Source of the DNA: a virus | DNA: 64,000 bases | Direction: 5' to 3' (one strand) | Virus record (IMG/VR): IMGVR_UViG_3300016665_000824 | Coordinates: 1 to 64,000 of that record | Shown here: piece after piece, positions 1-64,000 of the stretch | Layout of the letters: the number at the start of each line of letters is the position of its first letter | Numbering within the stretch: position 1 is the first letter of the stretch | Program-made: the position numbers and the translations under genes | Notes under the pieces: model-generated | What the model saw: the letters and a program-made list of their open reading frames with translations, nothing else | What the model was told of the DNA's origin: nothing | The model's database searches: none

Positions 1-252
1 TGCTTTTTTTATTGCCTTGTTTTTTTGTTTTTTTGTCCAAAAAGGTCAACTTTTTGAGGCTAGGATCACTTAGATCTTTCCTTATGGATCAAAAATTCAT
101 TGCCTGTGACTTCACCCGATCGCAGGCAAAATAAATGTACCTATAGATAATCAGGAGGTGATTTTATTCACGACATAGGGTGGCTTAAGCAGTATGCACC
201 CGAACTGCTTAAGCTTTATCAGGAAGTAGCGCAAGATCAATCTCCAGAATAC

Positions 253-462
253 TTGTATGACAGAGATATTCTGATCCCGCCTTCAATCGATACGGGTTGG
301 AAAGTGCTGACAAGCGATCGCCAGTTCAAGCTGTTTACTGGCACACTTGAAGCTTGCCAAAATTATGTGAGTTCGCTAGATCGATCTCAACCTTTAATCT
401 TGAGGGATGGTAGCGGCGATCGCCATATCGTCCCGTTCAAAATCATCATCACCCAAAGCTAA
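253..462 (+). CDS. hypothetical small protein
   Basis: 69-codon ORF with TTG start; frame is open back to 151 and an AGGAGG lies at about 153-158, so true start uncertain. Confidence 0.4.
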   Translation: MYDRDILIPPSIDTGWKVLTSDRQFKLFTGTLEACQNYVSSLDRSQPLILRDGSGDRHIVPFKIIITQS

Positions 463-552
463 CCCGTGAGTCCCGTGCGATCTACGGGTTGGCTTTTGTT
501 TGTCGCTGTTGCCGAGGCGTAGATGATCGGGTTTTTACTGGAGGCTGTTGCC

Positions 553-723
553 ATGACTATTAAAGAACTACATGAAAAGCTAAGATCCATCCAAAAGGAT
601 CTTTGGCAAAGTGAAGATCCAGAAGCTCCTTATTATGTGGAGCCTAAAAAAGCAGATCCCTCTTTGGCAGATCGTTTGTGCGATCAAGCCAACGAACGGT
701 ATTACGACTGTTTTACTGGTTAG
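553..723 (+). CDS. hypothetical small protein
   Basis: ORF; ATG at 553 preceded by GGAGG about 9 nt upstream (longer version from 523 possible). Confidence 0.5.
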   Translation: MTIKELHEKLRSIQKDLWQSEDPEAPYYVEPKKADPSLADRLCDQANERYYDCFTG

Positions 724-866
724 ACTTCAAACAATATCTACCAAACCCCTCAAGCTAGCTCTGGCTATAGCTTCTGGGGTTTCTTTAGATATTGCTATTT
801 ATTAGACTTTGGGTTTTACCCCATGTACCATAAGGGGCGTTACTCGCGATAAGAGATGGAGTTTTT

Positions 867-1169
867 GTGTTAGTTAAAAAAGAATATGCAAACGGCTCAA
901 CCGCGGTGTGGGTACAAGGGGTTGAGAAACCTCTCCGTATTGGCAAATCGATTCGCCAGCATTTCGGGGAAAACAGATCACTTGAGGATCTGCCAGATGG
1001 ATGGGAGTCGGATTTCCCTATCGACTACCAAATCACGAAATACGACTCGGATCTCCCTTGCTACTGTCATGAAGTCGAGATCGATCTTGACGGCTTAAAA
1101 GTGTCTGGCTTTATTGTAGGAGACCACGGCATAAGGACGGGAGCACACCCTATTCTAAAACTAGCCTAA
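867..1169 (+). CDS. hypothetical protein
   Basis: 100-codon ORF, GTG start with purine-rich SD-like sequence upstream. Confidence 0.5.
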   Translation: MLVKKEYANGSTAVWVQGVEKPLRIGKSIRQHFGENRSLEDLPDGWESDFPIDYQITKYDSDLPCYCHEVEIDLDGLKVSGFIVGDHGIRTGAHPILKLA

Positions 1170-1171
1170 CT

Positions 1172-1216
1172 TTTGTGGCAATATTGACGCAATCTTGCTA
1201 TAATATTGCCACAAAA
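1172..1216. promoter_or_regulatory. perfect 15-bp inverted repeat (TTTTGTGGCAATATT / AATATTGCCACAAAA) with 16-nt spacer containing a TATAAT hexamer; operator-like or terminator hairpin
   Basis: read directly in the intergenic gap between ORFs ending 1169 and starting 1233; arms contain the TTTGTGG/CCACAAA motif seen at other control regions. Confidence 0.5.
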
Positions 1217-1232
1217 CTAAGTTTCGAGCCTC

Positions 1233-1526
1233 ATGAAAATACACACAAACCTCAACCTGACTCTTTGCACTTACGAGAATGCTATTGAGCAGGTCGGGAT
1301 TGAATATCACAAAGCTACGCGATCGCATGGATTCTTTAGCTCCCCCCATGAGCTTAAAGCCGTGCTAGAGGAAGAATTAGATGAGTTTTGGGATTCGGTA
1401 AAAGCCAATGACCCCGATCCTCAAGAACTTATTCAAATTGCTGCTACCGCGATCGCTGGAGTTGTCTGGCTATCGCGCAAAGCATCCCAAGAACTAGAAC
1501 TAACTAGAACTAAAAAAGAAGGGTAA
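1233..1526 (+). CDS. hypothetical protein; weak resemblance to MazG-like all-alpha NTP pyrophosphohydrolase (EEELDE motif)
   Basis: 97-codon ORF; acidic EExxE/D cluster followed by a hydrophobic helix; motif-level only. Confidence 0.45.
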   Translation: MKIHTNLNLTLCTYENAIEQVGIEYHKATRSHGFFSSPHELKAVLEEELDEFWDSVKANDPDPQELIQIAATAIAGVVWLSRKASQELELTRTKKEG

Positions 1527-1529
1527 CAC

Positions 1530-1802
1530 ATGAGTAAAAAGCTCGCCTACAATATCTTCACCGAAGAGATGAATGATGCCTTACACGCTATGGAACCCCA
1601 CTTTCTAGCCGTGCTCCCCTTGTTAAACCCTTCTTACGATCCTAATGCTGCTCTTGAGCGAAAACAAGAAGAAGAGAAGGAGCGCCAGTTATATATTACG
1701 GCTGTAGACAACCTCAAAAAGAGGGGCGTACACCGTACTATGTCGGTCATGTCTGATGAATTTGAGGATTTGATCGACGCAGAGATGGATAGCTTAAGAT
1801 AG
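1530..1802 (+). CDS. hypothetical protein
   Basis: 90-codon ORF starting 4 nt after the previous stop. Confidence 0.55.
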   Translation: MSKKLAYNIFTEEMNDALHAMEPHFLAVLPLLNPSYDPNAALERKQEEEKERQLYITAVDNLKKRGVHRTMSVMSDEFEDLIDAEMDSLR

Positions 1803-1901
1803 CTGCCACAATAATCTTTTGAATCACAGTAGAGCAAGCAAGAGGCTTTGCTGTGGAAGTATTATGTGAATTAAATTTATTGTTATTGGAGAATTTTTGC
1901 C

Positions 1902-2114
1902 ATGACTACTATCAACAGCAACGATATCTATAAGCAGTCCGCCTTTGACGGCGGGATCTACGTCAAGCAGATTGACGTAGATTACTGGTACGCCGTCGCT
2001 GAACGCTACATGGGTAGCGGAAAAACAAAAGCAGAGGCGATCTCCTCTGCGAAGAATAACGTCGGTAACAACTTCTGGCTGGTACTGCCAGAGGAGGAGT
2101 TTATCACAGCCTAG
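1902..2114 (+). CDS. hypothetical small protein
   Basis: 70-codon ORF, ATG with GGAGAA upstream. Confidence 0.5.
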   Translation: MTTINSNDIYKQSAFDGGIYVKQIDVDYWYAVAERYMGSGKTKAEAISSAKNNVGNNFWLVLPEEEFITA

Positions 2115-2303
2115 TCACCCACACATCTGGAATGCTCATGAAAGATCATGGGCGACAGGGTTCGACTCCCTGAGTTTGTAGCGATCGCAGGTTCTTATGC
2201 CCTGCATCTAGGTTGAAGTCCTAGCGATCGCATTCCGTACATATCACGCTGGTACGGCAGCAAAAAACTATCGCCACAAGAATAATAGTGGCAGGACAGA
2301 ATC

Positions 2304-2621
2304 ATGACCGTTGTTGTAGCAGCACACAAACAAACTTATGCGACCCGCGAATACCCCTGCCACGAGCCTTTCGTGGTGGAAACCTACAGAGCCATCGCTC
2401 AGGATGGCTCTGTAGTGGGGATCTCCCCCGCAACATTCAACTCCTTCCAAGGAGATAGAGGGTATTTCCGAACCGAGCAAACAGGCTCGGAAGCCCCTGA
2501 AAGTTGGGGCACTCCCTTTGAGGAGTTCAAGGAAAGGATGATCCAGCAGGTACGCCCATGCACCTGCGGCTCTGGTGAGCCGTGGTCTTCCTGTGGAGCC
2601 AATTCGCAGTATTGCGGTTAG
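2304..2621 (+). CDS. hypothetical protein with C-terminal SEC-C-like metal-binding motif (C-x-C-G-S-G ... C-G)
   Basis: 105-codon ORF; C-terminus CTCGSGEPWSSCG resembles the SecA C-terminal zinc motif. Confidence 0.55.
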   Translation: MTVVVAAHKQTYATREYPCHEPFVVETYRAIAQDGSVVGISPATFNSFQGDRGYFRTEQTGSEAPESWGTPFEEFKERMIQQVRPCTCGSGEPWSSCGANSQYCG

Positions 2622-2627
2622 CTTCTG

Positions 2628-2653
2628 CGACATCATTCTCTTGAGTGATGTCG
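2628..2653 (+). terminator. 8-bp stem hairpin directly after the stop of ORF 2304-2621
   Basis: CGACATCA ... TGATGTCG inverted repeat; no U-tract, so weak. Confidence 0.3.
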
Positions 2654-2688
2654 TGTACTCCGATAATTCCTAAGCCTCCACGCGGCTC

Positions 2689-2706
2689 GGAGTGGGTAAC
2701 GCCAAT
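2689..2706. repeat. intergenic motif GGAGTGGGTAACGCCAAT (copy 1 of 2)
   Basis: near-identical 18-mer also at 3384-3401; both upstream of genes and preceded by CGCGG; reading frames differ, so not coding conservation. Confidence 0.5.
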
Positions 2707-2731
2707 ATAGGATCGCTCTCATCGCGGCGTA

Positions 2732-3094
2732 ATGAGCAGATATTTCTCAAAAATAATGGAGAAAAAGATGACAGTATTAACCCAAGACGGGCTAGATCCC
2801 GCGGCCATTGATCTTGCTCCCATTGGGCAAGAACTGATCTCCGCCTTTGCGGAGAATCGCGATCCTATCCTTCCCGAAGGGTGGAAAGTCTTTAGGTCTC
2901 TCAATTCCATTGCCGCCCATTATAGGGACGGCAACCCCCAAGAATGGGAGTACTTTGTTCCCGTTGTCACTCTATGGATCGGCACAGGCGAAGCTAGAAA
3001 CACTGGCTTCGTTCGCCATCCGCTTGGGACGTGCGGGTATTGCGGATACCCACATGACAACTGGGGTGAATGCCCTAGCTGTGGAGGATCGTAA
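2732..3094 (+). CDS. hypothetical Cys-rich protein (C-terminal CxxC...CxxC)
   Basis: 120-codon ORF; alternative in-frame ATGs at about 2756 and 2768; C-terminus CGYCGY...CPSCG. Confidence 0.5.
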   Translation: MSRYFSKIMEKKMTVLTQDGLDPAAIDLAPIGQELISAFAENRDPILPEGWKVFRSLNSIAAHYRDGNPQEWEYFVPVVTLWIGTGEARNTGFVRHPLGTCGYCGYPHDNWGECPSCGGS

Positions 3095-3313
3095 ATGAAA
3101 TACTCCGTAATCTGCGAAGATTCACGCCTCACTGAAGCCAAGTTTGATACTCGTGCCGAAGCTGAGGCGTGGCTTCAATCCACCGTCTACCCTGTGGGTC
3201 GGTGGATTGAAGTGTCCGACATCTGCGGATGGTGCGGACAAGACAATATCTTGTCAACTGGCGAGAGTTGTCGAGAGTCAGATGGCTGCTGCGGATACTG
3301 CGGCGCTAACTGA
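3095..3313 (+). CDS. hypothetical Cys-rich small protein
   Basis: 72-codon ORF immediately after previous stop; CGWCG ... CCGYCG motifs. Confidence 0.5.
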   Translation: MKYSVICEDSRLTEAKFDTRAEAEAWLQSTVYPVGRWIEVSDICGWCGQDNILSTGESCRESDGCCGYCGAN

Positions 3314-3383
3314 CCCTCCTGATCGCTGCCGTATCCAAACAGCGATCGCTATGCTCCACAGATCTCAAACCTTCTCGCGGTGT

Positions 3384-3401
3384 GGAGTGAGTAACGCTAA
3401 T
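3384..3401. repeat. intergenic motif GGAGTGAGTAACGCTAAT (copy 2 of 2)
   Basis: see 2689-2706. Confidence 0.5.
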
Positions 3402-3452
3402 TGAGACAATAAAAATATTAGCCGCAAAAATAATGGCGGCAAGGAGAACGTT

Positions 3453-4394
3453 ATGGAATTCGTATTGTTTGACCCCCGCCCCGCATCCTTGGCTTCCGAA
3501 CAAGCCAGAATCCTTGTTCTTCGTGAGCAAGGCTACACCATTGTCGGTGTAGAGGTTACAGTCCCCGCGCTTGCGGGATTGTGTGACGTAAACATTGACC
3601 CCCAGCACGGGACTGGGGGCGACTCTTCAATGTCAGCGATCGCCTTGATTGCCAAGCACGGAATCGACCTTATCCCCAAAGGGGCGCAAAAGGTGGCATT
3701 TGCCACCGTGCGTCCTGACTTGGACAGCTTCGGAGGGATCGCCCTCCTGTGGTGGGAGCTACAAGCTCCTTATTCTGTGCAGCAGCATAGCTCCTCGGCT
3801 ATGCGATCGCGCATTCAAGCCATTCACCTGAGCGACACGTTCGCTCGCGGGGAATGGCAACCCCGTGAGTTAGGTACGGGCGAGGATAGTTACCTCGCAG
3901 CGATCGCTCGTTGTGTGAGCGATTTTAAACTGCCGATGCGCGATCGCGTTGAAGCCGTCCAGCGCTGGCTGGAAAATGGGTTGGAGCCTATTGGCTACCG
4001 ATCCGCATACGAATTGGAGCAGACAGAAATTTCGTCTGCTCTTAACATGGGAGAGATTACTGTAGATCTCTCCGAGCGATACGGCTACCCCGCCGAGGGA
4101 AAAGTCGTAGTAGTTCAATCCCGCCATCGGGCAGGGACAACTATGGGCTATACACAGGCTCCTGTTGTAGTAGCGCTCAATCCAGCGCTCGAATTTCGGG
4201 GAGTTATGACCCGCAAGTTTACCGTCTGTCAGTACCGCACTGGCTATGTAAATCTTCCTGCTGTATTGCAGGAACTTGCCTCCCTTGAGGCTGGCTGGGG
4301 CGGTTCGCCCACGATCATCGGCTCTCCCCAAGGGTCGGATTCTAATCTGCCACTGGAAACGGTGGTGGAAATTGTGACTAAGCACCTGCTATAG
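3453..4394 (+). CDS. hypothetical protein (313 aa)
   Basis: long ORF; ATG preceded by AAGGAG 6-7 nt upstream; no domain recognised. Confidence 0.7.
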   Translation: MEFVLFDPRPASLASEQARILVLREQGYTIVGVEVTVPALAGLCDVNIDPQHGTGGDSSMSAIALIAKHGIDLIPKGAQKVAFATVRPDLDSFGGIALLWWELQAPYSVQQHSSSAMRSRIQAIHLSDTFARGEWQPRELGTGEDSYLAAIARCVSDFKLPMRDRVEAVQRWLENGLEPIGYRSAYELEQTEISSALNMGEITVDLSERYGYPAEGKVVVVQSRHRAGTTMGYTQAPVVVALNPALEFRGVMTRKFTVCQYRTGYVNLPAVLQELASLEAGWGGSPTIIGSPQGSDSNLPLETVVEIVTKHLL

Positions 4395-4397
4395 TCA

Positions 4398-4435
4398 CAA
4401 CCCTTTTAGTAAGCTTACGAATTTGCGTAGCTTAC
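4398..4435 (+). terminator. 16-bp perfect stem hairpin after ORF 3453-4394
   Basis: TTTTAGTAAGCTTACG aatttg CGTAGCTTACTAAAA read directly. Confidence 0.55.
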
Positions 4436-4475
4436 TAAAAGGTTGATTATCGTAAACATTAAATTAGTAATCATC

Positions 4476-4730
4476 ATGACAGAACAACAAAAAAATTGGC
4501 GAATTTCCATTGGTATTCATCGCGGTACGATGACGAGTCGCGACAACAATCTAGTGTACGAACACTTTGACGATCCGACAAAGCCCTTAATCTCTCTTGA
4601 GGAGTGTCGCGAGACAGCTAAAAAGTGGGAAGAAAGCTACCACTCTATGGGCTACTTCATCTGGTTTGGCACAGCCATCTCTCCAGATGGCGAACCTACA
4701 GACGTTTTGCAGGGTGCGCCATATCGTTAA
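4476..4730 (+). CDS. hypothetical protein
   Basis: ORF; ATG at 4476 chosen over upstream TTG 4443. Confidence 0.5.
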   Translation: MTEQQKNWRISIGIHRGTMTSRDNNLVYEHFDDPTKPLISLEECRETAKKWEESYHSMGYFIWFGTAISPDGEPTDVLQGAPYR

Positions 4731-4769
4731 TGGCAAATAATCAGCAAGTAAAGACAACAAGGGAAAACA

Positions 4770-5381
4770 ATGACTCACATTTATTCAATCTTTAACAACG
4801 ATCATTACGATCGCCTTCTAGAACAATTTGAATTTAAACCAAGACTCAAGCTCGCTAAGATTTCCGAGAAATATGGCTTTGAGTATTGGCTTGAGGTTCT
4901 CAAAATAGAGGTAAAAGATATCTGGTTCTTCTACCTCTTCGACGAGGCACTCGCCTATCACTGGTGCTCTCCGCAGACGTATCATGCTCTTGGGTATGTG
5001 GGATGCTGGTATGACGTAAACTCGCTAGTAGTCCCCCATACTATTACTCGTGACGGGGTGATTCTTGCTAACGGCGGAACTGTTCACCCAGAGTATCTTG
5101 AAGACGGAGAATTCCGATACCACAACTGGTTTGAAGATCAAATAGAAGTATCTGGCGCTGATAATGACGGGAACGCAGAGAGATCTATTCTCATCCATGA
5201 TTTTGCCACTCACGAAGGCGAGTTTTCGTTAGAAGAGCTTGGCGTTGACCAGCAAGATATCGAGTGTTTAACAGCCGCCGAGGTGCTATCAAAAGCCTAC
5301 GAAGCGGTGCTTGAGTATCGTAATGGATGGGGGCACGAAAGTTTGTTTAACTTATTCGAGAAGGAGGCGATCGCTGTATGA
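4770..5381 (+). CDS. hypothetical protein (203 aa)
   Basis: ORF with protein-like composition; no domain recognised. Confidence 0.6.
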   Translation: MTHIYSIFNNDHYDRLLEQFEFKPRLKLAKISEKYGFEYWLEVLKIEVKDIWFFYLFDEALAYHWCSPQTYHALGYVGCWYDVNSLVVPHTITRDGVILANGGTVHPEYLEDGEFRYHNWFEDQIEVSGADNDGNAERSILIHDFATHEGEFSLEELGVDQQDIECLTAAEVLSKAYEAVLEYRNGWGHESLFNLFEKEAIAV

Positions 5382-5569
5382 CTGACGCAGAAAGAATTGA
5401 GTTGCTAGAAAAACAGGTTGCCGAGCTTCAAGAGTTTGCGCGATCGCTTGTTGCTGAACTTAAATACGCCTATGTCAATCTCGAAAGCGACCGCACCTCC
5501 TACCTAGTAATGGAGAAGGATTACCTTTTCCAAGAAAAAGTTGAAACCTTTTCTAAGGAACCCGAATAG
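5378..5569 (+). CDS. hypothetical small coiled-coil-like protein
   Basis: ATGA start/stop overlap with upstream gene. Confidence 0.55.
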   Translation: MTDAERIELLEKQVAELQEFARSLVAELKYAYVNLESDRTSYLVMEKDYLFQEKVETFSKEPE

Positions 5570-5636
5570 GTGCGCTACATGAATCTCTGCTGCCTGTCGT
5601 GTCTGGTGGGCTGACTACGAACAACCAAACAAACCG

Positions 5637-5670
5637 AAAGCCACTGACTTCATATGGAAACAGTGGCTTT
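5637..5670 (+). terminator. hairpin (10-bp stem) followed by T-rich tract
   Basis: AAAGCCACTG ... CAGTGGCTTT then cttgtgc, downstream of ORF ending 5569. Confidence 0.5.
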
Positions 5671-5705
5671 CTTGTGCAAACAAATATTTACAGGAGAAAT
5701 CTATC

Positions 5706-5960
5706 ATGGCTAGTTACATTGTGTCCGTCGGCTCCAATAAGGAGCTAATCGTTCGCGCTCGTAATGCGGATCACGCAAACGAGAAGGCAGAATTGCGTCT
5801 TCTCCGTAGTGGCGATCGCTTAAACCCTGTACTCCCCCATCTAACTCGCAGGGTGTCCGAAGTCGAAGCCTTCAAGCTTCAGGTGTCAGGATACCTCGAC
5901 GACGTTGCCGAGGAAATCGAGGATCTTCTCGACGAAATCGGAGGTGAGTACGCATGGTAG
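5706..5960 (+). CDS. hypothetical protein
   Basis: ORF; AGGAG about 9 nt upstream of ATG. Confidence 0.55.
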   Translation: MASYIVSVGSNKELIVRARNADHANEKAELRLLRSGDRLNPVLPHLTRRVSEVEAFKLQVSGYLDDVAEEIEDLLDEIGGEYAW

Positions 5961-6166
5961 TCGCCACCATGTCAGATCGCGCCGCCCTCTTGGTTGGCGA
6001 TGTCTCCGACAGAGTCCTAAGTCAACTTCGACTCTACGGACTAGCGCCACAAGTCCAACAGGATTTGTGGGGATATAGACGCGAGTTTGTGGTAATATTG
6101 AACGATTCAGATCGGAAAGCCGCCTTTGCGATCGCCTGCAATAATCTCAAAATCCAAGTCAAATAA
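5954..6166 (+). CDS. hypothetical protein
   Basis: ORF overlapping previous stop by 7 nt. Confidence 0.5.
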   Translation: MVVATMSDRAALLVGDVSDRVLSQLRLYGLAPQVQQDLWGYRREFVVILNDSDRKAAFAIACNNLKIQVK

Positions 6167-6171
6167 TCAAT

Positions 6172-6204
6172 CGCCAAAGATCGCGGTCTAGGCAATCTTT
6201 GGCG
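6172..6204 (+). terminator. 10-bp stem hairpin after ORF 5954-6166
   Basis: CGCCAAAGAT ... ATCTTTGGCG; no U-tract. Confidence 0.3.
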
Positions 6205-6226
6205 CGTCCACATACCTGCAAAGAAT

Positions 6227-6478
6227 ATGAAGAACAGCATTAATTATTACATGAGTGAGGTCACAGCACCTCCTGAGATTGAAAGCTTAATGAGGGGCTT
6301 GGATCTCTATGATTTATCCGAGTTGATCCGATCCTTAGCCGAGGCGATCGCTACAAAGTATTTTGAGTTGCACAACAGAAACCTGTCTTACTCACCCGAA
6401 ATCGCTGACTGGCTTCGAGTTCAATCCTGCGACACATGGGTTCGGGTATTGCGCTGGCTAGCAATGGAGGTGATTTAG
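6227..6478 (+). CDS. hypothetical protein
   Basis: 83-codon ORF. Confidence 0.5.
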   Translation: MKNSINYYMSEVTAPPEIESLMRGLDLYDLSELIRSLAEAIATKYFELHNRNLSYSPEIADWLRVQSCDTWVRVLRWLAMEVI

Positions 6479-6790
6479 GTGAAGTTCACTCCATTGCTAC
6501 TGTCCCTAGCCCTGTTCCCTGCCCCCACATGGGCAACAAAAAACATCAATACCCCCATTGAAAGTCAGCCCTGTACGACTATCGCCATTCCAAACGGAGG
6601 AACAGCTTGTGTGCCTCCGAAGGTGTCGCAGCGATTCAATGCGGCTCCTCGGATTGTCAAGCTGGGAGACACGATTCGCACTTATTACGAGACAAATGCT
6701 CGCCGTATCTGTCATGGATGGGGTGGTACTTATATCATGCCTCGCCCTGACGAGGAGCGAGCTTGGGATTGTTTCAAGGTTCAAGATTAG
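6479..6790 (+). CDS. small secreted Cys-containing protein (predicted N-terminal signal peptide)
   Basis: GTG start with GGAGG upstream; N-terminus MKFTPLLLSLALFPAPTWA is signal-peptide-like; 4 Cys in mature part. Confidence 0.55.
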   Translation: MKFTPLLLSLALFPAPTWATKNINTPIESQPCTTIAIPNGGTACVPPKVSQRFNAAPRIVKLGDTIRTYYETNARRICHGWGGTYIMPRPDEERAWDCFKVQD

Positions 6791-6803
6791 AGGTTATTAG
6801 GGT

Positions 6804-7199
6804 ATGCACGAAATCAAATTTATAAGAAACCCTCTGTCTTCCAAAGACGAGAATGATTGGCAAAACACAGCCCACGAATGGCTATTAACTCTCAACGGAG
6901 TATCTTTTCGGTATTACACAGGTATAGGACATCGAACTCCACAAATGTCCTATACAGCTTCTCTTGTGGAGATCTTAAGAAGATCAAAACCTGTCACCCC
7001 AAAACTCGAAGATATTCTTGAGAGCCTTCGACTCGACGCAAGCGCAAGACTCATGTCCTTTCAAGACTGGTGTGATGAATTTGGCTACGACCAAGACTCA
7101 ATAAAAGCGTTAAACCTTTACACGCAATGTTCCAATACTTGGGATTTGCTTAAGAGGGCTGGGGTAGATCCACGAATTGTAAACACAGAGGAGGGCTAA
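6804..7199 (+). CDS. hypothetical protein
   Basis: 131-codon ORF. Confidence 0.55.
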   Translation: MHEIKFIRNPLSSKDENDWQNTAHEWLLTLNGVSFRYYTGIGHRTPQMSYTASLVEILRRSKPVTPKLEDILESLRLDASARLMSFQDWCDEFGYDQDSIKALNLYTQCSNTWDLLKRAGVDPRIVNTEEG

Positions 7200-7203
7200 C
7201 TCT

Positions 7204-7431
7204 ATGCACCTAGACACATCCGACGGGCAATACCTTGCTCAGCATCTTGCCGACAACATCATCAACGGCAACTGGAGCTATGTTCAAGAGGAATTTCAAA
7301 AGCTCAATGCCTTGCAAGCTGTTTATGTCTTCGGGCTTTTTGAGTCCGAGGAATATCTAGGCAAAGCAGATCGAGAGCGACTGGCAAGAGTTTTTTCGAG
7401 GGAGATGAATGATGTACAGCCGCAAGACTAG
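7204..7431 (+). CDS. hypothetical protein
   Basis: ORF; GAGGAGG upstream of ATG. Confidence 0.55.
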   Translation: MHLDTSDGQYLAQHLADNIINGNWSYVQEEFQKLNALQAVYVFGLFESEEYLGKADRERLARVFSREMNDVQPQD

Positions 7432-7588
7432 GGATGTCTACGTCATCCAATTCAAGTATCAAGATCAGCCTTGGGAGGACATCTCCGAGGCTGACACCCT
7501 AGCTGATAAAAACTACCAGCTACAAGAATATCGCTTAGCAGGCGGTGGTCAATACCGCGCAGTTAAGCGGCGAGTCTCAATCAATTAA
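7409..7588 (+). CDS. possible small ORF (59 aa)
   Basis: ATG-initiated ORF below the 60-aa track cutoff; overlaps end of 7204-7431 in another frame. Confidence 0.25.
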   Translation: MMYSRKTRDVYVIQFKYQDQPWEDISEADTLADKNYQLQEYRLAGGGQYRAVKRRVSIN

Positions 7589-7636
7589 TCAATTGCAACT
7601 CTTCGGAATCCGAAGGGTTGCTCTAGGAGAAAACAC

Positions 7637-8338
7637 ATGGATTTAACACAATTGCGCGGGATTGATTACCAAAGGCAAACAGCCATCAAGAAGATTATTC
7701 TGGGCTTAAACGATCCAGAAAAATACGAGGCTGTGCGTGAATGGCGCGATCGCTTACACAGCGAGCCGTTTAACTACGAATTAAAGCTCCGAGCTGTTGA
7801 CTCGATCATGGATGCTCATGGAGTAGAAGTCCTGATTGCTGACGAGACTGGTAAGGCGATCGCCTCCTACGTCAACACAGGCGACACCTATAGCGCCACA
7901 GTGTTGTACGACCACGAGGAAGAAGAGTTTCTCATCACCTCTTGGGGTGACTTCTACGAGGAGTGGAAAGCCGAAAACGTCATTGAGGTCAACTGCAAAG
8001 ATGTCGCTAAGTATATCCATAAAGTTTCTCATTCTGAGTATATCGAGTGGGCGGAGCTTGTTGAAGGCGGTCGCGACGAATATGACTCCGAAGAGGACTT
8101 TCTTGAAGACGCTTATCTTGACATCCGCCTTCAAATTATGGAAGACGGAAGATGGTCTCTGCCATACGGATCTTCGGACTTCGATCAAGACCACCGTGGT
8201 GCTTGGGGCAGCTCCAGCGTCGGCAAGTGTGTGTCGATGGAGAAGGCAATGGAAATCGCCAGAGATTTGATTGAGCAGGCTGCGGAGTCTGCTGGCTGCT
8301 GTTTGACTAAGACTGTGAGGGTTTACAACGATGACTAG
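7637..8338 (+). CDS. hypothetical acidic protein (233 aa)
   Basis: ORF; AGGAG upstream of ATG. Confidence 0.65.
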   Translation: MDLTQLRGIDYQRQTAIKKIILGLNDPEKYEAVREWRDRLHSEPFNYELKLRAVDSIMDAHGVEVLIADETGKAIASYVNTGDTYSATVLYDHEEEEFLITSWGDFYEEWKAENVIEVNCKDVAKYIHKVSHSEYIEWAELVEGGRDEYDSEEDFLEDAYLDIRLQIMEDGRWSLPYGSSDFDQDHRGAWGSSSVGKCVSMEKAMEIARDLIEQAAESAGCCLTKTVRVYNDD

Positions 8339-8540
8339 TATTGTCGGACTATCTACTGACGGAACGTTTGAGGGCGAACTGTATCGCACAGCAGAAATGC
8401 TTGTCGAAATTGCGGAGAAAGACGGCGTTTACTTCGCGATCGCCTTTATTCATGACTTGGGTTACACACATGAAGACCTTAAAAAATTATTACCTATCCT
8501 CCAAAGCACTAGTGGAGCTATCAAGAAGTATGACAACTAG
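8331..8540 (+). CDS. hypothetical protein
   Basis: ORF overlapping previous stop by 8 nt. Confidence 0.5.
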   Translation: MTSIVGLSTDGTFEGELYRTAEMLVEIAEKDGVYFAIAFIHDLGYTHEDLKKLLPILQSTSGAIKKYDN

Positions 8541-8763
8541 AACAAAAGCAGAGCGCGATCGCAGTATCGCCGCCAACTACGAGTTCTACAAACATAAGTT
8601 TGTGGGCAAGACGGATCAAGAGTTGAGAGAGTGGGCGAAGGCAGGTTTTGACGGAACTACGGATATCAATCTGTCCGAGTTCACAAAAACCATGATGGTA
8701 AACATAGCCTTTGCTATCGAAGAAGAATTAAACAAAAGAGGAGTTGCAGGTGTTTATGACTAA
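8530..8763 (+). CDS. hypothetical protein
   Basis: internal ATG at 8530 of track ORF 8341-8763; N-terminal part of the longer ORF looks like out-of-frame readthrough of 8331-8540. Confidence 0.45.
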   Translation: MTTRTKAERDRSIAANYEFYKHKFVGKTDQELREWAKAGFDGTTDINLSEFTKTMMVNIAFAIEEELNKRGVAGVYD

Positions 8764-9058
8764 TCCAACAACCGTAAAAACTGGGTGGATGGGAGATCCA
8801 TCTAGAGGTGCAGCAATGGGTCGCCCATCTAGAATCACCCATGTTTCTCAACTTCCACCTCGCAGTGTCTATCTGTCGCGAGTCAAGTTGATTGACGGCT
8901 ATGACGAAGGCGGGGCTTACTGGGGAGTTGGAGCGCCATTGTACTGCGCTTACTCCGACGACTATTGCGAGTACTGCGAGTATGTTCGCGCTTATTCTCG
9001 CGAGGATGCCGCTACTCAACTCGGATTGACTTCTCAACAACTTAAGAGGGCGCTATAA
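8756..9058 (+). CDS. hypothetical protein
   Basis: ATG 8756 overlapping previous stop by 8 nt (track gives 8744 TTG). Confidence 0.5.
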   Translation: MTNPTTVKTGWMGDPSRGAAMGRPSRITHVSQLPPRSVYLSRVKLIDGYDEGGAYWGVGAPLYCAYSDDYCEYCEYVRAYSREDAATQLGLTSQQLKRAL

Positions 9059-9061
9059 ATC

Positions 9062-9349
9062 ATGCTCCCTGAGTCAATCGCATTGATTTCAAGCTCAAAA
9101 GATCCCCTACTTTTGCAGTCCAACGTTTCTGTTCGTGAGGTTCATACCTCTCAAATATCGGTAGGAGATACTATTCTCTGCCCCGACGGGACTGTTAGGA
9201 CAGTATGTAATAGAAACATTCATCGCTGCCCTTCTATGGGGCGTTCAATATTTGGAGATACCTATCAACTCGGACATAAGCCTGTCCTTAGAGTCGTAAT
9301 CACTAGAACCATATACAGAGAGGGAAAACAATGCTTCGTAGAAGTTTGA
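9062..9349 (+). CDS. hypothetical protein
   Basis: 95-codon ORF. Confidence 0.5.
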   Translation: MLPESIALISSSKDPLLLQSNVSVREVHTSQISVGDTILCPDGTVRTVCNRNIHRCPSMGRSIFGDTYQLGHKPVLRVVITRTIYREGKQCFVEV

Positions 9350-9630
9350 TTGTCGCTTCATTATTCTTGGCAGAAAGCGCGATCGCCACTCCACTTCCAC
9401 TCGACCCACACCTCTGCTACATGCAGAAATCGAATGGGCAGGTAGTCAACCTCGGTCACTTGTGCGGCAAGGGAGAGATCGCTCTCCCAGTTATAGGAGT
9501 AGCGCCAACTACCGCGACAACATCTACTCGTGCCACCTCCTCTGGGAAGTGTACATTTAGTGGTGATCGCGATTCTCGTGGAAATTTATGTGGCGGACGC
9601 GCAAGTGTTCGTCGTAAAGGAGGTAGGTAA
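9331..9630 (+). CDS. small secreted Cys-containing protein (predicted signal peptide)
   Basis: N-terminus MLRRSLIVASLFLAESAIA is signal-peptide-like; 4 Cys; Thr/Ser-rich linker; basic C-terminus. Confidence 0.55.
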   Translation: MLRRSLIVASLFLAESAIATPLPLDPHLCYMQKSNGQVVNLGHLCGKGEIALPVIGVAPTTATTSTRATSSGKCTFSGDRDSRGNLCGGRASVRRKGGR

Positions 9631-9866
9631 TGCCTGATACTGAGAAGATTTGGGCTTGGTGCGATCGCCATCAAAACTTGACTGGTATTCCACACGCGCT
9701 TTTGGTTTTTAAAACTTCGCGAGTCAGTTTTTTTGAGCCCTATAACATTCCTATATGGATTGCCGTTGCTCAGGAATGCAGGGAGTATTGGGTTTGCATC
9801 CAAGACGCGGAGGGTTCAACCCCAGAAGAAGCGATCGCCAAGCTAGCGGAGACATTAGGGTTATGA
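9630..9866 (+). CDS. hypothetical protein; C-terminal segment resembles HicB/UPF0150-like fold
   Basis: strong AGGAGG upstream; TAATG overlap; C-terminus ...CIQDAEGSTPEEAIAKLAETL resembles the PGC-G-T-EEA core of UPF0150 proteins (weak). Confidence 0.5.
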   Translation: MPDTEKIWAWCDRHQNLTGIPHALLVFKTSRVSFFEPYNIPIWIAVAQECREYWVCIQDAEGSTPEEAIAKLAETLGL

Positions 9867-10324
9867 CTACAAGATATTGCGTTACAAAACAAGTTCAATA
9901 TCCCGATGGCGATCGCGTTGTCGAGATATCTACAGGTACATTCGACTACGCTAATCCCGATTGCTTGAGCGACGGGATTAAGGAGTGCGAGACAGCTACT
10001 GAGGCTGTCGAGTATGCCATTGAGCTAGCACAAAAGTGGCAGGCTGAATGCGGTGAAGAAGTATTCATTGGCAAGGGCTATACAGGTGGCAACACCATGC
10101 CTTTCGATCCTTGGGAGCTTTGCGAAAACACTTATTCTCGCTTCCGATCATGGGCAAGAGAACGCGATGCGGACTTGCTGCGCTGCGATCATTGCGGTGA
10201 GGTCGTGAATGAGAAATATACCCTTCATCACTACCCAGACTTTGTTTTTTGCCGCGAATATTGCGCCGAAGAGTTTTTAGCTCAACAAGAAGAAGATCTA
10301 GAAAAGGAGTTTGAATATGCTTAA
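9863..10324 (+). CDS. hypothetical Cys-rich protein
   Basis: ATG 9863 in ATGA overlap with previous stop (track ORF 9755-10324); C-terminal CDHCG...FCREYC. Confidence 0.55.
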   Translation: MTTRYCVTKQVQYPDGDRVVEISTGTFDYANPDCLSDGIKECETATEAVEYAIELAQKWQAECGEEVFIGKGYTGGNTMPFDPWELCENTYSRFRSWARERDADLLRCDHCGEVVNEKYTLHHYPDFVFCREYCAEEFLAQQEEDLEKEFEYA

Positions 10325-10925
10325 GCAGTTAGAGTTTGTCCCGTTATCTGATTACCACGAGCCTATCGTGGCAAAGATTGAGATTATTCAAGACCAAACG
10401 CCATCTAGTCCCCGCAAATGGGATAACCTCGGCGAGATGGTTATTCGCAGAGCTATGGATGGTCACTTCTGTGGCGATCGCCTAGTCAACGATGAAGAAA
10501 TGAGTGAACTTATTAATCGTTGCCGAGTACAAGAACTTGTGTGGCGACCCATCTACGCATTGATTCACTCAGGAGTATGGCTATCGACCACCGAAAGCTT
10601 CAATGGGTATACCTGCAACTATGACACCTCGTTTGCAGGTGTCATCTATGTCGAGAACGACAAGATGATCGAAGAATACGGGGACTTATCTATTCGTAAT
10701 CGTGGCTTAGCGATCGCCTGCCTTGAATCCGAAGTTAAAACTTATCACCAATACCTCACGGGTGATGTCTATGGCTATCGAATGCTCGACCCCGATGGCG
10801 AGGAGGTTGATTCTTGCTGGGGATTTTATGGTTTGGATGTTAGCGAGAACGGAATGTTGGGCGCGATCGATTCCAAATATCACGATTTATTGAAGCAAGC
10901 TGCGGAGAATATTAAATATGTCTAG
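10311..10925 (+). CDS. hypothetical protein (204 aa)
   Basis: ORF. Confidence 0.6.
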   Translation: MNMLKQLEFVPLSDYHEPIVAKIEIIQDQTPSSPRKWDNLGEMVIRRAMDGHFCGDRLVNDEEMSELINRCRVQELVWRPIYALIHSGVWLSTTESFNGYTCNYDTSFAGVIYVENDKMIEEYGDLSIRNRGLAIACLESEVKTYHQYLTGDVYGYRMLDPDGEEVDSCWGFYGLDVSENGMLGAIDSKYHDLLKQAAENIKYV

Positions 10926-11526
10926 ATCGATGCGTAATGCGCTTAGGATGTTTTCAGCCGAAGGCGTAGCCCTCTTAAACGAAGAGCAGGAGCTGATTAA
11001 AAACAGCTTGCTAAAGTTTAAGAAGTGTCCCTATCCAAATAACGAGAGTGGCTGGAAGAAAGGTTATAGGGCTTTCATTAGTGAGTGTGAGAACTATCTA
11101 TTGCTCGAAGACTCGGAAATTCACTTCAAAGACAACGGGCATGATGGGTATCGCCCAAATGGACAGCTCAAAATTTGGGTAAAAATCGACGACCGAGCTA
11201 AAGCTTGGGGTGTTTTCGATGGTATTCCCTACAAGGAAATTACAAGCCTACCCTACAACTACGTTCACGACGTAGAAGAGGCGATCTCGTTTATCGAAAG
11301 ATGGGAGAAAACTCAAGAAGTTGTTCTCTCTCCTTGTCGGGAATCGGGAATTCAGCTAGAGGACTGGTGGCTAGAGAAGGATCGATTCGCAAATCCTTTG
11401 CCTTCCTTCTTTGTGGGTTATTGCCGCCGATGCGGGAAAACGCATGGCTTAAACCTCGTCACTTCTGTTGGTGAAAGCGGAGTCTATTTTTCCAAAATTA
11501 TGTGCAAAGGATGTATGACTAAATGA
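10918..11526 (+). CDS. hypothetical protein (202 aa), C-terminal zinc-ribbon-like CRRCG...CKGC
   Basis: ORF. Confidence 0.6.
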   Translation: MSRSMRNALRMFSAEGVALLNEEQELIKNSLLKFKKCPYPNNESGWKKGYRAFISECENYLLLEDSEIHFKDNGHDGYRPNGQLKIWVKIDDRAKAWGVFDGIPYKEITSLPYNYVHDVEEAISFIERWEKTQEVVLSPCRESGIQLEDWWLEKDRFANPLPSFFVGYCRRCGKTHGLNLVTSVGESGVYFSKIMCKGCMTK

Positions 11527-11876
11527 AATACATCGTCAACGAAATCGAATTCAATGAGGATCGCATCGTCAATCCCGATGATCGCGACCCAGAGATTGTC
11601 GCAAGATATGGCTATCGCGGCTATATCTTGTCAACCATGTGCGGCAACTGGCCGCTAGTGATGGCAGTAGTCTTCGCGAGACATCTAGAAGAAGCCTTAG
11701 ATCTTGCCGCCGACGGTGAGTTCCTCAATGCGATTTCCGTGGACGCTGAGGATGTAGATCTAGAGACCCATGTAACTCTGGGTAACTACTGCAATTACTA
11801 CGACACAAGCTATTTAAGTATTACCCAGTTTGATATTGAGCACATGCAGGAGGTTGAGCCGTGTCTGATTCGTTAA
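11523..11876 (+). CDS. hypothetical protein
   Basis: ATGA overlap with previous gene. Confidence 0.55.
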   Translation: MKYIVNEIEFNEDRIVNPDDRDPEIVARYGYRGYILSTMCGNWPLVMAVVFARHLEEALDLAADGEFLNAISVDAEDVDLETHVTLGNYCNYYDTSYLSITQFDIEHMQEVEPCLIR

Positions 11877-12181
11877 ACTTCAAAGAATGGCTTACTGAAG
11901 CCGAAAAATACCGCAGCGATCGCAAGTTACTCCCATTGCTCCATCTTTGCAATGGCTGGAAAATCTCAATTCAAAACAGTGAAGGGCATCACTGTCTCAA
12001 TGGTTCAGGGTTTGAGGTGTTGTTCAGGGAAGGTTTTGCTCCTAACTATTGGAATCACATGTGTGAAGATCCTACCGACGAATACCTGAAGCACCTGTAT
12101 GTTAACGTCCAATTCTGGATGGTCGAAGTAGTTGTCCGCGAGTGTGGCGGAGCATTGTCAGTATTTGAAAAGGAGGAATGA
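11861..12181 (+). CDS. hypothetical protein
   Basis: GTG start with AGGAGG 8 nt upstream. Confidence 0.55.
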   Translation: MSDSLNFKEWLTEAEKYRSDRKLLPLLHLCNGWKISIQNSEGHHCLNGSGFEVLFREGFAPNYWNHMCEDPTDEYLKHLYVNVQFWMVEVVVRECGGALSVFEKEE

Positions 12182-12436
12182 ATGACAGTCATTCAGTATG
12201 CCAGGGCGGAAAACATGGTTGGTTATGCCGTTGCCCTTATAGAACGAGGAAGTGGTCGCATCATTACTCCGTACTGCGGCAGTTGGAGTTACTCCGACAA
12301 CGGCATGAGTAACGACGAGATTGAACAGCTAGAGATTGACGAGTACGCCGTTACACTCAACGGCAAGTACATGCTTCAGACCCATTCGGGTTGTTACGAA
12401 GAAGAGTTTTGGAGGCAAGAAAATGGACTTAACTAA
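12182..12436 (+). CDS. hypothetical protein
   Basis: ATG directly after previous stop, AAGGAGG upstream. Confidence 0.55.
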   Translation: MTVIQYARAENMVGYAVALIERGSGRIITPYCGSWSYSDNGMSNDEIEQLEIDEYAVTLNGKYMLQTHSGCYEEEFWRQENGLN

Positions 12437-12785
12437 GCCGAGCTGGAGATCGTGGAAGTATTGGGGAAGACTAGGTCATCCCTGCCAAGATAATATGCAC
12501 CTTAGAGTCAAAGGCACGGAGTTTCTTCGCTTGGTCGAGAGACTAACCTACGAAATTAGAGATCGGGATTTTGATGTTTATTTTGACTCCTCAACATCGA
12601 AGTGGATTTCAACTTGCATGGTCTGGATCATTGAGGAGTTCTCCTTTCTCCTAGAAGATAGGATTGACCGCATACCCGTAGAAGAATTCGCCTCAAGAAT
12701 CAGGGAATGGGGCGCAGTCAATGAAAGAGCGATATACGCCGCTTCAGTCCTTGAGGCTCTTGCCGAATTAGAACCCCAAGAGTAA
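12423..12785 (+). CDS. hypothetical protein
   Basis: ATG 12423 (track ORF starts 12336); overlaps previous stop. Confidence 0.5.
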   Translation: MDLTKPSWRSWKYWGRLGHPCQDNMHLRVKGTEFLRLVERLTYEIRDRDFDVYFDSSTSKWISTCMVWIIEEFSFLLEDRIDRIPVEEFASRIREWGAVNERAIYAASVLEALAELEPQE

Positions 12786-12832
12786 CCCTCGTGCTGCCTG
12801 CGAACAGCGTTAGCGATCGCCTATCAAACAAC

Positions 12833-12848
12833 AAAACCAAAACAAAAC
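12833..12848 (+). promoter_or_regulatory. conserved leader CAAAACCAAAACAAAA (copy 1) immediately upstream of ATG
   Basis: identical 16-mer at 13044-13059 upstream of the next gene; both preceded by a HIP1 site. Confidence 0.5.
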
Positions 12849-12849
12849 T

Positions 12850-13017
12850 ATGGATACAATCAGACAACTAATCGCTGCTCTCTTGGAAGGCGATCGCGCC
12901 GACGCTTCTTATCTCGCTGAATCCCTTGCCTCTTCGCTCAGTGGAGGTGAGAGTATCCCCAGTCAACAAGAAATTATTTCAACACTCGAAGATCTCTTGA
13001 ATCGTTACTCCGATTAG
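12850..13017 (+). CDS. hypothetical small protein (55 aa)
   Basis: ORF below track cutoff; same leader as, and weak N-terminal similarity to, 13063-13272. Confidence 0.45.
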   Translation: MDTIRQLIAALLEGDRADASYLAESLASSLSGGESIPSQQEIISTLEDLLNRYSD

Positions 13018-13043
13018 TGGCGATCGCCTTGCCTTGTAAACCA

Positions 13044-13059
13044 CAAAACCAAAACAAAA
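13044..13059 (+). promoter_or_regulatory. conserved leader CAAAACCAAAACAAAA (copy 2)
   Basis: see 12833-12848. Confidence 0.5.
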
Positions 13060-13062
13060 GAT

Positions 13063-13272
13063 ATGGACCCACTCATTTGCCTCAAACGCTTAATCACGTC
13101 CTACATGGATGGAGATGAAGCGCACACTATTGACTATGCTCGCGACCTCATTGGCTGGATTGAATCTGGCGGGTTTACTCCCCATAGAGTCAGGATCGCC
13201 ACGATGCTTGAGGCGATCGCGGAAGAAGAAGGTCGCGACGCAGAACTGCTCCACGGATTAGAGAAAGAATAA
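13063..13272 (+). CDS. hypothetical small protein
   Basis: 69-codon ORF. Confidence 0.5.
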   Translation: MDPLICLKRLITSYMDGDEAHTIDYARDLIGWIESGGFTPHRVRIATMLEAIAEEEGRDAELLHGLEKE

Positions 13273-13274
13273 TC

Positions 13275-13655
13275 ATGCACACCACCGTTCGCTTTCACCT
13301 TGCCCGTGGTGAGCATTACCGCCATTGGCAAGTAAAGCGAGGGTCAGAAGTTCACTACTACGACCCCTCGCTCTACAGCCTCATCCTATGGGGTTGTCGT
13401 CTTCAAAATCACGTAAAAACAGCACAAAAGATCCACGACGGCGCAAACAAGTCTGTCTGTGCATGGGTTGAATGCGAGATGGTCGAAGTTCACACCGACT
13501 ATCCGCAAGAAGTCATTGCGGCAGGCGAGATTACTTACAACCCGCGTGTTACACCGCACTGGATACGCGACGGCGAAGCCTGTGACAAGGCTGAGTTCCA
13601 TCAAATGATTACTTATCAAAACCGATTGTATTGGGTACAAGAAAATGAAGATTGA
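13275..13655 (+). CDS. hypothetical protein
   Basis: 126-codon ORF. Confidence 0.55.
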   Translation: MHTTVRFHLARGEHYRHWQVKRGSEVHYYDPSLYSLILWGCRLQNHVKTAQKIHDGANKSVCAWVECEMVEVHTDYPQEVIAAGEITYNPRVTPHWIRDGEACDKAEFHQMITYQNRLYWVQENED

Positions 13656-13821
13656 TATTTCGGAAGAGGTCACCCCTAACGGGTATCTCAAGTTGTCCAC
13701 GATTATTGACAACCAGTACTACAAGCGAATGTATGTCGGACACACTAAGCGCGAAGCGAAGTCAATGTTTCGCGCTTACATTCGAGGCGAGCTATCCAAG
13801 GTTTTTGTAAACAAGGTGTAA
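13645..13821 (+). CDS. possible small ORF (58 aa)
   Basis: ATG-initiated ORF below track cutoff filling the gap before 13824. Confidence 0.35.
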   Translation: MKIDISEEVTPNGYLKLSTIIDNQYYKRMYVGHTKREAKSMFRAYIRGELSKVFVNKV

Positions 13822-13823
13822 TT

Positions 13824-14120
13824 ATGGATTACCAACAAATTTCGCTAGAACAACAAATTGCCGACTATCAGCAGATGGTCGAGACTACTCGGCAAGATGG
13901 TCGCGCCTTGCGACGTAGACTTGAGAAGGAAGGGTGGAAAATTATCGACTCACTCCTTGATTTGAATCGAAATCCTTGCGCTGTCCACCCAAAGCTGTGG
14001 GCAGACCTTACTCACAGTGATTTGATATCTCTTGACCCAGACGACGAGTACTACAGGATCGACGTAGTGCTAACCCATGAGGAGTGGAAGCAAATTGTAG
14101 AACTACCAGTAATGGACTAA
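13824..14120 (+). CDS. hypothetical protein, paralogue family A (copy 1)
   Basis: shares DYQ ... LE-x-x-GW N-terminal pattern with 14257-14547 and 14557-14844. Confidence 0.6.
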   Translation: MDYQQISLEQQIADYQQMVETTRQDGRALRRRLEKEGWKIIDSLLDLNRNPCAVHPKLWADLTHSDLISLDPDDEYYRIDVVLTHEEWKQIVELPVMD

Positions 14121-14122
14121 TC

Positions 14123-14254
14123 ATGCGATCGCCTAAAACATTCGACGAATTCAAAGATCTCGTATACAACATGCGACCCCGCGATCGCTACGTCTTTGAA
14201 GTAATAGACCCCAGCGAGGACTGGGGCACTTATCTTATTACAGAGGAGGCTTAG
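14123..14254 (+). CDS. hypothetical small protein, paralogue family B (short copy, 43 aa)
   Basis: N-terminus MRSPKTFDEFKDLVY matches 14847-15134; its 3' end supplies GAGGAGG for the next gene. Confidence 0.5.
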   Translation: MRSPKTFDEFKDLVYNMRPRDRYVFEVIDPSEDWGTYLITEEA

Positions 14255-14256
14255 CC

Positions 14257-14547
14257 ATGAATCTTGAAGTCGATCAAATAGAGGCGATCGCCAATTACCA
14301 AGCAGCAAAACAGCACTTCGACAAAGCCACCACCGAAGCGCAAGAAACCTTAGAATCCCTCGGTTGGAAATGGGTTGTCAAAGATATTTCTGATTATAGC
14401 GAAGATACTCGCTACCAAGACTGGCTTATTTGTCCAGAAATGTTTGCGGCTATAGATCTGATTGACTGGGAGGATGAAACTCCAGAGATTGAAGATGAGC
14501 CAGATTATGAGATCTGGAAAGAGAGCATTCACTACATTTTGTTTTAG
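14257..14547 (+). CDS. hypothetical protein, paralogue family A (copy 2)
   Basis: see 13824. Confidence 0.6.
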   Translation: MNLEVDQIEAIANYQAAKQHFDKATTEAQETLESLGWKWVVKDISDYSEDTRYQDWLICPEMFAAIDLIDWEDETPEIEDEPDYEIWKESIHYILF

Positions 14548-14556
14548 GAGCTAACT

Positions 14557-14844
14557 ATGGAAGACACATTGCAAGAACAGATTACCGATTATCAAGCGAT
14601 CGCACAACAAGCAAAATCCGCAGGACGCAAGCTAGTCCAAAGGCTTGAATCCTTGGGCTGGACAATGTTTGAGCGGGTATTTGATTACGACGGCCCCGTA
14701 ATGATTAGCCCTGAGCTTATGGCTCACGAAGATTGGGAACTGGTTGGAATCAACCAAGAACTAGCCGATGATGATGTTTACGTCCTCTACGAGCTTCCTA
14801 GCACTTGGTCTGACCACATTATTGAAATCTCGGTAATCGACTAA
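14557..14844 (+). CDS. hypothetical protein, paralogue family A (copy 3)
   Basis: see 13824; AGGAG upstream. Confidence 0.6.
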   Translation: MEDTLQEQITDYQAIAQQAKSAGRKLVQRLESLGWTMFERVFDYDGPVMISPELMAHEDWELVGINQELADDDVYVLYELPSTWSDHIIEISVID

Positions 14845-14846
14845 CT

Positions 14847-15134
14847 ATGCGATCGCCAAAAACATTTGAAGATTTCAAGACTCTCATCTACGGAATGTCT
14901 CACCGTGAGCGTTTCGTATTTAAGGTTCTCAATCCTAGTGACGAAGAGGGTGTTGAGATTGAGATCTACACCACTGTTAGAAGAGATGCAGGGCGTGAGC
15001 CTCAAACCAATCTTTATTACCAGTGGAGAGATTCCCTCGGAGAATACCGAGAGGGCATGAACAAGGGCAACAAACGCCTCTCTCTTGTGACTGACAGCTA
15101 CCTGCAAACAATTTATTCTTGGTTAAAGAAATGA
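14847..15134 (+). CDS. hypothetical protein, paralogue family B (long copy)
   Basis: N-terminus MRSPKTFEDFKTLIY; codons 2-4 are encoded by a HIP1 site. Confidence 0.6.
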   Translation: MRSPKTFEDFKTLIYGMSHRERFVFKVLNPSDEEGVEIEIYTTVRRDAGREPQTNLYYQWRDSLGEYREGMNKGNKRLSLVTDSYLQTIYSWLKK

Positions 15135-15409
15135 TTCATTTACTACTGCCAATTACTCTCTATCGCCCCGAAGAGATGAGAGTGATTGAGCTTGTCGGGT
15201 ACAACATGGCAACTTACTACGTGGTTCAAACCTACAACCCAAAACTAAAGACTTGGATTTCGCAGGCTCAATGGATTAATTTGGCGGAAGCCGTTTCGGA
15301 TGCTATCAACTGGTATTCGATCTCCAATGCTTACGAGGTCGAGAAGGTGCGTAACAACTATAAAGATACCGAGATTCAAATCGTAGACAACTTGAAGATT
15401 AAACAATAA
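15131..15409 (+). CDS. hypothetical protein
   Basis: ATG 15131 in ATGA overlap (track gives TTG 15119). Confidence 0.5.
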   Translation: MIHLLLPITLYRPEEMRVIELVGYNMATYYVVQTYNPKLKTWISQAQWINLAEAVSDAINWYSISNAYEVEKVRNNYKDTEIQIVDNLKIKQ

Positions 15410-15421
15410 GAGCTTTAAATC

Positions 15422-15844
15422 ATGAGCAAAATCATCGAACATCCCGATCGCCTAATCGAATCCTTCGCCGCCGCTTTTGGCGAACACAACAGAGATATTA
15501 TCGAGAGATGTTTCTCGCGGTATATCAGCGACGCAGTGATTGCTGTTACTACTAATTGCATTGCTGCTCAGGCGATCGCATGGGCAAGCTCTCACAACGA
15601 GTTTTACTGCGATCCGATCGATATCGACGTAGACCCCAAGCGTTATACCGCTATCCACAATGCGCTGCTTGACAATCTTGATACTCGCTTTGTCTGCGAC
15701 TACATCGAGAAGAAGTGGGATGCAAACTCAACTACGTCTGGCGATGCTATCCACGAAGCCCTGTTTGAGAGGTATGAGGAGCATGCCTTGCTCAATCTGG
15801 TTAGTGCGATCGCTTCTGATTATGAGGAGGTGAACATTGGATAA
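15422..15844 (+). CDS. hypothetical protein (140 aa)
   Basis: ORF. Confidence 0.55.
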   Translation: MSKIIEHPDRLIESFAAAFGEHNRDIIERCFSRYISDAVIAVTTNCIAAQAIAWASSHNEFYCDPIDIDVDPKRYTAIHNALLDNLDTRFVCDYIEKKWDANSTTSGDAIHEALFERYEEHALLNLVSAIASDYEEVNIG

Positions 15845-16097
15845 GAACGTGACAAGAATCTTCTTCCCAAAATCTAACCTGTACCACGTTACAGCTATGG
15901 AGAAGAAGGCTATCAGGCAGGGCTTATTGTCTGGACTGACTCACTTTAAAACCCCACGAAAAGAGTTTCGAGTTGTCAGCGATGATGGCAATCAAATGAG
16001 TATAGAGATTAGCCAGCAAGAGAGTGACTTTTTTGGCCGCATTATCACTCAACTACACACCGTCCATGTGGAATACGAGGTAAACAACAATGGCTAA
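15837..16097 (+). CDS. hypothetical protein
   Basis: TTG start 7 nt after GAGGAGG. Confidence 0.5.
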   Translation: MDKNVTRIFFPKSNLYHVTAMEKKAIRQGLLSGLTHFKTPRKEFRVVSDDGNQMSIEISQQESDFFGRIITQLHTVHVEYEVNNNG

Positions 16098-16461
16098 AGT
16101 AATTACAGATGTCTGGGGCTTTGCCCATGCAATTCAACGGCAATTCGGATGCGATCGCGAAATTCTTGAACAACTAGTCGAGAGGTTCTCGGAAGATCGC
16201 GTCCTGACAGGCGATCGCTTCGAGATTGCAACCACCATTCTCCGTATCGCTAGGGAGGAAAATGGTGTAGACGACGAAGAGGAATGGGGTTCAGCCAGCT
16301 CTATTCTCGAAGATCCAGATATTGACTTTGACGAGATTTTTCGCCATTACAGCAATACCGACTGGGTTGAGGTTGGATTCTCCTACGAATCGCTCAAGGA
16401 AGCCGTCTTGAGAGTCTACACACCAGCGCAATGCGAAGAGTTTGTACAAAGGAGTCTTTAA
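16090..16461 (+). CDS. hypothetical acidic protein
   Basis: ORF overlapping previous stop by 8 nt. Confidence 0.55.
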   Translation: MAKVITDVWGFAHAIQRQFGCDREILEQLVERFSEDRVLTGDRFEIATTILRIAREENGVDDEEEWGSASSILEDPDIDFDEIFRHYSNTDWVEVGFSYESLKEAVLRVYTPAQCEEFVQRSL

Positions 16462-16748
16462 TGAACAGCAACTTAATCCCCGCAGCAAAATCCTTCAACT
16501 GCACCCACGGTCGCGTCGGAGTATTCCTGCTACGACTGGAGCGTACTCCAAGCCTGTGGCATTGGCACATGGTATTCGCAGGACACCCCGACGTATGCCC
16601 CGAACACCTGCAAGAAGTCCTCTCCTCACCTCAAGGTTTTGTCACAGCAGAAATCTGTCGAGTAGCTGCTGAGCAGCAAGCCTATGCGCTCACTGCGGCG
16701 CATGAGCAGTGGTATTTTACCAATCGCTCACTGTTGAAGATTGCTTAA
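16461..16748 (+). CDS. hypothetical protein
   Basis: ATG 16461 with GGAG upstream (track ORF from 16431). Confidence 0.5.
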   Translation: MNSNLIPAAKSFNCTHGRVGVFLLRLERTPSLWHWHMVFAGHPDVCPEHLQEVLSSPQGFVTAEICRVAAEQQAYALTAAHEQWYFTNRSLLKIA

Positions 16749-16864
16749 ATGAATTGACTTTTGAGCGCGATCGCTGCCATAATACTCCCACAAACTTATG
16801 TTAAATCGAATATTACTGGCAGGCGATCGCCTTAGCCTTGCTTTGAAAAACTTAGGAGAATCTT

Positions 16865-17071
16865 GTGAATTGGCAACCAATTGATACAGCCCCACAGGAC
16901 GGGAGTGACGTACTTGTTTACGACGGGTACGATGTCCACAAAGCCAAATACGAAGAAGGGCGTGGCTGGATGGAGTCGTCCTTCGATCAGAGCTACGCCC
17001 AAGACTTATTTCACGATCCGATACTTTGGATGTCTATCTCGGATCTGTTAAAACTTCTGGAGCATCTTTAA
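16865..17071 (+). CDS. hypothetical small protein
   Basis: GTG start after AGGAG. Confidence 0.5.
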   Translation: MNWQPIDTAPQDGSDVLVYDGYDVHKAKYEEGRGWMESSFDQSYAQDLFHDPILWMSISDLLKLLEHL

Positions 17072-17105
17072 GGCGATCGCTAACAATAAAACTTAGGAGG
17101 ATCTT

Positions 17106-17495
17106 ATGGCTAAAGACTGGCGCGAAGGCAATCTAACTGCTCTTAATTGTGGAGGTGAATGGAGATCTGACTGGGTTACGGGATCATTCCTCCTTGTCTC
17201 CGACAAGCCTTGTTATCAGCATTCCGTCACTGGTAAACTTGCTTATTTTGCTATGGCAGAGGTCAAGGATAAATACCGCATCTATGTAGTTCATGTTGGA
17301 GTGGACGGATCACAAGATGGATTTTGTTCTCCATATTGCGACCTAACTCCAGAAGAAAATATGACGCTTGTTAACCGATGGGAGTGGGCTGTAAAAGAGT
17401 TTAACGAGGTCTACGAAGAGTGTGCCGAAATGCACAGAACTCTTTACCCTCAATATCATGTGATCGCCAACAACCAACCACTACCACAGGAGTAA
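17106..17495 (+). CDS. hypothetical protein
   Basis: ATG after AGGAGG. Confidence 0.6.
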   Translation: MAKDWREGNLTALNCGGEWRSDWVTGSFLLVSDKPCYQHSVTGKLAYFAMAEVKDKYRIYVVHVGVDGSQDGFCSPYCDLTPEENMTLVNRWEWAVKEFNEVYEECAEMHRTLYPQYHVIANNQPLPQE

Positions 17496-17498
17496 CAC

Positions 17499-17915
17499 AT
17501 GCTATTAGGATTTTACGCAGGTAACGATCAGAACTTCTTAGTCGAGCTAAAGCCAGAAACAGCTAGAAAATGTGCGGGAGCCTTTAGAAAAATACAGTCT
17601 TTCTGTGGCAAGGACTCTTTTTCTCTTGAAGTCGAAGAGTTTGTTATGAGGGACTTCCCTTTAGATGGGGTATGGGAGCTTGATTTGGATGTCGAATTTC
17701 CCGAAGAATCCGATTTTGTCGAAGTTCCTCCAAAAACCGTGGAGAAAAAATCTTCCGAGTTCTTTTCTAGTAATTTAGTTTTAGGCGAGATGGGTGCTTA
17801 TTGGTATCTTAACCACCAATATTTCCCAAGCATTCAAACACCTGTACTAACGCGAGATCAGTTGGATGCAATCGCTATTTTAGGACAGCCGTATGATTTT
17901 AAAGGGCGAATCTAA
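17499..17915 (+). CDS. hypothetical protein
   Basis: ORF, CAGGAG upstream. Confidence 0.55.
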   Translation: MLLGFYAGNDQNFLVELKPETARKCAGAFRKIQSFCGKDSFSLEVEEFVMRDFPLDGVWELDLDVEFPEESDFVEVPPKTVEKKSSEFFSSNLVLGEMGAYWYLNHQYFPSIQTPVLTRDQLDAIAILGQPYDFKGRI

Positions 17916-18121
17916 TGACCTTAACCGATAATATTACGGACATCTGCGATCGCCTGATTGACACCCGCAATCCAAAGGCGATCGCGCAGGGACTAAAAGC
18001 CTTGCCCGATCAATCGAAAGCTGCTTTTGCCAGTATGTATATAGCTACCGAGCTATCCTTGACTGACGCAGGGTATAGACTGCTCGGACGCATTCAAGTC
18101 GAGTTATTGAAGGAGGAGTAA
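17915..18121 (+). CDS. hypothetical small protein
   Basis: TAATG overlap with previous gene. Confidence 0.5.
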   Translation: MTLTDNITDICDRLIDTRNPKAIAQGLKALPDQSKAAFASMYIATELSLTDAGYRLLGRIQVELLKEE

Positions 18122-18441
18122 TGCTAGACACCAGTAGGCTTGATTGGACGAAAGAAGACTCCGAACTTACTGCAAAATGCAAACGCATTGCAAAGCTTAG
18201 GTTGGAAGGCTTGGAGACGGAGGAGGAAGTTACGCGGCTTCGCGATGAAGCTGGCGATCGCGCAAATCGTTTTTGGCGGTCAAGGCAAGATAGCTTAACC
18301 GCTTCTACCTCTAATTACTGGCACGACCTATGGGAGGTAGAAGACATTGTTTGGAAGATGCTGACAGACTGTATCCATGAGTCTTTTTACAAGGAGGAGA
18401 TAAACGGCTTAAGGAAATTCTTGGCGGAGTTGGATAGCTGA
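18121..18441 (+). CDS. hypothetical protein
   Basis: TAATG overlap with previous gene. Confidence 0.55.
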   Translation: MLDTSRLDWTKEDSELTAKCKRIAKLRLEGLETEEEVTRLRDEAGDRANRFWRSRQDSLTASTSNYWHDLWEVEDIVWKMLTDCIHESFYKEEINGLRKFLAELDS

Positions 18442-18654
18442 ATGAAATTCAAAAAGTTTCGAGATCTCGTAGCAGGCGATCGCTTCTTAAACTCAACAAT
18501 CATGGACGACCTCAATGGCAGGTCGTCTTGGGAGGTCGCCGCCGACACTTCTGAGCCTTTAGATGACGACAAGCCCGATGGTTTGTGGAAGGTCTATACC
18601 AACGAAGGTAGGGCTTTTGCTTATCCTGATACTACTGTAACCGTGGAGGACTAA
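18442..18654 (+). CDS. hypothetical small protein
   Basis: ATG directly after previous stop. Confidence 0.5.
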   Translation: MKFKKFRDLVAGDRFLNSTIMDDLNGRSSWEVAADTSEPLDDDKPDGLWKVYTNEGRAFAYPDTTVTVED

Positions 18655-18782
18655 TGGCTAGAACAAAAGTGGCTCATGGAGAGAAGCGATCGCCTAATCG
18701 CTCAGCCCAATACCCCGTTCGTCGCAACGGGGTTACTGTTATCATCCGCAAATCATTCGACAAAAACAAGCAGGAGGCTTAG
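18654..18782 (+). CDS. possible micro-ORF (42 aa, basic)
   Basis: fits exactly between neighbours (TAATG at start, TAG immediately before next ATG); GGAGG upstream. Confidence 0.35.
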   Translation: MARTKVAHGEKRSPNRSAQYPVRRNGVTVIIRKSFDKNKQEA

Positions 18783-19097
18783 ATGTATTCAGAAGAATTA
18801 AATAGAGCTGCCCAAGAAATCATTGATCGACATAAAAAGGCGCAACAAGCTGACCTTGAGGCACTGGCTGAAAGCGTCCGACTATACCCTAACGGGTTTG
18901 AATTCTCTCGCAATAGAGGCGGTGATGTGGATAGGTTTCGGGTTTTGTCGGCTTTTATCTCTGGCACTGACATTCTTGATGCTCAGATTTTTTATCGTTG
19001 CAAAGTCTTAGGATGGAGCTCGTGGTCTGAACACTCGACTCCTATTTCTGAGATGGCGATCACTTCATTTATCAAGCATTTTTCGCAAGAGATCTAA
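18783..19097 (+). CDS. hypothetical protein
   Basis: ATG after CAGGAGG. Confidence 0.6.
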   Translation: MYSEELNRAAQEIIDRHKKAQQADLEALAESVRLYPNGFEFSRNRGGDVDRFRVLSAFISGTDILDAQIFYRCKVLGWSSWSEHSTPISEMAITSFIKHFSQEI

Positions 19098-19200
19098 TTT
19101 GGAGTTCCCTCCTAATATTTATGAGTAATAACTCGCGATCGCCACCCTATTACCTATGCCTTGAATAACACAAAACAACAACAAAAACAACAGGTAAGAA

Positions 19201-19536
19201 ATGACAGACGAAGAATTTGCAGAAAAACTTGACCGATATTTTGCCGTTCGAGCATCTCAGCAGCAACCCAAGAGAGGTCGCAAGAAGAAGGTGGTCGTTG
19301 AGACCGTAGAACCTGATTACGACAGCATGGACTTAGCAACCTTTGGCGATCACGTAAGCGACTCTATGGGTGATTGCACTGAACTGGCTATCAATGAGTT
19401 CATGAACATGGCGCGATCGCACAGAAAAGGCAACACCCTTAAAGCTGTTGGTCACGGAGCTAAGGGTGTTGTAGGTACAGGGCTTGTGGTTTACGGGGTT
19501 GTGGAGTTGCTTCGAGTGGCTCTAGGCTCGGATTAG
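19201..19536 (+). CDS. hypothetical protein with hydrophobic Gly-rich C-terminus
   Basis: ORF; C-terminus GVVGTGLVVYGVVELL suggests a membrane helix. Confidence 0.55.
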   Translation: MTDEEFAEKLDRYFAVRASQQQPKRGRKKKVVVETVEPDYDSMDLATFGDHVSDSMGDCTELAINEFMNMARSHRKGNTLKAVGHGAKGVVGTGLVVYGVVELLRVALGSD

Positions 19537-19606
19537 TTAGTTGCGATTCGTCTGTGTCAGGCGATCGCATATAAGATCAATCAAACTTTATTAACAGCAA
19601 AACAAA

Positions 19607-19951
19607 ATGCCAAATCTAGACGAGACAATGAATGCGATCGCGAAGGAATCTAACAAGAATTTCTTTCGCAGGTTGTTTGTTGACGATGTAACCGCAGATA
19701 TGGGGAATATCATTCTCAACACTATCAAGAGTAATAGTGGCAATCGTTTGACGAATCGCAAAGACTTTCTCCGTGCAGCAATCCCTGCCCTATGGGAGAG
19801 GCTTGGAGTTGAGCGTATTGATAAAGCTGTTGCTGACGCGATCGCCACACTACTCGACAACCACTTAATCGAAAAGTGGGAATACCAAGAGGACAATGGC
19901 ACAATGGTTGACTACTACGATTTGCCAGAGGAGGATGAAGATGAGATATAA
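19607..19951 (+). CDS. hypothetical protein
   Basis: 114-codon ORF. Confidence 0.55.
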   Translation: MPNLDETMNAIAKESNKNFFRRLFVDDVTADMGNIILNTIKSNSGNRLTNRKDFLRAAIPALWERLGVERIDKAVADAIATLLDNHLIEKWEYQEDNGTMVDYYDLPEEDEDEI

Positions 19952-20087
19952 GGTTTTTGTGTACGGAGAAGTTGTTGGCTCTTTCAATACTTTTGTCGAA
20001 GCGTGTGAGCTGTACGCAAAGCAGGCTAGCGGCTCTGGCTACATTCTTGATACTCAGCCAAGTCTCTCGCCTTGCTGGGGTTTATAG
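19941..20087 (+). CDS. hypothetical small protein (48 aa)
   Basis: ATG 19941 inside track ORF 19896-20087; overlaps previous gene by 11 nt. Confidence 0.4.
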   Translation: MRYKVFVYGEVVGSFNTFVEACELYAKQASGSGYILDTQPSLSPCWGL

Positions 20088-20132
20088 ATAGGCGATCGCA
20101 TTAACAATTCAAAACAACAAGCAGGAGATAAA

Positions 20133-20462
20133 ATGTTTATATCAGAGATTAAAGCCGATGCCCTAAAGAAGATTGAGTCGCTGTGGCTAGATGGCGTAGA
20201 ACCATTAATTGCCGAGCAAGTTGTTGAGACTCTACACAGTGTAGGCGTTCTTAGGGGAGGCGAACTTCAAGGTGCGGTCTGGAATAGCGTAGGTAGGTAT
20301 CCTTCTTCCGACTCATTTAGTACTGTTTACTACCAAGTCATCGCTACACTCTGCCTTAAATCCGTCATATCAAGAATAGCCTTTCCCGATGGTTCTAATG
20401 GCTACACACTCTATCGTTACCCCTCCCAAAAAACAATATCGAATCAGACAGATCCTGCCTAA
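20133..20462 (+). CDS. hypothetical protein
   Basis: ATG after AGGAG; stop followed by HIP1 as in neighbouring cassettes. Confidence 0.55.
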   Translation: MFISEIKADALKKIESLWLDGVEPLIAEQVVETLHSVGVLRGGELQGAVWNSVGRYPSSDSFSTVYYQVIATLCLKSVISRIAFPDGSNGYTLYRYPSQKTISNQTDPA

Positions 20463-20547
20463 CGGCGATCGCCTATATTCCAAATGCGCTACAGATAACA
20501 TCCGCATACTCAAGTGGAATCTGTGTCGCTTGCGGGATAAGGATGAT

Positions 20548-20712
20548 ATGTCCAAGTATGCGATTGTTGATGATGCGGGTAATTTGTATCCGCAGTTGTT
20601 GATAGACGCGATCGCTGAAGATCTCGCCCGTGAAGCTAACTGGCGGAAGCGGATGGAGGCTAAGGCGATCGCGGAGAAAGAAAGATGCAAATTATTGGTA
20701 AAAAGATTATGA
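20548..20712 (+). CDS. hypothetical small protein (54 aa)
   Basis: in-frame ATG of track ORF 20389-20712 lying after the HIP1-containing gap; AAGGA upstream. Confidence 0.4.
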   Translation: MSKYAIVDDAGNLYPQLLIDAIAEDLAREANWRKRMEAKAIAEKERCKLLVKRL

Positions 20713-21107
20713 CTCAACTACACCCTGACGACATCAACCCTCAAGATATCTTTTGGGATGACAACCCTTTTCACCTCCCGTCTATAGTTGTTGACGCAAT
20801 GCGGTTTGACAAGGATCGCGCTGGTGATGAGGAGTATTTCGCCAGCCGACCATTATGCTCTAAATGCAAGCATTATAGTGTCAGCGAGACTGGTGATGGA
20901 TGGAATGAACCTCGCGAGATTTGGGAAGACTGCTCTTTAAGGATCTGGGATACGGTCGATGAAGATGAAGTACCATCTATGGGTATAGAGCATTATGCTT
21001 CTAGGTGCGATCGCTATGAATATCTCCCTCCACAAGAGGAGGTCTATGAGATTTATGAAGACATGCCTCCTGGAGAATTGTTTGGTAGTGACGATATAGA
21101 TTTCTAG
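20709..21107 (+). CDS. hypothetical acidic protein
   Basis: ATG 20709 in ATGA overlap (track start 20685). Confidence 0.55.
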   Translation: MTQLHPDDINPQDIFWDDNPFHLPSIVVDAMRFDKDRAGDEEYFASRPLCSKCKHYSVSETGDGWNEPREIWEDCSLRIWDTVDEDEVPSMGIEHYASRCDRYEYLPPQEEVYEIYEDMPPGELFGSDDIDF

Positions 21108-21137
21108 GCGATCACACCACATTCACTGCACAAACCT

Positions 21138-21371
21138 ATGAAAGATCTAAAACAACTGCACCACGAATTTACACTTACCTCAGCCGCTTTTAGGAGTGCC
21201 GCGATCGCGCAAGGTCTTATCCGTACTGATATCGGCGAAGATTCAGATCGAATTTGGTGGCTGAGCAGGGCTGATCACGGCAAGGTTAGCGAGATGCTCA
21301 AAAACAATCAAGATCCTGAAGAATATTGTCTAGATCTTGCTTTTGAGGGCAAGGCATTTTTCGAGTATTAA
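21138..21371 (+). CDS. hypothetical protein
   Basis: ORF. Confidence 0.5.
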   Translation: MKDLKQLHHEFTLTSAAFRSAAIAQGLIRTDIGEDSDRIWWLSRADHGKVSEMLKNNQDPEEYCLDLAFEGKAFFEY

Positions 21372-21416
21372 CTAAGCGATCGCCACAATACTCATAATCA
21401 AAACAACGAGAAAAGA

Positions 21417-21608
21417 ATGAACGAAGAAACAATCCTTAACAAGCTAAGGGCAATCCTCCCGAACCTTGAAGTCTCTCGCTTGCTATCTCTCCTAGAAGCC
21501 AGAGATCAAACCCTGCTAGACCCGTCAAAGAGCGAGGACGAGAAGGCTGAAGCCCGACAGCTTAGAAGACAGATTCTTGCTAGGTTAGAAGAAATTGCTC
21601 AATCCTGA
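21417..21608 (+). CDS. hypothetical small helical protein
   Basis: ORF. Confidence 0.5.
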   Translation: MNEETILNKLRAILPNLEVSRLLSLLEARDQTLLDPSKSEDEKAEARQLRRQILARLEEIAQS

Positions 21609-21619
21609 ATAGGCGATCG

Positions 21620-21640
21620 CCCTGCAAGATTTTTGCAGGG
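21620..21640 (+). terminator. 8-bp stem hairpin followed by T-rich tract
   Basis: CCCTGCAA gattt TTGCAGGG then ttgtct, just after stop at 21608. Confidence 0.45.
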
Positions 21641-21695
21641 TTGTCTATGTACACTTAACTAACCCCAGATGCCGTTAGGCGATTGCTCGAAAGAG

Positions 21696-21723
21696 CGTAT
21701 GTAAAACAACGAGGAAACAATCA
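21696..21723 (+). promoter_or_regulatory. conserved 5' leader (GTATGTAAAACAACGAGGAAACAA), copy 1
   Basis: near-identical block at 21991-22025 upstream of the next gene; contains GAGGA SD-like core. Confidence 0.5.
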
Positions 21724-21990
21724 ATGTCGGAAAACAAATTCGTAAACGTGCAAATCAATGGTAAGGGTAAAGTTCTCCTTCGGGTTACTGACGACGACTC
21801 TAGATGGGGTTTTTACCTGACAGATGGAGAGTCAGTTTGGGACGGAGGCTTCGGAATTGCTGACAACCAAAAGACTGTCCCGACCAAGCGAACTTCAAAG
21901 GCTATTGAAGACGCTAAACACGCAATTATTAATGGTTACGGATACCCATGTTTTTCGCGCTACGAGTTTGTTAACGAAGCGGGTAGCTAA
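21724..21990 (+). CDS. hypothetical protein (88 aa)
   Basis: ORF behind conserved leader. Confidence 0.55.
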   Translation: MSENKFVNVQINGKGKVLLRVTDDDSRWGFYLTDGESVWDGGFGIADNQKTVPTKRTSKAIEDAKHAIINGYGYPCFSRYEFVNEAGS

Positions 21991-22025
21991 AAGATGTATG
22001 TAGAACAATAACGAGGAAACAACAA
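21991..22025 (+). promoter_or_regulatory. conserved 5' leader, copy 2
   Basis: see 21696-21723. Confidence 0.5.
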
Positions 22026-22292
22026 ATGCTAGTTCAATATTCGGAAATCAAACCCATCGGGTCAGAATGGCAGGCGATCGCATCGAATGATATTAATAAC
22101 ATTATGGATGATGCCGATATCTTAAATGGCACTGCGGCTAACTGGCTTGTATACGAGCTAGGAGAAGAAGATCTACCCGCAGGAGTTGAAGATATTCGGG
22201 GCAAGATTCAAAACGAGCCTTCAAGAGTCTTCGCTTATGTTGCCAATGACATAGTTATATATTTCGGTCTTGACGAGGTATTTGAAGAATAG
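22026..22292 (+). CDS. hypothetical acidic protein (88 aa)
   Basis: ORF behind conserved leader. Confidence 0.55.
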   Translation: MLVQYSEIKPIGSEWQAIASNDINNIMDDADILNGTAANWLVYELGEEDLPAGVEDIRGKIQNEPSRVFAYVANDIVIYFGLDEVFEE

Positions 22293-22323
22293 GTTTAGTG
22301 ATCGCACCCTCAACCCATCATCT

Positions 22324-22363
22324 AATACGTCACAGATCTAATTAGATCTGTGACGTATTTTTG
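22324..22363 (+). terminator. strong intrinsic terminator: 36-nt perfect palindrome (16-bp stem) followed by a T5 run
   Basis: AATACGTCACAGATCTAATTAGATCTGTGACGTATT + TTTT read directly. Confidence 0.75.
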
Positions 22364-22397
22364 TGGTAGTATTAATTCAAAGAATTTTCAAAAACCT

Positions 22398-22541
22398 ATG
22401 AAAATAACACAAAAAGCCCTTAGCTCAGCGCAAAAGCGGCAGAGGCGGCTATGTGCGAAACGCGCTGAGGAGCTGGCGAAGATTCCAACACCAGAGCTAA
22501 TCCCGATGGCTGCTAAAGCTAAGGAGTATTTCGATGTATGA
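22398..22541 (+). CDS. hypothetical small basic protein (47 aa)
   Basis: ATG 22398 chosen because track start 22350 lies inside the terminator hairpin. Confidence 0.4.
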   Translation: MKITQKALSSAQKRQRRLCAKRAEELAKIPTPELIPMAAKAKEYFDV

Positions 22542-22767
22542 CCCCTATCTCGATACTGACTGGGCGATCGCGTTAGCAAACCCAGAAATCAATTATTTGT
22601 TATACCTGACCGACGAAGAATTAAAACAGCAAAAGGAGAAATCGAATGAAAGATGTAGCTATAGAAGAGGTGTTGAGAGAGTTGCTGGTATTGATGGGAA
22701 CGCCTCCCCACGAGAGATCTTTAGGCAAAGGCTTTTGCAAGATTCCATCGGGTTCGAGTGCGCTTGA
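22534..22767 (+). CDS. hypothetical small protein; 3' third overlaps next gene
   Basis: ATG overlaps previous stop by 8 nt; extends about 120 nt past the well-supported start of 22646. Confidence 0.4.
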   Translation: MYDPYLDTDWAIALANPEINYLLYLTDEELKQQKEKSNERCSYRRGVERVAGIDGNASPREIFRQRLLQDSIGFECA

Positions 22768-23683
22768 GATAGCAATCGACCCTAGATCTAACTATGGCTG
22801 GCAGTACGATGATGGGAATGGAGGTGCATGGCCCAGCTTGGATGAGGAGTGCCTTGAAGCCACACTGATTAACTATCAAATTCGAGATATAGTCCCAAAG
22901 CCCGAAAAACTAGCCAAGATTAACGAGGCGATCGCAGAACTTGAAGACGATATTGCTGCCGCCAAAGATTCTAATCGTAGAGAAAGGAAACAGATCGACC
23001 TTGAGAAGAAGCACTCCGAGTTGATTGACTGTCACCATTATGTCTACCTCTATTTTAAGGATAGAGAAAGATCCTACAAGTTAAGAATGAAGCCCACCAA
23101 TAACTTCACGATGTCTCTCTTCAACCAGCTTTCCGTGCTAACCTCACGCTCCCCGAATAAGCTCAAATCGCCAATAAAAGTGGCTCCAGAAATGAGAGCT
23201 AGTAGTAGGGACTCAGAACGGAAAGTAACTTTTGCAAAAGTTTTTGTTGGGGATAACCCTGTCTGGGTTGGTGAGAGGAATCAAATAACTTCAAGGGAAT
23301 GGACTAAAGTTTGGAGGCAAAGAGTTGAGCAGGTTGGCAATATTATCCGAAAGCTGCATGGCACTCAACAGCCTTATAACTCACAAACCAGTCTTCCTGC
23401 TTACGAGGAAGATGATAGCGATCGCAGTCAATTAGCCTTGCCACATGGAGAGGATGCGATTGAGGCTGATTTTGAAGAGGTGGAAGATCCTAAAACCCTG
23501 CTCAATAAGAAAGTCATAGCCGAAGCTCAAGCGCTCTGGGCTGACAACTTCAAAGACAAGATAAGAGAGCATTCGGCAACACATTTTGACGGACTGTATC
23601 TTAAGGATATGACTGCCGCTCAGTTGCAGAAATATCTTGAAGATCTTAACGAGATTAAAAGTCAACAAAAAGGAGTGGCGTAA
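22646..23683 (+). CDS. hypothetical protein (345 aa)
   Basis: ATG with AAGGAG 7 nt upstream; largest ORF of the early region. Confidence 0.7.
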   Translation: MKDVAIEEVLRELLVLMGTPPHERSLGKGFCKIPSGSSALEIAIDPRSNYGWQYDDGNGGAWPSLDEECLEATLINYQIRDIVPKPEKLAKINEAIAELEDDIAAAKDSNRRERKQIDLEKKHSELIDCHHYVYLYFKDRERSYKLRMKPTNNFTMSLFNQLSVLTSRSPNKLKSPIKVAPEMRASSRDSERKVTFAKVFVGDNPVWVGERNQITSREWTKVWRQRVEQVGNIIRKLHGTQQPYNSQTSLPAYEEDDSDRSQLALPHGEDAIEADFEEVEDPKTLLNKKVIAEAQALWADNFKDKIREHSATHFDGLYLKDMTAAQLQKYLEDLNEIKSQQKGVA

Positions 23684-24132
23684 TGGCAGGTCTAGACAAG
23701 GTTTTTGGGACTGAGACTCAATATTGGGAGCTTCGCAAATGGACAGATGCCTACCTCCCCGAACTGAACGACTACCTGAACGATCCTACCGAATTTCGAT
23801 GCTACGAAGAGTATCCTGTGTCAAACCTACCCACGTGGGCGGATATGTATGTAGTTGCTCACTGCGAAGTCGAATGGTATCTGGGGTATATTGCGTTAAG
23901 ACAATATAGCCTTGACTTGAAGATTGAACAATATCAGCCTCTTGTAGCTGAGTACGCGGAGGAGGGTTATCAAAAGCAGCTTGAATACGATAAAGAGCAT
24001 GAGGATCTTGATGAGGGTGAGGAATATAGCGATCTGTGGGTTGCTTTTGAAAAATGGCGCGATCGCGGATATCCAGTCTCCCCCAAGTGCATAGAAATTG
24101 TCAGCAGACTCAAGATAGAAGACCTCGTATGA
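23683..24132 (+). CDS. hypothetical acidic protein
   Basis: TAATG overlap; AAGGAG upstream. Confidence 0.6.
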   Translation: MAGLDKVFGTETQYWELRKWTDAYLPELNDYLNDPTEFRCYEEYPVSNLPTWADMYVVAHCEVEWYLGYIALRQYSLDLKIEQYQPLVAEYAEEGYQKQLEYDKEHEDLDEGEEYSDLWVAFEKWRDRGYPVSPKCIEIVSRLKIEDLV

Positions 24133-24551
24133 ACCCAATAAAAATCATCACATGGCAATGTCCAATCTGCGGGAGTACCTATAGCGATGAGCAGGATGCG
24201 ATCGCCTGTTCAAATCTAGAAGCTCCACCACATCGATTTAAAGTCGGTGACACCGTTTACATCGAGGAGCGCTATCCCGACGATCCTAAGAAACCATTGG
24301 TGTCGGTCAAGATCTCCGAGGTATATGGATACTATAGGGATGATTATCCTGACAAGCATGTACCTCAATACCTACTCGAAGAAGCCATCCAAACAGGTAA
24401 GTACCGATGGTCTGGAAGCTCTCAAGCTGAATACAATGATGGTTGGGATAGCGTAGAGTATCACCCTGCCTATGAGTGGGAGATCTATGCACTAGGAGAT
24501 TCTTATGGTAGCGCGATCGTGACGGAAGACTTGGTTGGCGAACATTATTAA
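24129..24551 (+). CDS. hypothetical protein with N-terminal CPxCG zinc-ribbon motif
   Basis: ATG 24129 in ATGA overlap (track start 24054). Confidence 0.55.
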   Translation: MNPIKIITWQCPICGSTYSDEQDAIACSNLEAPPHRFKVGDTVYIEERYPDDPKKPLVSVKISEVYGYYRDDYPDKHVPQYLLEEAIQTGKYRWSGSSQAEYNDGWDSVEYHPAYEWEIYALGDSYGSAIVTEDLVGEHY

Positions 24552-24565
24552 TACTGGAGGAAACA

Positions 24566-24895
24566 ATGCTAGACCCAAAAACTTTAGAGCAAATCAAGCA
24601 GACATCTACCGCCGCCCAGCAAGTCCCAAAAGTCATTGCAATTGAAATCGGAATTGGATTTCGTTTTGGTAAGGTTGTTGTAGGCTCTCCAACTGAGAAG
24701 GAGCTTATTAAGGACTTGTCAACCCAGCTTGAGTGGGACTACAAGGAAGGAGGAACAACAGATGTTGAAGTGATGTACCGAACTCTGTGCGAGTTTAAAA
24801 ATCCTGAAGATGCCGTTTCCGTAGGAGATGCTATTAAGCGGGATCTTACAAGTAAAGGATATCAAATCAAGTCGAAAGACAAGACCTACCAATAA
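24566..24895 (+). CDS. hypothetical protein
   Basis: ATG after GGAGG; last + strand gene before the convergent terminator. Confidence 0.6.
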   Translation: MLDPKTLEQIKQTSTAAQQVPKVIAIEIGIGFRFGKVVVGSPTEKELIKDLSTQLEWDYKEGGTTDVEVMYRTLCEFKNPEDAVSVGDAIKRDLTSKGYQIKSKDKTYQ

Positions 24896-24896
24896 C

Positions 24897-24924
24897 AAAA
24901 GCCCGTCAATATTGACGGGCTTTT
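24897..24924. terminator. bidirectional intrinsic terminator between convergent gene blocks
   Basis: AAAA GCCCGTCAATATTGACGGGC TTTT: 20-nt perfect palindrome flanked by A4 and T4. Confidence 0.7.
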
Positions 24925-24942
24925 GTGCTATTCAGATCAGAA

Positions 24943-25341
24943 TTAAACGAGATAGCGACCCTTAGTTTCGTATACCAAGTCAGTCTTTTCAACGATCGCT
25001 TCAGAATCCACGGTCAGAGAACCTGAAGGTTTGACCGATCGCAAGAAGCATTTTTCGAGCAACAAGCCAGAAACATAGATGTCTGAGTAGGCGGGGTCGG
25101 TCTTCTTCACTAAGTTGCTGAGGTTGGTTTCAGCAGTAGATTGAAGGGTTGTAACCTCTGTTCCAGACAAGCCGCTAACAGAATACTGAATAGTTCTTTT
25201 CGCAGCGTTAAAAGGAGTGATATCTCCTGCATAGTTAACGTTGAAGGTAATCGAGTTGCCTTCGCCTAATGACAGTTCGTTTGGCTGACAGACTCTTCCA
25301 GGCAAATCTGGGATTGATTGGAGAGTAATAGCAATAGACAT
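24943..25341 (-). CDS. hypothetical virion-module protein (132 aa, Ser/Thr-rich)
   Basis: last gene of the minus-strand structural operon. Confidence 0.6.
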   Translation of the reverse strand: MSIAITLQSIPDLPGRVCQPNELSLGEGNSITFNVNYAGDITPFNAAKRTIQYSVSGLSGTEVTTLQSTAETNLSNLVKKTDPAYSDIYVSGLLLEKCFLRSVKPSGSLTVDSEAIVEKTDLVYETKGRYLV

Positions 25342-25416
25342 ATGGTAGCTACCAATAAGTTTCTCTCATCTTCACGAGATCTTTTGGAAAGCCACTACGG
25401 ATTGCGGTATTGGCGA

Positions 25417-25734
25417 CTATGTAATAACGTTGTAGGCGAGATACAACTTCGCATCAGTTGCGGAAGTATATCCGCCAACCAATGAATCTCCAGTCTCTAA
25501 CCTAATATCGGCAACCTCTCTAGGTTGGTTTTTGAACATAGAGGCAGTATTCCATAAATAAGAAGTAACACCCGTAGAAGTATCTGCCACGCCAATACTG
25601 ATTGTTCCGCCATCGGCGGATACCGTGGCGATCGCATGGATAATTTCAATAACTTCTCCACTACCCGCAGTTAACAGATTGGTGGTCAGTGTCGTGGTCA
25701 AATCAATGGACTTAGCTTTGCGTGTGATAGCCAT
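25417..25734 (-). CDS. hypothetical virion-module protein (105 aa)
   Basis: ORF immediately downstream of the fibre gene. Confidence 0.6.
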   Translation of the reverse strand: MAITRKAKSIDLTTTLTTNLLTAGSGEVIEIIHAIATVSADGGTISIGVADTSTGVTSYLWNTASMFKNQPREVADIRLETGDSLVGGYTSATDAKLYLAYNVIT

Positions 25735-25736
25735 AA

Positions 25737-28700
25737 TTACGAGAAAGGATAGGTTGTAAAGGAGCCTGAGTTGTAGATCAGCGCCATTTCTGGCAGCGTT
25801 AACCGAGCGTTGTAGAAACCAAGCTCGTCAATAGAAAGGTTGTAACCGTAAGAGCCGATAGAAAAACTGCCAGTAAAAGAACTGATGGTTTCTGCGCCGA
25901 TGCCAGTAAAAATCTCTACTGGATTGCCATCAATTTTCAAAGCAATGATGTCATTTGCTTTGTCGATCTGAACGACGATCGACACCCATGCCCCTTCAGG
26001 GAATACATGAGTGCTGGTCGCATAGAAAGGAGTTGAGCCAATTACAAGGCTAAGGTTCCCTGACCCGTCAATAATCATGTAGTACTGCCCAGAATCGATC
26101 AGAGTAAATCCATGTCCAGGATCGATATCTGTTAAGGCGACAATCTTGACGGCAAAGGAGAACGAAAGGACGTTACTCGAAACATCAAAACTGGATGGCA
26201 CTGAGGCAACTAAGGCTCCTGTATTATGAAATACCGCCGTGTTCCCTGCAACCCCCGTAGCAGAAGTTACAACACTAGAACCATCAACAAGAGAAACCCC
26301 AAACAGCGAATCAATGCGACTGCCACTTACCTCATTTAAGTTCCAGTAGGCGATTGTCTTCGATAACAGGGTATTAACTTGAGCTGCGCCGCCTGACCCC
26401 CATACCATGCAATCTAAGAGATCATCTCCCGCATCGTATGTGCAGGTAATCAAACTTCTCGTTGATGGAGTGACAGAAATATTGTCGCTGCCGACAAATC
26501 GGTACTTAGAATCAAAGGTTAATGCACATCCCCCTTCTACGGGTTGCTTGAATCGAAATGACAGCTCTTGCCCATCTAGTAGGTTAGTTGGGTTCCCTAA
26601 CATTCTGGTTGAGCCAACGGCTGTGGTCAGCAACGCTCGGAAGTTATTGCTTAAAGATGCGTCTACGGCAATTGTTGAAGCGTCTGTCAAGGCATTGGGC
26701 GCGATCGCCTGTCCTTTGCTAAAAGACTGAGCCTTGTCTAAAGTGGCGATTATTTCCGATGATCCGCTAGAAGCGTTTCGCAATTTTAAAGTGTTGCTGT
26801 CATTGTAGAGAGCAATCTGACTCCCCGTAGTGGTTGGAGTGCTACCAGAAGTAACGATCACTCCAGTATTAGTTCCAACCGTACCCGTCTCACCCTTATC
26901 TCCCGCAGCCCCAGTAAACCCTCTTAGTCCGCGCACCCCGCGAGGAATTGTTAAGTTTATATTCTGGATACCGCTACTGTCAGTAAGAGTCATGGCGTAG
27001 TCATACTCGTCCGCCCCTAGAGTCACCGAGCCTACGCCAAATCGCTGGAGCCGAATCCATCTACCTGCTTGGTAGGATTCCAAGTCATTTGGTTTTGCCG
27101 CATAGGAAGAGTCGGTAGTGTCGTCAACGAGATAGGAATCATTTTGATACTGATACTCCCATTTCAAGCTAGCAACAATACATTTCTGGAGGTTTGGCGT
27201 AGTTGTAGAGCTAACTGCACGAAGGGCTGCAAGATTTGTTACGGGGGCGCGATTATACCTAGTCTTCTCAAACAACTCGCCAATCGTGGAGTCGGCTTCA
27301 AGGATGCAGCCATCCAAGGACGAATGACTAATTGAAGTAACCCTGTCGTTGTAGACAAAGGCGATCGCCACCTCGTAATTAGCGGTAGTAAAAATACTGC
27401 TACCTGATACGGGAGTAATAGCGTAACTCGCATCAGTCGCACGATACAATCCAAAACTTGCCGCAGGGTTGCTAGGCAACGAACCAACAGTCGTTTCGGT
27501 TCCGCTCAAGCCAATTGAAAAAGTCTGTGACACTCCTGCTAAAACAACCCCGTCAAAATACCAGATCGTTCCACCTCCAACTGGGCGAACAAAAAATCGG
27601 ATGCCTGATGGGTTGAAGTATCCCGCGCCAGACCCCGCAATTACATCGGGATAGTCGGGGCTGATATTTAGAGGATAAGTGACAGTGATTTCAAGTAAGT
27701 TGCTAGAAGAAAGCCCATAACTGCCAGACCAACTCCGAATATGTCCCAAACCATTAACCGTACCAACGATCGCTCTTAATACTGCGCCCTCAATCGTTGA
27801 ACCAGCGACATACAGCGACCCATTAATCGCCATAAATACTTTTTGGTTTGCGGTGTTAGCTTCAAGTCCTACAACCGCAGATTCTGGAATGGCTTGGAAT
27901 GTATATCCACCCCCCGAAGACAAAGAAATCGTGCCAGAGCCTTTTAGGGCTTTAGCCGAGTTCGCGCCAGAACTGGGAACAATTCGACGGCGATCATATT
28001 CTGCGGCAATAAAAGATCCCAAGAGGCTTGAATCGGGATTGTATTGGGCAAAATCCGCATACAAGTATGGTGAAGCCCTAAGTACAGACCCTTGAACGGG
28101 ACGATTCTTTAGTTGGAAAGAGCGAAATTCAAGACGGACTTGCAAAAACACAGCGCTACCAACAGGTAACTCCTTCTGCAATACCATCCCCGTCTGCGCC
28201 CCTGAATAGGCGATCGCGGTGTTAACCACCATCCCCACAGTGTCGATCGCCCCAGTAGTCTTGTCCACATACCCCTGAAAGATGATTGAAGCAAGCCCCA
28301 CGAACTGGCTCGACACGTCAACATTATCAAGGTCGAATGACAGCCCGATCCGAGTACCGCTAGGAATGGGATTGGATTCGTTATTTACAAGCCAAAAGCC
28401 GATCGCCTTGCTTGCCGTACCATCTACCCCGTAGTCAGGAGTTAAAATTACTGCGGTATCGGTAATATCAACAATTGAAACGTCGCAGCCATTTAACTCG
28501 GTGGTGCTTGGCACGTAGGTAGAGAACACTTGAGGATAAACATCCTTCCACCCTGTTGGTGCAAATACCGCGTCGTAAGCAACAAAGCGACTGGATGGAG
28601 TGGCGATCGCCCGACGCATTCCATGTACAGGACTGGCGGGAAGAGAGGCTTCATCGGTAACAGTTAGTCCCGTAATCGCAAGGTGCTGATCTTGACTCAA

Positions 28701-29063
28701 CTCAATCACCGCAGGCAGTGCGTACGGAGTGCCGTCAGTTTGATATCCAGGGAATGAGGCGACGGTTACGGCGGTACTGACATCATTACTGACGGACATC
28801 AGTATCACATACTCGTGAATATCAGTGCCATTAATCCCCCCGACGCTAGCGGGTTTCGCGCCAGTCGGGATTGTAATTACAATCTTTTGCCCTGCCGCAA
28901 CGGTCGTTGAGGCGGATGTAGATACAGCGCTGTAACCCGCCCTATTACGGTATTGCAACCAAAAATACTTAGTTCCAGCCTTGTCGCTGGTAATGCTGCC
29001 GCTACCCAAGCTTAATTGTGGCGATGGCGGAGTAGCTGGAGTTCCCTGATATTGATATCGCAT
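25737..29063 (-). CDS. tail fibre / receptor-binding protein with collagen-like Gly-X-Y tract and C-terminal ConA/LamG-like domain
   Basis: 1108-aa ORF; G-X-Y x8 (GVRGLRGFTGAAGDKGETGTVG) at about 26880-26950; C-terminal ~180 aa has LamG-like beta-sandwich pattern. Confidence 0.8.
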   Translation of the reverse strand: MRYQYQGTPATPPSPQLSLGSGSITSDKAGTKYFWLQYRNRAGYSAVSTSASTTVAAGQKIVITIPTGAKPASVGGINGTDIHEYVILMSVSNDVSTAVTVASFPGYQTDGTPYALPAVIELSQDQHLAITGLTVTDEASLPASPVHGMRRAIATPSSRFVAYDAVFAPTGWKDVYPQVFSTYVPSTTELNGCDVSIVDITDTAVILTPDYGVDGTASKAIGFWLVNNESNPIPSGTRIGLSFDLDNVDVSSQFVGLASIIFQGYVDKTTGAIDTVGMVVNTAIAYSGAQTGMVLQKELPVGSAVFLQVRLEFRSFQLKNRPVQGSVLRASPYLYADFAQYNPDSSLLGSFIAAEYDRRRIVPSSGANSAKALKGSGTISLSSGGGYTFQAIPESAVVGLEANTANQKVFMAINGSLYVAGSTIEGAVLRAIVGTVNGLGHIRSWSGSYGLSSSNLLEITVTYPLNISPDYPDVIAGSGAGYFNPSGIRFFVRPVGGGTIWYFDGVVLAGVSQTFSIGLSGTETTVGSLPSNPAASFGLYRATDASYAITPVSGSSIFTTANYEVAIAFVYNDRVTSISHSSLDGCILEADSTIGELFEKTRYNRAPVTNLAALRAVSSTTTPNLQKCIVASLKWEYQYQNDSYLVDDTTDSSYAAKPNDLESYQAGRWIRLQRFGVGSVTLGADEYDYAMTLTDSSGIQNINLTIPRGVRGLRGFTGAAGDKGETGTVGTNTGVIVTSGSTPTTTGSQIALYNDSNTLKLRNASSGSSEIIATLDKAQSFSKGQAIAPNALTDASTIAVDASLSNNFRALLTTAVGSTRMLGNPTNLLDGQELSFRFKQPVEGGCALTFDSKYRFVGSDNISVTPSTRSLITCTYDAGDDLLDCMVWGSGGAAQVNTLLSKTIAYWNLNEVSGSRIDSLFGVSLVDGSSVVTSATGVAGNTAVFHNTGALVASVPSSFDVSSNVLSFSFAVKIVALTDIDPGHGFTLIDSGQYYMIIDGSGNLSLVIGSTPFYATSTHVFPEGAWVSIVVQIDKANDIIALKIDGNPVEIFTGIGAETISSFTGSFSIGSYGYNLSIDELGFYNARLTLPEMALIYNSGSFTTYPFS

Positions 29064-29138
29064 ATCTAAGTGATTTCTTTTTTACCACCCTTTCATGGGG
29101 GTAAAACAACTACTCAGAAATGGCTTTTTTCGCGATCG

Positions 29139-31127
29139 CTAAGCAATGTAAGCACTAGCATCTACCGCTACGAAGTCAACAGTAGGCTGGGTAATATCAA
29201 CAGTTTCTTTTGTTATTCCGAAAGGATTAGCAGCTAGATTGGTAATAAAAACATCGATTTTTTCGATCGGAATTTGCCTTTTAGGAGTCCCAGAATCCGT
29301 AGGGTCGTCCATCGTGAATGGCTTTAAGGGGATGCTAAACAAAGTTGCATCAACAAGATTGGGTCGAAAATATCTATCAAAAATATCTAAAAGGTTCTTG
29401 CCGTTACCTAATTCATCCCTGTCTAAAGCATTTTTAAATCTACTTCTGGGAAACTCGTTTGACTTGTTACCCACAACAAGAACGCCTTTAGGTATACCTT
29501 TACTGTCCTTTATCGATAATAGATACGACTCTCGCTTTGCCCCGATCGCGACAATAAATTCTAAGTCAGTCCCAAAGATAAAACCCTGTTGTGATGAGTT
29601 GGAAAAATAGCCAAGCGTCGTCCCAGCAGAAATAAACTCCGAAGCAGAGTAAAACATTTTTAATTTTGTTGGCAAAGGCTTTACCTCTTCATTAAGAATC
29701 TCAGGCTCTCCAAGGCTAATCCTTAAATCGACTTCAACAGACCCAGACAGAGAGCATGTACCCGTAGTTACGATCACAAGAAAACTCTCAAAACCCTCGT
29801 AGGTAAACCCCTTCCCAGTGACCTCAATCCCCGCAAAAGGATTTACTAGGTAGGCAAGTCTTATCCCGTCAGCAACATCTGAAGGAGTATTGCCTTCAAG
29901 TACTGTGTATGTATATGTTCTCGTCTCTTCTTCTAACAGTGAATTCAAGCCTGTCACAGAAAGAGTAACAACAGTACTTGGCGGGTTGTCGGTCATTTTC
30001 CCCAAAAATCCTTTCTTTCCCGTAACCGTTGGGGACGACGAAGATATAGAAAGCGAAAAGTCGTCAGCGTTATAGTCTCCCCGAACAACTATGGTTGATG
30101 GACTAGAAGTGGTTGAAGAGTAGAAACCAAACGAGAAAAGGTTCGAGTTTGTAGACAAGGCTAATATCAACCCCGCCACAACGTCCTGCTCCGAATTGTC
30201 CGACTCTACTACCGTGTAAGTCACCGAGTATGGTGTTGAAACAACAGAGCCTTCGGGAGATAGCGTTATCTTAGAGACAACAACCGTAATAGTTTCACCC
30301 GTTATGGGTTCAAAAGACCTTAGTGAGAATCTAATGCTTTTAACGTCTAGTTGCTGGTTGTCGGAATAGAGTAAAGCCCCCTTAACCCCAGTAGTCGTAT
30401 CTGCCCAATAGGAGGCGTATTTTGTAATTGCCGACTCTAAAAAACCAAAATCAGTTCGGACTCTTTTCTTAACCGCCAATTCAAATGCCGTATAAAACCC
30501 GTTCTGGAAGCAAGAAAGTGTAGGAAAGTTAAACAGGTTTTCAAACAAGAAGCCTTGGTTGTCGGGATAGCTAGGATCATCGACCCCAAACCCTGCATAA
30601 ACTCGCGGAACGTCAACATCTTTAACCATTTCCTCCCCAAGGGGGGATAACGTCACCAATGTAAGCTTGTCGGATTTTAGTAGTCTCACATTAACAAGCC
30701 AGTCGGACAACCCCGTACCCAAGTTGTTTATCGTCGGAGGTCCAAACAGCGCATAACCCTCTGGGATTGTGTAAACACTTGTAGGTTCAGCGCGATCGCC
30801 ACCTATATAGATTTCGGTTCCCTTGACATAAAGAATCTTTACTGGACCACCAGTGCCATCCGCAGAAGGCGGTTTATTCTTCCTCTTGTATATCGTCTTT
30901 TTTTGGATAGTACCTGATTCTCTTGCTGATACCGCATACCACTGTCCATCATCCGCTTGTAGGGCAACACAACTACCCGAAGATATTGGAGTCCCCGCGA
31001 TCGCACGAACTGTACCATCTTCGCTAACGACCGTACATTCATTGTTACTGTCTACGCCAATCGTATTCCCAAAAACAATCCTGTTTTGGGCTTTCAGCGC
31101 TGCAATTAATCTTTCTTCAGGTGTCAC
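29139..31127 (-). CDS. putative tail/baseplate structural protein (662 aa)
   Basis: large ORF in tail module, GTG start overlapping upstream micro-ORF (GTGA). Confidence 0.7.
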   Translation of the reverse strand: MTPEERLIAALKAQNRIVFGNTIGVDSNNECTVVSEDGTVRAIAGTPISSGSCVALQADDGQWYAVSARESGTIQKKTIYKRKNKPPSADGTGGPVKILYVKGTEIYIGGDRAEPTSVYTIPEGYALFGPPTINNLGTGLSDWLVNVRLLKSDKLTLVTLSPLGEEMVKDVDVPRVYAGFGVDDPSYPDNQGFLFENLFNFPTLSCFQNGFYTAFELAVKKRVRTDFGFLESAITKYASYWADTTTGVKGALLYSDNQQLDVKSIRFSLRSFEPITGETITVVVSKITLSPEGSVVSTPYSVTYTVVESDNSEQDVVAGLILALSTNSNLFSFGFYSSTTSSPSTIVVRGDYNADDFSLSISSSSPTVTGKKGFLGKMTDNPPSTVVTLSVTGLNSLLEEETRTYTYTVLEGNTPSDVADGIRLAYLVNPFAGIEVTGKGFTYEGFESFLVIVTTGTCSLSGSVEVDLRISLGEPEILNEEVKPLPTKLKMFYSASEFISAGTTLGYFSNSSQQGFIFGTDLEFIVAIGAKRESYLLSIKDSKGIPKGVLVVGNKSNEFPRSRFKNALDRDELGNGKNLLDIFDRYFRPNLVDATLFSIPLKPFTMDDPTDSGTPKRQIPIEKIDVFITNLAANPFGITKETVDITQPTVDFVAVDASAYIA

Positions 31128-31300
31128 GACTTAGCTAATGTTGATTTGGAGATACTAATACTCTGAGAGCTAAAAGGAATTTCAAAGGTCTTTCCATTCT
31201 GGGAGATCTGTAAGCCTGTCTGACTTTTAACAATGGATGGGGTTGCGTTCTTAATAAGCTCGGTAAACTTGGCGACAATTACATCTTCGGAAGTACTCAT
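31124..31300 (-). CDS. small ORF (58 aa) coupled between two tail genes
   Basis: not in track; start ATG overlaps stop of 819-aa gene (ATGA) and its stop overlaps GTG start of 662-aa gene (GTGA). Confidence 0.5.
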   Translation of the reverse strand: MSTSEDVIVAKFTELIKNATPSIVKSQTGLQISQNGKTFEIPFSSQSISISKSTLAKS

Positions 31301-33756
31301 GATCTAAAAGCCCTACGTTGTGATTCATTGTAAACAAAATTACCACGCAGACTTGAATCGAAACTTGATATTCGCACATCAGGAGCGATCGCGCCATCGC
31401 TGTTCCGACTGTAGGTTGATTGCGTGATATTCACTGTTCGGGCTTGGTCATAACTACATTCCACTTGCGTTCCCTCGGAAACCACAAATAAGCTGCCATT
31501 CTGCAAGCCTCGGTATTCAAGAGATTGGGAGACACTAGAGATTCTTAATTGCCCTGAACTAAAGGCAACGCGATCGCCTGATTTTAGAGACGGATAGTAC
31601 CATGCAAGTTTTTTAGACGCGATCGCATTCTGCATGGCGGTCATTCTCAAATCGGTCTCTAGGGTTGTTTTCGCTTCCGCGACAGTGCTCGCATAGGGCA
31701 AGTTAAGTTCGCTGCTATCGGTGTATTCCAGGATAATGTCTGCGGGGTACGCCCCAACCAAGTCGGAAGACGCATAGTACTTGTTATAGGCGTAAGATCT
31801 GTAGTCTGTTCGACCTTCGATTCTCGCCTTTTCTTTGGCGGTTCCCCATCGTTTTAGCATTACTTGCGCCGTAGGAGGTTTACCTTTCTTGACCTCCTTG
31901 ACCGCATCCTGAGACGCATCCAAAAAAGACTGCCCTTGGGCTGTGTCGTTGGTAATCAACTCTTCAAACTTCTCAGCTTTGTCCCTGCCTAACGGGGAAG
32001 ATATTGAGCTAAATACCTGTGGCTTGCTTGAATCGTAATCATAGACCTTTCGGATCACGCTGTTGTAAGCCTCTTCTCCCGCAAAAATAAATTCAGGACG
32101 ATTATCGCCAGCCTTCCTTGTTGTAGTTGGCAAATACGGGTTAAATACAGGGCTTTTAGCAAAAGTAAAACAGCTTTTAAAACTACTCTCACTCTTAATC
32201 CAAAAAGGTTCGGAGTCGGTCGGACTAGCAGTAATAATGCCTACAACATATTCAGGATCGATAACCGTAGTGCCATTTTGAGTGATATACGAGGGAGGAA
32301 TATTTCCCCTAGCCACAATGTCTTGGGGAATATCAGTGTATTTTTGGACTTCAATCTGAAATGGGAAAGGAGTAGATACGGGATACAGCGATCGTATAGG
32401 CGCAATCTCAAAGCCAGACCTCCCGTTAATTGGAATCTTTTTCCAGTCACAAAGCTCGGCTGCATAGCGAGATGTATTGTAAACATTGTCAGAAACTGCG
32501 GGTGGAGTACTGTATATGGACTCGTACTTACCTTCCGTCTCTTTTTGGAGTCGGACGTACTTCCATCCACGAATCGTTGTGCCAATTAAATATTTGGCAT
32601 TGTCAAGAATGGTCTGAAACCCATTCCCTTTCAGTACATTTGCCGAGTCTGGGTTAATATAAATTGGCGCTACTCTACCTGTGGAGGTGGCGTAAACATT
32701 GAAATAGGCAAGAATAGAAGAATATTCATAGGTTACTTCTTGTTCTTCAACCTGAGTCCACCATAAGCTAGGAGAACCATTTAGTTTTAAAACGGTTCTT
32801 TTACCCTCGATTGTCCCAAACTCAGCGACATCTACTGCCCTAAATTTATATCCGTAAATACGAGTTAATTCGCTCTGAACAACGCCATCGACAATTACGG
32901 TGCGAGTATAAACTTTCTTAGGTCCCGATACGTCAAAATTCATATCAAGCGACTTAAGCGTTCCACTTGCTTCTTTAGATGAAAGTTGACTAGCATCGTC
33001 CCCAGTGTCGCCACCTCCATTCTGGATAACAATTTCTGTTTGAGGGGAAATTGGTAAAAGCAATTTATCTTCTTGGTCGAAAGGATCTTTGGAGAACTTA
33101 CCTGTGATCGCCACGTTGTCGATAATTGGCAGTACAGGACTGCGCTTCCTGCTCCCGTCATCGACGACCAAGTAATCGGGGAAAGCCCAAGAGCCAACCC
33201 CATCTATAGGAAGCATCTTTACAGCATCAACATCAGAAAACCGAACAAAACATCCTAGTCTGCGGCAGTTAGTTTTTAAGATCTCTTCAAAGGTTGTTTC
33301 GAGATTATCTGGGGAGAAAAATATTGCAGGTCCAGAGTAGGCAATACCTAGAAACGCGGCGATCGCTGCCACATTTACGCCAGTGGCATATTTAAACCTT
33401 GAAAAATTATCAGGTTGCACGAACGGGCTAACACTAAACTTTCTCTGGCACTTGGCTTTCCACTTTGAATCAAGGTTGACCACAACCTCATAGGTTTCAA
33501 TATCTCCACGACCATGACGTGATCGCTTGATCGACACCCCACTCGGCATCACGATAAAGCCAATGCCTTCGATATTTACAGTCGTTAAGTTTGGGTATGC
33601 AGTGGCGATCGTATTGGCAAGATCTAAAGTACACCCCTTATAAGTGATCGTCCCCGAAGGATAGTCTTCTAGCTTGTCAGACCACTGCAAATTACCTACT
33701 TGTAGCGGGTAGGGCAATTGAGGGTAACTCGTAAGCTGTTGAGAGATCGTAGGCAT
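31297..33756 (-). CDS. putative tail/baseplate structural protein (819 aa)
   Basis: large ORF in tail module. Confidence 0.7.
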   Translation of the reverse strand: MPTISQQLTSYPQLPYPLQVGNLQWSDKLEDYPSGTITYKGCTLDLANTIATAYPNLTTVNIEGIGFIVMPSGVSIKRSRHGRGDIETYEVVVNLDSKWKAKCQRKFSVSPFVQPDNFSRFKYATGVNVAAIAAFLGIAYSGPAIFFSPDNLETTFEEILKTNCRRLGCFVRFSDVDAVKMLPIDGVGSWAFPDYLVVDDGSRKRSPVLPIIDNVAITGKFSKDPFDQEDKLLLPISPQTEIVIQNGGGDTGDDASQLSSKEASGTLKSLDMNFDVSGPKKVYTRTVIVDGVVQSELTRIYGYKFRAVDVAEFGTIEGKRTVLKLNGSPSLWWTQVEEQEVTYEYSSILAYFNVYATSTGRVAPIYINPDSANVLKGNGFQTILDNAKYLIGTTIRGWKYVRLQKETEGKYESIYSTPPAVSDNVYNTSRYAAELCDWKKIPINGRSGFEIAPIRSLYPVSTPFPFQIEVQKYTDIPQDIVARGNIPPSYITQNGTTVIDPEYVVGIITASPTDSEPFWIKSESSFKSCFTFAKSPVFNPYLPTTTRKAGDNRPEFIFAGEEAYNSVIRKVYDYDSSKPQVFSSISSPLGRDKAEKFEELITNDTAQGQSFLDASQDAVKEVKKGKPPTAQVMLKRWGTAKEKARIEGRTDYRSYAYNKYYASSDLVGAYPADIILEYTDSSELNLPYASTVAEAKTTLETDLRMTAMQNAIASKKLAWYYPSLKSGDRVAFSSGQLRISSVSQSLEYRGLQNGSLFVVSEGTQVECSYDQARTVNITQSTYSRNSDGAIAPDVRISSFDSSLRGNFVYNESQRRAFRS

Positions 33757-34124
33757 TAGCTAACTTCACCACCTGAAATCTTGACATCGGAAAAATATGC
33801 GTAGCCATGCCCAAGAAATCGACTATCCACAGAGTCAAAGGAATAATAGTCGTCCTGAACTTTATAGCTTGATATTTCTAGTTCAATCCCAGCTTGCCCC
33901 AACTGCTTTTTTTCTGGTACTAAAGCCTCGGAGTCTACTGGGTAGCGCTTAAGCTCGGTGTCCTTGAGTATTCTGAGTTTCAATTTATTTGATAGAGATC
34001 GCTGCATTGATGACCCCAAAATTCTCTTTACAGGCTTGCATATTATGACCACTGCTTTTCTCTTTGTGTCATTCTTGCGATCGCTAAGCATTGTAGGTAA
34101 TACTGCCAACCGTCTGCCTGCCAT
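33756..34124 (-). CDS. hypothetical tail-module protein
   Basis: ORF; alternative ATG at 34091 would reduce overlap with upstream gene to 8 nt. Confidence 0.5.
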   Translation of the reverse strand: MAGRRLAVLPTMLSDRKNDTKRKAVVIICKPVKRILGSSMQRSLSNKLKLRILKDTELKRYPVDSEALVPEKKQLGQAGIELEISSYKVQDDYYSFDSVDSRFLGHGYAYFSDVKISGGEVS

Positions 34125-34935
34125 TTACAGGGGAAGGCTGTTCAACCTGAGATCCCGCAAACAATGCCATTGGCATGTATAGCGTCACATATTTTTCATC
34201 GTCGGATAAAAATTCGTAGACTTCGGGCGATCGCATGTTTAAAGCCCTCAAATAAGTACGCCCCGCAAAGTCAGAAACGAGTGTAAATTCTGGTAGTTCA
34301 TAAGTAGCGATCGCGGCGACAGGCTCCAACGTTAAATCTTGATGTAAATGTAGCATTGTTGCGCCCGTAGGGAATGGGGCTGTCGGATAGACAAAGATTG
34401 CATCGGTATCAACACCATAGGTTCCTACTACGCCGAGAGTTGGCGAGTACGGGAACGAGATGCCGTCTACGGCAATGGGGCTGGGACTAGTGAATGTACC
34501 CCATGTCGAAGTGTCGATACGATATACGTTTGCATTGTTTGTGGCGATCGCAGTGGCAGACACTGCCATATCTACTGAGATACTGACTGCTTTACTGCCT
34601 TCATATATGTGGACAGTGTTGGAATCAGTATTGAACCAAAATGAATGCGGTACAGCGAGCTTTGGTTCAACTTCATTTGAGCCAGCCACCGATACCGCTT
34701 CGACGGTGAACGGGAAGGTATGGCGGTAGTGAACACCCGAATAAATAGGGTTGACTGCGTGATAAACGACAGGTTGCAACCCGATCGCATTGGCATAAAG
34801 TACGGTGTAGTTACAACTGGCGATCGGAGCCATGCTGCGTGATGAGCCTTGCCATAACCTCATGACACTAGTACTGGTTTGTGATGGACTAGGTAGTGCG
34901 GTAGTAGGCAAGTCGTTGGACACGAGTTTAAACAT
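34084..34935 (-). CDS. putative tail structural protein (283 aa)
   Basis: ORF in tail module. Confidence 0.65.
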   Translation of the reverse strand: MFKLVSNDLPTTALPSPSQTSTSVMRLWQGSSRSMAPIASCNYTVLYANAIGLQPVVYHAVNPIYSGVHYRHTFPFTVEAVSVAGSNEVEPKLAVPHSFWFNTDSNTVHIYEGSKAVSISVDMAVSATAIATNNANVYRIDTSTWGTFTSPSPIAVDGISFPYSPTLGVVGTYGVDTDAIFVYPTAPFPTGATMLHLHQDLTLEPVAAIATYELPEFTLVSDFAGRTYLRALNMRSPEVYEFLSDDEKYVTLYMPMALFAGSQVEQPSPVNGRQTVGSITYNA

Positions 34936-34951
34936 AATTCAGATCTGAATT

Positions 34952-36403
34952 TTAATAATTCCAGTCAAGGGATTCGTAAACCAGAGTCATCGACTCGATC
35001 AGCTTCTCCGCGCCGACAAAGTATTCCTTCCCAGACGGCGTAGCGCCAATCAGGTAACAGTTTCTCAGTGTCGCGCCAAGCAAGCTAATTGTTCTCACTG
35101 CGGGGGTAGATCCTTTTGACAGGGCGGTGCGAGATGCGTTAGCTAGCGATCGCCATGCAATCACATCACTCGCTTTAACCCCTGACAACCCCAATGTTAC
35201 TGATTGGCGAGCGAGGGCTACCTGTGTTTGCACTCCATTGCGATTAAGGAGGATCTGTGAGTTATCGGCATCGGCAAAAGAGATCGAATCAACCTCATAG
35301 CCATCGAAGAAGTTTGCTGCGCCCGCACCCGTTTGATCGTAAGACCAATATTTGCTGATAAATTCAAGCTGGGTTGATGCTCGTATTTCCCGCCCGCTTA
35401 CGGTTACGGTTTCTGAAGGAGTGACATTAGTAAGAATTGCCGAGGGGATTGTGTAGCCAGCAACAGTTAACGAGATGACTTCAGGATTAAGAGCATCGGC
35501 AACATTTTCGACCTTGTGGATATAGTTGACTGCATATTCTGCGGGTGTGCCAATTACCGAGAAGGATATCCGCCGCTTAAAGGTTGGGACTTCGCGACGA
35601 CCCGAACCTGCTTGGTTAATTACAAATATCTTTGTATCAGCGCCAACATTAATATTCGCGATCGGGTAGCCATCGAAAGTCCCCTGAGAGAATGGGACAT
35701 CATAATTTCGAGTTTCATATTCAAGCACCAGTGCATCACTAATTTTGCCCAGCCCCGTAGTAATCGAAGCGGTCGGTGTTACTGATGTCAGTACTGCATT
35801 ACTTAAAGTAATACCGCCAATAGTAATGTCTTCAGTTAGTGGCGCAAGCAGGTCTGTATTCAGTAAGTTTAAAAATTTCTGATAGTCGGCTGGTGAAGTA
35901 CCTTTCAGGGTAATCGTCACCTTGCGGCGCTTAACTACGGCAGTACGAACTATGCCTGCATCGGCATACTGGACGCTAATCGAATCACCATCACCGAACT
36001 GAACCCCGTCTAACTCGACCGTATAACCTTTAAAGTGGTCGAAGGCTACACCATGCGTCCAAGTATTACTTTCGTAGAGCAGTCTTAAAGTCTCAACTAT
36101 TTGAGCTTCACCTACCTGCAAAATACCCGTTATTTCTGCGGAGACAAGGCGACATCCCGACAAACTGCGTCCACCATAGGAGATACTGTCACGGAGATCA
36201 GATCCTGCTTCTGCTGCGGACTGATAGTAAAGAACGTCGGCATCTGAGACCCCAGTAATGGTTATCCCGATGTTTGGGCGATAAGCCTTGAATTTTTGGA
36301 GCGTAGACCCGTCCTGCTTGGTGAATTCCCTAGACTCCGCCTCGCCAAACTGAATACCATCTGGCGCGATCGCAAATCCATCAAATTGTAAAAGCGAAAT
36401 CAT
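34952..36403 (-). CDS. putative tail structural protein (483 aa)
   Basis: ORF in tail module. Confidence 0.7.
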   Translation of the reverse strand: MISLLQFDGFAIAPDGIQFGEAESREFTKQDGSTLQKFKAYRPNIGITITGVSDADVLYYQSAAEAGSDLRDSISYGGRSLSGCRLVSAEITGILQVGEAQIVETLRLLYESNTWTHGVAFDHFKGYTVELDGVQFGDGDSISVQYADAGIVRTAVVKRRKVTITLKGTSPADYQKFLNLLNTDLLAPLTEDITIGGITLSNAVLTSVTPTASITTGLGKISDALVLEYETRNYDVPFSQGTFDGYPIANINVGADTKIFVINQAGSGRREVPTFKRRISFSVIGTPAEYAVNYIHKVENVADALNPEVISLTVAGYTIPSAILTNVTPSETVTVSGREIRASTQLEFISKYWSYDQTGAGAANFFDGYEVDSISFADADNSQILLNRNGVQTQVALARQSVTLGLSGVKASDVIAWRSLANASRTALSKGSTPAVRTISLLGATLRNCYLIGATPSGKEYFVGAEKLIESMTLVYESLDWNY

Positions 36404-36409
36404 TGGCGC

Positions 36410-36455
36410 ATCAAAAAGGCGATCGCTTTATTTAATGTGCGATCGCCTTTTTGAT
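36410..36455 (-). terminator. 17-bp perfect stem hairpin built from two HIP1 sites (attenuator/terminator candidate)
   Basis: ATCAAAAAGGCGATCGC ... GCGATCGCCTTTTTGAT between the 80-aa and 483-aa genes. Confidence 0.45.
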
Positions 36456-36472
36456 ATTTAATTGTTGCGGAA

Positions 36473-36715
36473 TTAGGAAGCCTTGAGACCCTCCAATACG
36501 ATCTGAGATTCTTCGAGCATCTGACGATCGCCTGTTCGCTGGCAGATATAAAAATAGCTGTCAGCATCATAATCATATAAACGCCGCTTGATCGTATAAG
36601 ACTTATTGGCGTACAAAATCCTTGTTCCTAGTTGGTATTTGGGAATTCCAATCGCGTAGCTTGCACTTTTTGCTGTCATATTGTGTTCGTGGGGATATCG
36701 CCACAAATCTACCAC
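36473..36715 (-). CDS. hypothetical small protein (80 aa; 68 aa if ATG 36679 is used)
   Basis: GTG start lies inside the CCACAAA motif pair; internal ATG may be the real start. Confidence 0.45.
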   Translation of the reverse strand: MVDLWRYPHEHNMTAKSASYAIGIPKYQLGTRILYANKSYTIKRRLYDYDADSYFYICQRTGDRQMLEESQIVLEGLKAS

Positions 36716-36718
36716 AAA
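36701..36718. promoter_or_regulatory. CCACAAA-N4-CCACAAA direct-repeat motif (operator candidate)
   Basis: same architecture at 59935-59952 and, reverse-complemented, at 63679-63696. Confidence 0.5.
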
Positions 36719-36787
36719 AATAGGTTAAAATAATTTATTCGCCGCAGCGTTGTAGCGCTCGGCGTGTGAATCACCAACCATAACTTA

Positions 36788-37321
36788 GTGACTACACATA
36801 TGATACGAGCAATTCGTGCAATCGTCGAGCTTGATGATTTTTCTTTCGATGCGTACCAAATGCCAGACGGTGAAAAGCGCATTGGGTTTTTGGGAGCTTC
36901 CAACGTTTTAGGCTATGCTGACAACTGGTTGGGCAGGTTACATAAAGGCGATTCTCGGCAGCTAAAGGCTATACAGGGTATGGGTTATAGCGGCTTACAA
37001 ACCGAGGTCGAAATCATTCAACGGGGTAGGGAGATTAGCGCCTACGGGACTCGTGCAAATACTATCTCTCTTCGGGATTTTATTAAACTTGTAACTTATG
37101 AGGCTATCAAGAAAACAAATACCCGCGCAATTACTATTCTTGCCTCAATGGCTGAGTTTGGTTTTGAGCAAGTCATTGACATGGCTTTTGCTGGCAACCC
37201 AATGGATGAAATCCTTTCAAAGATCGTTCACTTTAGTCTATGGACTCAAGAAGAATGGGAGCAAGCTTTGGCGGATAACAGGGAAGACTTAGCTAATTTG
37301 CGACTTGGGATGTGGCGATAA
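36788..37321 (+). CDS. opposite-strand moron gene inside tail module; hypothetical protein (177 aa)
   Basis: only + strand gene within the 35-kb minus operon; bracketed by bidirectional terminator and the CCACAAA motif region; start GTG 36788 or ATG 36800. Confidence 0.6.
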   Translation: MTTHMIRAIRAIVELDDFSFDAYQMPDGEKRIGFLGASNVLGYADNWLGRLHKGDSRQLKAIQGMGYSGLQTEVEIIQRGREISAYGTRANTISLRDFIKLVTYEAIKKTNTRAITILASMAEFGFEQVIDMAFAGNPMDEILSKIVHFSLWTQEEWEQALADNREDLANLRLGMWR

Positions 37322-37351
37322 GGTAACAAGGACTTGAGTCCTTGTTACCTT
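37320..37351. terminator. bidirectional terminator hairpin (14-bp stem) between convergent moron and tape-measure genes
   Basis: AAGGTAACAAGGAC ttga GTCCTTGTTACCTT; both stop codons lie in or at the stem. Confidence 0.65.
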
Positions 37352-40300
37352 ACTCCGCTAGTAACACCCGCTACTCGTCTCAAGACATTATTAAGCGTGT
37401 CATTAACAGCCTTCTGGACATCATTGCCCACACCCGCCGCAGAACTAATGTTGCTTTGAGTATTGATAGCGATCGGGGCATTAACCGTAATATTTCCACT
37501 TGTACCCAGAGCCGCACCCGTAGGATTGCCCTGTTGCTGAGGAACAAGATCTTTACCGCCAAGACTACCGAAAGCCTGCGCCAATGCCTCCGCTCTTTGA
37601 AGTTGTCCTTCGTCAAGCAAGGCGATCGGCTTGTCGAGTTTCTTCTGGGCTTCCTCAAATGCCTTGTCGTCGATCTTCAATGTCACGGGGTTCTCGGAGA
37701 TTTGCTTCGACACACGGTTAAATTCCGCTTCCAGTCCTGCGGTTAAATCTTTAACCTTGAGATCTGGGGCAACCAACACCTTGGAGAAGCCTTCATCGAT
37801 TTGCTGAGTTAACTTGTCGAACGAAGACGCGATCGCCTGTTCTGGCTTTGCTTCCTCCGTAGGTTTGCCACCGTACTTAGCGTTAAGCTCCTCAAACGAG
37901 TTGGCTTGAGCAGGATACTTCTTGTTAAGCTCCTCAAAGCTGCCTGCCATGCCCTTGTCGGGATATTTCTTGGCTAACTCCTCAAAGCTAGTAGCGAACG
38001 GTGCGTTATCAGGCTTTGGTTCGGGTGCAGCCGTAAATACTCCGCCCTGCTCAACCTGCCCAAGCAATGCCGAGGTGGGGTTCTTAAACGAAGCACCGCG
38101 AACATTAACAGGTTGGCTTGCCGCAGCCACAGCATTACTTACATCCGTGGTAGTCAATGCTGCTGTACCCGTATTTTGAGTTAAGCGAGCAAGCTGCTCT
38201 CGTTGTAGGCGCTCTTGCAGCGCAGGATCTCTAGTTGCGCCAATAACATCGCCGATCGCCGTATTAGTTTCGCCTTGCTGTTTATTGGCAAGAGCTTGAC
38301 GATCATTCTTGTTGACAATCTCGTTAACCTTGGCTTCGTCGGCAATGAAACCCTTTTCTTGCTGCAATCCACCCAATTCAAGAAAGTTCTTCTCCTGTCC
38401 AAGCTTGGCTTGAGCAAGTTTAAGCTTCGCCTCTTCGGACTGGGGACGTAGTTTAACCTCCAACTCGGCGGCTTTGATAGCAGCATCCTGTGAGGCAATG
38501 TCCACCTTCTTCTTGGCGATCGCGATTTCATTTTCGACCTTCTTGCGTTCAAGCAATAGGTCACGCTTCTGGATTTCCCGCTCCAAGGACTCGGCTTCAA
38601 ACTTTTGCTGTTGCTTGAGGGAATTAAGCTTAAGAACGGCAAGTTTTTCCGCAAGAATCAGCTTTTTCTCTTCGAGTTCGAGATCGGCAAAGTTGCCCTG
38701 ACCACCTGCGGCACGGATGGCAGCTTGTTGGCGATCGTAGATCTTGTTGAGAGCAGCAAACTCTGACTCGCGTAATGCCACTGTAGACTGGGCAAGTTTA
38801 TTTGCCGACTCGGATAGGCGGCTTTGATTCTCAAGCCCCTTTTCTAGTGCGGTGAATAATAGTTTTTGACGTTCAAGCTTGAGGTTTTGCTGCTCAATCG
38901 TGACCGCATACTTTTGTGATTCCAAGACTAGGCGATCGCGCACTGCGGAAACTAATCCTTCAATCGCCGCGAGTTCGGCTTCAGCGAGCTGTTTGGATAG
39001 TTCAGCAACCTTGATTAGATTAGCGTTCTTAGTTTCCTTGCTAACACCAACGCCCTTCTTCTCAAGATCGGCGATCGCCTTCTGCTTTTGTTGTTCGAGT
39101 TGCAGCTCTAAAGTGATACTGCGTTTACGTTCGGCAGTTTCTTGAAGCTTAATTTCAGATTCAAGCTTAATTCCCGACTTGCGGAGTTGAGCTATCTGAG
39201 CAAGACGCTGAGTCTCGCCAACCTTTTCGGCGGCAAGGGTCTCCTTAATCTGTGCATCCAATCCCTTAACAAAGCGCTCGGAACGGGCTTTGGCTATTTT
39301 TGCCTCAGCGTCCTTCCGTTTGTTGTCGGCATCCTCTTCTAATCGCGCTTTCTGGGCGGCGGTAGCCTTAACTAGATCAAGCTCTTTTTTGTTTGCGTCA
39401 GCAATAGAGTTTTTCGCCAAGTTTTGACGTTCGGCATCTGGCTTTGCGATTGAGGAAAGTTGATCCCTCTTTGTCTGCAACGTCCGAAGTTCAGACTCTT
39501 TCTTGGCGATCGCGTCCTGTTCCGCCTTGATCTGTGCGGTGTACTCCGAGGAATTAAAAAATGGCGCGTCTTTTACGGTGTTGAATCGCTGTAATGTCTC
39601 CGCATTCCCAGCTTTCAGACTAGACAAGGCTTTTTCCCCATCTTCAATCTGCTTCGTAATTCCCTCTAGCTGTCCCTGAGTATCCTCTGACAACTTTAAG
39701 GTGCTATCCAAGGTTCCTTTCTGGCTCTGGAGGCTATTAAGTCTTGATTGCAACACAGCAAGCTCGTCCGTTACTTTCTTAACGTCCTCGGCAGCGTTAT
39801 CTCCCGCAACACCCGTACTTATAGACTCTTGGAGAGCCTTCTTCCTTGCCTCTGCATCTTTGATCTGTTGACTGGTATCGTCGATCTTTCCTTGCAAGAC
39901 AGGAGCTTGAGCTTCCCTGACCTGCCGTATCTTTGAAGGATCTCCAGTTGCAGCAGCTAACTGCGCTTCCGCCAACTCGCGATCGCGCTTAATCTGTTGT
40001 TTCTGCTCATTAGCGTTGGTCTCCAAGATCTGCTGTCTTGCTCTTAGAGCCTTTTGATCGGCTTCAGACTGGGCTTGAATCTTCTTCTCCTCTAATTGTC
40101 CAGAGAGGGCGATCGATTCAGACTCAGAGATTCGCCCCGTGGCGAGCAAAGCTTGAATCTGGGAAAGTTGAGCGTCATAAATAGCTATGCGGCGATCCGC
40201 CTCCTTTTTGTACGCGGCAGTAATCGCTTCTTGAGCCTTTATCTGTAAATCGCGATCGGCAGAGACATTCGTAGCTACTTTTTGAAACGCTCCCGCAACT

Positions 40301-43300
40301 TCGTCTGCACGGAGAATCCCTGCATCTTGAAGGGCGTTAGCCGTTTCAAGCAACTCGCCCAACTTCGCCTTAAATAGCGCAGGATCTCCCGCAGACTTGT
40401 TTAAAGCGTCAAGGGCTGCATTATATTTTGAAGTTGCCTGCTCGATCGCATTACCAATACGAGGAAGATCAATAGCCTGAATTTGCAGGTTTACCGACTT
40501 GTAGGATTCTTGAAGTTTTCTAAGGGCTTCAAGTTCTCGATCTCTTTCTGCGTCTAAACCTTCTACAGCTTGAACCTGATTAATGATTGCCTCGATATTG
40601 TTGTTTCTTTCGGCGATCTCCTTCTTCTTATTCTCGATCTGAATATCAAAACGCGCAGCACCATCTTTGTCGCTTAGCGCTTCCGCCTTGGACTTTTCCT
40701 GCTCTAATTTAATTAAATCCTCTTGGAGTTTCTTCTGAGCAGACAGTCCTATTCCTAGATCAACCCGCCGAGAAGCTGACTGATTTAAGACGTTTTTATT
40801 ATCTTGCAATCTTATTTGGACGGCTTTCTCTTCAAGATTTCCTGCGCGATCGCCTAGACCTAACTTGTCGGAAGCGCCAAACGTTACCGTTCTTAGCCCC
40901 TCTCTTGCCGCGTCACCTGTAAGAGCAAAACCTTCTGTAACGCGAGTACCAATATTGTCTCTCTCTTTTTTAACCTTCTCCCTCAACGCGTCTTCGGAGT
41001 TGGTTGGTTTGCTTTGTAATCCCCTCAACTCTTTGAGTTTTGCGAGCTGTTGATCATACAGCTTTAAAGTGGGGTCATCTTGGAGGATGCTCTTGTCTTG
41101 GATTGAGGCAACATATTTTTCGCGTTCTGAGGTTAGGTTTGCTAGCTCAGAAGCGGCATCCTTTCCTTGCGATTTGTTTAGGATCGCAACCCTTGCGTCA
41201 CTATCTTTGAGCGCATCGTTGAGTTTGTCTACATTGGCTGTAGCTGCTTTTGTTTCCTGATCGACGTAGCCAACCAAGGTTGTTATTGCGGCGAAAGCTG
41301 CGCTTAACAATAATGTAGGACCAATTTCTGCGGCGAGGGCGGCGAAGGATTTGCTGATACCTTTGACATTCTCGGAAATAAACGAGGTAGCGCCTACAGC
41401 ACCCTTTTTGAGGTTTGAATAAAGTCCACCGACACTAACGTTCGCGTTTTGAGTGAAATCAGCAAAGCTAGACTTAGCTCGCGAGCCAAAATCTTTGACA
41501 CCAGAAAGAGCATCTTGGAAACCTGTCTTTAACCCAGCACCTAAATTTTTGAGGCTTAAATCGGGGAGAGAAATAGACTTGACTTGATTGACAAACTTAT
41601 CTATAGCGATACGAGAATTAGCCAAAGAAGCGGGAATATTTAGCTCTCTAAAGAACTTATCGAGTCCCAGTCTCGCGTTTGCAAGAGAGGTAGGGACGTT
41701 GATCTGGGAAAATGCTTTTTCAACCCCGTTGCGGAGGTTTACCAGCGAGGCAGGAATGTTGATATTTGCAAAGGCGTTCCGAATGCTAGCTTTAGTATTC
41801 TCAATTTGCGCGGGGAGATTTGCAAAGATACCAGTTTTTTGACTCGAATCCTGACTGAACCTTCCCTTAATGTCAGATATAAAACTACCAATAGAGTCGC
41901 CCAAGGACTTCAAAGAAGTTTTTGTCTTTGTGGCGATCGCTCCAATATCTTCTGCGAACTGTTTTGTGAACGGGACGGGAATTGGATTGGCAATAATCTG
42001 ACTTCGGAGCGACTTGATTCTGTCGGTAGTCTCCTGATAACTTTTAAGAGCCGCCGCACGAGCTTCGGGGGTTAACGACAGATCTGTAGAGTCTTTTTGG
42101 CTCACGATCGCCTGCTGTTTTAGTCCAGAGACCTCTCGTTTAGCGGCGACAACCTGAGTAGGATTTAGAGTCGTTGACTGAACTGGCTTGCCCCCAAGTA
42201 TTTCTCGAACACTATCGTTTAGCTTCTTGATGCGCCCAAAGGTTTCGCCAATACTGGCTCCAGCACCGCTAATTCCCGTGTTAATTGTCTTAAATACATT
42301 GGAGATTGTGCCACCAAACAGCTTGGTAACAGCGATCGCGATTAGCAATCCGCCAACTACTTTTTGAAAAGGATTGGAGTTCTCGCCAAAAGTAAAGAAC
42401 GGCAATATCGTGTCTGCAACCACCTTAATTACTGGTGCTAATACCGACCCTACCGTATCCGCAAACTTACGAATAGCTGCGGTTACATCCTGAATGATTT
42501 TTTGTAGACCTTTGTTCTTCAGGATTAACTGATCGAAGAAGACAAAACCAACAAATGTTCCAGCACCCAACAAGGCTGTTGATACGGCAAAAGACCTTGC
42601 CGCAGCTCCTGCCGCTTTTAATGAATTAGAGAAGATGCTGTTTACTTTCTCGGTATTTGTAGCGACATCGGCAAACTTGCCCAAGCTCTTGGCTGCGTCC
42701 GCAATCAACGGGCTAAACGAGCCAAATAGTTGGGACTTACCAACAATGCCTGAGAAAGCTGTTAAGGCGATCGGCGCTGCCTTCGTAAATCCTTGCAGTG
42801 CGGTTCCTAGCGCAGGAAATGCTTGAGTAAGTCCAATCAGTTTTACCCCAAAGCCACCTAGTGTTGGCAAAGCGGCAGTTATAACTCCCGCGAATGGCGA
42901 GAACGCACCGAGAACTTTGCCCAACTCTTTTTGGACTAAGCCAGCAGCACCAGGGATCTTGTTTAGATTCTCCGCCAACAACAGGAATCCAGCAGACCCT
43001 CGACCGACAACCGAACTTAAATTAGCAAAAGTGTTGACAACCCCGTTAGTACGCTTGTCAAGCAGGAAGAGAACTTCTCCCAAACCTGGTACAAGATTAA
43101 ACATCAACGAGAAGCCTTTGTTTAATGCCCCGATCGCGCCCGAAAGAACTTTTGCGCCGACGGAGATGCCGATCCAAATCCCTCCAAGAGGACCTACAAC
43201 ACCTGCAATTTGTTCAAACACATTAATAGCTGGCTGAACAACAGCAAGAGTAAGGCTCATCGCATCGGAAAAAGCCTTTACTGCGCCAGCGAGAGACTTG

Positions 43301-45780
43301 AATAGGTATTCTGGAACCTGCCCAAAGATCTGGAAGAATGGCCCCGCGAGACTTTTTAGGGTCGCAATCACGTTCTTGAATACGTCAAACAGTATTCCTG
43401 CGAGACTCCCTACTTGAGCAGCGATCGCGTCTTTATTCTTTGAGAAATACTGGTAAAACCCGTCAAGTTCCGCTACTAAAGGTGCGAGGAATTTCTCCCC
43501 AGCGAGTCTGCCGATCTCATCAACTAGCTCTTGAATATTGCTAACAATCCCACCCACGGACTGAGCAGCTAGCTTGTTTCCAGACTTAAATGCTTCTAAT
43601 CGACCTAAAAGCTCTTTGACGAAGGTTCCTTGAGACTTCCACTTAGCCACCATCTCATTGTTGAGGTTAAGCGATTTGGCAAGAGCTGAGTTTTGGTCAA
43701 TAGTTCCCGAAGTTATACTAACAACCTCTTGACGGGCTTGATATAAAGGTATGCCAAGCGTTCCGAGTGCGGCGGCGAACGAGGTTGTAATATTAGCAGC
43801 GTCATTCAAGGACGCGCCAATGTTGCTTGCCTGCCCAGCAACGATCTGAAAAACCCCGACAAGATCTTTACTGGTTACGCCGACCAGCTCTAACGAGTCT
43901 TTACGAATTTTATCGATCGCCCCTTCAACCGCAGGGCCAACCGCCTTGATCGCTTGAGTTGGATCTGATACGCGATCGCCATTAACTACGATTCTATTGG
44001 TTGCCGCTAAGCTCGCCTGAGTAGAGAGTAGTTGCTCTTGGAGCCTGATGTTTTGCCCAATCAACAGATCGAAAGGGCCGTTTTGTACAAATCCTTGGAG
44101 TGCCTGCAATCCCAATCCCAAGAAAGCAAGTCTCTGAGATACTTCAAAGATCGCGTTGGTTGCCTTGCCAGCACCTTCGCTAATTAGATTGAATACTTCT
44201 AGTGGTTCCGTCGCCCCCGCCACTGGAGCAACCACTGCGGCGGCAATATCTACAGGTTCTTGCAGCTTCGGGGCTATCTCTTGAGTCTTTTGAAACCCCT
44301 TAACGATAACATCATCAACACTATCGATGACAGTACCGACTTCGGCAAGGATTGTTGATCTCAGTCCATCAACAAAATTCTTACCTGCGATCGCGCCAGT
44401 ATCTTTTAAAAGCGAACTAAATGTTCCGCCAAAAAACTCGTCAATCTTGGTTGCAAGTTTTTGCAGTGAGCCATCCCCGCTTCCGATAGAATCAATCGCC
44501 GCGCCCAACCCTCCGTCAATAGCATCGACAGCTTTTAGGGCTAAATTCCTGAGAGGCGCAAGGATGCTAGTATCTTCTACGCTAAACAAGCTATTGAGAG
44601 CCTGTCCAACGCCTCCCTTTTGAGTCTCTATTAAAGGGCGGAGGATGGCAAAAGCGGATCTTAAATCCTCTGGAATTGCTTTTTCTAGTCCATTAAATAA
44701 CTGTCCAGACAACGCATTTCCAAAATCTTGCAACTCATTAGAGGCAACAATCGACCCCAAATTTGCCACCCCGATCTTGTTGGCAATCAGTTTTGCTAGT
44801 GGTGGTAGTGGCAACTTATCTACAAGCTGAGGGATTCGCCCCGCTAGGCGGTTGATCAGCTCAGATACAGAGCCGCCTAACTGTTCGTCAAGAATTTTAA
44901 ATTGATCGGTCGCCTCAGATCTGCTGCCGACGATTGCCCTGCCGACCGATCCTCCTAAAGCGCTAGATAAGCGCCCTACAACTCTTTGTCCGTCCTCAAC
45001 GTTTGGCGCGATTGCGTTAACGGCAAAAGCTTTAGCAGCACCCGATACCGACCCACCAGCCAACTGCTTCGACACTTCCGACAGCAATCCAGTTTTTGCC
45101 GCAGTCCGAAATGAGTTGGCGACAATTGAGGTTAAATCCGCCCCGAAAGCTTGGTTAACAATACCTTTTAAAGCGTCGGGGAGTCCTCCCCCAACAACGC
45201 CCGAAATGAGTGAGTCGGCGATCGCGTTATCTAGCGTTCCAGTAAAAGCCTCAACTCCCACTCCAAGCTTGCGCTGAATTTCTTGATTTAGCTTTGAAGC
45301 CCTAACATTTGCTTCTAACGCTTTACCGAAACTGTTTGCAGAATCGCTAAGTATCTGCGTAATTCTCTTGCCGTTATCCGAAAATATTGCAGACTGAGCT
45401 TGCTCTGCCGACTGCTTAGATAAGAATCCTCCTCCGACATCTTTTCCTGCAGAGGTAATCCCCTTGATTACCTTTGAGAGCGGAGCTAGTTTTGAAACTG
45501 CACTGTCGGCGACATTCGAGATCTGTTCTAAAAATATTTTGCCCGACTGCGTATCTAGTACATCTCGAACCGACTGAATTGCGTCTCTCAGCCCTCCAAA
45601 CGTGCCAATCGCGGTTGCCCCTACCGTGCTGATCGTTCCGCCAAGGGCTTGTACAGATCCCTTTGTTACGTCCGCAACAACACCAACACTTTTTAGACCA
45701 GCAGCTATCTCCGAAACTTGTTTGCTTGCTTGATCTTTCGCCTGTATTAAGATCTCAACAATATTGGTTTGCGGAGCCAT
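37345..45780 (-). CDS. tape measure protein (2811 aa)
   Basis: giant ORF with Gly/Ala-rich hydrophobic N-terminal half and ~1000-aa coiled-coil (Q/E/K/A-rich) half, upstream of baseplate/fibre genes. Confidence 0.75.
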   Translation of the reverse strand: MAPQTNIVEILIQAKDQASKQVSEIAAGLKSVGVVADVTKGSVQALGGTISTVGATAIGTFGGLRDAIQSVRDVLDTQSGKIFLEQISNVADSAVSKLAPLSKVIKGITSAGKDVGGGFLSKQSAEQAQSAIFSDNGKRITQILSDSANSFGKALEANVRASKLNQEIQRKLGVGVEAFTGTLDNAIADSLISGVVGGGLPDALKGIVNQAFGADLTSIVANSFRTAAKTGLLSEVSKQLAGGSVSGAAKAFAVNAIAPNVEDGQRVVGRLSSALGGSVGRAIVGSRSEATDQFKILDEQLGGSVSELINRLAGRIPQLVDKLPLPPLAKLIANKIGVANLGSIVASNELQDFGNALSGQLFNGLEKAIPEDLRSAFAILRPLIETQKGGVGQALNSLFSVEDTSILAPLRNLALKAVDAIDGGLGAAIDSIGSGDGSLQKLATKIDEFFGGTFSSLLKDTGAIAGKNFVDGLRSTILAEVGTVIDSVDDVIVKGFQKTQEIAPKLQEPVDIAAAVVAPVAGATEPLEVFNLISEGAGKATNAIFEVSQRLAFLGLGLQALQGFVQNGPFDLLIGQNIRLQEQLLSTQASLAATNRIVVNGDRVSDPTQAIKAVGPAVEGAIDKIRKDSLELVGVTSKDLVGVFQIVAGQASNIGASLNDAANITTSFAAALGTLGIPLYQARQEVVSITSGTIDQNSALAKSLNLNNEMVAKWKSQGTFVKELLGRLEAFKSGNKLAAQSVGGIVSNIQELVDEIGRLAGEKFLAPLVAELDGFYQYFSKNKDAIAAQVGSLAGILFDVFKNVIATLKSLAGPFFQIFGQVPEYLFKSLAGAVKAFSDAMSLTLAVVQPAINVFEQIAGVVGPLGGIWIGISVGAKVLSGAIGALNKGFSLMFNLVPGLGEVLFLLDKRTNGVVNTFANLSSVVGRGSAGFLLLAENLNKIPGAAGLVQKELGKVLGAFSPFAGVITAALPTLGGFGVKLIGLTQAFPALGTALQGFTKAAPIALTAFSGIVGKSQLFGSFSPLIADAAKSLGKFADVATNTEKVNSIFSNSLKAAGAAARSFAVSTALLGAGTFVGFVFFDQLILKNKGLQKIIQDVTAAIRKFADTVGSVLAPVIKVVADTILPFFTFGENSNPFQKVVGGLLIAIAVTKLFGGTISNVFKTINTGISGAGASIGETFGRIKKLNDSVREILGGKPVQSTTLNPTQVVAAKREVSGLKQQAIVSQKDSTDLSLTPEARAAALKSYQETTDRIKSLRSQIIANPIPVPFTKQFAEDIGAIATKTKTSLKSLGDSIGSFISDIKGRFSQDSSQKTGIFANLPAQIENTKASIRNAFANINIPASLVNLRNGVEKAFSQINVPTSLANARLGLDKFFRELNIPASLANSRIAIDKFVNQVKSISLPDLSLKNLGAGLKTGFQDALSGVKDFGSRAKSSFADFTQNANVSVGGLYSNLKKGAVGATSFISENVKGISKSFAALAAEIGPTLLLSAAFAAITTLVGYVDQETKAATANVDKLNDALKDSDARVAILNKSQGKDAASELANLTSEREKYVASIQDKSILQDDPTLKLYDQQLAKLKELRGLQSKPTNSEDALREKVKKERDNIGTRVTEGFALTGDAAREGLRTVTFGASDKLGLGDRAGNLEEKAVQIRLQDNKNVLNQSASRRVDLGIGLSAQKKLQEDLIKLEQEKSKAEALSDKDGAARFDIQIENKKKEIAERNNNIEAIINQVQAVEGLDAERDRELEALRKLQESYKSVNLQIQAIDLPRIGNAIEQATSKYNAALDALNKSAGDPALFKAKLGELLETANALQDAGILRADEVAGAFQKVATNVSADRDLQIKAQEAITAAYKKEADRRIAIYDAQLSQIQALLATGRISESESIALSGQLEEKKIQAQSEADQKALRARQQILETNANEQKQQIKRDRELAEAQLAAATGDPSKIRQVREAQAPVLQGKIDDTSQQIKDAEARKKALQESISTGVAGDNAAEDVKKVTDELAVLQSRLNSLQSQKGTLDSTLKLSEDTQGQLEGITKQIEDGEKALSSLKAGNAETLQRFNTVKDAPFFNSSEYTAQIKAEQDAIAKKESELRTLQTKRDQLSSIAKPDAERQNLAKNSIADANKKELDLVKATAAQKARLEEDADNKRKDAEAKIAKARSERFVKGLDAQIKETLAAEKVGETQRLAQIAQLRKSGIKLESEIKLQETAERKRSITLELQLEQQKQKAIADLEKKGVGVSKETKNANLIKVAELSKQLAEAELAAIEGLVSAVRDRLVLESQKYAVTIEQQNLKLERQKLLFTALEKGLENQSRLSESANKLAQSTVALRESEFAALNKIYDRQQAAIRAAGGQGNFADLELEEKKLILAEKLAVLKLNSLKQQQKFEAESLEREIQKRDLLLERKKVENEIAIAKKKVDIASQDAAIKAAELEVKLRPQSEEAKLKLAQAKLGQEKNFLELGGLQQEKGFIADEAKVNEIVNKNDRQALANKQQGETNTAIGDVIGATRDPALQERLQREQLARLTQNTGTAALTTTDVSNAVAAASQPVNVRGASFKNPTSALLGQVEQGGVFTAAPEPKPDNAPFATSFEELAKKYPDKGMAGSFEELNKKYPAQANSFEELNAKYGGKPTEEAKPEQAIASSFDKLTQQIDEGFSKVLVAPDLKVKDLTAGLEAEFNRVSKQISENPVTLKIDDKAFEEAQKKLDKPIALLDEGQLQRAEALAQAFGSLGGKDLVPQQQGNPTGAALGTSGNITVNAPIAINTQSNISSAAGVGNDVQKAVNDTLNNVLRRVAGVTSGVR
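37840..37995 (-). repeat. three tandem ~45-nt repeats encoding SFEEL-x-KKYP inside the tape measure gene
   Basis: GCTCCTCAAA recurs three times on + strand; protein repeats SFEELAKKYP / SFEELNKKYP / SFEELNAKYG. Confidence 0.6.
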
Positions 45781-45823
45781 AAGAATAACCGAGAGAGAGT
45801 CTTCTCAGTTATTCTTGTGGGGT

Positions 45824-46171
45824 TTACTTTTGCTTTAGCTTTTCTGGCTCATATCGCGACACCAAGGCGATAAGCAGATCTTGAGACGGCTTTATTTCTG
45901 AGTCAGCCCATTCTTTGAAATACTTGTGATATCTAGAACAGCTAGCCTCGGCTTTAGCGGTTTGCTCTAGGGCTAGCTGCTTCGTGGGGTCGCTATCAGG
46001 GAGGGTCTTTAACCCCTCCTCTTTTCCTAGCAGACTATACGAAGTCGAGCAATACCTGTAATCTTCGGCGATCGCTGTCGCTGCCGACTTGGACTGAAAA
46101 GACCTTACAGCGCCAACTGAAAGCAACGCTAGCACGACTACCGCCCCTAATGTGATTGGATTAAGCTTCAT
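45824..46171 (-). CDS. hypothetical protein with N-terminal signal peptide/membrane anchor (115 aa)
   Basis: internal ATG 46171 of track ORF 45824-46288; N-terminus MKLNPITLGAVVVLALLSVGAV. Confidence 0.5.
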   Translation of the reverse strand: MKLNPITLGAVVVLALLSVGAVRSFQSKSAATAIAEDYRYCSTSYSLLGKEEGLKTLPDSDPTKQLALEQTAKAEASCSRYHKYFKEWADSEIKPSQDLLIALVSRYEPEKLKQK

Positions 46172-46220
46172 TGATTTTTGTGATTTCTTCACGAAGATTA
46201 TAGCGCGATCGCCTCGCAAT

Positions 46221-48428
46221 TTATCCCTTACCGTTACTGGGTTTTGAGGTTGGCTTATAGACATCATAGAGAGAGCCAATCTTCCCATTCTTCTTAGAGG
46301 CGTATAAAATCATAGGATCTTGACCCTCCATAGGGGCGAAGCCAGCCTTTTCGTAAATACTCTTACGCTTACTGCCAGCCCCATCTTTGTCATAAGCCCC
46401 AGCCGTAAGAATAGAGTTGTCGGGCATAGCCTCAATATGCTTGGCAAACGAAGCCTTTGTCATGCGAATAATTTGTTTTGCTCCAGAAGCCCCAAGGTTG
46501 GCGGACTCCTCCTTGTTATTGGATTCGTTTATGGCGAAAGAAACCTCGTAGACACTTCCTCCAGAAGCTTCTTTTTTGTACACAGTCGTAAAGGTGTACA
46601 AGGCTGGTCCAACAGAAGCTACAGTATAAACCCCACCATTCTTTCTATCCCTGTAAGTGAAGCTGTTCGATTCTTTGTCTACGTCAATAAGATCCCGACC
46701 CTTAATAGACTGAGTTTTTCTTGCCAAGGCGAGCTTGGTCATTCCGATAAGACCTTTTGCTTTGTCTTTAAGGGCTGGGCTTAAATCAGATCTATCCAAA
46801 GCCCGATCCGCCACTTTCCCCAAGGCTAAACTCTGCTTGTAGGTCATAATCAGTGCAACATCTGAAATCTTGTAATCTTTTGTCGCTTGAATATTGCCAA
46901 TACCGACGACTCCAGCTACCACTGAACCTACGCTACCTGCGACGATCGCTGCCTTGCGAGCGCCTTTGTTAGAAAGTAGTCCGATAGCCTTGTCTACTGG
47001 TGTCTCCTTTTTTTGTAGGGGCGGCTGAGGTATAGAGAATTCCGTTTTTGGTTGTTGTGACTCGCTTGGATTACCCCCTTTTGTTGACTTGCCTCGGTTT
47101 GCAGCGATCGCCGCCGCACCACCAACTAAGGCAGCAGCACCTAAACCAGTACCAACATTTCGGGCTAAATTATTCTCGCTTTTTTTCTCGCCGATCTTTT
47201 GACAGGCGTTTCCACGCTGGACATAGCCTTCCTTGCATTTGAGCGTTCTACCCTTGTCGTAGCGCAAAGATACCGACATACGCCCCTCAAGATAAGACGA
47301 ATCATTCTGTAGATCGGCATCAGTCCGCCTTGTAGTTGCACTTTGATAGATGTTGCTAAATAGGTAAAGAACTTCGATATCCTCGTCATCCTCAACCGAG
47401 TCTCCCCTCTTCTCATTTATCTGGGATATCTTCTCGTTTGTTTTAGCCTCTACGTTTTCTCTAAAGTCCTTGAGTCCACCCCTCTTTGTTGCGAGGGTGA
47501 GAGCAGTGCCAAGAAGAATGGTGTCTCGCTCAGCTCTTCTTAGAACCTTCTGAAAAGGAGATAAGGTAGATTCATTCTTACCACCCGAAATCGACTTGGA
47601 CACATATTCTCCCGCAATGCGTTGAATTTCAGGATCTTTAGACCACTCGGAAGCTACGGATGAGCCATATTTCAAGGCTGCGCTACGAGCTTTTGGATTG
47701 GTCAGCACCTCTTTTGCGATAACCATAGAGGCTTTTTTCTTTGCTTCAACTAAGTTTGTTTCGTTACTAAATTCAGGAGCGACAAAAGTTCCGACAGCGC
47801 TGGCTACTTCTGGCTTTTCCGCAAGAATACTCAAAATTGCGGTAGCTTTATCTCTGTAAGCAGGATTGTTTAAATCCTTGATGCGCCTTTTAATCAATAC
47901 TTGAGATAAATTGTCTCCCTCACTTTTGATTTCACCTTTCTTCTCTTTTGACAAAAGGTTTGCCACTACAGAGACAGTCTTGTTCACCGCCACCGAAGCC
48001 GCCTTTTTCGTTGCGCCCAATATAATCTGATTCTTTTTCTGAGAGATCGCAGCCCCAGTTACCGCAACAACGGTACTGGCTCCAGCCGCCAAATACCTCT
48101 TCGCCAGAGGAAGTCCTTTCTCCCCTTTTTTGGAGGCAGTAGAACTCGAAAGAAGGGCAACAGGGGCGGGATCTACGGCTCTGTTTTCTTGCGGAGATCT
48201 TCTCGATGCGATCGCCGCCACACCGCCGACTAAAGCCGCAGCCCCTAGCCCTGCGCTAATATTTCGAGCTAAATCACCCCCAGCCTTCTTCTCGCCAATC
48301 TTCTGGCAAGCAGCCCCGCGCTGTACATAACCTTGCTTACACTTAATCTTCTTCCCCGCATCTTGACGTAGAGCGACAGACACCTGCCCCTCAAGATAAG
48401 CTAAGTCACTGGCTAAATCTCTCGTCAT
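46221..48428 (-). CDS. large modular protein with duplicated Cys-motif + Gly/Ala-zipper module (735 aa); function unknown
   Basis: two copies of YLEG..SV.LR.D.G...KCK.GYVQRG.ACQKIGEKK ... GLGAAALVGG.AAIA. Confidence 0.8.
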   Translation of the reverse strand: MTRDLASDLAYLEGQVSVALRQDAGKKIKCKQGYVQRGAACQKIGEKKAGGDLARNISAGLGAAALVGGVAAIASRRSPQENRAVDPAPVALLSSSTASKKGEKGLPLAKRYLAAGASTVVAVTGAAISQKKNQIILGATKKAASVAVNKTVSVVANLLSKEKKGEIKSEGDNLSQVLIKRRIKDLNNPAYRDKATAILSILAEKPEVASAVGTFVAPEFSNETNLVEAKKKASMVIAKEVLTNPKARSAALKYGSSVASEWSKDPEIQRIAGEYVSKSISGGKNESTLSPFQKVLRRAERDTILLGTALTLATKRGGLKDFRENVEAKTNEKISQINEKRGDSVEDDEDIEVLYLFSNIYQSATTRRTDADLQNDSSYLEGRMSVSLRYDKGRTLKCKEGYVQRGNACQKIGEKKSENNLARNVGTGLGAAALVGGAAAIAANRGKSTKGGNPSESQQPKTEFSIPQPPLQKKETPVDKAIGLLSNKGARKAAIVAGSVGSVVAGVVGIGNIQATKDYKISDVALIMTYKQSLALGKVADRALDRSDLSPALKDKAKGLIGMTKLALARKTQSIKGRDLIDVDKESNSFTYRDRKNGGVYTVASVGPALYTFTTVYKKEASGGSVYEVSFAINESNNKEESANLGASGAKQIIRMTKASFAKHIEAMPDNSILTAGAYDKDGAGSKRKSIYEKAGFAPMEGQDPMILYASKKNGKIGSLYDVYKPTSKPSNGKG
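47080..47330 (-). repeat. intragenic duplicated module, copy B (approximate bounds)
   Basis: DNA and protein similarity to 48190-48428. Confidence 0.5.
48190..48428 (-). repeat. intragenic duplicated module, copy A (approximate bounds)
   Basis: see 47080-47330. Confidence 0.5.
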
Positions 48429-48763
48429 TTCTTGCTCCGCTTTTTAATCATCTTGCTAATAGCTTCAGCTCCATTAGCCACTTTAGACTCAACCTTGCCC
48501 GTAGCTCGACCCGTGTTAAAGATTGCCTTACCAGTATTAAAATCCTCTTTCAATCCTGTTTTACCTTTATCGGCAAGTTTGGCGATCGCCACAGCAGTCA
48601 GTCCCGCGATCACGCCACGACCAACTGCGCCAGCAACACTCTTAATCGCTGTTTTAAGTTTGCCTTTACCACAAGTAGCGCCTTGAGGGATGCAGTAGGT
48701 TTTACCATCTTCTCCTTGGCAGGGTTTGCCGCGATCGCACGTTGTGTCTAGTCTAATCTTCAT
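48425..48763 (-). CDS. small Cys-knot + Gly-zipper membrane-helix protein (112 aa)
   Basis: TTCDRGKPCQGEDGKTYCIPQGATCG then AIKSVAGAVGRGVIAGLTAVAIA; ATGA coupling to downstream gene. Confidence 0.7.
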   Translation of the reverse strand: MKIRLDTTCDRGKPCQGEDGKTYCIPQGATCGKGKLKTAIKSVAGAVGRGVIAGLTAVAIAKLADKGKTGLKEDFNTGKAIFNTGRATGKVESKVANGAEAISKMIKKRSKK

Positions 48764-50468
48764 ACTTATTTTTCACCGCTTTTTCCACCGCAAGTCTGGC
48801 TGCAATACCAATCGCGATCTTAACTATGGGATGAGAACCTTCTGCGTAAGAAGGAGAGGCTTTTTGTAACGCTGCAAATGAAGCTTTCGTGCCTACATAT
48901 TGCGTTGCCGCGTCAGAAAACATCAATAGCGCAGTTTTTTCTGTCTGACCTAACGAGGAGTCGGACAACGTTCTCTCTGTCGCATCACGAGCAACTTTAC
49001 CTCCAAAGGCTCCAACCAAACTAGAACCAATCTCATATCCAAGCATCTTGAGTTTGTCTTTTTCTTGCCTCCCAATCGATTTTAAGGTGACAAAATCGCC
49101 CACTTGCTGGACAAAGTTCTTTTTCGCTTGCGGAGTTTGAATCATGGCTTGGAGGCTTCTGCCTGCGCTTGAATTGCGGAGTTTTCCAATAGAGCGGGTT
49201 AAGCGATCTCCTAGTCCGCCCCTTCCTTTTACTGTGGATAGAATAGCCTCCCCGACCTGCATCCCGTCCCTAGCCTTCTGCCTTAAGTCGTGTTGCTTCC
49301 CCTTAGGGGCATTAGCGATTAGGGCTAGCGTAGTCGCCGAGGCTGCTGCTACCCCTATTGTTGCCAAGGTTCTTGAGGAAATAAAAGGTTTTCTCTTTTC
49401 TGACCCGCAGGTTGCGTTTTTTGGGATACAGTAAGTCTGACCGTCCTCGCCCTTGCACGGCTTTCCGCGATCGCAGGTAGAATCTATTCTATTTTGAATA
49501 GATCTTGTTTTTTTGTAGATGTATCCGCTAGTCCTCCCCGTCTTAGATCTCAAAAAAGAATCTGTTTCTGTACTGATTTTGCGTGCAAACCCCTGATAAT
49601 CCTGAAAACGATCGGTCACAGTTCTGGGTTGCTTGTCCTGCCATTTTTCTGTTAATTGCCTGTTTAGATTGGCGTGAACGTCAGCCAACTCTTTAGCTAG
49701 TGAGCTACTAGGAGAAAATGCCCCCTCTCTTTTAGCCTGTAATACAGAGGTGGTTTCCGCTCCAGTCGCACGAATTTCTTTGATGTTACTAAAAAACGCT
49801 CCTACTTTTAAGTCGGCGGGACTAAAGGCTGACGTATCTCCAACCCCAGCAATATCTGGGTGATTGTGAGTCATCAGTACTGTGTTTTTTGCGGCTTTTT
49901 GATTATACGCATCGGTTATTCCAAGAGAGACCGAGCCTATCTGCCCTTTTCTGATCAGTGAAGGCTTGCCATCCACGTCAAAAGCAAAAAGAGTCTCGAA
50001 ATCATTATGCTGGATCTTTCTTTCTGCCGCGTAAACACTAATTGCAAGTTCTTTGGGGAGGTGGCTATATGCAGGAGCATCTCTTGCGGGAATGCCATTC
50101 TTGGCTACGTCTTCTCGTTCTTTCGCAAACTCCTTATAGGTTTCAACATCATCAAGCTTCTCTCTTATAACCTTATTGGCAATCATGGCTCCCACCCCCA
50201 GCGCTAAAAACTTAGCCGCCGCCTGAGGATCTTTAGAAGCTAATGCGGCTCCTGCCGCTAGTACAGTCAGTTTTGCAAGAGTTCCAGTTCCATCGCCCTT
50301 ACTAGCTGTGGATAGGGAACCAGTTCTAGATATCGGATGACAGGCGGAGCCTCTTTGGACATAACCTTGCCGACAATTGATTTTTTTGTACTCATCCCGC
50401 CTCTCCACATATCGCGATCGCGACAGTAGATACCCCATTTCGTACTCGTTCTTGTTATCTAGTCTCAC
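48753..50468 (-). CDS. large modular protein (571 aa) with N-terminal Cys/Gly-zipper module, a second 4-Cys motif, and an HNHP...SPAD motif
   Basis: GTG start in GTGA overlap with upstream stop; shares modules with 735-aa and 112-aa proteins. Confidence 0.75.
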   Translation of the reverse strand: MRLDNKNEYEMGYLLSRSRYVERRDEYKKINCRQGYVQRGSACHPISRTGSLSTASKGDGTGTLAKLTVLAAGAALASKDPQAAAKFLALGVGAMIANKVIREKLDDVETYKEFAKEREDVAKNGIPARDAPAYSHLPKELAISVYAAERKIQHNDFETLFAFDVDGKPSLIRKGQIGSVSLGITDAYNQKAAKNTVLMTHNHPDIAGVGDTSAFSPADLKVGAFFSNIKEIRATGAETTSVLQAKREGAFSPSSSLAKELADVHANLNRQLTEKWQDKQPRTVTDRFQDYQGFARKISTETDSFLRSKTGRTSGYIYKKTRSIQNRIDSTCDRGKPCKGEDGQTYCIPKNATCGSEKRKPFISSRTLATIGVAAASATTLALIANAPKGKQHDLRQKARDGMQVGEAILSTVKGRGGLGDRLTRSIGKLRNSSAGRSLQAMIQTPQAKKNFVQQVGDFVTLKSIGRQEKDKLKMLGYEIGSSLVGAFGGKVARDATERTLSDSSLGQTEKTALLMFSDAATQYVGTKASFAALQKASPSYAEGSHPIVKIAIGIAARLAVEKAVKNKYED

Positions 50469-53083
50469 TGGCTTTGCTTCCTCGCTTTACGGCGTTGAGT
50501 TAATGTTGCATTGAGTTTTTTGGCGATCGCGTCAGCAGCATTTACCGACAGGTAATCCACTGCGCTGCCGTTAGTTCCTGAGAAGCTATCGGGGTTTTTG
50601 CCCTTGAATGGAGTTCGACTCCAGAGATCGCCGTCCGACCACAGATCGGTCTTTGGAGTTTTTAGCAGATCTGTATCTACTTTTTTCTTATCTACCTTCT
50701 CTCCCCCAAAACCCAGCTCAGGAGTTCCCAAAGTAACAAGGTGAATTTGTTTAGCAATATAAGTCCCAGCAACATTTCCTTGCGAACCTGTTTTTTGCAT
50801 TGACTCCAAGATGTCCAAAGCCCTTTTTGCTGTTTCTCCACCTTGCTTTAGCCCAATAACAGAAATAGCTGGGTATTCAGTTGAGCTTCCCTCGTATGAG
50901 CTGTTTCCGATAGCGTAAAGTTCCGCAGCCAACTTTACAGCTTCAGGGTCTCGTCCCGCTTTGAGGGTCTTACTCATCACGGCTTCGTAGCTTCTTGCCA
51001 TAGTGTCAATAACACCCATAACCCTGCCCCTAGACTGAGGCGGGAGGGTTCGATCAAAAGAAACCACGTCGCTTTGATCGTAGAAGTCTTTCTCTGCTTG
51101 AGACTGAAGCTTTGATCCGTTACTTTTAATTGATTTGCCCAGAACATCGCTAGGAGTTTCTCCATCTCCTATTGCGATAATGACGCTGGGATTTATTGGG
51201 GTAGGCAAAGTCGTTCGTCCACTTGCTACAATCTCTTGAGCCTCAAGAGCAGACTTCGCTATATTGTTGTTGTATTTAACCCTCGCAGCCACAGCAGCAG
51301 TCACCGTTACTTGACCAAGTACGGCTACAGTATTAATCGCTGCTGCTGTGGGATTGTCTTGATATTTATCCTTGATCGCAGAAACCAGATTCCACGTCTT
51401 TCCTAGCGTTGGGTTTACCGCAGTGATCGCCGCCGCTATTTCTTTTGCCCCCTTGTCGCTAGACTTGCTTCCCGCAACAGAATTAGAGAAAAATCCAAAC
51501 GTCTCGCGGATTTTATCTCTGACCGTGCTATCGGTTAAGTAGTCCTCAATCTCATGCCCCTTGACCGAGCTGACAAACTGCGAAAACCTCTTAGGCAGGA
51601 TTGAGAAAGGATCGTTTTTGGAGGTAATAGTGCGGTTGTTAATGTTCGCCCAGTTCTTGTCGTCTTGAGTTGTGCCACCCGTCAAACCGAAGGATGCACC
51701 GCCAAGTCTGGCGATATTGAGGCGCTTCAGAACTTCTCCACCATCAAGCCCCCTAGCAGGCTTGATCCGACTCAAAATTTCGGCAGCTTCATCAACAACG
51801 TTGCCCCCAGAACCGTGACTAACTACGTTCAAAGGCTTGTCACGATACTTAGAGCCATAAGCATACAATTTAGAAGCCAGATCCACCGCAGCTTCGTTTC
51901 TGCCACCGACAATATTGCTTAGATATTTGCCAAAACTTTCTTTAGCTACATACCCCAGATACAAGGGATTGTAGTTCCCGTTTTTATCCTTTGGGAGAAT
52001 ATCGGTTGGAGGAACATTAAACTCCGAATTGTTGAAGGGGATGACCTGCTGGGTCTTGTTAAACCACTGTTCCCGTTTTGAAGTGTCAAGCGGAGTTTTT
52101 AAATATTCAGCGAGCTTATCACCAGAAGAGCCAAGGTTGGAAAATCCTCCTACAGCAAAAGTTAGTTGAGGTTTGGAGGTTGGCTCGACAGGAGTAGTTT
52201 GTGCTCTTTGGTACGCCATTAGCGCCGATTCAGGCAAGCCTTCTTTGTAGCGATCGCGAGCGGTCATCATTACCGATGAGGGAATGCCCAGCAGTACGCT
52301 TGCCGCTAATATGCCTGCCGCAGGGCGATTGTCTCCAAAAAACTTGCTAATCTTTTCGATATCTTTCCATGCGCCAGCAACGGGTTGGGGTAGCAAACTC
52401 TTAAGAGCTTTCTTGCTAGACTCTGCGCGATTCAAGCCTTCACGAACAATCTTCTGGCGATCGGGATTGGCTTTTTGCAGGCGAATTGATTCTCGCAATT
52501 GAGCCTGACTCATATACGAGTAGCGATACACGCCTCGTTTGCGAGCTTCTTCCTTTAATTCCCGAATATTCTTGTTATCAAGATCGTCCTCAACTGGGGC
52601 AACGCCAACAAATTTCGCTTTTTGAACTTGGTTTACCGCATCATTCAGATCGGAAATCTCTTGTCTATTTAAAGCTTCAGGAACGTCAATACGGCAGGTG
52701 TCCGTCTTTGCAATACAAGCGCCTTTGCAGGATAGTCCAACCTTACAGTTCTTGGGCTTAGAAATTTTATCGGTACGTTGACCGATATTGTTTGCATAAG
52801 CAAGTAAGTACTGATCTGCGTCAGTATCTACTGCATCAGTGCGACCATCCTGTACCTGCTTATACTCAATGCGATCTCCTAATTCCAGCCGAATCAGCTT
52901 TTGATCCTTGTCATCATCACGAAACAGACAAGTGATAAGCCCGTCATTACCGATATTGATATTAAGGATCTGATCGATACTCCCGTAGGCGCGAGAAATA
53001 ATGCGAGTTAATAGCCTCGCAATCGTTCTTCTTGCGGCGAGAGGATCTGTGGTTTGAATTGGTGGTGGTGCGATCGCGTACAT
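50465..53083 (-). CDS. large modular protein (872 aa) with N-terminal Cys motif; function unknown
   Basis: N-terminus ...NCKVGLSCKGACIAKTDTCRID; Ala/Val-rich hydrophobic segment; VSHGSGG motif mid-protein. Confidence 0.75.
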   Translation of the reverse strand: MYAIAPPPIQTTDPLAARRTIARLLTRIISRAYGSIDQILNINIGNDGLITCLFRDDDKDQKLIRLELGDRIEYKQVQDGRTDAVDTDADQYLLAYANNIGQRTDKISKPKNCKVGLSCKGACIAKTDTCRIDVPEALNRQEISDLNDAVNQVQKAKFVGVAPVEDDLDNKNIRELKEEARKRGVYRYSYMSQAQLRESIRLQKANPDRQKIVREGLNRAESSKKALKSLLPQPVAGAWKDIEKISKFFGDNRPAAGILAASVLLGIPSSVMMTARDRYKEGLPESALMAYQRAQTTPVEPTSKPQLTFAVGGFSNLGSSGDKLAEYLKTPLDTSKREQWFNKTQQVIPFNNSEFNVPPTDILPKDKNGNYNPLYLGYVAKESFGKYLSNIVGGRNEAAVDLASKLYAYGSKYRDKPLNVVSHGSGGNVVDEAAEILSRIKPARGLDGGEVLKRLNIARLGGASFGLTGGTTQDDKNWANINNRTITSKNDPFSILPKRFSQFVSSVKGHEIEDYLTDSTVRDKIRETFGFFSNSVAGSKSSDKGAKEIAAAITAVNPTLGKTWNLVSAIKDKYQDNPTAAAINTVAVLGQVTVTAAVAARVKYNNNIAKSALEAQEIVASGRTTLPTPINPSVIIAIGDGETPSDVLGKSIKSNGSKLQSQAEKDFYDQSDVVSFDRTLPPQSRGRVMGVIDTMARSYEAVMSKTLKAGRDPEAVKLAAELYAIGNSSYEGSSTEYPAISVIGLKQGGETAKRALDILESMQKTGSQGNVAGTYIAKQIHLVTLGTPELGFGGEKVDKKKVDTDLLKTPKTDLWSDGDLWSRTPFKGKNPDSFSGTNGSAVDYLSVNAADAIAKKLNATLTQRRKARKQSQ

Positions 53084-53085
53084 GA

Positions 53086-54492
53086 CTATTTTTTAGCTTG
53101 CTTCTGGTTTTCTTCTTCCGCCTTGTTTATGGCGTGGGCTGCGAGAGCTAGAGATCCAGCAGTTGCCGCAACGTTCGCTCCGATCGCGCCAGCAACAGAT
53201 GCTCCGCGACCATGACCACGCGATCGTAAAGCTCTGTAAGTGCCGCTACCGATCGGCCCAGCCAGCGCCTGTACCGCCCCCTTTCCAAAAGCTTTGGCAG
53301 TCTCCCCAGCACAATTCTTTTCTTGAGGAATACAGATCTTTCCGCAAGGCTTAGTACCTGAACCGCACTTTGCGTCTTCACGAAGCTGCTCGACGAATGA
53401 GTCGATGCGCTCATCTAAGGATTCGTATCGACGACTTGTTTTATTCCACACTCTATTTGTAGTCATATTCGCTCTTCTAATTCGTTTTGGCATCTCCCTC
53501 CGAGTTGTTTTAACCTCAGATGCTTTTACGTCTACCGTATTATTCTTGTCAACAAAAGTCTGCATAAAACTTCTAGCGAAATTGTCTACGGCGTTAAGAG
53601 TTGATCGGGTGGTAGATCCCGCCTTTTTTGCCGCCTCGTTTAGGTCGATAGTTTTGTCGGCAAGATTCTTCCTCGCGACGCGATCGCGTTCTAGCCTTTC
53701 TTTTGTTTTTCGATACAACTTACCCGCCGCCGCACCTGCGGAACCAGCAGCTCTTGTTAATAGTGGCTTCTGAGGTTCGGCGATCGCACTACCACTACTC
53801 TTGCCCGATTCACTCGCAGCAATAGTTAATCCACCAGTAGATACCTTGGAAGCAGGAGGGTTGTATGGCAGTCGAGTTGGAGGTGGGGGTGTAGGAGTTT
53901 CAGGTTTATTGACGGGGACTAGTGCTCCACCGATTTCTGGCTTGGGCTTGGGTGATGGAAGGCGATCGGGCGGGGCTAGCCTCCTGCTTTCTATCTCGCC
54001 TTGCCGAGCTGCTTCTCGCTCAAGATCTTTCTTAGCCTTATATCGAAAATACTCCTCTTCTGCCGCAGCTTCCTCTGCTCTCCACCGCGCCCTCCGAGTT
54101 TCGCTATCCTTTTCGCCAGCCTTGTTTGCGCCCTTCTCGATAATGGGGCGAAGACCTACGGTGATGGCTTTATTCGCAATTACACCTGCGCCGAGTGATG
54201 CGGCAGTTCCACCGACCTTGATCGCCGCTTTCTTAGCAAACTCACCAACCTTATTGGGAGGTGACTGAGGAAGTATAGAAGCAGGCTCCGTCACAGGGAT
54301 AGGCTTCTGTTCTTCTGGCTTCTTCCTTAGCGCGATCGCTGCTGCCCCCAACCCACCCAAGGCAAGTGCAGCGCCAACACCCGCAGCCCCTTTCTTTGCT
54401 GCACTGGCATTGCGGAAGTATGAATAAGCCTTACGTCCATTTTGCGCTGGGACTTTAACTTCTACCTGTGCGTCCTGTCTTTCAGTACTCAT
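53086..54492 (-). CDS. modular protein (468 aa) with Gly/Ala-zipper helix, Pro-rich linker and C-terminal Cys motif
   Basis: GAAGVGAALALGGLGAAAIA near N-terminus; PSPKPKPE...PETPTPPPPTRLP linker; CGSGTKPCGKICIPQEKNCAG; ATGA coupling. Confidence 0.75.
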   Translation of the reverse strand: MSTERQDAQVEVKVPAQNGRKAYSYFRNASAAKKGAAGVGAALALGGLGAAAIALRKKPEEQKPIPVTEPASILPQSPPNKVGEFAKKAAIKVGGTAASLGAGVIANKAITVGLRPIIEKGANKAGEKDSETRRARWRAEEAAAEEEYFRYKAKKDLEREAARQGEIESRRLAPPDRLPSPKPKPEIGGALVPVNKPETPTPPPPTRLPYNPPASKVSTGGLTIAASESGKSSGSAIAEPQKPLLTRAAGSAGAAAGKLYRKTKERLERDRVARKNLADKTIDLNEAAKKAGSTTRSTLNAVDNFARSFMQTFVDKNNTVDVKASEVKTTRREMPKRIRRANMTTNRVWNKTSRRYESLDERIDSFVEQLREDAKCGSGTKPCGKICIPQEKNCAGETAKAFGKGAVQALAGPIGSGTYRALRSRGHGRGASVAGAIGANVAATAGSLALAAHAINKAEEENQKQAKK

Positions 54493-54875
54493 CTGTTTGG
54501 CATCCTCGTTAAAATAATTTCCCAGCTAAAACTTTTGTTCTCAATAGTCCCCATTACCTCATTACACTTGATCGAACCATCGACAATGTAATACTTGCCC
54601 TTGCCCGTAAGCTGAGCCTCGGTGTATGCCGCAGATATACCGCTCACCTGATAGTCGTCAATACCAACCTTGATATTAGTGCTTTCAAACAAGGCGACAG
54701 TACGAGGGTTAACCCGTAGAATCGTGGGGTGAGGCAATATCTCTAGCCTTGTTTCTCCCGACGTAGTGCGAGTCACTACTGTTAATGGCAGCACATTAGG
54801 CGCACCGATCGCATCTCCTGCTAGGCGATCGCGCAGTGGTTGAAGTTTGGCAATAATCTTTGAGGCTAGTGACAT
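54489..54875 (-). CDS. hypothetical head-tail region protein (128 aa)
   Basis: ORF. Confidence 0.6.
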   Translation of the reverse strand: MSLASKIIAKLQPLRDRLAGDAIGAPNVLPLTVVTRTTSGETRLEILPHPTILRVNPRTVALFESTNIKVGIDDYQVSGISAAYTEAQLTGKGKYYIVDGSIKCNEVMGTIENKSFSWEIILTRMPNR

Positions 54876-54902
54876 ATCGCTATTGTTTGATGCTCACAAG
54901 CA

Positions 54903-54939
54903 AACAGGCGATCGCTTGATGAATTAGCGATCGCCTGTT
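54903..54939 (-). terminator. 13-bp perfect stem hairpin built from two HIP1 sites (intra-operon attenuator candidate)
   Basis: AACAGGCGATCGC ttgatgaatta GCGATCGCCTGTT. Confidence 0.45.
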
Positions 54940-54968
54940 AGATCTCCTTGTACACATGGCACATGAGG

Positions 54969-55388
54969 CTAGAAGGCAATGAATGGTGGCACGGCAGGGA
55001 TACTGTCACCCATAAAACCGCCCGTTAGAACCAATTCCTTAAGCATTAGAAATTGCTGCCCATAGGTGGTTCGAGATAGATACACATCGGAGAATCTGCC
55101 ATTACCGTTTGCGGGGGTGGAGGTTCTCCGATTAGACATAGACTCACCAGTGTCGATCGCCTTAGCATTTGACACAGTGACAGTACCTTCCTCGGTATTG
55201 AGCGCCAAATAGTGAGCAGTCAGCAACATTACCGCCATTTCCGCATTGTCACCCCACTCTTCAATCGAGCAAAACCGCGAATAGAAATTCAGCCAGTTCT
55301 GGATAAAGATCAGCGACTCCCCAACAAAGTCAGAGAATGCTGCCTCGGAAGTGAAAGTATCTGCGGAAACGACGGGGTATGTTGCCAT
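54969..55388 (-). CDS. putative head-tail connector/adaptor-like protein (139 aa)
   Basis: size and position; ...MAVMLLTAHYLAL segment resembles phage head-tail adaptor families (weak). Confidence 0.55.
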   Translation of the reverse strand: MATYPVVSADTFTSEAAFSDFVGESLIFIQNWLNFYSRFCSIEEWGDNAEMAVMLLTAHYLALNTEEGTVTVSNAKAIDTGESMSNRRTSTPANGNGRFSDVYLSRTTYGQQFLMLKELVLTGGFMGDSIPAVPPFIAF

Positions 55389-55392
55389 GTAT

Positions 55393-56019
55393 TTAGACTG
55401 TTTCTACGTGAGCTCGTTCAGCACTGCGGAGGCTTTCCAGTTCATCATTCTTGATCTCTTCGAGTCTCGCCTTAATTGCACGGGCAATCTCTGGACGGGC
55501 TTGAGATTCACGACCATGCCAAAGCTCCAACTCAGCCTTGTCGTAGGAAGCCTTAATCAGAGCCTTCGCCTTTTCGGGGGTGAAGTGAATCGACATTGCC
55601 GTATCGTTGGCAATACCTTCAATATCTGCGCGATCGGGGGTAAGGATTTCTAGAACACCTTCTTTAATGAGGCGTTCAAGGTGCTCGGCGCTAGGACGAT
55701 GAGATTGGATGGCGCGAGCTGTTTCGAGAGGGATTTGATTGGGGCCAAAGTTAATCCAGATATCAGTCAAGGGCAAGGAACTCATTCCCTTGGGCACGTT
55801 AATATCGGCAAGAATATCCTTGGCGCGATCGGTTGGAGGGTATTGGAGATTGATTGGCGCGTTATTGCGAGTTTCATTGTGCTTAAACGACCAAACCACA
55901 TAAGCATAGGGATCTTCGGTCTTGTATTCTGGCTCTGCGACAGAAGGGTCCAAGACGGCGGTTGTAGATTTTGCCTTGGGAACCTTAATTTCGGTTGTTG
56001 GAGTAATATCTTCTGGCAT
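55393..56019 (-). CDS. hypothetical head-tail region protein (208 aa; major tail protein candidate)
   Basis: position only. Confidence 0.55.
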   Translation of the reverse strand: MPEDITPTTEIKVPKAKSTTAVLDPSVAEPEYKTEDPYAYVVWSFKHNETRNNAPINLQYPPTDRAKDILADINVPKGMSSLPLTDIWINFGPNQIPLETARAIQSHRPSAEHLERLIKEGVLEILTPDRADIEGIANDTAMSIHFTPEKAKALIKASYDKAELELWHGRESQARPEIARAIKARLEEIKNDELESLRSAERAHVETV

Positions 56020-56029
56020 GATTTCTTCT

Positions 56030-56467
56030 TTAAGCTGGGAGGTAAAGGATATCTGATTTTGGTTTTTGAAGAGCGTTGCTTTTGGCTACATACTCATAAA
56101 GCTTGGTAATGGGCACTGCTTCGGCATGGGATTGACTATCCCAACCAACGTGCATCACCACGATCGCCTCAGATGGGTTGTAGCTACTTAGCGCTGTATG
56201 AGCTTCGCCCTGAACACCATCTGCCTGCTCTCGTAGTGCTTCTGGGTACATAAACCTTGCAATTACACCGAACTGATCGCTAATGCAGGACATAACAATG
56301 CCCTTCTCGCCAATATGGTTTCTATTGGCGTGGAGCAGGGTTTCAGCGTGGTTCTTGATTACAACATCGAATTCATCGGCGATCGTGCCGACAATTACGC
56401 GATCGCAATAGGCAAAGTTCCGCAGAAGCGGTGCGTTGAGGAGGAGATGATCAGGGTTTTGTTTCAT
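56030..56467 (-). CDS. hypothetical head-tail joining protein (145 aa)
   Basis: ORF. Confidence 0.6.
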   Translation of the reverse strand: MKQNPDHLLLNAPLLRNFAYCDRVIVGTIADEFDVVIKNHAETLLHANRNHIGEKGIVMSCISDQFGVIARFMYPEALREQADGVQGEAHTALSSYNPSEAIVVMHVGWDSQSHAEAVPITKLYEYVAKSNALQKPKSDILYLPA

Positions 56468-56478
56468 AATTCAATAGA

Positions 56479-56518
56479 TATAAAAATATCGAGCGCAGGT
56501 ATTCCCACGCTCGATATT
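56479..56518 (-). terminator. intrinsic terminator/attenuator immediately downstream of putative major capsid gene
   Basis: 11-bp perfect stem (AATATCGAGCG / CGCTCGATATT), 12-nt loop, then TTTTTATA on the transcribed strand. Confidence 0.65.
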
Positions 56519-56528
56519 GGCGATCGCC

Positions 56529-57440
56529 TTACAATCCGTGCAACCAGAGTACGGAGTAGGGACGCTTGATAATCAAGCCGCCGTACTTCATACGGGCGGT
56601 GCGCTGCATCCCACGAGGAAGCTCAATCCACTTCTTGAAGGAGAAAGGCTCGGTAATGCGGAACTTGATTTTGTTCGGATCGCGCTTGTAGTAACAAGCA
56701 ACGTTAGAACCGCCATCACCAACACCTTCGAGAGGGAGTAAGGGGAAGTAATCCTTAATGTAAGTTGCCTTACTCAAGTAGTAATCAAGAACAGAATCAC
56801 TGTTGAAGTCACTGAGACGACGGAAGCTGATTTCATCGTGAGTTGCCTGAGCAAACAAGATCGTGTCAGGGGTCTCAATATTGCGGGTCAAACGACGCAT
56901 GGCGTTGCCAGTGTTGTTCAATACCGCAAGAAGCTGAGCTACCGTAGCATTGCTGTCAAAAGCGTATGCAGAGTAGGACTTCAAAGTATCAGGATGGTTG
57001 AAGAAACCGCGCAATTGACCGTCACCCAAGAACACCATCTTGTCGAGGTATTGTTGACCTGCTTCAAGCACGATCTGGACTTTTTCCGCCTCAATGCCAG
57101 TACCAAACTTTTGAGAAAGTTCGATTTCTTTGTCATTAAGGGTATAAGCACCAATATGCTCAGAAACTCTTTGGCGGAATTCTCTCGACACGATCTCGAC
57201 GTTAGGAACGTGAGTGGTGTAGTCGCGAGCAGCTTCCCACCGACCGATACCAGTTACCTTGCGATAGCCAGTTTCTTCGAGTTCAGGTTTGTTCCAATCT
57301 TCGCGAGGAAGGAGAGTGCCGTTAGCCCAGTAAAGCTGTTCGTACTCTTCTTTTTCGAGAGACTGTTCTAGTTCGACGAGCTGCTCTTTGAAGTAGCCCA
57401 CCGACCAATCATCATTCTTAATTTCAGTAGCTGTGGTCAT
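56529..57440 (-). CDS. putative major capsid protein (303 aa)
   Basis: start refined to ATG 57440 (GGAGGAG upstream); track ORF N-terminal 96 aa is readthrough overlapping the upstream gene; abundance terminator follows. Confidence 0.6.
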   Translation of the reverse strand: MTTATEIKNDDWSVGYFKEQLVELEQSLEKEEYEQLYWANGTLLPREDWNKPELEETGYRKVTGIGRWEAARDYTTHVPNVEIVSREFRQRVSEHIGAYTLNDKEIELSQKFGTGIEAEKVQIVLEAGQQYLDKMVFLGDGQLRGFFNHPDTLKSYSAYAFDSNATVAQLLAVLNNTGNAMRRLTRNIETPDTILFAQATHDEISFRRLSDFNSDSVLDYYLSKATYIKDYFPLLPLEGVGDGGSNVACYYKRDPNKIKFRITEPFSFKKWIELPRGMQRTARMKYGGLIIKRPYSVLWLHGL

Positions 57441-57450
57441 TGGACTCCTC

Positions 57451-58323
57451 CTAGAAGTTCGCGTAAACTTTGACAACCCTGTTGTTGTTGATGTCGATAA
57501 CAACATCGGAGCGGAAACTGGCGCGGGTCGAAGCGTCGATCGCGCTGTTCGCATTGGTCTTTTGGGCATAACCCTTAGAGCCAGCAGCAACAGAGATATA
57601 AACGGTGTCGGACTCGGCGATACTGGTTTCCAAAGTAGGAACCCAAATACCAGAGAGATCACCCAATCGTCGTTGAACATCAACCGCCAACTGGTTAGCT
57701 TCGTATCCAGCAGTCGCCGCTTCGCCAACCACGTCTTTTTGAACGGAGGTGTTTAGGCGGGTGATGCCGCAGATAGCGGAGATTGCGTCACCACTGTTAG
57801 GAAGGCGAATGCTGCCACCATTGAGAGTTCCAGTCACACGAGGAGTTGTGCCTGCGACCTTGGTGACAAACAATCCAAAGCCAATGCGAGATGGGGCTGC
57901 GGCTGCGGTAGTTGGAGTGGTAGGCACGGTTAAAGGTGCTGCACCGCCACCACTGACGCTCACAAACATCGGGGTATTATCCTTGCGATGAGTGAAGACC
58001 AAAGTTGAGGTGTTATTTACCACCGAGGCAATCTGGCTGGCGCGAAGGTTAGCGCGGAACGCTGCGTACAAGCCTGCGGCAAGGTCGGCGCGAACAGTTG
58101 AAGCGGTGGTAAAAGAGAAGGTGATTGGGTTATCGGAGGTATCAGCATCATAGATAGTGATGCTGTACACAGTGGCTGTAACGGGAGTTGCAGGAGTTGT
58201 AACCGTCCAAACTTCCTTAACGTAGCCACTGTCATTGTGATAGGCTTCAACAGAGCCAACACCCATGCCCTCAACCATTCCAGCGAGAGCCTGTGTGTAA
58301 TACTGGCGATAATTCTTTTGCAT
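57451..58323 (-). CDS. putative head protein (290 aa; Thr/Ala/Val-rich, decoration or second capsid component)
   Basis: ORF between protease/scaffold-like and capsid-like genes. Confidence 0.6.
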   Translation of the reverse strand: MQKNYRQYYTQALAGMVEGMGVGSVEAYHNDSGYVKEVWTVTTPATPVTATVYSITIYDADTSDNPITFSFTTASTVRADLAAGLYAAFRANLRASQIASVVNNTSTLVFTHRKDNTPMFVSVSGGGAAPLTVPTTPTTAAAAPSRIGFGLFVTKVAGTTPRVTGTLNGGSIRLPNSGDAISAICGITRLNTSVQKDVVGEAATAGYEANQLAVDVQRRLGDLSGIWVPTLETSIAESDTVYISVAAGSKGYAQKTNANSAIDASTRASFRSDVVIDINNNRVVKVYANF

Positions 58324-58336
58324 TGTTTAGTTGCTC

Positions 58337-59827
58337 CTATTTTCTAGTGGAACGAGCTAAGGGTTTGGAGTAGTTCTTGCCGTAGCGCTCGTTATTGCGT
58401 TCTGCGGCATCCTTCTTCTCCTCGGAATCTTTACGCTCAGTGCGACCAACCTTTACGGCGGTCTCTAGGCGATCTGCGTAGCTAGGCGCAGGAACAAGAG
58501 TTGCGTACTCAGCCGCGCTATCGAAACGGGCTTCGATGTAGCTATCGTTGCGATCGCTTAAATCAACTTCAGGATGAATAGCCTTCAGTGCAGCGCGACG
58601 AATCTCGGTGGAGTCCATCGTGGTTTCGATACCTGCATCCTCGATGTTGATACCCTTAGAGGTAAGAAGGTCGTGAGCCTTGCCAATTGCATCGAGGCGA
58701 TCGGCAGTCTGGCGATTGATTTCTTCAGCGAGGAATTCACGGACTTCATCGGAGTCAAGAACGACTGCCAACTCAGAAGAGTCCATCTTCTTGCCCTTCT
58801 TCATCTTTTTCTTGATGAAGTCAGGCATCTTGCTTTCACCCTCGGATTCCTCATCGTCAGGCTCGCCTTCGCCGTCTTCCTTGTCACCACAAGAAGCATC
58901 CTGACGGATAGTTTCGAGTTGAGTTAGGGTTTCGGTTAGCTCATCTTCAAGAGCGTCAGCACGACCCTTGGTGCGATTAACTTCGGAAGTAAGGTCGGCG
59001 ATCGCGTCAGCCTTCTCTTTGAGTTCAGCCTCAAGAGAATCCACGCGAGACTTATATTTAGATAGTTCTTCGAGTTTTTGCGACAGGGGGTAGAGCGCGA
59101 TGTCCTCCACCTGAAACTCGCCAGCGCCATCCACGCGCAATGTTTTTGTTTTCAAATCGGACATAGCGGAGCTACCCTCATTTTTAATTGTTGGAATAAC
59201 GACAACGCTGTTCGGAGCAGAGGCTTTAACTTGGATCGAGTCAAAGCGAACTAGCTCAACAACCTCATCCCCATCGGCATCGGCACTATCGAGGTGCATC
59301 CTCACAGTGCTCCCCCCGCGTGGGTTGTCAGTTGCGGCGCAATGGTCTGGTCGAATCTTGGTTTGAACACGGTCAAAATCGCCCCGATAGGTGATCTGGT
59401 CGATCGCGTCGAACCATTCGCCATTCGGGGCTTCTACGATTTCGCATTCATATCCAAGAGAAAGACCGTTCTTTTTGCCTGCCTTTACGGACTGGGCAAA
59501 ATCGGGGTTAGAGATTCGGGCAATATTCTGTACAACCCCCTCGTTATCGTTGTACTCACCCGCCCTTGTTAATTCACCAACAGCGCTATCTCGTTTTCCC
59601 CGCAATAGCGAAGATGGATGCTCGACAGTCATCGGCAATCCTTTTAGGGACTCAAGGAAATCGCGATCGCGGTTTGCCGAAGCAGGTCGCAATTCACGAA
59701 CTCGCTTTCCGTCACCTCGAAAGTATGTCAATATGCCGTCTCGACAAACCGTGCTGTACGCATACAGCCCGTCCGCACGTTCTTCAGTGCGGGTCGCGAA
59801 ACTTACGTCATCAAAACGAAATGCCAT
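58337..59827 (-). CDS. putative prohead protease / scaffolding fusion protein (496 aa)
   Basis: globular N-terminal ~190 aa, then acidic coiled-coil region (EELSKYKSRVDSLEAELKEK..., DKEDGEGEPDDEESEGE); first gene of the operon. Confidence 0.55.
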   Translation of the reverse strand: MAFRFDDVSFATRTEERADGLYAYSTVCRDGILTYFRGDGKRVRELRPASANRDRDFLESLKGLPMTVEHPSSLLRGKRDSAVGELTRAGEYNDNEGVVQNIARISNPDFAQSVKAGKKNGLSLGYECEIVEAPNGEWFDAIDQITYRGDFDRVQTKIRPDHCAATDNPRGGSTVRMHLDSADADGDEVVELVRFDSIQVKASAPNSVVVIPTIKNEGSSAMSDLKTKTLRVDGAGEFQVEDIALYPLSQKLEELSKYKSRVDSLEAELKEKADAIADLTSEVNRTKGRADALEDELTETLTQLETIRQDASCGDKEDGEGEPDDEESEGESKMPDFIKKKMKKGKKMDSSELAVVLDSDEVREFLAEEINRQTADRLDAIGKAHDLLTSKGINIEDAGIETTMDSTEIRRAALKAIHPEVDLSDRNDSYIEARFDSAAEYATLVPAPSYADRLETAVKVGRTERKDSEEKKDAAERNNERYGKNYSKPLARSTRK

Positions 59828-59934
59828 TGGCTAATTCAACTTAGGTCAATGGCATTACTTTCTTGTTTTGTCAAGATGAATATTCGGTTTTATGGAAATT
59901 AGCGATCGCTTTTCTTTAAATACGCTCAATACCG

Positions 59935-59952
59935 CCACAAATCCACCACAAA
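59935..59952. promoter_or_regulatory. CCACAAA-N4-CCACAAA motif in divergent control region
   Basis: CCACAAATCCACCACAAA between the virion operon start (59827) and + strand regulator (59991). Confidence 0.5.
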
Positions 59953-59990
59953 GCCACGTTTCAATGCGAAAATCCGAGTAGAGTTACCAG

Positions 59991-60554
59991 TTGAATATGG
60001 CAGTAAAAAGTAAAGTCAAGCTCGGCGCGTATATCGGGCGAAGGCTGGAGCAGGAACGTACCGATGCCGATTACGGTCAGCAAGAAGTCATTAATGAGAT
60101 CCACAGAATAACGTCATCCCCAGAAGTTATTGCTGCGCTAGAGATATCTGTCGCCGCAAACCTAACCAAGTTTCGAGAGTTTCGAGGCAAACGCCAGAAA
60201 GATTTAGCCGCAGATCTAAACAACTTGCGCGATACCTTGCATGGCGTAGGTATAGATACTGAAGTGTCTGGCGATGTGTCTTGGATGTCTAAGGTTGAGA
60301 ATAGCGATCGCATCATGCAGGCGGTCGAACTACGACTCTTTAGCCTTGCTTTGGGTGTTCCGATGGAGGCATTTTTCCCTAATGAGTTAAACGTACTAGC
60401 AGAAAGTAATGACCCGTTCGCCCCTTACCGATATCTGGGACGCAGTATCGAGGGTATTCAAAAGTATCGACATGTCAGCGATCGCAACAAAATTGCGATC
60501 GTTTATTGTTCAGAAGGGTTGTCTTTACCTGATGGTGTGGGGAAATATCTATGA
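59991..60554 (+). CDS. putative HTH (XRE-like) DNA-binding regulator (187 aa)
   Basis: divergent from virion operon; segment LTKFREFRGKRQKDLAADLNNLRDTL resembles an XRE-type helix-turn-helix; start TTG 59991 or ATG 59997. Confidence 0.5.
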   Translation: MNMAVKSKVKLGAYIGRRLEQERTDADYGQQEVINEIHRITSSPEVIAALEISVAANLTKFREFRGKRQKDLAADLNNLRDTLHGVGIDTEVSGDVSWMSKVENSDRIMQAVELRLFSLALGVPMEAFFPNELNVLAESNDPFAPYRYLGRSIEGIQKYRHVSDRNKIAIVYCSEGLSLPDGVGKYL

Positions 60555-60784
60555 GTGTTTATTCAAGCCCCGAATTCACTGGTACAATCATTCGAGAAAG
60601 CCATGAGAGTGGCGTTTTGCTAGTCACGGTCGTAGAGTTACCAGGGCTAGTCTTAGTGCTCAACTCCCATAGCGAAGAAGAAATCGTATTGCCCCAAGCT
60701 ATTAGATCGTATCTAAGTCTTGAGGAGCAATTGAAGATTAAGCGATCGCGACCCAAAGTCACAGCAGTAAAAATATCCATCTAA
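60551..60784 (+). CDS. HicB/UPF0150-like protein (77 aa)
   Basis: ATGA coupling to upstream gene; ...GVLLVTVVELPGLVLVLNSHSEEEIVLPQAIRSYL matches the DLPGC...T.EEA...A...Y pattern of HicB-type domains. Confidence 0.55.
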   Translation: MSVYSSPEFTGTIIRESHESGVLLVTVVELPGLVLVLNSHSEEEIVLPQAIRSYLSLEEQLKIKRSRPKVTAVKISI

Positions 60785-60812
60785 TTCCGATCTGAATCAC
60801 CACGAAGAAATC

Positions 60813-62786
60813 ATGTCCTATGAAGCCCTGCCGTCGGGAAGCTTAGTCAAAGCTCCCATCGATCTGATCGAAACTCATCCACAGAACCCCGCCCCTACAT
60901 CACAGAGGTATAGCGAAATATTGGGGTATCCCGTCAGGGTTGAGGATGCTCAGGTCGAGTCCCTGATTGAACTACTAAGGGCGGAGGGCTACAACCCCAA
61001 TAAGCCTATGCTGCTCAGACCAGTTGGCGATCGCCTCCAAGCCGTTGAGGGCAACCACCGTTTTGTGGCAATGTGGATGCTCACCAAGGTACTCAGAGAG
61101 TTTGAACAGGACTATATTCCCGCGATCGTGGATGAAGATCTATCCGAAGAGGACGCTCTGATTAAGTTGAGTACTCTTAATACTCAGCGCAGGATGGAGG
61201 GTTGGCGGTTAGCTCGATTGGCTTACTACACTTGCGTTGAGAAAGGCATGTCTCAGCCTGAGTATGCGGCAAAGGTGGGATACGTCCTTGAGGGTGGAAA
61301 GCCAAATGGTCCACGGATTTCTAAGTTGATTCAAGCCTGTCGATTTGTTGACTATATTGCTGCCAACTCACCGATTGAAGAACTGCAAGACGTTGAGGCT
61401 TTAACCGAACCTAAGAACGGTTTGTTTAGGTCAGTTGATCGCGTCGTTGAGTTTATGTACCTCGACCAAGAGGACTGGTTATGGATTGCAGAGTTCTACC
61501 TCCGTCATCACATGCAGATCTCGGCAAAACAACGAGTCAACCTAGCCAAGGCGATCAAAGATACAAAGGATTTGCTCAACAGATCTACCTCGTATCCCGA
61601 TCGCTGGAGTCAATGGTTGCGCTGGGAGTATATACGCGGAGAGGTCGCTAGTCAGTGTGCGGCAAACGAGGAGTCCCAATTAGCCAAGAGTTTATTACCC
61701 CAACTAATTTCTGAGGCGAATAAAACCTACGAGTCGGACGACTTGCCATTCATTCACAACTATCACGAAGTTACTGGTAACAGGGTTGAAGAGAAAACTG
61801 CCAATCTCAAGGAGGAATTTCGTGCTGAGTTAATCAAGCAGATCGAAGGGCGTAGTGCCAAGTTTTACAGGCTTGTTGATGTTGCTGAAGCTGCGCGGAC
61901 TGTGATCGATCGCTATGCGTTTATCGATCAGAAGTACGAAAACTTCAAAAAGATCGAAAACACGGTACATATCGAGCAAGAGATTGTTGCGATCGCACCT
62001 CCGACGACCTCAAAGTCAAAATCTACGCCAACAACATCTACGCGATCGCCTGTTGCAGAAACAAAGCCCAAGCTTGATACCGAAAAGCGAGTGTGGATTG
62101 AGGAACAATATCAGCCAAAAGGCATGGTTTCTTCTCTAGAAGATTATGCTTTCCACGGCGGCAAACAGTACGGGCTGATATTCTCCCGTCTTGGCAATAG
62201 CGGCATGGAGGACTTCTTTCAAAATACCGACTATATCTATAGAACGCTTACCGAAGATGGAGTATTCGCACTGATATTGCCGCATAAATATTCCTTCGCG
62301 GTAATTGAGGAGCTTGAGTATAAGGTAGCTAACTCTAGTCGCTTACACCTTCGAGGGTTGGATGGCGGCATATATTCCGATGATGAAAAGCCGAGATTGG
62401 CGATCGCCGCATCAAACCGTACATTGATTCATCAAGAGTACGAAGAATTATTATTGTTCACCACTCAAGACGATACTCCTCTGCCATTGCGATCGCCTCT
62501 CCCTCGGATGGCGCTGGAGCCAGTTCACGATATTCTGACCGCTTTTGGCGACCTGAGCGAGCCGTTCTTAGATCCGTTCGCCTTCAGTGGTGAGGTCGTA
62601 GTCGCAGCAAAAAGTCTTGGGTATCGGTGCGACTATCTCGTACAGACTCCAAACCAGTTGGACTTGGTTACGCGCTGGTGCGATCGGACTGAGTTTCCTG
62701 AGAGTCTACTTAGATTTGCGGAAGAGTTTACTCATTTTGATGAGGCACTGTTTAGTGATCGAGCAACTACTCGTGCAAGATCCTGA
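60813..62786 (+). CDS. ParB-like N-terminal domain protein with C-terminal degenerate N6/N4 DNA methyltransferase-like motif (657 aa)
   Basis: N-terminus ...LLRPVGDRLQAVEGNHRFVAM (ParB/Srx-like); C-terminus FLDPFAFSGEVVVAAKSLGYR resembles MTase motif I with G to A/F changes; no clean DPPY. Confidence 0.6.
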   Translation: MSYEALPSGSLVKAPIDLIETHPQNPAPTSQRYSEILGYPVRVEDAQVESLIELLRAEGYNPNKPMLLRPVGDRLQAVEGNHRFVAMWMLTKVLREFEQDYIPAIVDEDLSEEDALIKLSTLNTQRRMEGWRLARLAYYTCVEKGMSQPEYAAKVGYVLEGGKPNGPRISKLIQACRFVDYIAANSPIEELQDVEALTEPKNGLFRSVDRVVEFMYLDQEDWLWIAEFYLRHHMQISAKQRVNLAKAIKDTKDLLNRSTSYPDRWSQWLRWEYIRGEVASQCAANEESQLAKSLLPQLISEANKTYESDDLPFIHNYHEVTGNRVEEKTANLKEEFRAELIKQIEGRSAKFYRLVDVAEAARTVIDRYAFIDQKYENFKKIENTVHIEQEIVAIAPPTTSKSKSTPTTSTRSPVAETKPKLDTEKRVWIEEQYQPKGMVSSLEDYAFHGGKQYGLIFSRLGNSGMEDFFQNTDYIYRTLTEDGVFALILPHKYSFAVIEELEYKVANSSRLHLRGLDGGIYSDDEKPRLAIAASNRTLIHQEYEELLLFTTQDDTPLPLRSPLPRMALEPVHDILTAFGDLSEPFLDPFAFSGEVVVAAKSLGYRCDYLVQTPNQLDLVTRWCDRTEFPESLLRFAEEFTHFDEALFSDRATTRARS

Positions 62787-62823
62787 TCGGTTAAGCGTGG
62801 GTAGCCACGACGCTTGTTCAAGG

Positions 62824-62862
62824 CAATAAAAAAGGAGTCCAATTGAGACTCCTTTTTTATTG
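62824..62862. terminator. bidirectional terminator (16-bp perfect stem with A6/T6 tracts) between convergent genes
   Basis: CAATAAAAAAGGAGTC caattga GACTCCTTTTTTATTG. Confidence 0.7.
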
Positions 62863-62869
62863 CTGTAGT

Positions 62870-63595
62870 TTAATCAAAGAATTTTCTAACCGCCGCTTCT
62901 ACATCCTTGTTTGGCATCGGGTAGCACCAAATCGGCATCATCCGACCATTGCAAATCCTTTCTTCTTGTTTGCCAAGAGCCTCGCAAGTAGCTTTGACAA
63001 ATTTTCCTAATGTGGTGCGGTTTTTAGCTGTTACGGGCAAACTCAAAGATTCAGCAATTTCTACGGCTCCCATCCACTTTGTCTCCGAGGCTGGAGCGAT
63101 CGCCTTGATAACAGCCATTGCGTCGTTGATCGCAACATCTACAAGCATTTGACATAAGCGAGGGTCGGAATCAGCAAGCATATCCTTGATCTCAAAGACT
63201 GACTTCGCTGTTTCGAGTGCTATTACACGAGAGGGCAATGCGGGAACAGGAGTGGGGGTAGTAGGCACTGATTGTAACAATGCCTTCGCCTTAGAGAAGG
63301 CTTCAACCAGATCGAGCTTGCTCTGAACAACGGCTACCGTGTTTCGGCTCAGGGTCATTAAAGCGGTCGCTTGGTCTTCGTTGAGTAGCGCAAATTTAGG
63401 AGGGTTCCCTGTCGCCTTTTCGGGGACTCCGATTTTAAATCGGATACCCGCGAACCTTGCTTCAATCATGTCTTGGTACTTCTTGATGTTCCGCATAAAG
63501 CTCTCGTGATCAATCCCAAGTCGCTCGGCAATCAGTCGAGAGTCAACAAGCAATTCGCCATCTTCATTGATGATTGGTACAATACTTTCGGACAT
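62870..63595 (-). CDS. phage regulatory protein, Rha/ORF6N-like (241 aa)
   Basis: N-terminus ...LLVDSRLIAERLGIDHESFMRNIKKYQDMIE... matches the Rha-type DNA-binding pattern. Confidence 0.6.
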   Translation of the reverse strand: MSESIVPIINEDGELLVDSRLIAERLGIDHESFMRNIKKYQDMIEARFAGIRFKIGVPEKATGNPPKFALLNEDQATALMTLSRNTVAVVQSKLDLVEAFSKAKALLQSVPTTPTPVPALPSRVIALETAKSVFEIKDMLADSDPRLCQMLVDVAINDAMAVIKAIAPASETKWMGAVEIAESLSLPVTAKNRTTLGKFVKATCEALGKQEERICNGRMMPIWCYPMPNKDVEAAVRKFFD

Positions 63596-63678
63596 ATAAT
63601 CTACCTTTTCTAGGTTATGTGTTACGCGATCGCACCTTCAAAAACTTGCGATCGCTATCCTTAATATTATACCTTGAT

Positions 63679-63696
63679 CTTGTGGCGATTTTGTGG
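63679..63696. promoter_or_regulatory. TTGTGG-N4-TTTGTGG motif (reverse-complement form of the CCACAAA pair) upstream of the final partial gene
   Basis: CTTGTGGCGATTTTGTGG in the gap between the Rha-like gene and ORF starting 63727. Confidence 0.45.
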
Positions 63697-63726
63697 GAGT
63701 ATTAATAAACGTCACAGGAATTTTTT

Positions 63727-64000
63727 ATGTCTGAATACTATTTATACGGCGATCGCGAAGGTAATGCTCTTGATCGGTTAAAAGCTTCTCGCCCTCAGCT
63801 AATCAATAAGCTTTACTACTGGGCTGGCAAACGGCTTGACTATCGGGTTAAGCATTCGCTTATGGCGGAGCAGGATGTTTCCAAGCAGGTTGATCGATAT
63901 CTAGAGGCGATTGCATTTGCTTCGTCGGAAAAGGATCTGCTAAACACGCTCAACAGTTGGAACCTCCTGTCACCTCAAGAGAAGGCGATTATGGCAAAGC
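63727..64000 (+). CDS. hypothetical protein, 5' partial (runs off window end)
   Basis: ATG 63727, open frame to the window edge; absent from track because no stop codon. Confidence 0.4.
   Translation, partial: MSEYYLYGDREGNALDRLKASRPQLINKLYYWAGKRLDYRVKHSLMAEQDVSKQVDRYLEAIAFASSEKDLLNTLNSWNLLSPQEKAIMAK

What the first reader, a model, noticed from the sequence alone, without database searches (positions are those of the whole stretch)
36716..37352. Opposite-strand moron gene inserted between tape measure and distal tail genes
The 177-aa gene at 36788-37321 is the only + strand gene inside the ~35-kb minus-strand operon. It ends in a bidirectional terminator shared with the tape-measure gene (37320-37351), and its upstream region carries the CCACAAA-N4-CCACAAA motif found at other control regions. 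An independently transcribed gene here has the layout of a lysogenic-conversion or superinfection-exclusion moron.
Basis: partly seen in the sequence, partly recalled or inferred. Interest (0 to 1): 0.6.

Follow-up and report, generated by a model that had tools for sequence, protein, structure and literature searches.

The report
Insertable Bro-N-like gene cassette in cyanophage tail operon
A small gene pointing against the flow of a cyanophage's tail-gene operon is a real, self-contained insert with its own promoter and end hairpin. It is absent from some sister phages and most likely encodes a DNA-binding protein of the viral Bro/KilA type, not a membrane "exclusion" factor, so it is an ordinary kind of phage accessory gene from an unnamed family.

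Summary
A 173-aa gene (ATG 36800-37321; the longest ORF starts at GTG 36788) is the only non-nested + strand gene in the 35-kb minus-strand head/tail block. It ends in a 14-bp hairpin (37320-37351) that spans both convergent stop codons. It is preceded by an exact CCACAAA-N4-CCACAAA repeat (36701-36718) and a TAAAAT -10-like box.

Sister phages decide the "insert" question:
- L021 joins the tape-measure gene directly to the 483-aa tail gene (empty site).
- L012 carries an IS605 element there instead.
- L002/L003 carry the same gene.
- L006-L009 carry an allele with the same promoter, leader and first 28 residues but a different C-terminus.

Copies elsewhere, including PaV-LD ORF068R, keep the layout of -10 box, leader hairpin, gene and (mostly) a terminal hairpin. 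In that structural sense it is a moron.

The functional guess is not supported. The protein has no membrane segment, and the window's large ORFs gave no lysogeny-gene hit. The predicted fold matches Bro-N, APSES and winged-helix DNA-binding domains. Family members are fused to T5orf172/GIY-YIG-type and other effector domains.

Most likely it is an independently, probably early, expressed DNA-binding accessory regulator. It is a new member of a known kind, of modest interest.

The parts
36479..37344 (.). Accessory island inserted between the tape-measure gene stop and the conserved hairpin that precedes the 483-aa tail gene. It holds the target cassette and one small minus-strand gene.
   Evidence: The island is absent from L021, where the tape-measure gene stops at 7917 and the 483-aa gene starts at 8001. 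In L012 it is replaced by a WDGH-domain gene plus IS605 TnpB/TnpA. The island boundaries come from my reading of the sequences; the L012 breakpoints come from the blastn comparison.
36701..36718 (+). Tandem direct repeat CCACAAA-TCTA-CCACAAA (11-bp period). It is a promoter-associated or operator motif.
   Evidence: There is an exact second copy at 59935 and a near copy at 63696 on the - strand, well above chance. The repeat is conserved upstream of the homologue in L002/3 and L006-9, and it is the only such site in those 20-kb loci.
36726..36731 (+). TAAAAT, a -10-like hexamer 18 nt after the first repeat.
   Evidence: The same spacing precedes TATAAT at the 63696(-) site and TTCAAT at the 59935 site. 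TAAAAT is conserved in L002 and L006-9. That it works as a promoter is an inference.
36733..36771 (+). Leader stem-loop with core CGCCG(C)AGCG-TTGTAG-CGCTCGGCG, at or near the predicted 5' end of the mRNA.
   Evidence: Folds are. The leader is 92-100% identical in L002 and L006. Phage-borne homologues in L004, L010 and PaV-LD have a hairpin of different sequence at the equivalent place.
36800..37321 (+). Target gene, 173 aa. Residues ~1-130 form a Bro-N/KilA-N/APSES-like domain and residues ~131-173 form an acidic helical tail.
37320..37351 (.). Hairpin with a 14-bp stem at the convergent junction with the tape-measure gene. It is a putative two-way terminator or 3'-end stabiliser.
   Evidence: One search gives the fold. 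Hairpins of other sequence occupy the same position in L002, L006-9 and L004.
36473..36679 (-). Small 68-aa gene sharing the island, transcribed divergently from the target.
   Evidence: It is 70% identical to a 72-aa gene in L006-9 and is truncated in L012.
36414..36456 (.). Conserved hairpin AAAAAGGCGATCGC-N12-GCGATCGCCTTTTT just upstream of the 483-aa tail gene. It is the only element present at the empty site.
59935..59952 (+). Second exact copy of the tandem repeat, upstream of the + gene 59997-60554.
63679..63696 (-). Third tandem repeat (1 mismatch), followed after 18 nt by TATAAT, upstream of the Rha-like regulator gene 62870-63595 (-).

Best explanation
The gene is a self-contained accessory expression cassette (promoter, 5' stem-loop leader, ORF, terminal hairpin). 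It lies in a variable island inserted after the tape-measure gene of a freshwater cyanophage lineage.

Its product is a soluble protein. The N-terminal ~130 residues adopt a Bro-N/KilA-N/APSES-like DNA-binding fold, and the C-terminal ~45 residues form an acidic helical tail, presumably for partner binding or oligomerisation.

The predicted promoter carries the phage-specific CCACAAA tandem repeat. That repeat is shared with a Rha-like regulator gene and with the gene that diverges from the head operon. It points against the late operon. The gene is therefore most likely expressed independently of, and probably earlier than, the tail genes. Late read-through from the tape-measure gene would then run antisense to it.

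The most likely activity is sequence-specific DNA binding that modulates transcription or interferes with DNA of the host or of competing phages. That would resemble antirepressor, Bro or Rha-type proteins, or a domesticated homing-endonuclease DNA-binding module.

Shown: the insert status, the cassette anatomy and its conservation, and the fold resemblance. Inferred: promoter activity, timing, DNA binding and the target of binding.
For: Insert status:
- L021 is an empty site and L012 carries a replacement.
- The same slot and orientation are kept in L002/3 and L006-9.

Cassette:
- Window 36694-36870 is 85-100% identical to L002 and L006, while the flanks are 40-75% identical.
- Codons 1-15 show almost no synonymous change.
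- The order -10 box, leader hairpin, ATG recurs in L004, L010 and PaV-LD. A hairpin follows the stop codon in L002, L006-9 and L004.

Promoter class:
- The three tandem-repeat sites all sit in divergent intergenic regions. Each has a -10-like box 18 nt after the first repeat.
- One of them precedes a gene that matches the Phage_pRha family.

Protein:
- The profile search found 275 cluster representatives, with the conserved part at residues ~1-130.
- In the Foldseek search of viral models, nearly all named hits are Bro or Bro-N proteins.
- Some family members are fused to T5orf172/MUG113 (3 of 56) or to ApeA-HEPN (1 of 56).
- The allele in the same slot in L006-9 carries a C-terminal domain with an E..D..ExK motif. 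Elsewhere that domain is fused to MarR-type winged-helix domains.
- Bro-N and KilA-N are described as DNA-binding modules that co-occur with T5orf172/GIY-YIG domains, and CapR is a domesticated example that acts as a repressor (PMC8096241).
Against: - No sequence model of Bro-N, KilA-N, Rha or ANT matches the protein or any of 56 family members. Profile comparison with the window's Rha-like protein is null.
- The protein is acidic (pI 5.3; N-domain 6.6), which is unusual for a DNA binder.
- The terminal hairpin lacks a U-tract.
- The -35 position holds the repeat rather than a sigma-70 hexamer, and no transcript data exist.
- The strong conservation at the 5' end could instead reflect recent recombination, or an overlapping minus-strand promoter (a TCGACG-17-TATCAT match at 36828-36800).
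Confidence: 0.6

Rival explanations
1. It is a relic or domesticated derivative of a free-standing, homing-endonuclease-like selfish gene. In this reading the Bro-N-like domain is the DNA-recognition module, sister alleles keep a nuclease domain, and this allele has lost or replaced it. It would persist either as a selfish passenger or as a repurposed repressor, as with CapR.
For: - There is presence/absence polymorphism between two conserved genes, and the gene has its own promoter.
- The allele P0017 sits in the identical slot. Its C-terminal domain is modelled with high confidence (pLDDT above 95), has alpha-beta-beta-beta-alpha-beta topology and conserved E, D and ExK residues.
- Family members are fused to T5orf172/MUG113.
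- Solitary chromosomal copies occur in Nostoc genome bins, and one has an in-frame stop.
- PMC8096241 gives a precedent for domestication.
Against: - The target has no nuclease motif.
- Its C-terminal 45 residues are conserved along their full length across homologues of 58-84% identity, including invariant N160 and R161. That argues for a functional C-terminus rather than a decayed one.
- Foldseek against the PDB gave no significant match for the P0017 model, so even that domain's nuclease identity rests on motif reading.
- Sequence identity peaks over the gene's own 5' end, not over the flanking genes as homing co-conversion tracts would predict.
Confidence: 0.2
2. One reading: a lysogenic-conversion or superinfection-exclusion moron, expressed from a prophage to change the host or to block incoming phages.
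For: It has the moron layout of own promoter, terminal hairpin, opposite strand and presence/absence among relatives. Foldseek also lists some 'repressor domain' and antirepressor-type viral proteins among the fold matches, so a role in immunity or competition between phages is conceivable.
Against: - It has no transmembrane or signal segment.
- No PADLOC defence model matches it.
- No integrase or other lysogeny-module hit appears among the 56 large ORFs of the window.
- The one homologue found in the phage database lies in Planktothrix phage PaV-LD, co-oriented with head genes. As far as I know that phage was described as lytic.
- The genome-bin copy whose neighbours were examined (L015) lies among housekeeping genes, not in a prophage.
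Confidence: 0.1
3. It is a divergently encoded dedicated regulator of the distal tail genes. It would bind the shared intergenic region (CCACAAA repeats and palindromic leader) to control the minus-strand genes downstream of the tape-measure hairpin.
For: - It shows the classic divergent regulator-target geometry.
- The 120-bp intergenic region and the first codons are extremely conserved.
- A strong hairpin lies after the tape-measure gene.
- A minus-strand promoter-like match lies inside the conserved first codons.
Against: - Phages with an empty site (L021) or an IS605 replacement (L012) evidently express the same tail genes without it.
- Homologues sit in non-tail contexts.
- The promoter-like match is not above chance: 2 were found against 6.3 expected.
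Confidence: 0.08
4. It is a structural or assembly protein of the tail, for example a chaperone.
For: Only its position between tail genes.
Against: It is on the opposite strand, absent from L021 and L012, found in replication or nucleotide-metabolism and chromosomal contexts, and has a DNA-binding-type fold.
Confidence: 0.02

Closest known systems
Phage morons (autonomous promoter-gene-terminator units inserted in late operons of lambdoid phages such as HK97/HK022; recalled from the literature, not tested here)
   Same: A single gene with its own promoter-like element and terminal hairpin sits between two late genes, is absent at the same junction in a sister phage, and recurs in other genomic contexts.
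   Different: - Expression from a prophage is unknown, and no lysogeny genes were seen in the window.
- It is anti-oriented to the operon, whereas many classic morons are co-oriented.
- Composition is not clearly distinct (GC 0.42-0.45 against 0.45-0.50).
- The slot is occupied in most relatives found, by two alternative alleles.
Bro-N / KilA-N / APSES DNA-binding domain proteins (baculovirus BRO, phage KilA, antirepressor-type proteins)
   Same: It shares the predicted fold. It shows the same modular behaviour, with an N-terminal module joined to varied C-termini including T5orf172/MUG113. It is a phage accessory gene.
   Different: No Pfam or NCBIfam model for these domains matches it. The C-terminal tail is unrelated to ANT, KilA-C or other named partner domains. 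The protein is acidic.
CapR of the Vibrio satellite PLE and the ICP1 T5orf172 homing-endonuclease family (PMC8096241)
   Same: A DNA-binding module related to those of homing-endonuclease-like phage genes exists as a stand-alone small protein. Relatives carry nuclease-type domains.
   Different: No sequence relationship was shown. DNA binding, repression and the target site are untested here. The nuclease-like partner in the sister allele has an E-D-ExK motif, not a GIY-YIG/T5orf172 domain.
PeSL (promoter-early stem-loop) cassettes of T4-like phages (PMC2839356, PMC4122927)
   Same: A conserved short promoter-plus-stem-loop sequence marks the boundary of a variable region where unrelated coding sequence is swapped. 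Here it is the same promoter, leader and first 28 residues joined to two different gene bodies.
   Different: There is one copy at this island rather than a family of repeats dispersed through hyperplastic regions. The conserved block extends into the coding sequence. No recombination intermediates are known.
Planktothrix phage PaV-LD ORF068R / PHROG 32599 (function unknown)
   Same: It is a true sequence homologue (36% identity over 130 residues, E 8e-18; PHROG E 5e-22). It has the same upstream order of -10 box, hairpin and ATG.
   Different: In PaV-LD the gene is co-oriented with head and neck genes, and its upstream region lacks the CCACAAA repeats.

Membership tests
Moron (autonomous insert in a phage late operon) | Absent from the same junction in otherwise syntenic relatives | tested here: met
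   In L021 the tape-measure gene stop and the 483-aa gene start are 83 bp apart, with only the conserved hairpin between them. L012 lacks the gene.
Moron (autonomous insert in a phage late operon) | Own promoter immediately upstream | tested here: inconclusive
   The conserved tandem repeat plus TAAAAT at fixed spacing is shared with two other gene starts. However, the sigma-70 scan found no + strand promoter here, and no transcript data exist.
Moron (autonomous insert in a phage late operon) | Own terminator immediately downstream | tested here: inconclusive
   There is a strong hairpin (-29 kcal/mol, z -8.3) whose position is conserved in relatives. It has no U-tract in the window copy. L004 has a canonical hairpin followed by a T-run.
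Moron (autonomous insert in a phage late operon) | Expressed from the repressed prophage or independently of late genes | not testable with these tools
   This needs transcript mapping.
Bro-N / KilA-N DNA-binding domain superfamily | Match to the family's sequence models (Pfam Bro-N, KilA-N, P22_AR_N, Phage_pRha) | tested here: not met
   There are no Pfam hits for the target at E up to 0.1, and none of these families appears among 56 diverse members at E up to 0.01. NCBIfam gives no hit.
Bro-N / KilA-N DNA-binding domain superfamily | The fold | tested here: met
Bro-N / KilA-N DNA-binding domain superfamily | Modular N-terminal domain fused to T5orf172/GIY-YIG-type and other effector domains | tested here: met
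   MUG113/T5orf172 occurs in 3 of 56 members and ApeA-HEPN in 1. A domain with an E-D-ExK motif is present in P0016 and P0017.
Bro-N / KilA-N DNA-binding domain superfamily | Binds DNA | not testable with these tools
   This needs EMSA, DAP-seq or similar.
Superinfection-exclusion / lysogenic-conversion proteins | Membrane or envelope location, or a recognisable toxin or modification domain | tested here: not met
   The maximum 19-residue hydropathy is 1.12 and GRAVY is -0.21. No domain of that kind was found.
Superinfection-exclusion / lysogenic-conversion proteins | Carried by a temperate phage (integrase or repressor module) | tested here: inconclusive
   No integration or excision family was hit among 56 ORFs of at least 100 aa in the 64-kb window. 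The contig is 134 kb, and the rest was not examined.
Free-standing homing endonuclease gene | Nuclease catalytic domain | tested here: not met
   The target has no nuclease domain. The sister allele P0017 has an E..D..ExK motif domain, but a Foldseek search of the PDB found no significant match for it.
Free-standing homing endonuclease gene | Sporadic presence between conserved genes | tested here: met
PeSL-type mobile regulatory cassette | Conserved promoter plus stem-loop at the boundary of swapped, unrelated sequence | tested here: met
   Identity with L006 is 85-100% over 36694-36870 and falls to 25-50% in the rest of the gene. The hairpin is shown.
PeSL-type mobile regulatory cassette | Multiple dispersed copies in one genome | tested here: not met
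   The leader is single-copy in the window. Only the 18-20 nt repeat motif recurs.

The most novel reading that the evidence does not exclude
The invariant block of promoter, leader and first 28 residues is a recombination and regulatory "socket". Through it, this cyanophage lineage would swap different C-terminal effectors (a helical tail here, an E-D-ExK nuclease-like domain in sister phages) onto one Bro-N-like DNA-recognition head. The result would be an early-expressed DNA-targeting weapon or silencer aimed at co-infecting relatives or host elements. That would make it a previously unnamed family of homing-endonuclease-derived regulators in cyanophages.
Probability: 0.12. Interest if true: 0.55.

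Novelty: new member of a known kind. Interest (0 to 1): 0.3.

Why it matters
The result gives a structure-based first annotation, as a Bro-N/KilA-N-like DNA binder, to an unannotated family. That family has about 275 cluster representatives, corresponds to PHROG 32599 and includes PaV-LD ORF068R, and it occurs in freshwater cyanophages and cyanobacteria.

It documents a clean set of states at a defined hot spot after the tape-measure gene: empty site, occupied site and alternative allele.

It also points to a phage-specific control motif (CCACAAA tandem repeats) that links this gene to Rha-like and other putative regulatory genes. That motif is useful for annotating cyanophage genomes and for choosing candidates in studies of cyanophage gene regulation or competition between phages.

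It does not change any general picture of phage biology.

Tried and rejected
- **Family libraries.** Pfam, NCBIfam and PADLOC scans of the target gave no hit.
- **PDB by sequence.** The family profile and P0017 gave nothing meaningful.
- **Rha comparison.** Profile-profile comparison with the window's Rha-like protein was null, probability 0.9%.
- **Rfam.** A scan of 36300-37500 gave only sub-threshold chance hits on the 36410-36474 hairpin.
- **Phage database by DNA.** Megablast of 30-50 kb of the window found no match.
- **Nuclease domain of P0017.** Foldseek of the P0017 model against the PDB gave no significant match, so the nuclease call stays a motif-level inference.
- **Base composition.** The island has only a slight GC dip, which is not diagnostic.
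- **HIP1 gap.** The 1.4-kb HIP1-free stretch over the island is not unusual, because gaps of 1.2-2 kb are common in the late region.
- **Paralogues.** tblastn found none in the window.
- **tRNA genes.** None were found that could serve as an integration target.
- **Minus-strand promoter.** I looked by eye in the intergenic region for a good sigma-70 promoter serving the small gene and found none. The only scan hit (36828-36800) is within chance expectation.
- **Literature.** A search for a description of the CpGV Orf22 N-terminal domain found nothing usable.
Full report
**What is at the coordinates**

The + strand ORF 36788-37321 is real. Its likely start is ATG 36800, which gives 173 aa. The identical database protein P0001 is 173 aa, and its close homologues begin MIRAIR.

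From 24943 to 59827 every other + strand ORF of at least 100 aa is nested inside a larger minus-strand ORF. Apart from this 0.94-kb interval, the gaps between the listed minus-strand ORFs are under 100 bp (coordinates). It is therefore the only + strand gene of the block.

The block is a head-to-tail module:
- a DUF2213/prohead protease-like gene, a cement protein and a major capsid protein at 56.5-59.8 kb;
- tail genes downstream, with PHROG matches.

GCGATCGC (HIP1) occurs 135 times against 1.2 expected. HIP1 is a signature of cyanobacterial genomes (from my own knowledge), so the host is a cyanobacterium.

**The hairpin**

AAGGTAACAAGGAC-TTGA-GTCCTTGTTACCTT occupies exactly 37320-37351. It folds at -29.4 kcal/mol on the + strand and -27.5 on the - strand, with z-scores of -8.3 and -9.0. 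It spans the stop codons of both convergent genes.

It has no T-run on either side, so the consensus terminator scan does not report it. Relatives nevertheless have a hairpin of quite different sequence directly after the homologue's stop:
- a 22-bp perfect palindrome in L006-9;
- an A/T-flanked stem in L002/3;
- a canonical GC stem followed by TTTTTT in L004.

The structure is conserved by position. That is what a transcript-end element predicts, although termination itself is inferred.

**The motif and the promoter**

CCACAAA-N4-CCACAAA is exact at 36701-36718 and at 59935-59952. A one-mismatch copy lies at 63696-63679 on the - strand. In total there are 6 matches at up to 2 mismatches against 0.5 expected. 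Single CCACAAA is three-fold over-represented, and 14 of the 21 copies lie outside the listed genes, which cover 81% of the window.

All three tandem sites lie in divergent intergenic regions. Each is followed, 18 nt after the first repeat, by a -10-like hexamer:
- TAAAAT before the target;
- TATAAT before the gene at 62870-63595 (-);
- TTCAAT before the gene at 59997-60554.

The second of these genes matches Pfam Phage_pRha (E 3e-11). The target therefore appears to share a promoter or operator class with other putative regulatory genes, not with the late genes that surround it. In the 20-kb tail loci of six relatives, the tandem motif occurs only upstream of the target's homologue. Which factor reads the motif is unknown.

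**A conserved 5' block**

Against L002 (protein 78% identical) and L006 (protein about 37% identical), window 36694-36870 is 85-100% identical. The leader at 36734-36794 is 92-100% identical, while the flanks are 40-75% identical. Codons 1-15 show almost no synonymous change. Over codons 1-28, 23% of the conserved-residue codons differ synonymously, against 42% in the rest of the gene.

The leader contains a stable stem-loop at 36733-36771. More distant phage-borne homologues (L004, L010 and PaV-LD) have no CCACAAA repeats. They keep the same order of -10-like box, a hairpin of different sequence and about 30 nt of related leader before the ATG. The gene thus travels with its own expression signals.

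I searched with the neighbouring 483-aa tail protein rather than with the target, so the sample is not biased towards loci that contain the gene.
- **L021** (79% identical tail protein, 92.7-kb contig) has the tape-measure stop at 7917 and the tail-gene ATG at 8001. Only a conserved hairpin lies between them, homologous to window 36414-36456. This is an empty site.
- **L012/L020** (96% identical) loses homology to the window right after the tape-measure stop and regains it inside the small gene at about 36577. In between it carries a WDGH-domain gene and an IS200/IS605 TnpA/TnpB pair.
- **L002/L003** carry the target (78% identity) in the same slot and orientation, plus a WDGH gene.
- **L006-L009** carry, in the same slot and orientation, the 226-aa protein P0017. 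L007 and L008 also have an ANT-domain gene in the island.

P0017 has an identical promoter, leader and first 28 residues, a diverged N-domain and a different C-terminal domain.

The window's island is about 36479-37344. It comprises the target cassette and a 68-aa minus-strand gene (36473-36679) that is itself conserved in L006-9. This is a variable accessory island, not part of the structural core. Homologues also lie:
- beside a TnpB gene in L004;
- among thymidylate synthase and dCMP deaminase genes in L010;
- among head and neck genes, co-oriented, in Planktothrix phage PaV-LD as ORF068R;
- as solitary copies in Nostoc, Chroococcales and Hormoscilla genome bins. The L015 copy has an in-frame stop and lies among urease, cobalamin and ABC-transporter genes.

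**What the protein is**

No Pfam, NCBIfam or PADLOC model matches it. PHROG 32599, of unknown function, matches at 5e-22. An exhaustive profile search finds 275 cluster representatives. The conserved part is residues ~1-130, and it occurs in several architectures.

From established knowledge (Iyer, Koonin and Aravind 2002), KilA-N is related to the APSES DNA-binding domain. Bro-N and KilA-N are shuffled N-terminal DNA-binding modules of viral proteins, often joined to T5orf172. PMC8096241 restates this and shows a domesticated member, CapR, acting as a repressor.

The family here behaves the same way. Three of 56 members carry MUG113/T5orf172, and one is fused to an ApeA HEPN protein. P0016 and P0017 carry a C-terminal domain with conserved E, GRIDLLT and IEVK motifs and alpha-beta-beta-beta-alpha-beta topology at pLDDT above 95. 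In other cyanobacterial proteins that domain follows MarR-type winged-helix domains. I read it as a PD-(D/E)xK-type nuclease, but Foldseek against the PDB gave no significant match, so this stays an inference.

The target itself lacks any such domain. Its last ~45 residues are acidic, helical and conserved, including invariant N160 and R161. It has no hydrophobic segment.

**How it most likely works**

- Shown: it is an insert with cassette anatomy, and its product resembles Bro-N/KilA-N-type DNA binders.
- Inferred: it is transcribed from its own promoter at about 36738, against the direction of the late operon, and ends at the convergent hairpin.
- Inferred: because its control motif is shared with a Rha-like gene and with the gene that diverges from the head operon, it probably belongs to an early or regulatory class. 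Late transcription from the tape-measure gene, if it passes the hairpin, would be antisense to it.
- Inferred: the protein most likely binds DNA and modulates transcription, or interferes with competing DNA.

A homing-endonuclease-derived origin is a serious rival, given the nuclease-type relatives in the same slot. A role as the dedicated regulator of the distal tail genes is unlikely, because empty-site phages manage without it.

Nothing supports a membrane-level exclusion factor or a conversion factor. There is no membrane segment. No integrase, excisionase or other lysogeny hit appears among the 56 ORFs of at least 100 aa in the window. The rest of the 134-kb contig was not examined. An intracellular role in immunity or competition between phages is not excluded.

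**Verdict**

The specific functional guess is not. The object is an ordinary class of phage accessory gene: a Bro-N/KilA-N-like module in a variable island, from a family that lacks a name. Its strongly conserved regulatory 5' block and its alternative alleles are mildly interesting. Interest is 0.3, and I class it as a new member of a known kind.

Noticed in passing
window 36414-36456; L021 7950-7992: Hairpin AAAAAGGCGATCGC-N12-GCGATCGCCTTTTT has A and T tracts on both sides. It ends a few bases before the ATG of the 483-aa tail gene. It is conserved in the empty-site phage L021, where it is the only element between the tape-measure gene and the tail gene. A terminator-like structure inside the late operon suggests attenuation, processing or antitermination. 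Parts of it are repeated three times inside the L006 island.
   Followed up: partly
window 36800-36828 (- strand): A sigma-70-like match, TCGACG-17-TATCAT, points leftwards and lies inside the first codons of the target. Those codons show almost no synonymous change between phages. It could be an overlapping divergent promoter for the small minus-strand gene, but the scan as a whole is not above chance.
   Followed up: partly
window 1172-1215; 6064-6092 (-); 16774-16794; 22320-22366 (-): Single CCACAAA sites are usually preceded by AATAYT (consensus about AATAYTNCCACAAA). At 1172-1215 two copies form an inverted pair. At 16788 a good TTGACT-18-CATAAT promoter ends 4 nt before the motif. At about 22366 (-) the motif is followed at once by a perfect 16-bp hairpin. 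The motif may be an operator or initiator element rather than a -35 substitute.
   Followed up: partly
window 62870-63595 (-) and 59997-60554 (+): A Rha-like regulator (Pfam Phage_pRha, E 3e-11) and an unannotated 185-aa protein are the other two genes preceded by the tandem CCACAAA repeat. The PHROG scan of the window's large ORFs also returns anti-repressor, Ant and transcriptional-regulator families, which I did not assign to particular ORFs.
   Followed up: partly
L012 4169-5748 (IMG/VR UViG_3300005805_000129); L004 11202-12485: An IS200/IS605 pair (TnpB on the opposite strand and a Y1 TnpA) occupies the island of a 96%-identical sister phage and truncates the small 68-aa gene. Another homologue of the target lies two genes from a TnpB gene in L004. 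TnpB elements seem to frequent the same hot spots.
   Followed up: partly
L006-L009, gene at 10001-10681 (P0017); P0166-P0184: A compact cyanobacterial domain (E..RDRL..QLGG..EV.TPVGRIDLLT..E.IEVK..DWK.ALGQVLAY..FYP.H.KR.HLFG) has no Pfam hit for P0017. It is fused either to the Bro-N-like head or to MarR/ArsR/LexA-type winged-helix domains. One copy lies on a 7.8-Mb contig of a Nostocales genome. The model is very confident (pLDDT above 95) and the motif is PD-(D/E)xK-like, but no significant structural match was found.
   Followed up: partly
L015 10001-10510 (Nostoc sp. genome bin, NZ_JBALBZ010000027.1): A chromosomal homologue of the target carries an in-frame stop at codon 134. It sits among urease accessory, cobalamin and ABC-transporter genes. 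It is a solitary and possibly decaying copy outside any obvious prophage.
   Followed up: partly
window 37345-45780 (-): The ORF taken as the tape-measure gene encodes 2811 aa. Relatives have 2543-2840 aa, which is very long for a tape-measure protein and implies an unusually long tail or a multi-domain protein. I did not run a domain search on it.
   Followed up: no
window, whole: HIP1 (GCGATCGC) occurs 135 times in 64 kb against 1.2 expected. No tRNA genes were found. Most of the 56 large ORFs have no Pfam or PHROG match, so the phage lineage is essentially undescribed, and megablast finds nothing in the phage database.
   Followed up: no

What the first reader, a model, noticed from the sequence alone, without database searches (positions are those of the whole stretch)
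37345..45780. Exceptionally long tape-measure-like protein (2811 aa)
A single 8.4-kb ORF with a Gly/Ala-rich hydrophobic half and a ~1000-aa coiled-coil half sits where a tape measure protein belongs. Tape measure length scales with tail length at roughly 0.15 nm per residue, which would predict a tail of about 400-500 nm if the whole protein acts as a ruler. Alternatively part of it is an ejected internal protein. It also contains three tandem SFEEL-x-KKYP repeats near the C-terminus (about 37840-37995).
Basis: partly seen in the sequence, partly recalled or inferred. Interest (0 to 1): 0.6.

Follow-up and report, generated by a model that had tools for sequence, protein, structure and literature searches.

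The report
Giant cyanophage tail tape measure protein
This 2,811-residue gene is very probably the tail tape measure protein of an uncultured long-tailed cyanobacterial virus; it is huge by general phage standards but ordinary for its own family, where such proteins run from about 2,000 to 4,200 residues.

Summary
The ORF is real: 37345..45780, minus strand, 2,811 aa. Identical copies occur in two independent metagenome assemblies. Its closest named relatives are the annotated tape measure proteins (TMPs) of isolated cyanobacterial siphophages. These are Aphanizomenon phage CL131 (2,131 aa, found in virions by mass spectrometry, 361 nm tail), Nodularia phages (3,282-3,404 aa, 795 nm tail) and PaV-LD (1,584 aa).

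An exhaustive search found 1,117 cluster representatives of the same family. Among 139 of the best-matching representatives, those that look full-length, the median is 2,058 aa and the maximum 4,212 aa. The window's protein sits at the 80th percentile.

Its layout is a Gly/Ala/Ser-rich N-terminus, a conserved all-alpha core (aa ~525-975), Gly-rich hydrophobic helices (aa 858-1163 and 1479-1506), an ~890-1,000-aa charged alpha-helical stretch, and a low-confidence C-terminal tail with 3-4 SFEEL short-helix motifs. No enzymatic domain was found, and there is no Cys or His.

A block homologous to CL131 virion proteins follows downstream. No recognisable tail tube or chaperone genes lie upstream.

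Verdict: a genuine TMP and a new member of a known kind. The predicted tail is roughly 420-660 nm. It is not exceptional within its lineage. Strict heptad coiled-coil character is only patchy.

The parts
37345..45780 (-). Complete ORF for the 2,811-aa tape measure protein, stop codon included
   Evidence: The identical protein is found on two assemblies. Its N-terminus aligns from residue 1-6 with homologues P0003 and P0008, so the start codon is right.
44221..45780 (-). N-terminal Gly/Ala/Ser-rich region (aa 1-520). The first ~120 aa are conserved in about 20 relatives.
   Evidence: Composition. There is a weak PHROG 305 (tail length tape measure protein) match at aa 16-493, E=3.3e-4.
42856..44205 (-). 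Conserved all-alpha family core (aa 526-975). It is the signature of the family (LLIGQN..., SLELVGVTS, QARQEI.SIL, SNIQE).
   Evidence: It is 38-43% identical to the TMPs of CL131, PaV-LD and the Nodularia phages. Nearly all of the 153 relatives scored have an HSP over aa 600-800. The AlphaFold model is all-helical, with confident pLDDT of 60-82 only at aa ~580-740. There is no Pfam, PDB sequence or PDB fold match.
42292..43209 (-). Gly-rich hydrophobic, transmembrane-like helices (aa 858-1163). This is the presumed membrane-inserting, channel-forming block.
   Evidence: Kyte-Doolittle 19-aa windows reach >=1.6 at aa 858-907, 956-984, 1063-1087 and 1110-1163. This block has the strongest 3.5-residue periodicity in the protein. 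The function is inferred by analogy with other TMPs.
41581..41760 (-). Three tandem 20-aa repeats, xINIPASLxNxRxxxxKFxxx (aa 1341-1400)
   Evidence: The repeats are absent from homologues P0002, P0003, P0007 and P0008.
41263..41346 (-). Last hydrophobic, transmembrane-like segment (aa 1479-1506)
38173..41262 (-). Charged alpha-helical half (aa ~1507-2536). This is the main length-variable ruler segment.
   Evidence: DEKR content is 28-39%. AlphaFold gives aa 1649-2536 as ~92% helix. Across the family, total length correlates with the length of this kind of region, r=0.82. Heptad signal is patchy.
40171..40488 (-). Conserved small helical sub-domain inside the charged half (aa ~1765-1870; DLPRIG...GDPALFK...KAQEAIT)
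   Evidence: There is a coverage bump and a family consensus. AlphaFold shows four shorter helices here.
37810..37989 (-). Array of SFEEL-x-KKY short-helix motifs. Three good copies start at aa 2598, 2614 and 2628, and a degenerate SFDKL copy starts at aa 2653. Pro/Gly-rich linkers separate them.
   Evidence: Each copy is a 7-8-residue helix in the AlphaFold model. The motif is about 5-fold enriched over shuffles. It is positionally conserved 150-300 aa from the C-terminus in P0002, P0007 and the distant P0123.
37348..37809 (-). C-terminal tail (aa 2658-2811), made of short helices at low model confidence. It is the presumed tail-tip-proximal end.
   Evidence: It is conserved in P0002, P0003 and P0007. 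The orientation is inferred from other TMPs and was not tested.
37322..37349 (.). Perfect 12-bp hairpin (GGTAACAAGGAC-TCAA-GTCCTTGTTACC) that overlaps the TMP stop codon. It lies between the TMP and the convergent 177-aa ORF.
   Evidence: Read directly. The terminator scan did not call it because there is no T-run.
25737..36403 (-). Downstream virion (presumed tail-tip/baseplate/fibre) gene block encoding proteins of 483, 283, 122, 819, 58, 662 and 1,108 aa
   Evidence: The 819-aa protein matches CL131 gp032 and a PaV-LD protein. The gene order mirrors CL131 gp030-gp035; gp030, gp031, gp032 and gp034 were seen in the fetched part of the virion mass-spectrometry table.

Best explanation
This is the tail tape measure protein of an uncultured siphovirus, related to Aphanizomenon phage CL131, Planktothrix phage PaV-LD and the Nodularia Ravarandavirus phages. 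Its host is most likely a cyanobacterium.

The proposed mechanism rests on the established behaviour of TMPs such as lambda gpH and T5 pb2, and is inferred rather than shown here. A few copies, probably three, lie stretched inside the tail tube lumen, with the C-terminal tail anchored in the tip complex. Tube subunits polymerise around the protein until its N-terminal end is reached, so the protein's length fixes the tail length. The ~900-1,000-aa charged helical half is the part that varies most in the family and so does most of the tuning. The whole chain is needed to span the tail.

Using 0.15 nm per residue, or the ratios of the two measured relatives (0.169 and 0.234 nm per residue), the tail should be about 420-660 nm long. 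On infection the protein is expelled through the tip. The Gly-rich hydrophobic helices (aa 858-1163 and 1479-1506) would then insert into the envelope to line the DNA conduit. Unlike some relatives, this protein has no wall-degrading domain, so that activity must come from another virion protein.
For: Shown here:
- The ORF is intact and recurs in independent assemblies.
- It is homologous to the annotated TMPs of isolated siphophages: CL131 gp049 (37% identity over 773 aligned residues, E=3.5e-137), PaV-LD ORF088R and Nodularia gp180/2AV2_176.
- CL131 gp049 is a virion protein by LC-MS/MS, with 84 peptides.
- TMP length ranks with tail length in the two measured relatives: 2,131 aa with 361 nm, and 3,404 aa with 795 nm (PMC6293099 Table 1).
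- The family is large (1,117 representatives). Its best 91 representatives are dominated by 2,000-4,200-aa proteins. Total length tracks the length of the charged helical region (r=0.82).
- A distant member, P0005, lies in the order Neck1, weak major-tail-protein candidate, three small ORFs, TMP, 156 aa, 1,992 aa. It carries an endolysin-like insert, as many TMPs do.
- The protein is all-alpha by AlphaFold and has transmembrane-like hydrophobic helices.
- Foldseek against BFVD returns almost only TMPs and minor tail proteins after the relatives.
- A family profile hits PDB 9d93 'Tapemeasure protein' at E=7e-10 and the diffocin TMP 8v3w at E=3e-5.
- There is a weak PHROG 305 TMP hit.
- The downstream genes match CL131 virion proteins.
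- No enzymatic domain was found, and there is no Cys or His.
Against: - No curated TMP model matches the protein, and Pfam matches none of the 57 relatives scanned (Pfam; NCBIfam, window proteins only).
- The PDB and BFVD similarities have low TM-scores and lie in low-complexity helical sequence, so they are weakly specific.
- No tail tube gene and no G/GT-type chaperone pair can be recognised upstream. Unusual basic Cys-motif proteins lie there instead.
- PaV-LD, which has a 1,584-aa homologue, was described as tailless or as a podovirus.
- The 'TMP' label on the relatives is itself an annotation, not a genetic demonstration.
- The 2AV2 ratio of 0.234 nm per residue exceeds what a fully helical ruler can give.
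- Heptad regularity in the charged half is weak.
Confidence: 0.82

Rival explanations
1. The protein is a composite. Only the C-terminal charged helical half (~1,000 aa, giving a tail of ~150-200 nm) measures the tail. The N-terminal ~1,500 aa, comprising the conserved alpha core and the hydrophobic block, is a separate cargo or translocon module. It would be carried in the tail or head and ejected, in the way the N-terminal RNA polymerase rides on the 5,002-aa TMP of Thermus phage P23-45.
For: The P23-45 precedent (PMC10770324). The core and hydrophobic block form the conserved unit of the family, whereas the flanks vary. Part of the core folds as a compact helical domain rather than one long helix.
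Against: In CL131 and 2AV2 the measured tails (361 and 795 nm) are already longer than the full-length proteins would span as alpha-helix (320 and 510 nm). No part of the protein can therefore be spared. No enzymatic or nucleic-acid-binding domain was found in the N-terminal half. Family length correlates with both the N-terminal (r=0.83) and C-terminal (r=0.89) extensions.
Confidence: 0.1
2. The protein is not a ruler at all. It is a giant internal or ejection (pilot) protein of a short-tailed or tailless virion, as the morphology reported for PaV-LD would suggest.
For: PaV-LD carries a 1,584-aa homologue and was described as tailless or podovirus-like. No curated TMP model matches. No tube or chaperone genes are recognisable next to the gene, and the neighbours look like packaged proteins.
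Against: The two relatives with the longest homologues are siphoviruses with very long tails. A distant member sits in a canonical siphovirus tail module. The structural neighbours in BFVD are TMPs. My own judgement, not tested here, is that the PaV-LD morphology more probably reflects lost tails.
Confidence: 0.05
3. The ORF is an assembly or annotation artefact that fuses two or more genes.
For: None beyond its unusual size.
Against: The identical 2,811-aa product occurs in two independent assemblies. Homologues of 2,470-2,917 aa are collinear from end to end. Hundreds of family members have similar length.
Confidence: 0.01

Closest known systems
Aphanizomenon phage vB_AphaS-CL131 gp049, tape measure protein (2,131 aa; MG209611)
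   Same: It is the best named relative, 37% identical over 773 aligned residues spanning window aa 389-1151, with a weaker match at aa 2068-2527. It has the same core, hydrophobic block and charged-helix order. It is a virion protein by mass spectrometry and comes from a siphovirus with a 361 nm tail. The neighbouring virion genes are also shared: gp032 by tblastn and gp048 with the 872-aa protein, while the rest of the gp030-035 block corresponds by gene order and size only.
   Different: It is 680 aa shorter. In CL131 the tip-gene block lies about 20 kb away, upstream of the head genes, and the TMP ends the structural module. No SFEEL array was looked for or reported there.
Nodularia phage TMPs (vB_NpeS-2AV2 2AV2_176, 3,404 aa; kac65v151 gp180, 3,282 aa; genus Ravarandavirus)
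   Same: The conserved core is shared at 38-40% identity, and a long charged helical region follows it. These are siphoviruses with a 795 nm tail.
   Different: They are longer and carry a ~1,640-aa extension before the core, compared with ~540 aa here. The gene stands apart from the other structural genes, next to RNR and cobalamin adenosyltransferase genes.
Planktothrix phage PaV-LD ORF088R, 'tail tape measure protein' (1,584 aa)
   Same: It has the highest core identity of the named relatives, 42.7% over aa 525-949. It also shares head and tip genes.
   Different: It is much shorter, and the virion was reported as tailless or as a podovirus.
Thermus phage P23-45 / P74-26 gp96, giant TMP (5,002 aa)
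   Same: It is a giant TMP with transmembrane segments, from a siphovirus whose tail is nearly 1 um long (PMC10770324, PMC10034513). It shows that TMPs well above 2,811 aa are already known.
   Different: Homology was not tested and none was detected. P23-45 carries an N-terminal RNA polymerase and a metallopeptidase domain. This protein has no detectable enzymatic domain and contains no His or Cys.
Canonical TMPs (lambda gpH, T5 pb2, TP901-1 TMP; Pfam PF06791, PF10145; TIGR01760)
   Same: The protein is long and alpha-helical, has hydrophobic segments, and lies ahead of the tip genes. BFVD neighbours annotated 'lambda GpH N-terminal' and 'Caudovirus tape measure N-terminal' were returned.
   Different: No significant sequence match to any of these models was found. 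The protein is 2-4 times longer. No recognisable chaperone pair lies upstream.

Membership tests
Phage tail tape measure protein (functional class) | Homology to proteins established or annotated as TMPs in isolated long-tailed phages | tested here: met
   Local tblastn gave E=3.5e-137 for CL131 gp049, 1.2e-95 for PaV-LD ORF088R and 8e-77 for the Nodularia gp180/2AV2_176 proteins; the collection search is. CL131 gp049 is present in virions.
Phage tail tape measure protein (functional class) | Match to a curated TMP sequence model (Pfam PF10145/PF06791/PF20155, TIGR01760/TIGR02675, or a PHROG TMP family) | tested here: not met
   Pfam and NCBIfam gave no hit. Fifty-seven relatives gave no Pfam TMP hit. 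PHROG 305 matched only at E=3.3e-4, and PHROG TMP families matched the core at E=0.03-0.6.
Phage tail tape measure protein (functional class) | Long, predominantly alpha-helical protein with hydrophobic, transmembrane-like segments and no large globular enzyme fold | tested here: met
   The AlphaFold models are all-helical. Five hydrophobic clusters were found. There was no PDB fold or sequence hit to an enzyme.
Phage tail tape measure protein (functional class) | Gene placed between the tail tube/assembly-chaperone genes and the distal-tail/baseplate genes | tested here: inconclusive
   The downstream block matches CL131 virion proteins gp030-035. Upstream there is no recognisable tube or G/GT pair. 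The canonical layout is seen for the distant member P0005.
Phage tail tape measure protein (functional class) | Protein length proportional to tail length | not testable with these tools
   No virions exist for this metagenomic contig. The relatives give 0.169 and 0.234 nm per residue. Family length variation is concentrated in the charged helical region.
Phage tail tape measure protein (functional class) | Coiled-coil (heptad) character of the ruler segment | tested here: inconclusive
   The helix is confirmed. With a crude home-made score, only 0-38% of the 42-aa windows in each 200-aa stretch of aa 1600-2600 exceed z=2 for heptad phasing. No dedicated predictor was available.
CL131 / PaV-LD / Ravarandavirus-type giant TMP family (not in Pfam) | Conserved ~450-aa alpha core (LLIGQN...SLELVGVTS...QARQEI.SIL...SNIQE), followed by a Gly-rich hydrophobic block and then a long charged helical region, with near absence of Cys and His | tested here: met
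   The order of regions is shown. Cys is ~0% and His is <=0.2% in most of the roughly 47 relatives listed, with exceptions of 0.3-0.8%.

The most novel reading that the evidence does not exclude
In this cyanophage lineage the tape measure may not follow the classical alpha-helical ruler rule. The measured relatives give 0.17-0.23 nm of tail per residue, which is more than a helix can span. The canonical tube and chaperone genes are replaced upstream by a set of basic proteins carrying Cys motifs and hydrophobic stretches. The conserved alpha core plus the Gly-rich hydrophobic block could be a dedicated envelope-crossing translocon, delivered through a half-micrometre tail, with tail length set by a partly extended TMP or by more than one protein.
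Probability: 0.12. Interest if true: 0.6.

Novelty: new member of a known kind. Interest (0 to 1): 0.3.

Why it matters
The protein predicts a tail of about 0.4-0.7 um for an uncultured, probably cyanobacterial, virus, which would place it among the longer phage tails. More useful than this single gene is the context found around it. There is a large family (over 1,100 clusters at 50% identity) of 2,000-4,200-aa tape measure proteins. It is associated mainly with cyanobacteria, no Pfam or NCBIfam model detected the members tested, and it has a sharply conserved core of unknown role and a freely length-variable charged helical segment. That family would be a good natural series for testing how tail length is encoded at the extreme end, and for writing a profile that lets annotation pipelines recognise these genes. 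As a discovery in itself the finding is ordinary, because longer homologues from isolated phages are already in GenBank.

Tried and rejected
- **Enzymatic-fusion hypothesis.** Pfam, NCBIfam, PHROGs (whole protein and five pieces), PDB sequence searches (whole protein and three pieces) and a PDB fold search found no enzyme domain. The protein has no Cys or His. Rejected.
- **Link to Pfam TMP families through shorter or mid-size relatives.** None of the 35 plus 22 proteins scanned hit a TMP family. This led nowhere.
- **The search for homologous proteins.** It returned only 5 and 4 hits because of its word index. The exhaustive representative search was needed to see the family.
- **Foldseek against afdb50.** The library was not available.
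- **First genome-contig scan with a single protein.** It found nothing. The alignment-based scan gave 9 loci.
- **Tandem Repeats Finder.** It found no DNA-level repeat under the SFEEL or NIPASL peptide repeats, so these repeats are old and diverged.
- **Self-BLAST.** It found no large internal duplications.
- **Promoter and terminator scan of 36300-46400.** The counts were below the shuffle expectation.
- **G/GT-like frameshifted chaperone pair directly upstream.** None is evident. The adjacent ORF encodes a ~115-aa protein with an N-terminal hydrophobic helix.
- **Homologues in the window of the neck, tube-candidate and chaperone-position genes of the compact relative L008.** Only the major capsid protein matched.
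- **JAB/RadC-like and hydrolase-like motifs in the upstream 571- and 872-aa proteins.** I saw these by eye, but Pfam did not support them even at E<=5.

Full report
**Observation.** The window has one uninterrupted ORF on the minus strand, 37345..45780, with an ATG start, encoding 2,811 aa. The same protein was called on a 134,398-bp ENA metagenome contig and on a Logan assembly of a different run. Homologues of 2,470-2,917 aa align with it from end to end. The ORF is therefore neither a chance reading frame nor an assembly fusion. The N-terminus aligns from residues 1-6 with relatives, which fixes the start codon.

**Anatomy.** The composition is Ala 13%, Leu 11%, Lys 8% and Gly 8%, with no Cys, no His and two Trp. 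The parts, from N- to C-terminus, are as follows.
- aa 1-520 form a Gly/Ala/Ser-rich region. Its first ~120 residues are conserved in about 20 relatives. It gives a weak PHROG 305 (tape measure) match, E=3.3e-4.
- aa ~525-975 form the family's conserved core. It is all-alpha in an AlphaFold model, but confidently folded (pLDDT 60-82) only at aa ~580-740.
- aa 858-1163 and 1479-1506 are Gly-rich hydrophobic, transmembrane-like helices. They show the strongest 3.5-residue periodicity in the protein.
- aa 1341-1400 contain three 20-aa NIPASL-type repeats that are private to this protein.
- aa ~1507-2536 form a charged region (DEKR 28-39%). AlphaFold predicts aa 1649-2536 as ~92% helix, in helices of up to 126 residues, interrupted by a conserved small helical sub-domain at aa ~1765-1870.
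- The last ~275 residues are modelled with low confidence. They hold three SFEEL-x-KKY motifs (starting at aa 2598, 2614 and 2628; window 37989..37873) and a degenerate fourth copy. Each motif is a short helix between Pro/Gly linkers.
- The motif array is enriched about 5-fold over shuffles. It is kept at the same distance from the C-terminus in P0002, P0007 and the distant P0123, so it is probably a binding motif with an unknown partner.
- My crude heptad tests find only patchy coiled-coil phasing in the charged half. 'Alpha-helical and charged' is shown. 'Coiled coil' is inferred.

**What it is related to.** tblastn against 50,697 phage records hits only cyanophages.
- Aphanizomenon phage CL131 gp049, annotated 'tape measure protein', is 2,131 aa.
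- Planktothrix phage PaV-LD ORF088R is 1,584 aa.
- The Nodularia phage proteins are gp180 (3,282 aa) and 2AV2_176 (3,404 aa).
- In a local re-run, CL131 matches at 37% identity over 773 aligned residues (E=3.5e-137) and again in the helical half.
- CL131 gp049 was found in purified virions by LC-MS/MS (84 peptides; PMC6293099 Table S5).
- CL131 has a 361 nm tail and 2AV2 a 795 nm tail (PMC6293099 Table 1).

An exhaustive phmmer search with aa 389-1151 against 1.84 billion cluster representatives found 1,117 relatives at E<=1e-3 and 350 at E<=1e-30. Of the best 91, 67 are >=2,000 aa and 23 are >=2,811 aa. Among 139 representatives that look full-length, the median is 2,058 aa and the maximum 4,212 aa. 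This puts the window's protein at the 80th percentile. Near-absence of Cys and His holds for most of the relatives listed. Total length correlates with the amount of charged helical sequence (r=0.82). Seven of the nine relatives found in genome assemblies are in cyanobacterial bins.

**Is the family really a TMP family?** Curated models say nothing. Pfam and NCBIfam give no hit for the protein, and Pfam gives no TMP hit for 57 relatives. Four independent lines of support exist.
1. Virion localisation and long tails in the isolated relatives, as above.
2. Synteny in a compact, distant member. P0005 (2,019 aa) lies after the portal, MuF, protease, cement, major capsid, adaptor and Neck1 genes. 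A 202-aa weak major-tail-protein candidate and three small ORFs precede it, and a 156-aa and a ~1,992-aa protein follow it. It carries an endolysin-like insert at aa 1188-1358 (PHROG 90, E=1.6e-36), a known habit of TMPs.
3. Foldseek of both AlphaFold models against BFVD. After the three direct relatives, it returns almost exclusively tape measure and minor tail proteins. The TM-scores are low, as expected for long flexible helices.
4. A family profile hits PDB chain 9d93 'Tapemeasure protein' (E=7e-10) and the diffocin TMP 8v3w (E=3e-5). These matches lie in low-complexity helical sequence that also attracts designed coiled coils and spike HR1 regions.

A PDB fold search with the core model found nothing at E<=0.001.

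**Neighbourhood.**
- Downstream lies a perfect 12-bp hairpin that overlaps the stop codon (37322-37349), followed by a convergent 177-aa ORF.
- Beyond these are minus-strand genes encoding proteins of 483, 283, 122, 819, 58, 662 and 1,108 aa. The 819-aa protein matches CL131 gp032, and the gene order mirrors CL131 gp030-gp035. Four of these (gp030, gp031, gp032 and gp034) appear in the part of the mass-spectrometry table I fetched. The TMP is therefore followed by the presumed tail-tip module, as expected.
- Upstream the picture is not canonical. After an E217/Pam3-type head module (DUF2213 protease, cement protein, PF09950 capsid protein, DUF4054 adaptor) come five basic proteins of 468, 872, 571, 112 and 735 aa. 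They carry short Cys-rich motifs followed by Ala/Gly hydrophobic stretches. The 872-aa protein is related to the abundant CL131 virion protein gp048.
- Next to the TMP is a ~115-aa protein with an N-terminal hydrophobic helix. I could not recognise a tube protein or a G/GT chaperone pair.

**Mechanism (inferred).** By homology and by analogy with lambda gpH and T5 pb2, a few copies lie extended in the tube lumen. The C-terminal tail, with its SFEEL array, would sit at the tip. Tube polymerisation would stop at the N-terminal end.
- The whole chain must count as ruler. In CL131 and 2AV2 the tails are as long as, or longer than, the full proteins would span as alpha-helix (320 versus 361 nm, and 510 versus 795 nm).
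- For 2,811 aa, 0.15 nm per residue gives 422 nm, the CL131 ratio gives 476 nm and the 2AV2 ratio gives 657 nm.
- The hydrophobic Gly-rich helices would form the membrane conduit after ejection. The protein has no muralytic domain.
- The discrepancy between 0.169 and 0.234 nm per residue, and the 'tailless' description of PaV-LD, remain unexplained.

**Comparison and novelty.** The protein is a new, unnamed member of an already sampled kind. Longer homologues from isolated phages (3,282-3,404 aa) are in GenBank, and a 5,002-aa TMP is described for Thermus phage P23-45, whose close relative P74-26 is reported with a tail of nearly 1 um (PMC10770324, PMC10034513). Against typical TMPs, whose group medians in one survey ran from about 650 to 1,870 aa (PMC13585406), it is very long. 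Within its family it is unremarkable.

The residual points of interest are four:
- the family's size and its invisibility to curated models;
- the unknown role of the conserved core;
- the SFEEL motif array;
- the non-canonical upstream genes.

**Verdict.** 'Exceptional' is not supported in the family context. Interest is 0.3.

Noticed in passing
window 46221..54492 (-): ORFs 53086..54492, 50465..53083, 48753..50468, 48425..48763, 46221..48428: There are five basic proteins here where tube and chaperone genes would be expected. Each has short Cys-rich motifs (for example CKQGYVQRGxACQKIG, CDRGKPCxGEDGxTYCIPxxATCG, CGSGTKPCGKICIPQEKNCAG) followed by an Ala/Gly-rich hydrophobic stretch. The 571-, 112- and 735-aa proteins share these segments with each other. 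The 872-aa protein is related to CL131 gp048, an abundant 1,811-aa virion protein. They may be packaged or ejected proteins.
   Followed up: partly
window 48753..50468 (-) and 50465..53083 (-): By eye, the 571-aa protein has 'THNHPD...SAFSPADL', which resembles a JAB/RadC metal-binding motif. The 872-aa protein has 'VVSHGSGGNVV', which resembles a hydrolase nucleophile elbow. Pfam gave no support even at E<=5.
   Followed up: partly
window 37322..37349: A perfect 12-bp stem with a 4-nt loop (GGTAACAAGGAC TCAA GTCCTTGTTACC) overlaps the TMP stop codon. It sits exactly between the TMP and the convergent ORF 36788..37321. It is probably a bidirectional terminator, although it lacks a T-run.
   Followed up: no
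window 36788..37321 (+): A 177-aa ORF (PHROG 32599, unknown function) lies in the opposite orientation, wedged between the TMP and the tail-tip genes. A 170-aa gene occupies the same place and orientation in the related contig L007 (18571-19083).
   Followed up: no
window 34952..36403 (-) and 24943..25341 (-): The 483-aa protein immediately after the TMP consists of three tandem copies of a ~140-aa domain (PHROG 35535, unknown function). A single-domain 132-aa paralogue lies about 10 kb downstream. It has no homologue in the phage collection and no PDB match. It is a candidate distal-tail or tube component.
   Followed up: partly
window 54969..59827 (-): The head module is of the E217/Pam3 type: DUF2213 protease, Phage_cement-like protein, PF09950 major capsid protein and DUF4054 adaptor. 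The capsid ORF listed from TTG 57728 (399 aa) overlaps the preceding gene. Homology begins around aa 94-106, so the true protein is probably about 300 aa, like the CL131 capsid protein (310 aa).
   Followed up: partly
L007 557..877 (relative contig SRR21892049_6184): In the closest relative's contig, a 106-aa protein with an Acb2/Tad1 hairpin domain (an anti-CBASS/anti-Thoeris sponge family) sits between the head-tail adaptor gene and the 128-aa gene. The window has no gene at that position.
   Followed up: no
window 41581..41760 (-), aa 1341-1400 of the TMP: Three tandem 20-aa repeats (INIPASLVNLRNGVEKAFSQ, INVPTSLANARLGLDKFFRE, LNIPASLANSRIAIDKFVNQ) are absent from the closest homologues. 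This may be a recent local expansion of the ruler.
   Followed up: partly
L001/L010 (CL131), L002/L006 (Nodularia phages): The position of the TMP gene is not conserved among relatives. In CL131 the tip-gene block lies upstream of the head genes and the TMP ends the module, next to purM and a tRNA. In the Nodularia phages the TMP stands alone among RNR, cobalamin adenosyltransferase and DNA polymerase III beta genes.
   Followed up: partly
window 62870..63595 (-): A 241-aa protein is Bro-N/Rha-type and antirepressor-like (PHROG 2657/373/518). CL131 and PaV-LD also encode such proteins near their structural modules.
   Followed up: no

Follow-up and report, generated by a model that had tools for sequence, protein, structure and literature searches.

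A cysteine-containing unit joined to varying domains upstream of the tape-measure gene in phages of filamentous cyanobacteria

The 64,000-nucleotide window, which is the whole stretch of viral DNA analysed here, contains an island of six tightly packed minus-strand open reading frames (45824-54492) located between the head-connector genes and g2811 (37345-45780, minus strand), a tape-measure homologue of 2811 residues that provides the context of the island and lies outside it. The island genes are g468 (53086-54492, 468 aa), g872 (50465-53083, 872 aa), g571 (48753-50468, 571 aa, with a GTG start), g112 (48425-48763, 112 aa), g735 (46221-48428, 735 aa) and g115 (45824-46171, 115 aa), in agreement with the number, sizes and position proposed in an earlier sequence-only reading. 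The start of g115 is most likely M40 at 46171 rather than the first ATG of its reading frame (45824-46288, 154 aa), since its orthologues in L003, L005, L006 and L023 encode 114-120 aa (41-46% identity). The upstream edge is marked by g128 (54489-54875, minus strand), the last conserved gene of the connector region, which belongs to phrog_27999 and is a homologue of PaV-LD ORF077R. The ATGA and GTGA overlaps reported earlier are present where the g128 stop meets the g468 start (ATGA), between g872 and g571 (GTGA) and between g112 and g735 (ATGA); g468 and g872 are separated by a 2-nt spacer, and g571 and g112 overlap by 11 nt. Promoter-like and terminator-like sites show no enrichment across the island region, and the island therefore reads as one operon. 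All six products are basic (pI 8.5-10.1, with g468 at 10.1 and the 115-residue sixth product lowest), and the adjacent connector proteins are acidic. The product of g2811 is homologous to the annotated tape measure proteins CL131 gp049 and PaV-LD ORF088R (tblastn E 2e-137 and 8e-96), matches PHROG 305 with an E-value of 3e-4, contains many hydrophobic segments between residues 790 and 1160 and has zero cysteines.

Five of the island proteins share a cysteine motif, as the sequence-only reading had claimed, and 22 of their 23 cysteines fall into two related forms of it. The four-cysteine (4C) form occurs in g468 (C376/383/387/394), g872 (C113/119/123/130), g571 (C332/338/347/354) and g112 (C9/15/24/31), and the two-cysteine (2C) form with C-x10-C spacing in g571 (C32/43) and twice in g735 (C30/41 and C398/409). 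Each motif in the island proteins is preceded by R-x-D, and [RK]-x-D lies no more than 16 aa upstream of the motif in 121 of 141 units. Where the string is split into separate genes, the gene starts coincide with this element (MKIRLDTTC in g112, MRLD in g571). All six cysteines of g571 are invariant in three orthologues with an overall identity of only 68-74%, and an alignment of 25 units of the same 4C type from three phage lineages reveals a conserved pattern in which the four cysteines are the sole invariant columns, the upstream Asp and the Ile after the third cysteine being conserved at 90% or more. The long form of the unit, with an N-domain of about 100 aa in front, is recovered across clade paralogues by jackhmmer with E-values between 1e-38 and 1e-57. 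The Cys unit has no matching entry in Pfam, PHROG, NCBIfam or PDB, and the earlier impression that the module is unlike characterised phage families thus holds in the libraries searched (Pfam, PHROGs and NCBIfam). It is, with moderate confidence, a clade-specific adaptor composed of R-x-D and a short basic beta-hairpin closed by two or four cysteines, with a hydrophobic helix rich in Gly/Ala usually lying 12-40 aa further on. The hairpin geometry is a secondary-structure hint only, as the full-length model of g571 is poor (pLDDT 39). The cysteines could either bind metal or become disulfide-bonded when virions enter oxygenated water.

The smallest of these proteins, g112, corresponds to a minimal unit. 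Its R-L-D and 4C motif (aa 4-31, nt 48671-48754) are followed by a hydrophobic helix rich in Gly/Ala (aa 43-61, nt 48581-48637) and then a basic tail. The protein shares 44% identity with residues 327-417 of g571 and has orthologues with 75-89% identity; its helix region yields only sub-threshold Pfam matches, to TMP_2 (E 0.0047) and Flp_Fap. In g468, a low-complexity, Pro-rich middle part is followed by R-E-D with a 4C motif (aa 366-394, nt 53311-53397) and a Gly/Ala hydrophobic helix (aa 433-455, nt 53128-53196). The N-terminus of g468 carries an extra, degenerate unit (aa 5-55, nt 54328-54480) in which RQDAQV precedes a Gly/Ala helix and which has lost its cysteines while keeping the Gly-zipper. 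The g735 protein has two units of R-x-D, 2C hairpin and Gly-zipper helix (aa 21-75, nt 48204-48368 and aa 389-443, nt 47100-47264), one further hydrophobic helix (aa 493-511) and a conserved C-terminal domain with no assigned fold (aa 515-735, nt 46224-46886), which in P0022 is fused to a g872-like half. The sixth product, g115, is encoded directly upstream of the tape-measure gene and contains two cysteines without a Cys unit; the signal-peptide-like N-terminus noted earlier is present as a signal-anchor-like hydrophobic helix (Kyte-Doolittle 2.04).

The g571 protein contains two units, the first with R-R-D and a 2C hairpin (aa 23-43, nt 50340-50402) and a Gly/Ala helix (aa ~64-101), the second with R-I-D and a 4C motif (aa 327-354, nt 49407-49490) and a hydrophobic helix (aa 367-385), followed by a helical C-terminal domain without assigned function (aa 390-571). 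The region between them (aa 128-312, nt 49533-50087) is modelled as a JAB/MPN+ metallohydrolase-like domain with a helical extension and the motif E149...H201-N-H203-P...S216-x-x-D219. Its structural neighbours belong to the RadC-like clade of JAMM metallohydrolases and include Cap3 (CBASS), BilC, PfJAMM1 and RadC (2QLC), with all E-values of the Foldseek search of the PDB above 1e-3, and Pfam RadC gives no significant match. The H-x-H to S-x-x-D spacer is 12 aa and thus longer than the canonical spacer of about 7, and the domain differs further from these enzymes by an extra C-terminal helical hairpin. The motif residues are nevertheless strictly conserved among distant homologues; peptide bonds, isopeptide bonds and nucleic acid are all conceivable substrates. 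The domain is homologous to CL131 ORF044, and it is linked to phage heads elsewhere: Phage_Mu_F (MuF) is present in 10 of 54 homologues, and 'minor capsid protein' is the annotation of three among the best fold matches in BFVD. The Cys unit is absent from both MuF-bearing proteins examined (P0010 and P0011), and MuF is absent from the eight JAB homologues that carry the Cys unit, an exclusivity that concerns a handful of proteins only.

The g872 protein begins with the conserved N-domain and an R-x-D + 4C unit (aa 1-130, nt 52694-53083), followed by a Rho_N/SAP-like helix-extension-helix motif (aa ~168-198, nt 52490-52582; Rho_N is matched in 10 of 11 homologues), two hydrophobic helices (aa 255-273 and aa 580-598) and two alpha/beta-hydrolase-like domains (aa ~300-535 and aa ~600-860). 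The hydrolase assignment derives from homology (BLASTP E 4e-46) to CL131 gp048, which matches lipase/esterase-type families (Pfam DUF676, Lipase_3 and DUF900) around a GHSAGG elbow. While copies 1-2 of CL131 gp048 retain this elbow and its canonical Ser, the g872 equivalents read SHGSGG in the first domain and GLKQGG in the second, and these variants, which have lost the Ser in both copies, are conserved in five relatives. Judging from the sequence, the g872 copies are probably pseudo-enzymes or use a non-canonical nucleophile. The fold is the most conserved attached domain of the island; an enzymatic effector role is doubtful because the canonical nucleophile is absent, and part of the set may therefore be structural, not enzymatic.

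The pairing of Cys unit and helix was scored as a hydrophobic 19-mer (Kyte-Doolittle 1.5 or more) starting within 60 aa after the last cysteine. Such a helix follows 19 of 26 units in the window lineage (21% at random positions in the same proteins), 10 of 19 in CL131-like phages (9% at random positions) and 25 of 51 in metagenomic proteins (12%), but only 1 of 45 in PaV-LD-like phages, so the pairing is lineage-dependent and membrane insertion cannot be the universal role of the Cys unit. The succession of Cys motif and Gly/Ala helix proposed from the sequence therefore stands for most units of the window lineage and fails for PaV-LD-like phages and for g872, where the first hydrophobic helix comes 125 aa after the motif with the Rho_N/SAP-like motif in between. 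The island helices are Ala/Gly-rich and only moderately hydrophobic (Kyte-Doolittle 1.5-2.0).

Every lineage examined in the CL131/PaV-LD clade of cyanophages has the Cys unit. The search of relatives suggested earlier locates it upstream of the tape-measure gene across the clade, with 7-8 copies in CL131 (ORF044 and ORF045 counted) and 7 in PaV-LD; nearly all of the 21 IMG/VR relatives share this arrangement, as do genome contigs from Nostoc and Planktothrix. The island is thus a hallmark of a whole clade of phages infecting filamentous cyanobacteria and not peculiar to one genome. Metagenomic giant proteins (864-2677 aa) carry 2-5 Cys units each, located at domain junctions, and two unit-bearing paralogues of PaV-LD (ORF061R and ORF065R) adjoin the portal gene, not tail genes. 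The attached domains vary: 11 Cys-unit proteins match LRAT (7), PI3_PI4_kinase (5) and HipA_2 (3), with single cases of His_Phos_1, NUDIX, PARP, cutinase, Lipase_3, NlpC/P60 and Peptidase_C92/C97 (PPPDE); ART is matched in PaV-LD ORF079 and P0008, and CL131 gp047 and copies 1-2 of gp048 have intact GHSxG elbows. Island genes are gained and lost among relatives and share 33-86% identity, compared with 90-94% for the flanking g128 and g139 (91-94% for g128 itself). The island evolves faster than its flanks and is reshuffled.

The proposal that the island products are packaged into virions is backed by their syntenic counterparts in the siphovirus CL131 (vB_AphaS, family Siphoviridae). LC-MS/MS of virions purified in CsCl recovered every one of them (gp044-gp048, ORF044-048), with 9, 123, 11, 24 and 175 PSMs, respectively, and 86 for the major capsid protein (PMC6293099 and its Table S5). 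Per residue, the PSMs of ORF045 equal those of the major capsid protein. We lean towards reading the island as coding for a polyvalent-like set of virion proteins split over several genes, in which copies of the adaptor carry attached domains that vary between phages. In the window these would be JAB (g571), the Rho_N/SAP-like motif and two degenerate hydrolase folds (g872) and others of no assigned fold (the C-termini of g735 and g571). The earlier idea of delivered effectors gains support from the JAB/MPN+ domain of g571 and from the ART, LRAT, kinase-like, NUDIX and lipase domains of relatives, and loses it where g872 lacks the nucleophile.

It seems unlikely, though less so than the readings discussed further below, that the products are instead part of a tail-associated penetration apparatus, that is accessory proteins, tape-measure-like or belonging to the tail tip, which assemble together with the g2811 product, their Gly-zipper helices forming a trans-envelope conduit and their globular domains being structural rather than effectors. 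The island lies directly upstream of the tape-measure gene in one operon, its Gly/Ala helices look like the hydrophobic block within the tape measure, and the TMP_2 match of g112, the description of CL131 ORF047 as similar to a 'tape measure domain protein' and the missing nucleophile of g872 point the same way. However, the lumen of a siphovirus tail tube would hardly accommodate folded JAB and alpha/beta-hydrolase domains, other phages join the JAB domain to the MuF head domain, the two PaV-LD paralogues adjoin the portal gene rather than tail genes, and the ART, LRAT, kinase and NUDIX domains of relatives are typical of injected effectors. More doubtful still are purely architectural internal head proteins (an inner body or DNA-organising core) that would be packaged with the genome, condense or position the DNA and have no host function. 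Such a role would suit the basic character of all products, the DNA-binding type of motif in g872, its degenerate catalytic sites and the capsid-like abundance of ORF045. It does not account for the strict conservation of the JAB motif or for the elbows kept by CL131 gp047 and gp048, a DNA-packing core has no evident need of hydrophobic helices, and the fast reshuffling of attached domains looks like selection on host interaction, not packing. Finally, a diverged ordinary major tail protein with tail assembly chaperones, or a compositional Cys/Gly coincidence, is very improbable: the slot normally holds tail genes, the major tail protein of the clade is not assigned (PMC6293099) and ORF045 is very abundant in virions, but no tube, chaperone or sheath family is matched in Pfam, PHROGs or NCBIfam, neither the sizes nor the multi-domain composition nor the folds (JAB, alpha/beta-hydrolase, helix-extension-helix) fit a tube or chaperone, a candidate tube-like domain, phrog_35535, lies elsewhere (repeats at 34952-36403, single copy at 24943-25341), and low complexity was rejected along with the largely refuted tail reading because invariant cysteines and conserved spacing persist across lineages with capsid proteins only ~33% identical to the window's.

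If the island indeed encodes a polyvalent-like set, its genes would be expressed with the late head-tail operon, the observed overlaps possibly coupling their translation, and the proteins would be built into the particle as their CL131 counterparts are. The adaptor would most likely serve as the incorporation module, in the part that the MuF head domain has for such JAB, ART and kinase-like domains elsewhere among phages, because MuF and the Cys unit occur as alternatives. On infection the proteins may exit the particle before the DNA or together with it, the glycine-zipper helices may insert into or oligomerise in host membranes, and the attached domains may act on host or DNA-associated targets.

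Such an arrangement is reminiscent of the T4 internal proteins and Alt, basic paralogues that combine one common targeting element with bodies that vary, an ADP-ribosyltransferase among them, and that are packaged in the head, injected and counter host defences. Their targeting sequence is an N-terminal peptide of ~10 aa that is removed by the prohead protease, whereas the shared element of the island is a cysteine-containing domain of 30-130 aa that is often internal and repeated. MuF-fused polymorphic toxin/effector proteins form a related class. Like the island, they and the polyvalent proteins of phages and conjugative elements (Iyer et al. 2017, PMC5512222) have unrelated enzymatic domains strung onto a conserved domain for incorporation into the particle, lie in the virion module and are highly mosaic; they presumably enter the host along with the DNA, and polyvalent proteins share the domain types RadC-like JAB, ART, kinases, NUDIX, NlpC/P60-type peptidases and lipases. 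Unlike them, the island lacks MuF, and the libraries searched gave no match to any other packaging domain; its shared element is the R-x-D + Cys-hairpin unit, with or without the N-domain and Gly-zipper helix, which repeats between attached domains instead of standing once at the N-terminus, and the string is split over six genes that are probably coupled in translation. The 2017 description mentions no cysteine motifs, transmembrane helices or cyanophages (PMC5512222). The ejection (pilot) proteins found in phages with short tails, such as T7 gp14/15/16, P22 gp7/20/16 and the pre-ejectosome of cyanopodophage A4 (PMC8954989; PMC12002296) are likewise several co-encoded, mosaically conserved virion proteins with hydrophobic segments proposed to span the envelope and sometimes an enzyme domain. 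They show no detectable sequence similarity to the island products and no counterpart of the Cys unit, and CL131 has a tape-measure protein, which normally takes the conduit role. The adaptor is novel among these systems and its Cys-hairpin unit previously undescribed; fused to swappable domains, this unit apparently represents a new way of loading proteins into the particle of a long-tailed virus.

The island comprises six genes on the minus strand (45824-54492), referred to here as g468, g872, g571, g112, g735 and g115 after the length of their products in amino acids, and all six ORFs are located exactly where the sequence-only reading had placed them. For the sixth gene M40 (46171) is the most likely start, which gives a product of 115 aa, because its relatives encode 114-120 aa. 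From the boundary of the upstream gene g128 with g468 to that of g112 with g735, successive junctions consist of ATGA, a spacer of 2 nt, GTGA, an overlap of 11 nt and again ATGA, so that the translational overlaps described earlier are indeed present, and no enrichment of promoter-like or terminator-like sites was found in the island. The minus strand of this tailed-phage window encodes a scaffold/protease-family gene (PHROG 530; Pfam Pa193_gp24 in relatives), the major capsid protein (PHROG 264), connectors including the small genes g139 (E217_gp27/DUF4054-like) and g128, the six island genes, the tape-measure homologue g2811 and the tail-end genes. All six island products are basic (pI 8.5-10.1) and the adjoining connector proteins are acidic. 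The capsid protein shares 34% identity with that of Aphanizomenon phage vB_AphaS-CL131 (CL131) and 32.5% with that of Planktothrix phage PaV-LD, the core of g2811 is 37-43% identical to proteins labelled tape measure in the records of both phages, and relatives of this core are present in Nostoc, Planktothrix and Trichocoleus assemblies. This kinship makes a filamentous cyanobacterium the most likely host.

Several features of the surroundings deserve mention. The product of g2811 (37345-45780, minus strand) has no cysteines, unlike its upstream neighbours with their motif-bound cysteines, and shows dense clustering of hydrophobic segments at aa ~790-1160. The ATG of g2811 is abutted by a 9-bp inverted repeat, AAGAATAAC-N18-GTTATTCTT (~45781-45816, minus strand), which could form a translational or RNA-stability hairpin. 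Past the head genes, a Rha/Ant-like anti-repressor family gene (PHROG 2657/373) lies at 62870-63595 (minus strand); a 657-aa ORF on the opposite strand (60813-62786, plus strand) is without similarity to the PaV-LD or CL131 portals. In a close relative, L003 (JGI contig Ga0485102_06099423), an IS605 OrfB/Cas12f-like TnpB gene (4363-5589) sits between the g139 and g128 homologues just upstream of the island.

The cysteine motifs noticed in the sequence-only reading prove to be highly regular, as 22 of the 23 cysteines of five island proteins fall in two motif types. The 4C form has the spacing C-x5-7-C-x3 or x8-C-[I]-x5-C, the 2C form the spacing C-x10-C (CKQGYVQRGxAC), and all motifs have R-x-D and basic residues ahead of them; motif and upstream residues are together called the Cys unit. 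In an alignment of 25 diverse 4C units the four cysteines are the sole invariant columns, and conservation reaches 90% or more at the upstream Asp and at the Ile that follows the third Cys. The unit is thus a conserved domain with invariant cysteines across lineages and not a low-complexity coincidence. The 4C motif, for example KCKVGKPCGDICIPKKNEC, occurs in 7-8 copies across CL131 ORF044, 045, 047 and 048, in seven copies in PaV-LD (ORF061, 065, 078-081 and 085), and in nearly all of 21 IMG/VR relatives as well as in cyanobacterial genome contigs. The copies lie in genes upstream of the tape-measure homologue, a placement that recurs in CL131, PaV-LD and nearly all of the IMG/VR relatives, with the exception of PaV-LD ORF061R and ORF065R, which are located beside the portal gene. 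In g872 and all PaV-LD-type paralogues a larger unit of ~130 aa ends C-terminally with the 4C motif: an N-domain with a first R-x-D-S is followed by a second R-x-D-A and then by the motif itself, and this larger unit aligns between lineages with E-values of 1e-38 to 1e-57. As the 2C form has the upstream part of the larger-unit profile in common, it is assigned by sequence to the same unit as a variant.

In agreement with the earlier impression of a module belonging to no known family, searches of Pfam, PHROGs, NCBIfam and the PDB sequence set revealed no match to the Cys unit, a PDB profile search with the N-domain plus 4C unit returned no match, and the database proteins that do match it are nameless or called 'hypothetical protein'. 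Word-indexed searches retrieved one 70-aa protein with the short Cys-unit alignment and 18 short unannotated proteins with the longer N-domain alignment. A 70-aa protein from a Logan assembly (P0005) has a signal-peptide-like N-terminus followed by two tandem 4C motifs, CKTGVACGNTCIAKGKVC and CTKGKLCGKACIKATDVC, so that a free-standing and possibly secreted mini-domain form of the motif may occur apart from virion proteins as well. A GTDB MAG labelled Acetobacteraceae contains a PaV-LD-like phage contig (L029) with five Cys-unit paralogues; this placement probably reflects a binning error, as the remaining genome matches are all cyanobacterial.

The cysteines may either bind a metal or form disulfides. 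Each Cys pair lies at both ends of a beta-hairpin in a low-confidence model of g571 (full-length pLDDT 39), which fits the loop of variable length (three or eight residues) that separates the second Cys from the third. The spacing lacks the paired C-x2-C (or C-x2-4-C/H) zinc knuckles, and Cys-unit proteins do not match zinc-finger families in Pfam. The iron-sulfur loop of endonuclease III has the spacing C-x6-C-x2-C-x5-C, which the Cys unit loosely resembles. The existence of 2C and long-loop variants argues against an obligatory cluster.

The Gly/Ala-rich hydrophobic helix that was reported to follow the cysteine motif is a more restricted feature. A hydrophobic 19-mer of this kind is found within 60 aa downstream of 19 of the 26 motifs in the window lineage, compared with 21% of random positions in the same proteins. 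The pairing holds in the window lineage, in CL131-like phages and in metagenomic relatives, where the helix is common, but not in PaV-LD-like phages, which have almost none.

Domains of various kinds are attached to the Cys units. A profile search of 1.84 billion representative proteins identified 90 relatives of g571, most of which match residues ~130-310, a domain with invariant E, G, H-N-H-P, D and R. It contains the JAMM motif E...H-x-H...S-x-x-D (E149, H201, H203, S216 and D219) with non-canonical spacing; among 31 homologues E, H-N-H-P and D never vary, and S is kept in at least 90%. An AlphaFold2 model of this domain alone, calculated with a deeper alignment containing the 31 homologues, reached a pLDDT of 88.3 and a pTM of 0.83 and predicts an MPN fold for aa 128-312. 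Foldseek ranked JAB-type families at the top, but weakly, and matches in a viral structure library comprised RadC-like, MPN and metalloprotease entries and three 'minor capsid protein' entries. The closest structural neighbours are Cap3 and BilC, which both reverse ubiquitin-like conjugation in bacterial anti-phage systems. g571 itself matches neither the RadC nor the JAB model of Pfam; RadC is matched by two of 54 JAB homologues (best E 1.3e-6), in one of which, P0011, the match sits exactly over one of its JAB-domain copies. With the JAB profile a PDB search reached RadC (2QLC) at E 0.92, its other matches ('Pizza' designer proteins) being discarded as spurious repeat matches, and with the full g571 family it gave nothing useful. 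The JAB hydrolase of g571 is apparently intact. The C-terminal domain of g571 has no family match.

g872 is homologous to CL131 ORF048 (gp048; E 4e-46), whose repeated domains match DUF676 at 2.7e-8, and also Lipase_3 and DUF900, around GHSAGG elbows. Through gp048, g872 can be placed transitively in the alpha/beta-hydrolase (lipase/esterase) homology group, although it has no Pfam match of its own to these families. The nucleophile elbow G-x-S-x-G with its catalytic Ser is absent from both g872 copies: in place of the GHSAGG of gp048 they have SHGSGG and GLKQGG, and these altered elbows are kept in five close relatives. Between the Cys motif and the first helix g872 carries a Rho_N/SAP-like motif; Pfam Rho_N is matched by 10 of 11 g872 homologues (best E 1.4e-6; g872 itself E 0.012), and a PDB profile search found the Rho N-terminus at E 0.004. 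The middle of g468 and the C-terminal domain of g735 have no family match, the latter also none in the PDB profile search. A GNAT acetyltransferase assignment for the g735 C-terminus (KRKSIYEKAGF) was rejected on account of wrong spacing to the glycine motif and lack of Pfam or PDB support.

The relatives extend this repertoire. LRAT domains occur in 7 of 11 Cys-unit-bearing relatives, and further domains include PI3/PI4-kinase-like and HipA-like kinases, histidine phosphatase, NUDIX, PARP/ART, cutinase/lipase, NlpC/P60 and a papain-like peptidase. Metagenomic relatives of 864-2677 aa contain 2-5 Cys units per protein, each opening an attached domain, and P0023 (2677 aa) and P0021 combine LRAT, kinase-like, NUDIX and lipase domains in single polypeptides. 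Relatives such as these thus have the two or more unrelated effector or enzyme domains per polypeptide that characterise the polyvalent proteins of phages and conjugative elements (Iyer et al. 2017). In the window the same domain string is split over six genes whose starts fall on the R-x-D motif; one enzyme-like domain was identified in g571, and g872 holds two degenerate hydrolase folds and a helix-extension-helix motif. Mosaicism is evident from P0022, in which a g872-like half is fused to the g735 C-terminal domain, and from close relatives, where flanking genes are 90-94% identical and island genes 33-86% with shifting gene content: L004, L005 and L023 have an extra 404-aa JAB gene, g571 is missing from L005, L006 and L023, and g735 has half-length forms. 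Such variation is what one would expect of a modular protein set that evolves fast. In PaV-LD, ORF079R (L002 23902-25677) carries the N-domain plus 4C unit and has sub- to near-threshold ADP-ribosyltransferase matches (Pfam ART 2.4e-5, ADPrib_exo_Tox 3.4e-4), making it a candidate virion-borne ART.

Direct evidence of packaging comes from CL131, where LC-MS/MS of CsCl-purified virions detected ORF044, 045, 046, 047 and 048, all left unannotated by the authors, who did not identify a major tail protein either (PMC6293099). The peptide-spectrum matches numbered 9, 123, 11, 24 and 175, respectively (PMC6293099 Table S5), compared with 110 for the tape measure, 107 for the portal and 86 for the major capsid protein (PMC6293099). 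The packaging proposed in the sequence-only reading is hence established for these counterparts, and by homology their presence supports incorporation of the window proteins into the virion. The earlier view that these are not ordinary tail proteins also stands; the envelope insertion that it added we infer.

On balance, the island is probably best described as a split, polyvalent-like set of virion proteins with the Cys unit as their shared adaptor. The unit would act as a common incorporation adaptor analogous to MuF, since the same kinds of domains carry either MuF or the Cys unit in a few cases: Phage_Mu_F is carried by 10 of the 54 JAB homologues and, among those examined, only by proteins without Cys units. 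After ejection into the host the Gly-zipper helices would insert into membranes or oligomerise, and the attached JAB hydrolase, DNA-binding, degenerate hydrolase-fold and other domains would be enzymatically active or otherwise at work early in infection. Neither Phage_Mu_F nor any other Pfam or PHROG head domain was found in the six island proteins. In the 1393-aa CL131 'portal' gp012 (L026 4301-8482) the C-terminal half bears a MuF-like motif (…HLALNNK…CAFGCRCT…) with a Gly-rich tail behind it, and the protein appears to be a portal-MuF fusion; a Cys unit fused to this oversized portal was looked for and not found. The RefSeq 'minor head protein' labels of PaV-LD ORF062R, 066R and 085R were not traceable to Pfam MuF.

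Among the rivals of the adaptor reading, the first-ranked is a tail-associated penetration complex acting with the tape measure, which we regard as doubtful. The genes do lie next to g2811, and the Gly/Ala helix region of g112 matches TMP_2 at E 0.0047 (17.1 bits vs a cutoff of 30.2), but none of the six proteins has an above-threshold match to the TMP family models of Pfam. A bolder form of the adaptor reading, rather unlikely as a whole, makes the R-x-D/Cys-hairpin/Gly-zipper unit a self-contained new cyanophage delivery cassette, which would dock domains into the particle in place of MuF and also transport them through the host envelope; the cysteines would serve as a redox or metal switch, set under oxidising conditions and released once inside the host cytoplasm. 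The unit's position between domains in giant proteins, together with the split-gene starts on R-x-D, suggests that it could also provide processing sites that cut the chains into separately delivered enzymes, a virion-borne JAB hydrolase among them. R-x-D was also considered as a possible prohead-protease site; the head gene labelled 'protease' in PHROGs is a member of the Pa193 gp24 family, to which a putative scaffolding role is ascribed (PMC11456595). The second-ranked rival, a purely architectural role inside the head, is quite improbable in our estimation.

Tail chaperones are small acidic proteins whose synthesis involves a programmed frameshift ahead of the tape-measure gene. The island proteins and their sub-domains have no meaningful match in Pfam, PHROGs or NCBIfam, and specifically none to tail tube, chaperone or sheath families; all are basic, and the gap of only 43 nt between g115 and the tape-measure start leaves no room for a frameshift extension. 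A megablast search of the island against the phage collection was also without a match. A 483-aa protein encoded right after the tape-measure gene (34952-36403, minus strand) contains 3-4 tandem phrog_35535 domains of ~120 aa, homologous to the 126-aa CL131 virion protein gp030, and a 132-aa paralogue with one such domain is encoded at the tail module's far end (24943-25341, minus strand). Given the position of the 483-aa protein, the usual place of the distal tail protein, the domain may have a tube-like fold, and the 132-aa paralogue may be the missing major tail protein of the clade. That the island encodes diverged tube or chaperone proteins, or that its regularities arose by chance, is largely refuted and very improbable in view of the missing family matches, the identified folds, the conserved cysteines and the tube-like candidate domain elsewhere in the window.

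The functionally nearest concept to the island is the polyvalent protein or MuF-fused effector (PMC5512222), from which the window proteins differ in lacking MuF; the paper describing it mentions neither a cysteine motif, nor transmembrane helices, nor cyanophages (PMC5512222). The ejection proteins of podoviruses and the internal proteins of T4 can be compared by analogy but have no sequence relationship to the island proteins. Phages are known to bring proteins into the host along with their DNA, and virion-borne effectors as such are not a new idea; new here are the adaptor unit and its beads-on-a-string use beside a siphovirus tape measure. Known loading devices (MuF, T4-type targeting peptides and podovirus ejection proteins) leave the long-tailed cyanophages unexplained. 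In this clade, whose hosts are bloom-forming filamentous cyanobacteria (Aphanizomenon in the case of CL131), a Cys unit of 30-130 aa labels every variable virion protein encoded beside the tape measure and bears enzyme domains of the kinds that are attached to MuF in other phages, and folds can now be assigned to 'hypothetical' proteins that proteomics had detected in CL131 virions. If the unit is indeed an incorporation or translocation signal, it would offer a way to recognise by sequence the proteins that these ecologically important phages inject, a testable case of convergent solutions to protein delivery and possibly a tag for loading foreign proteins into virions.
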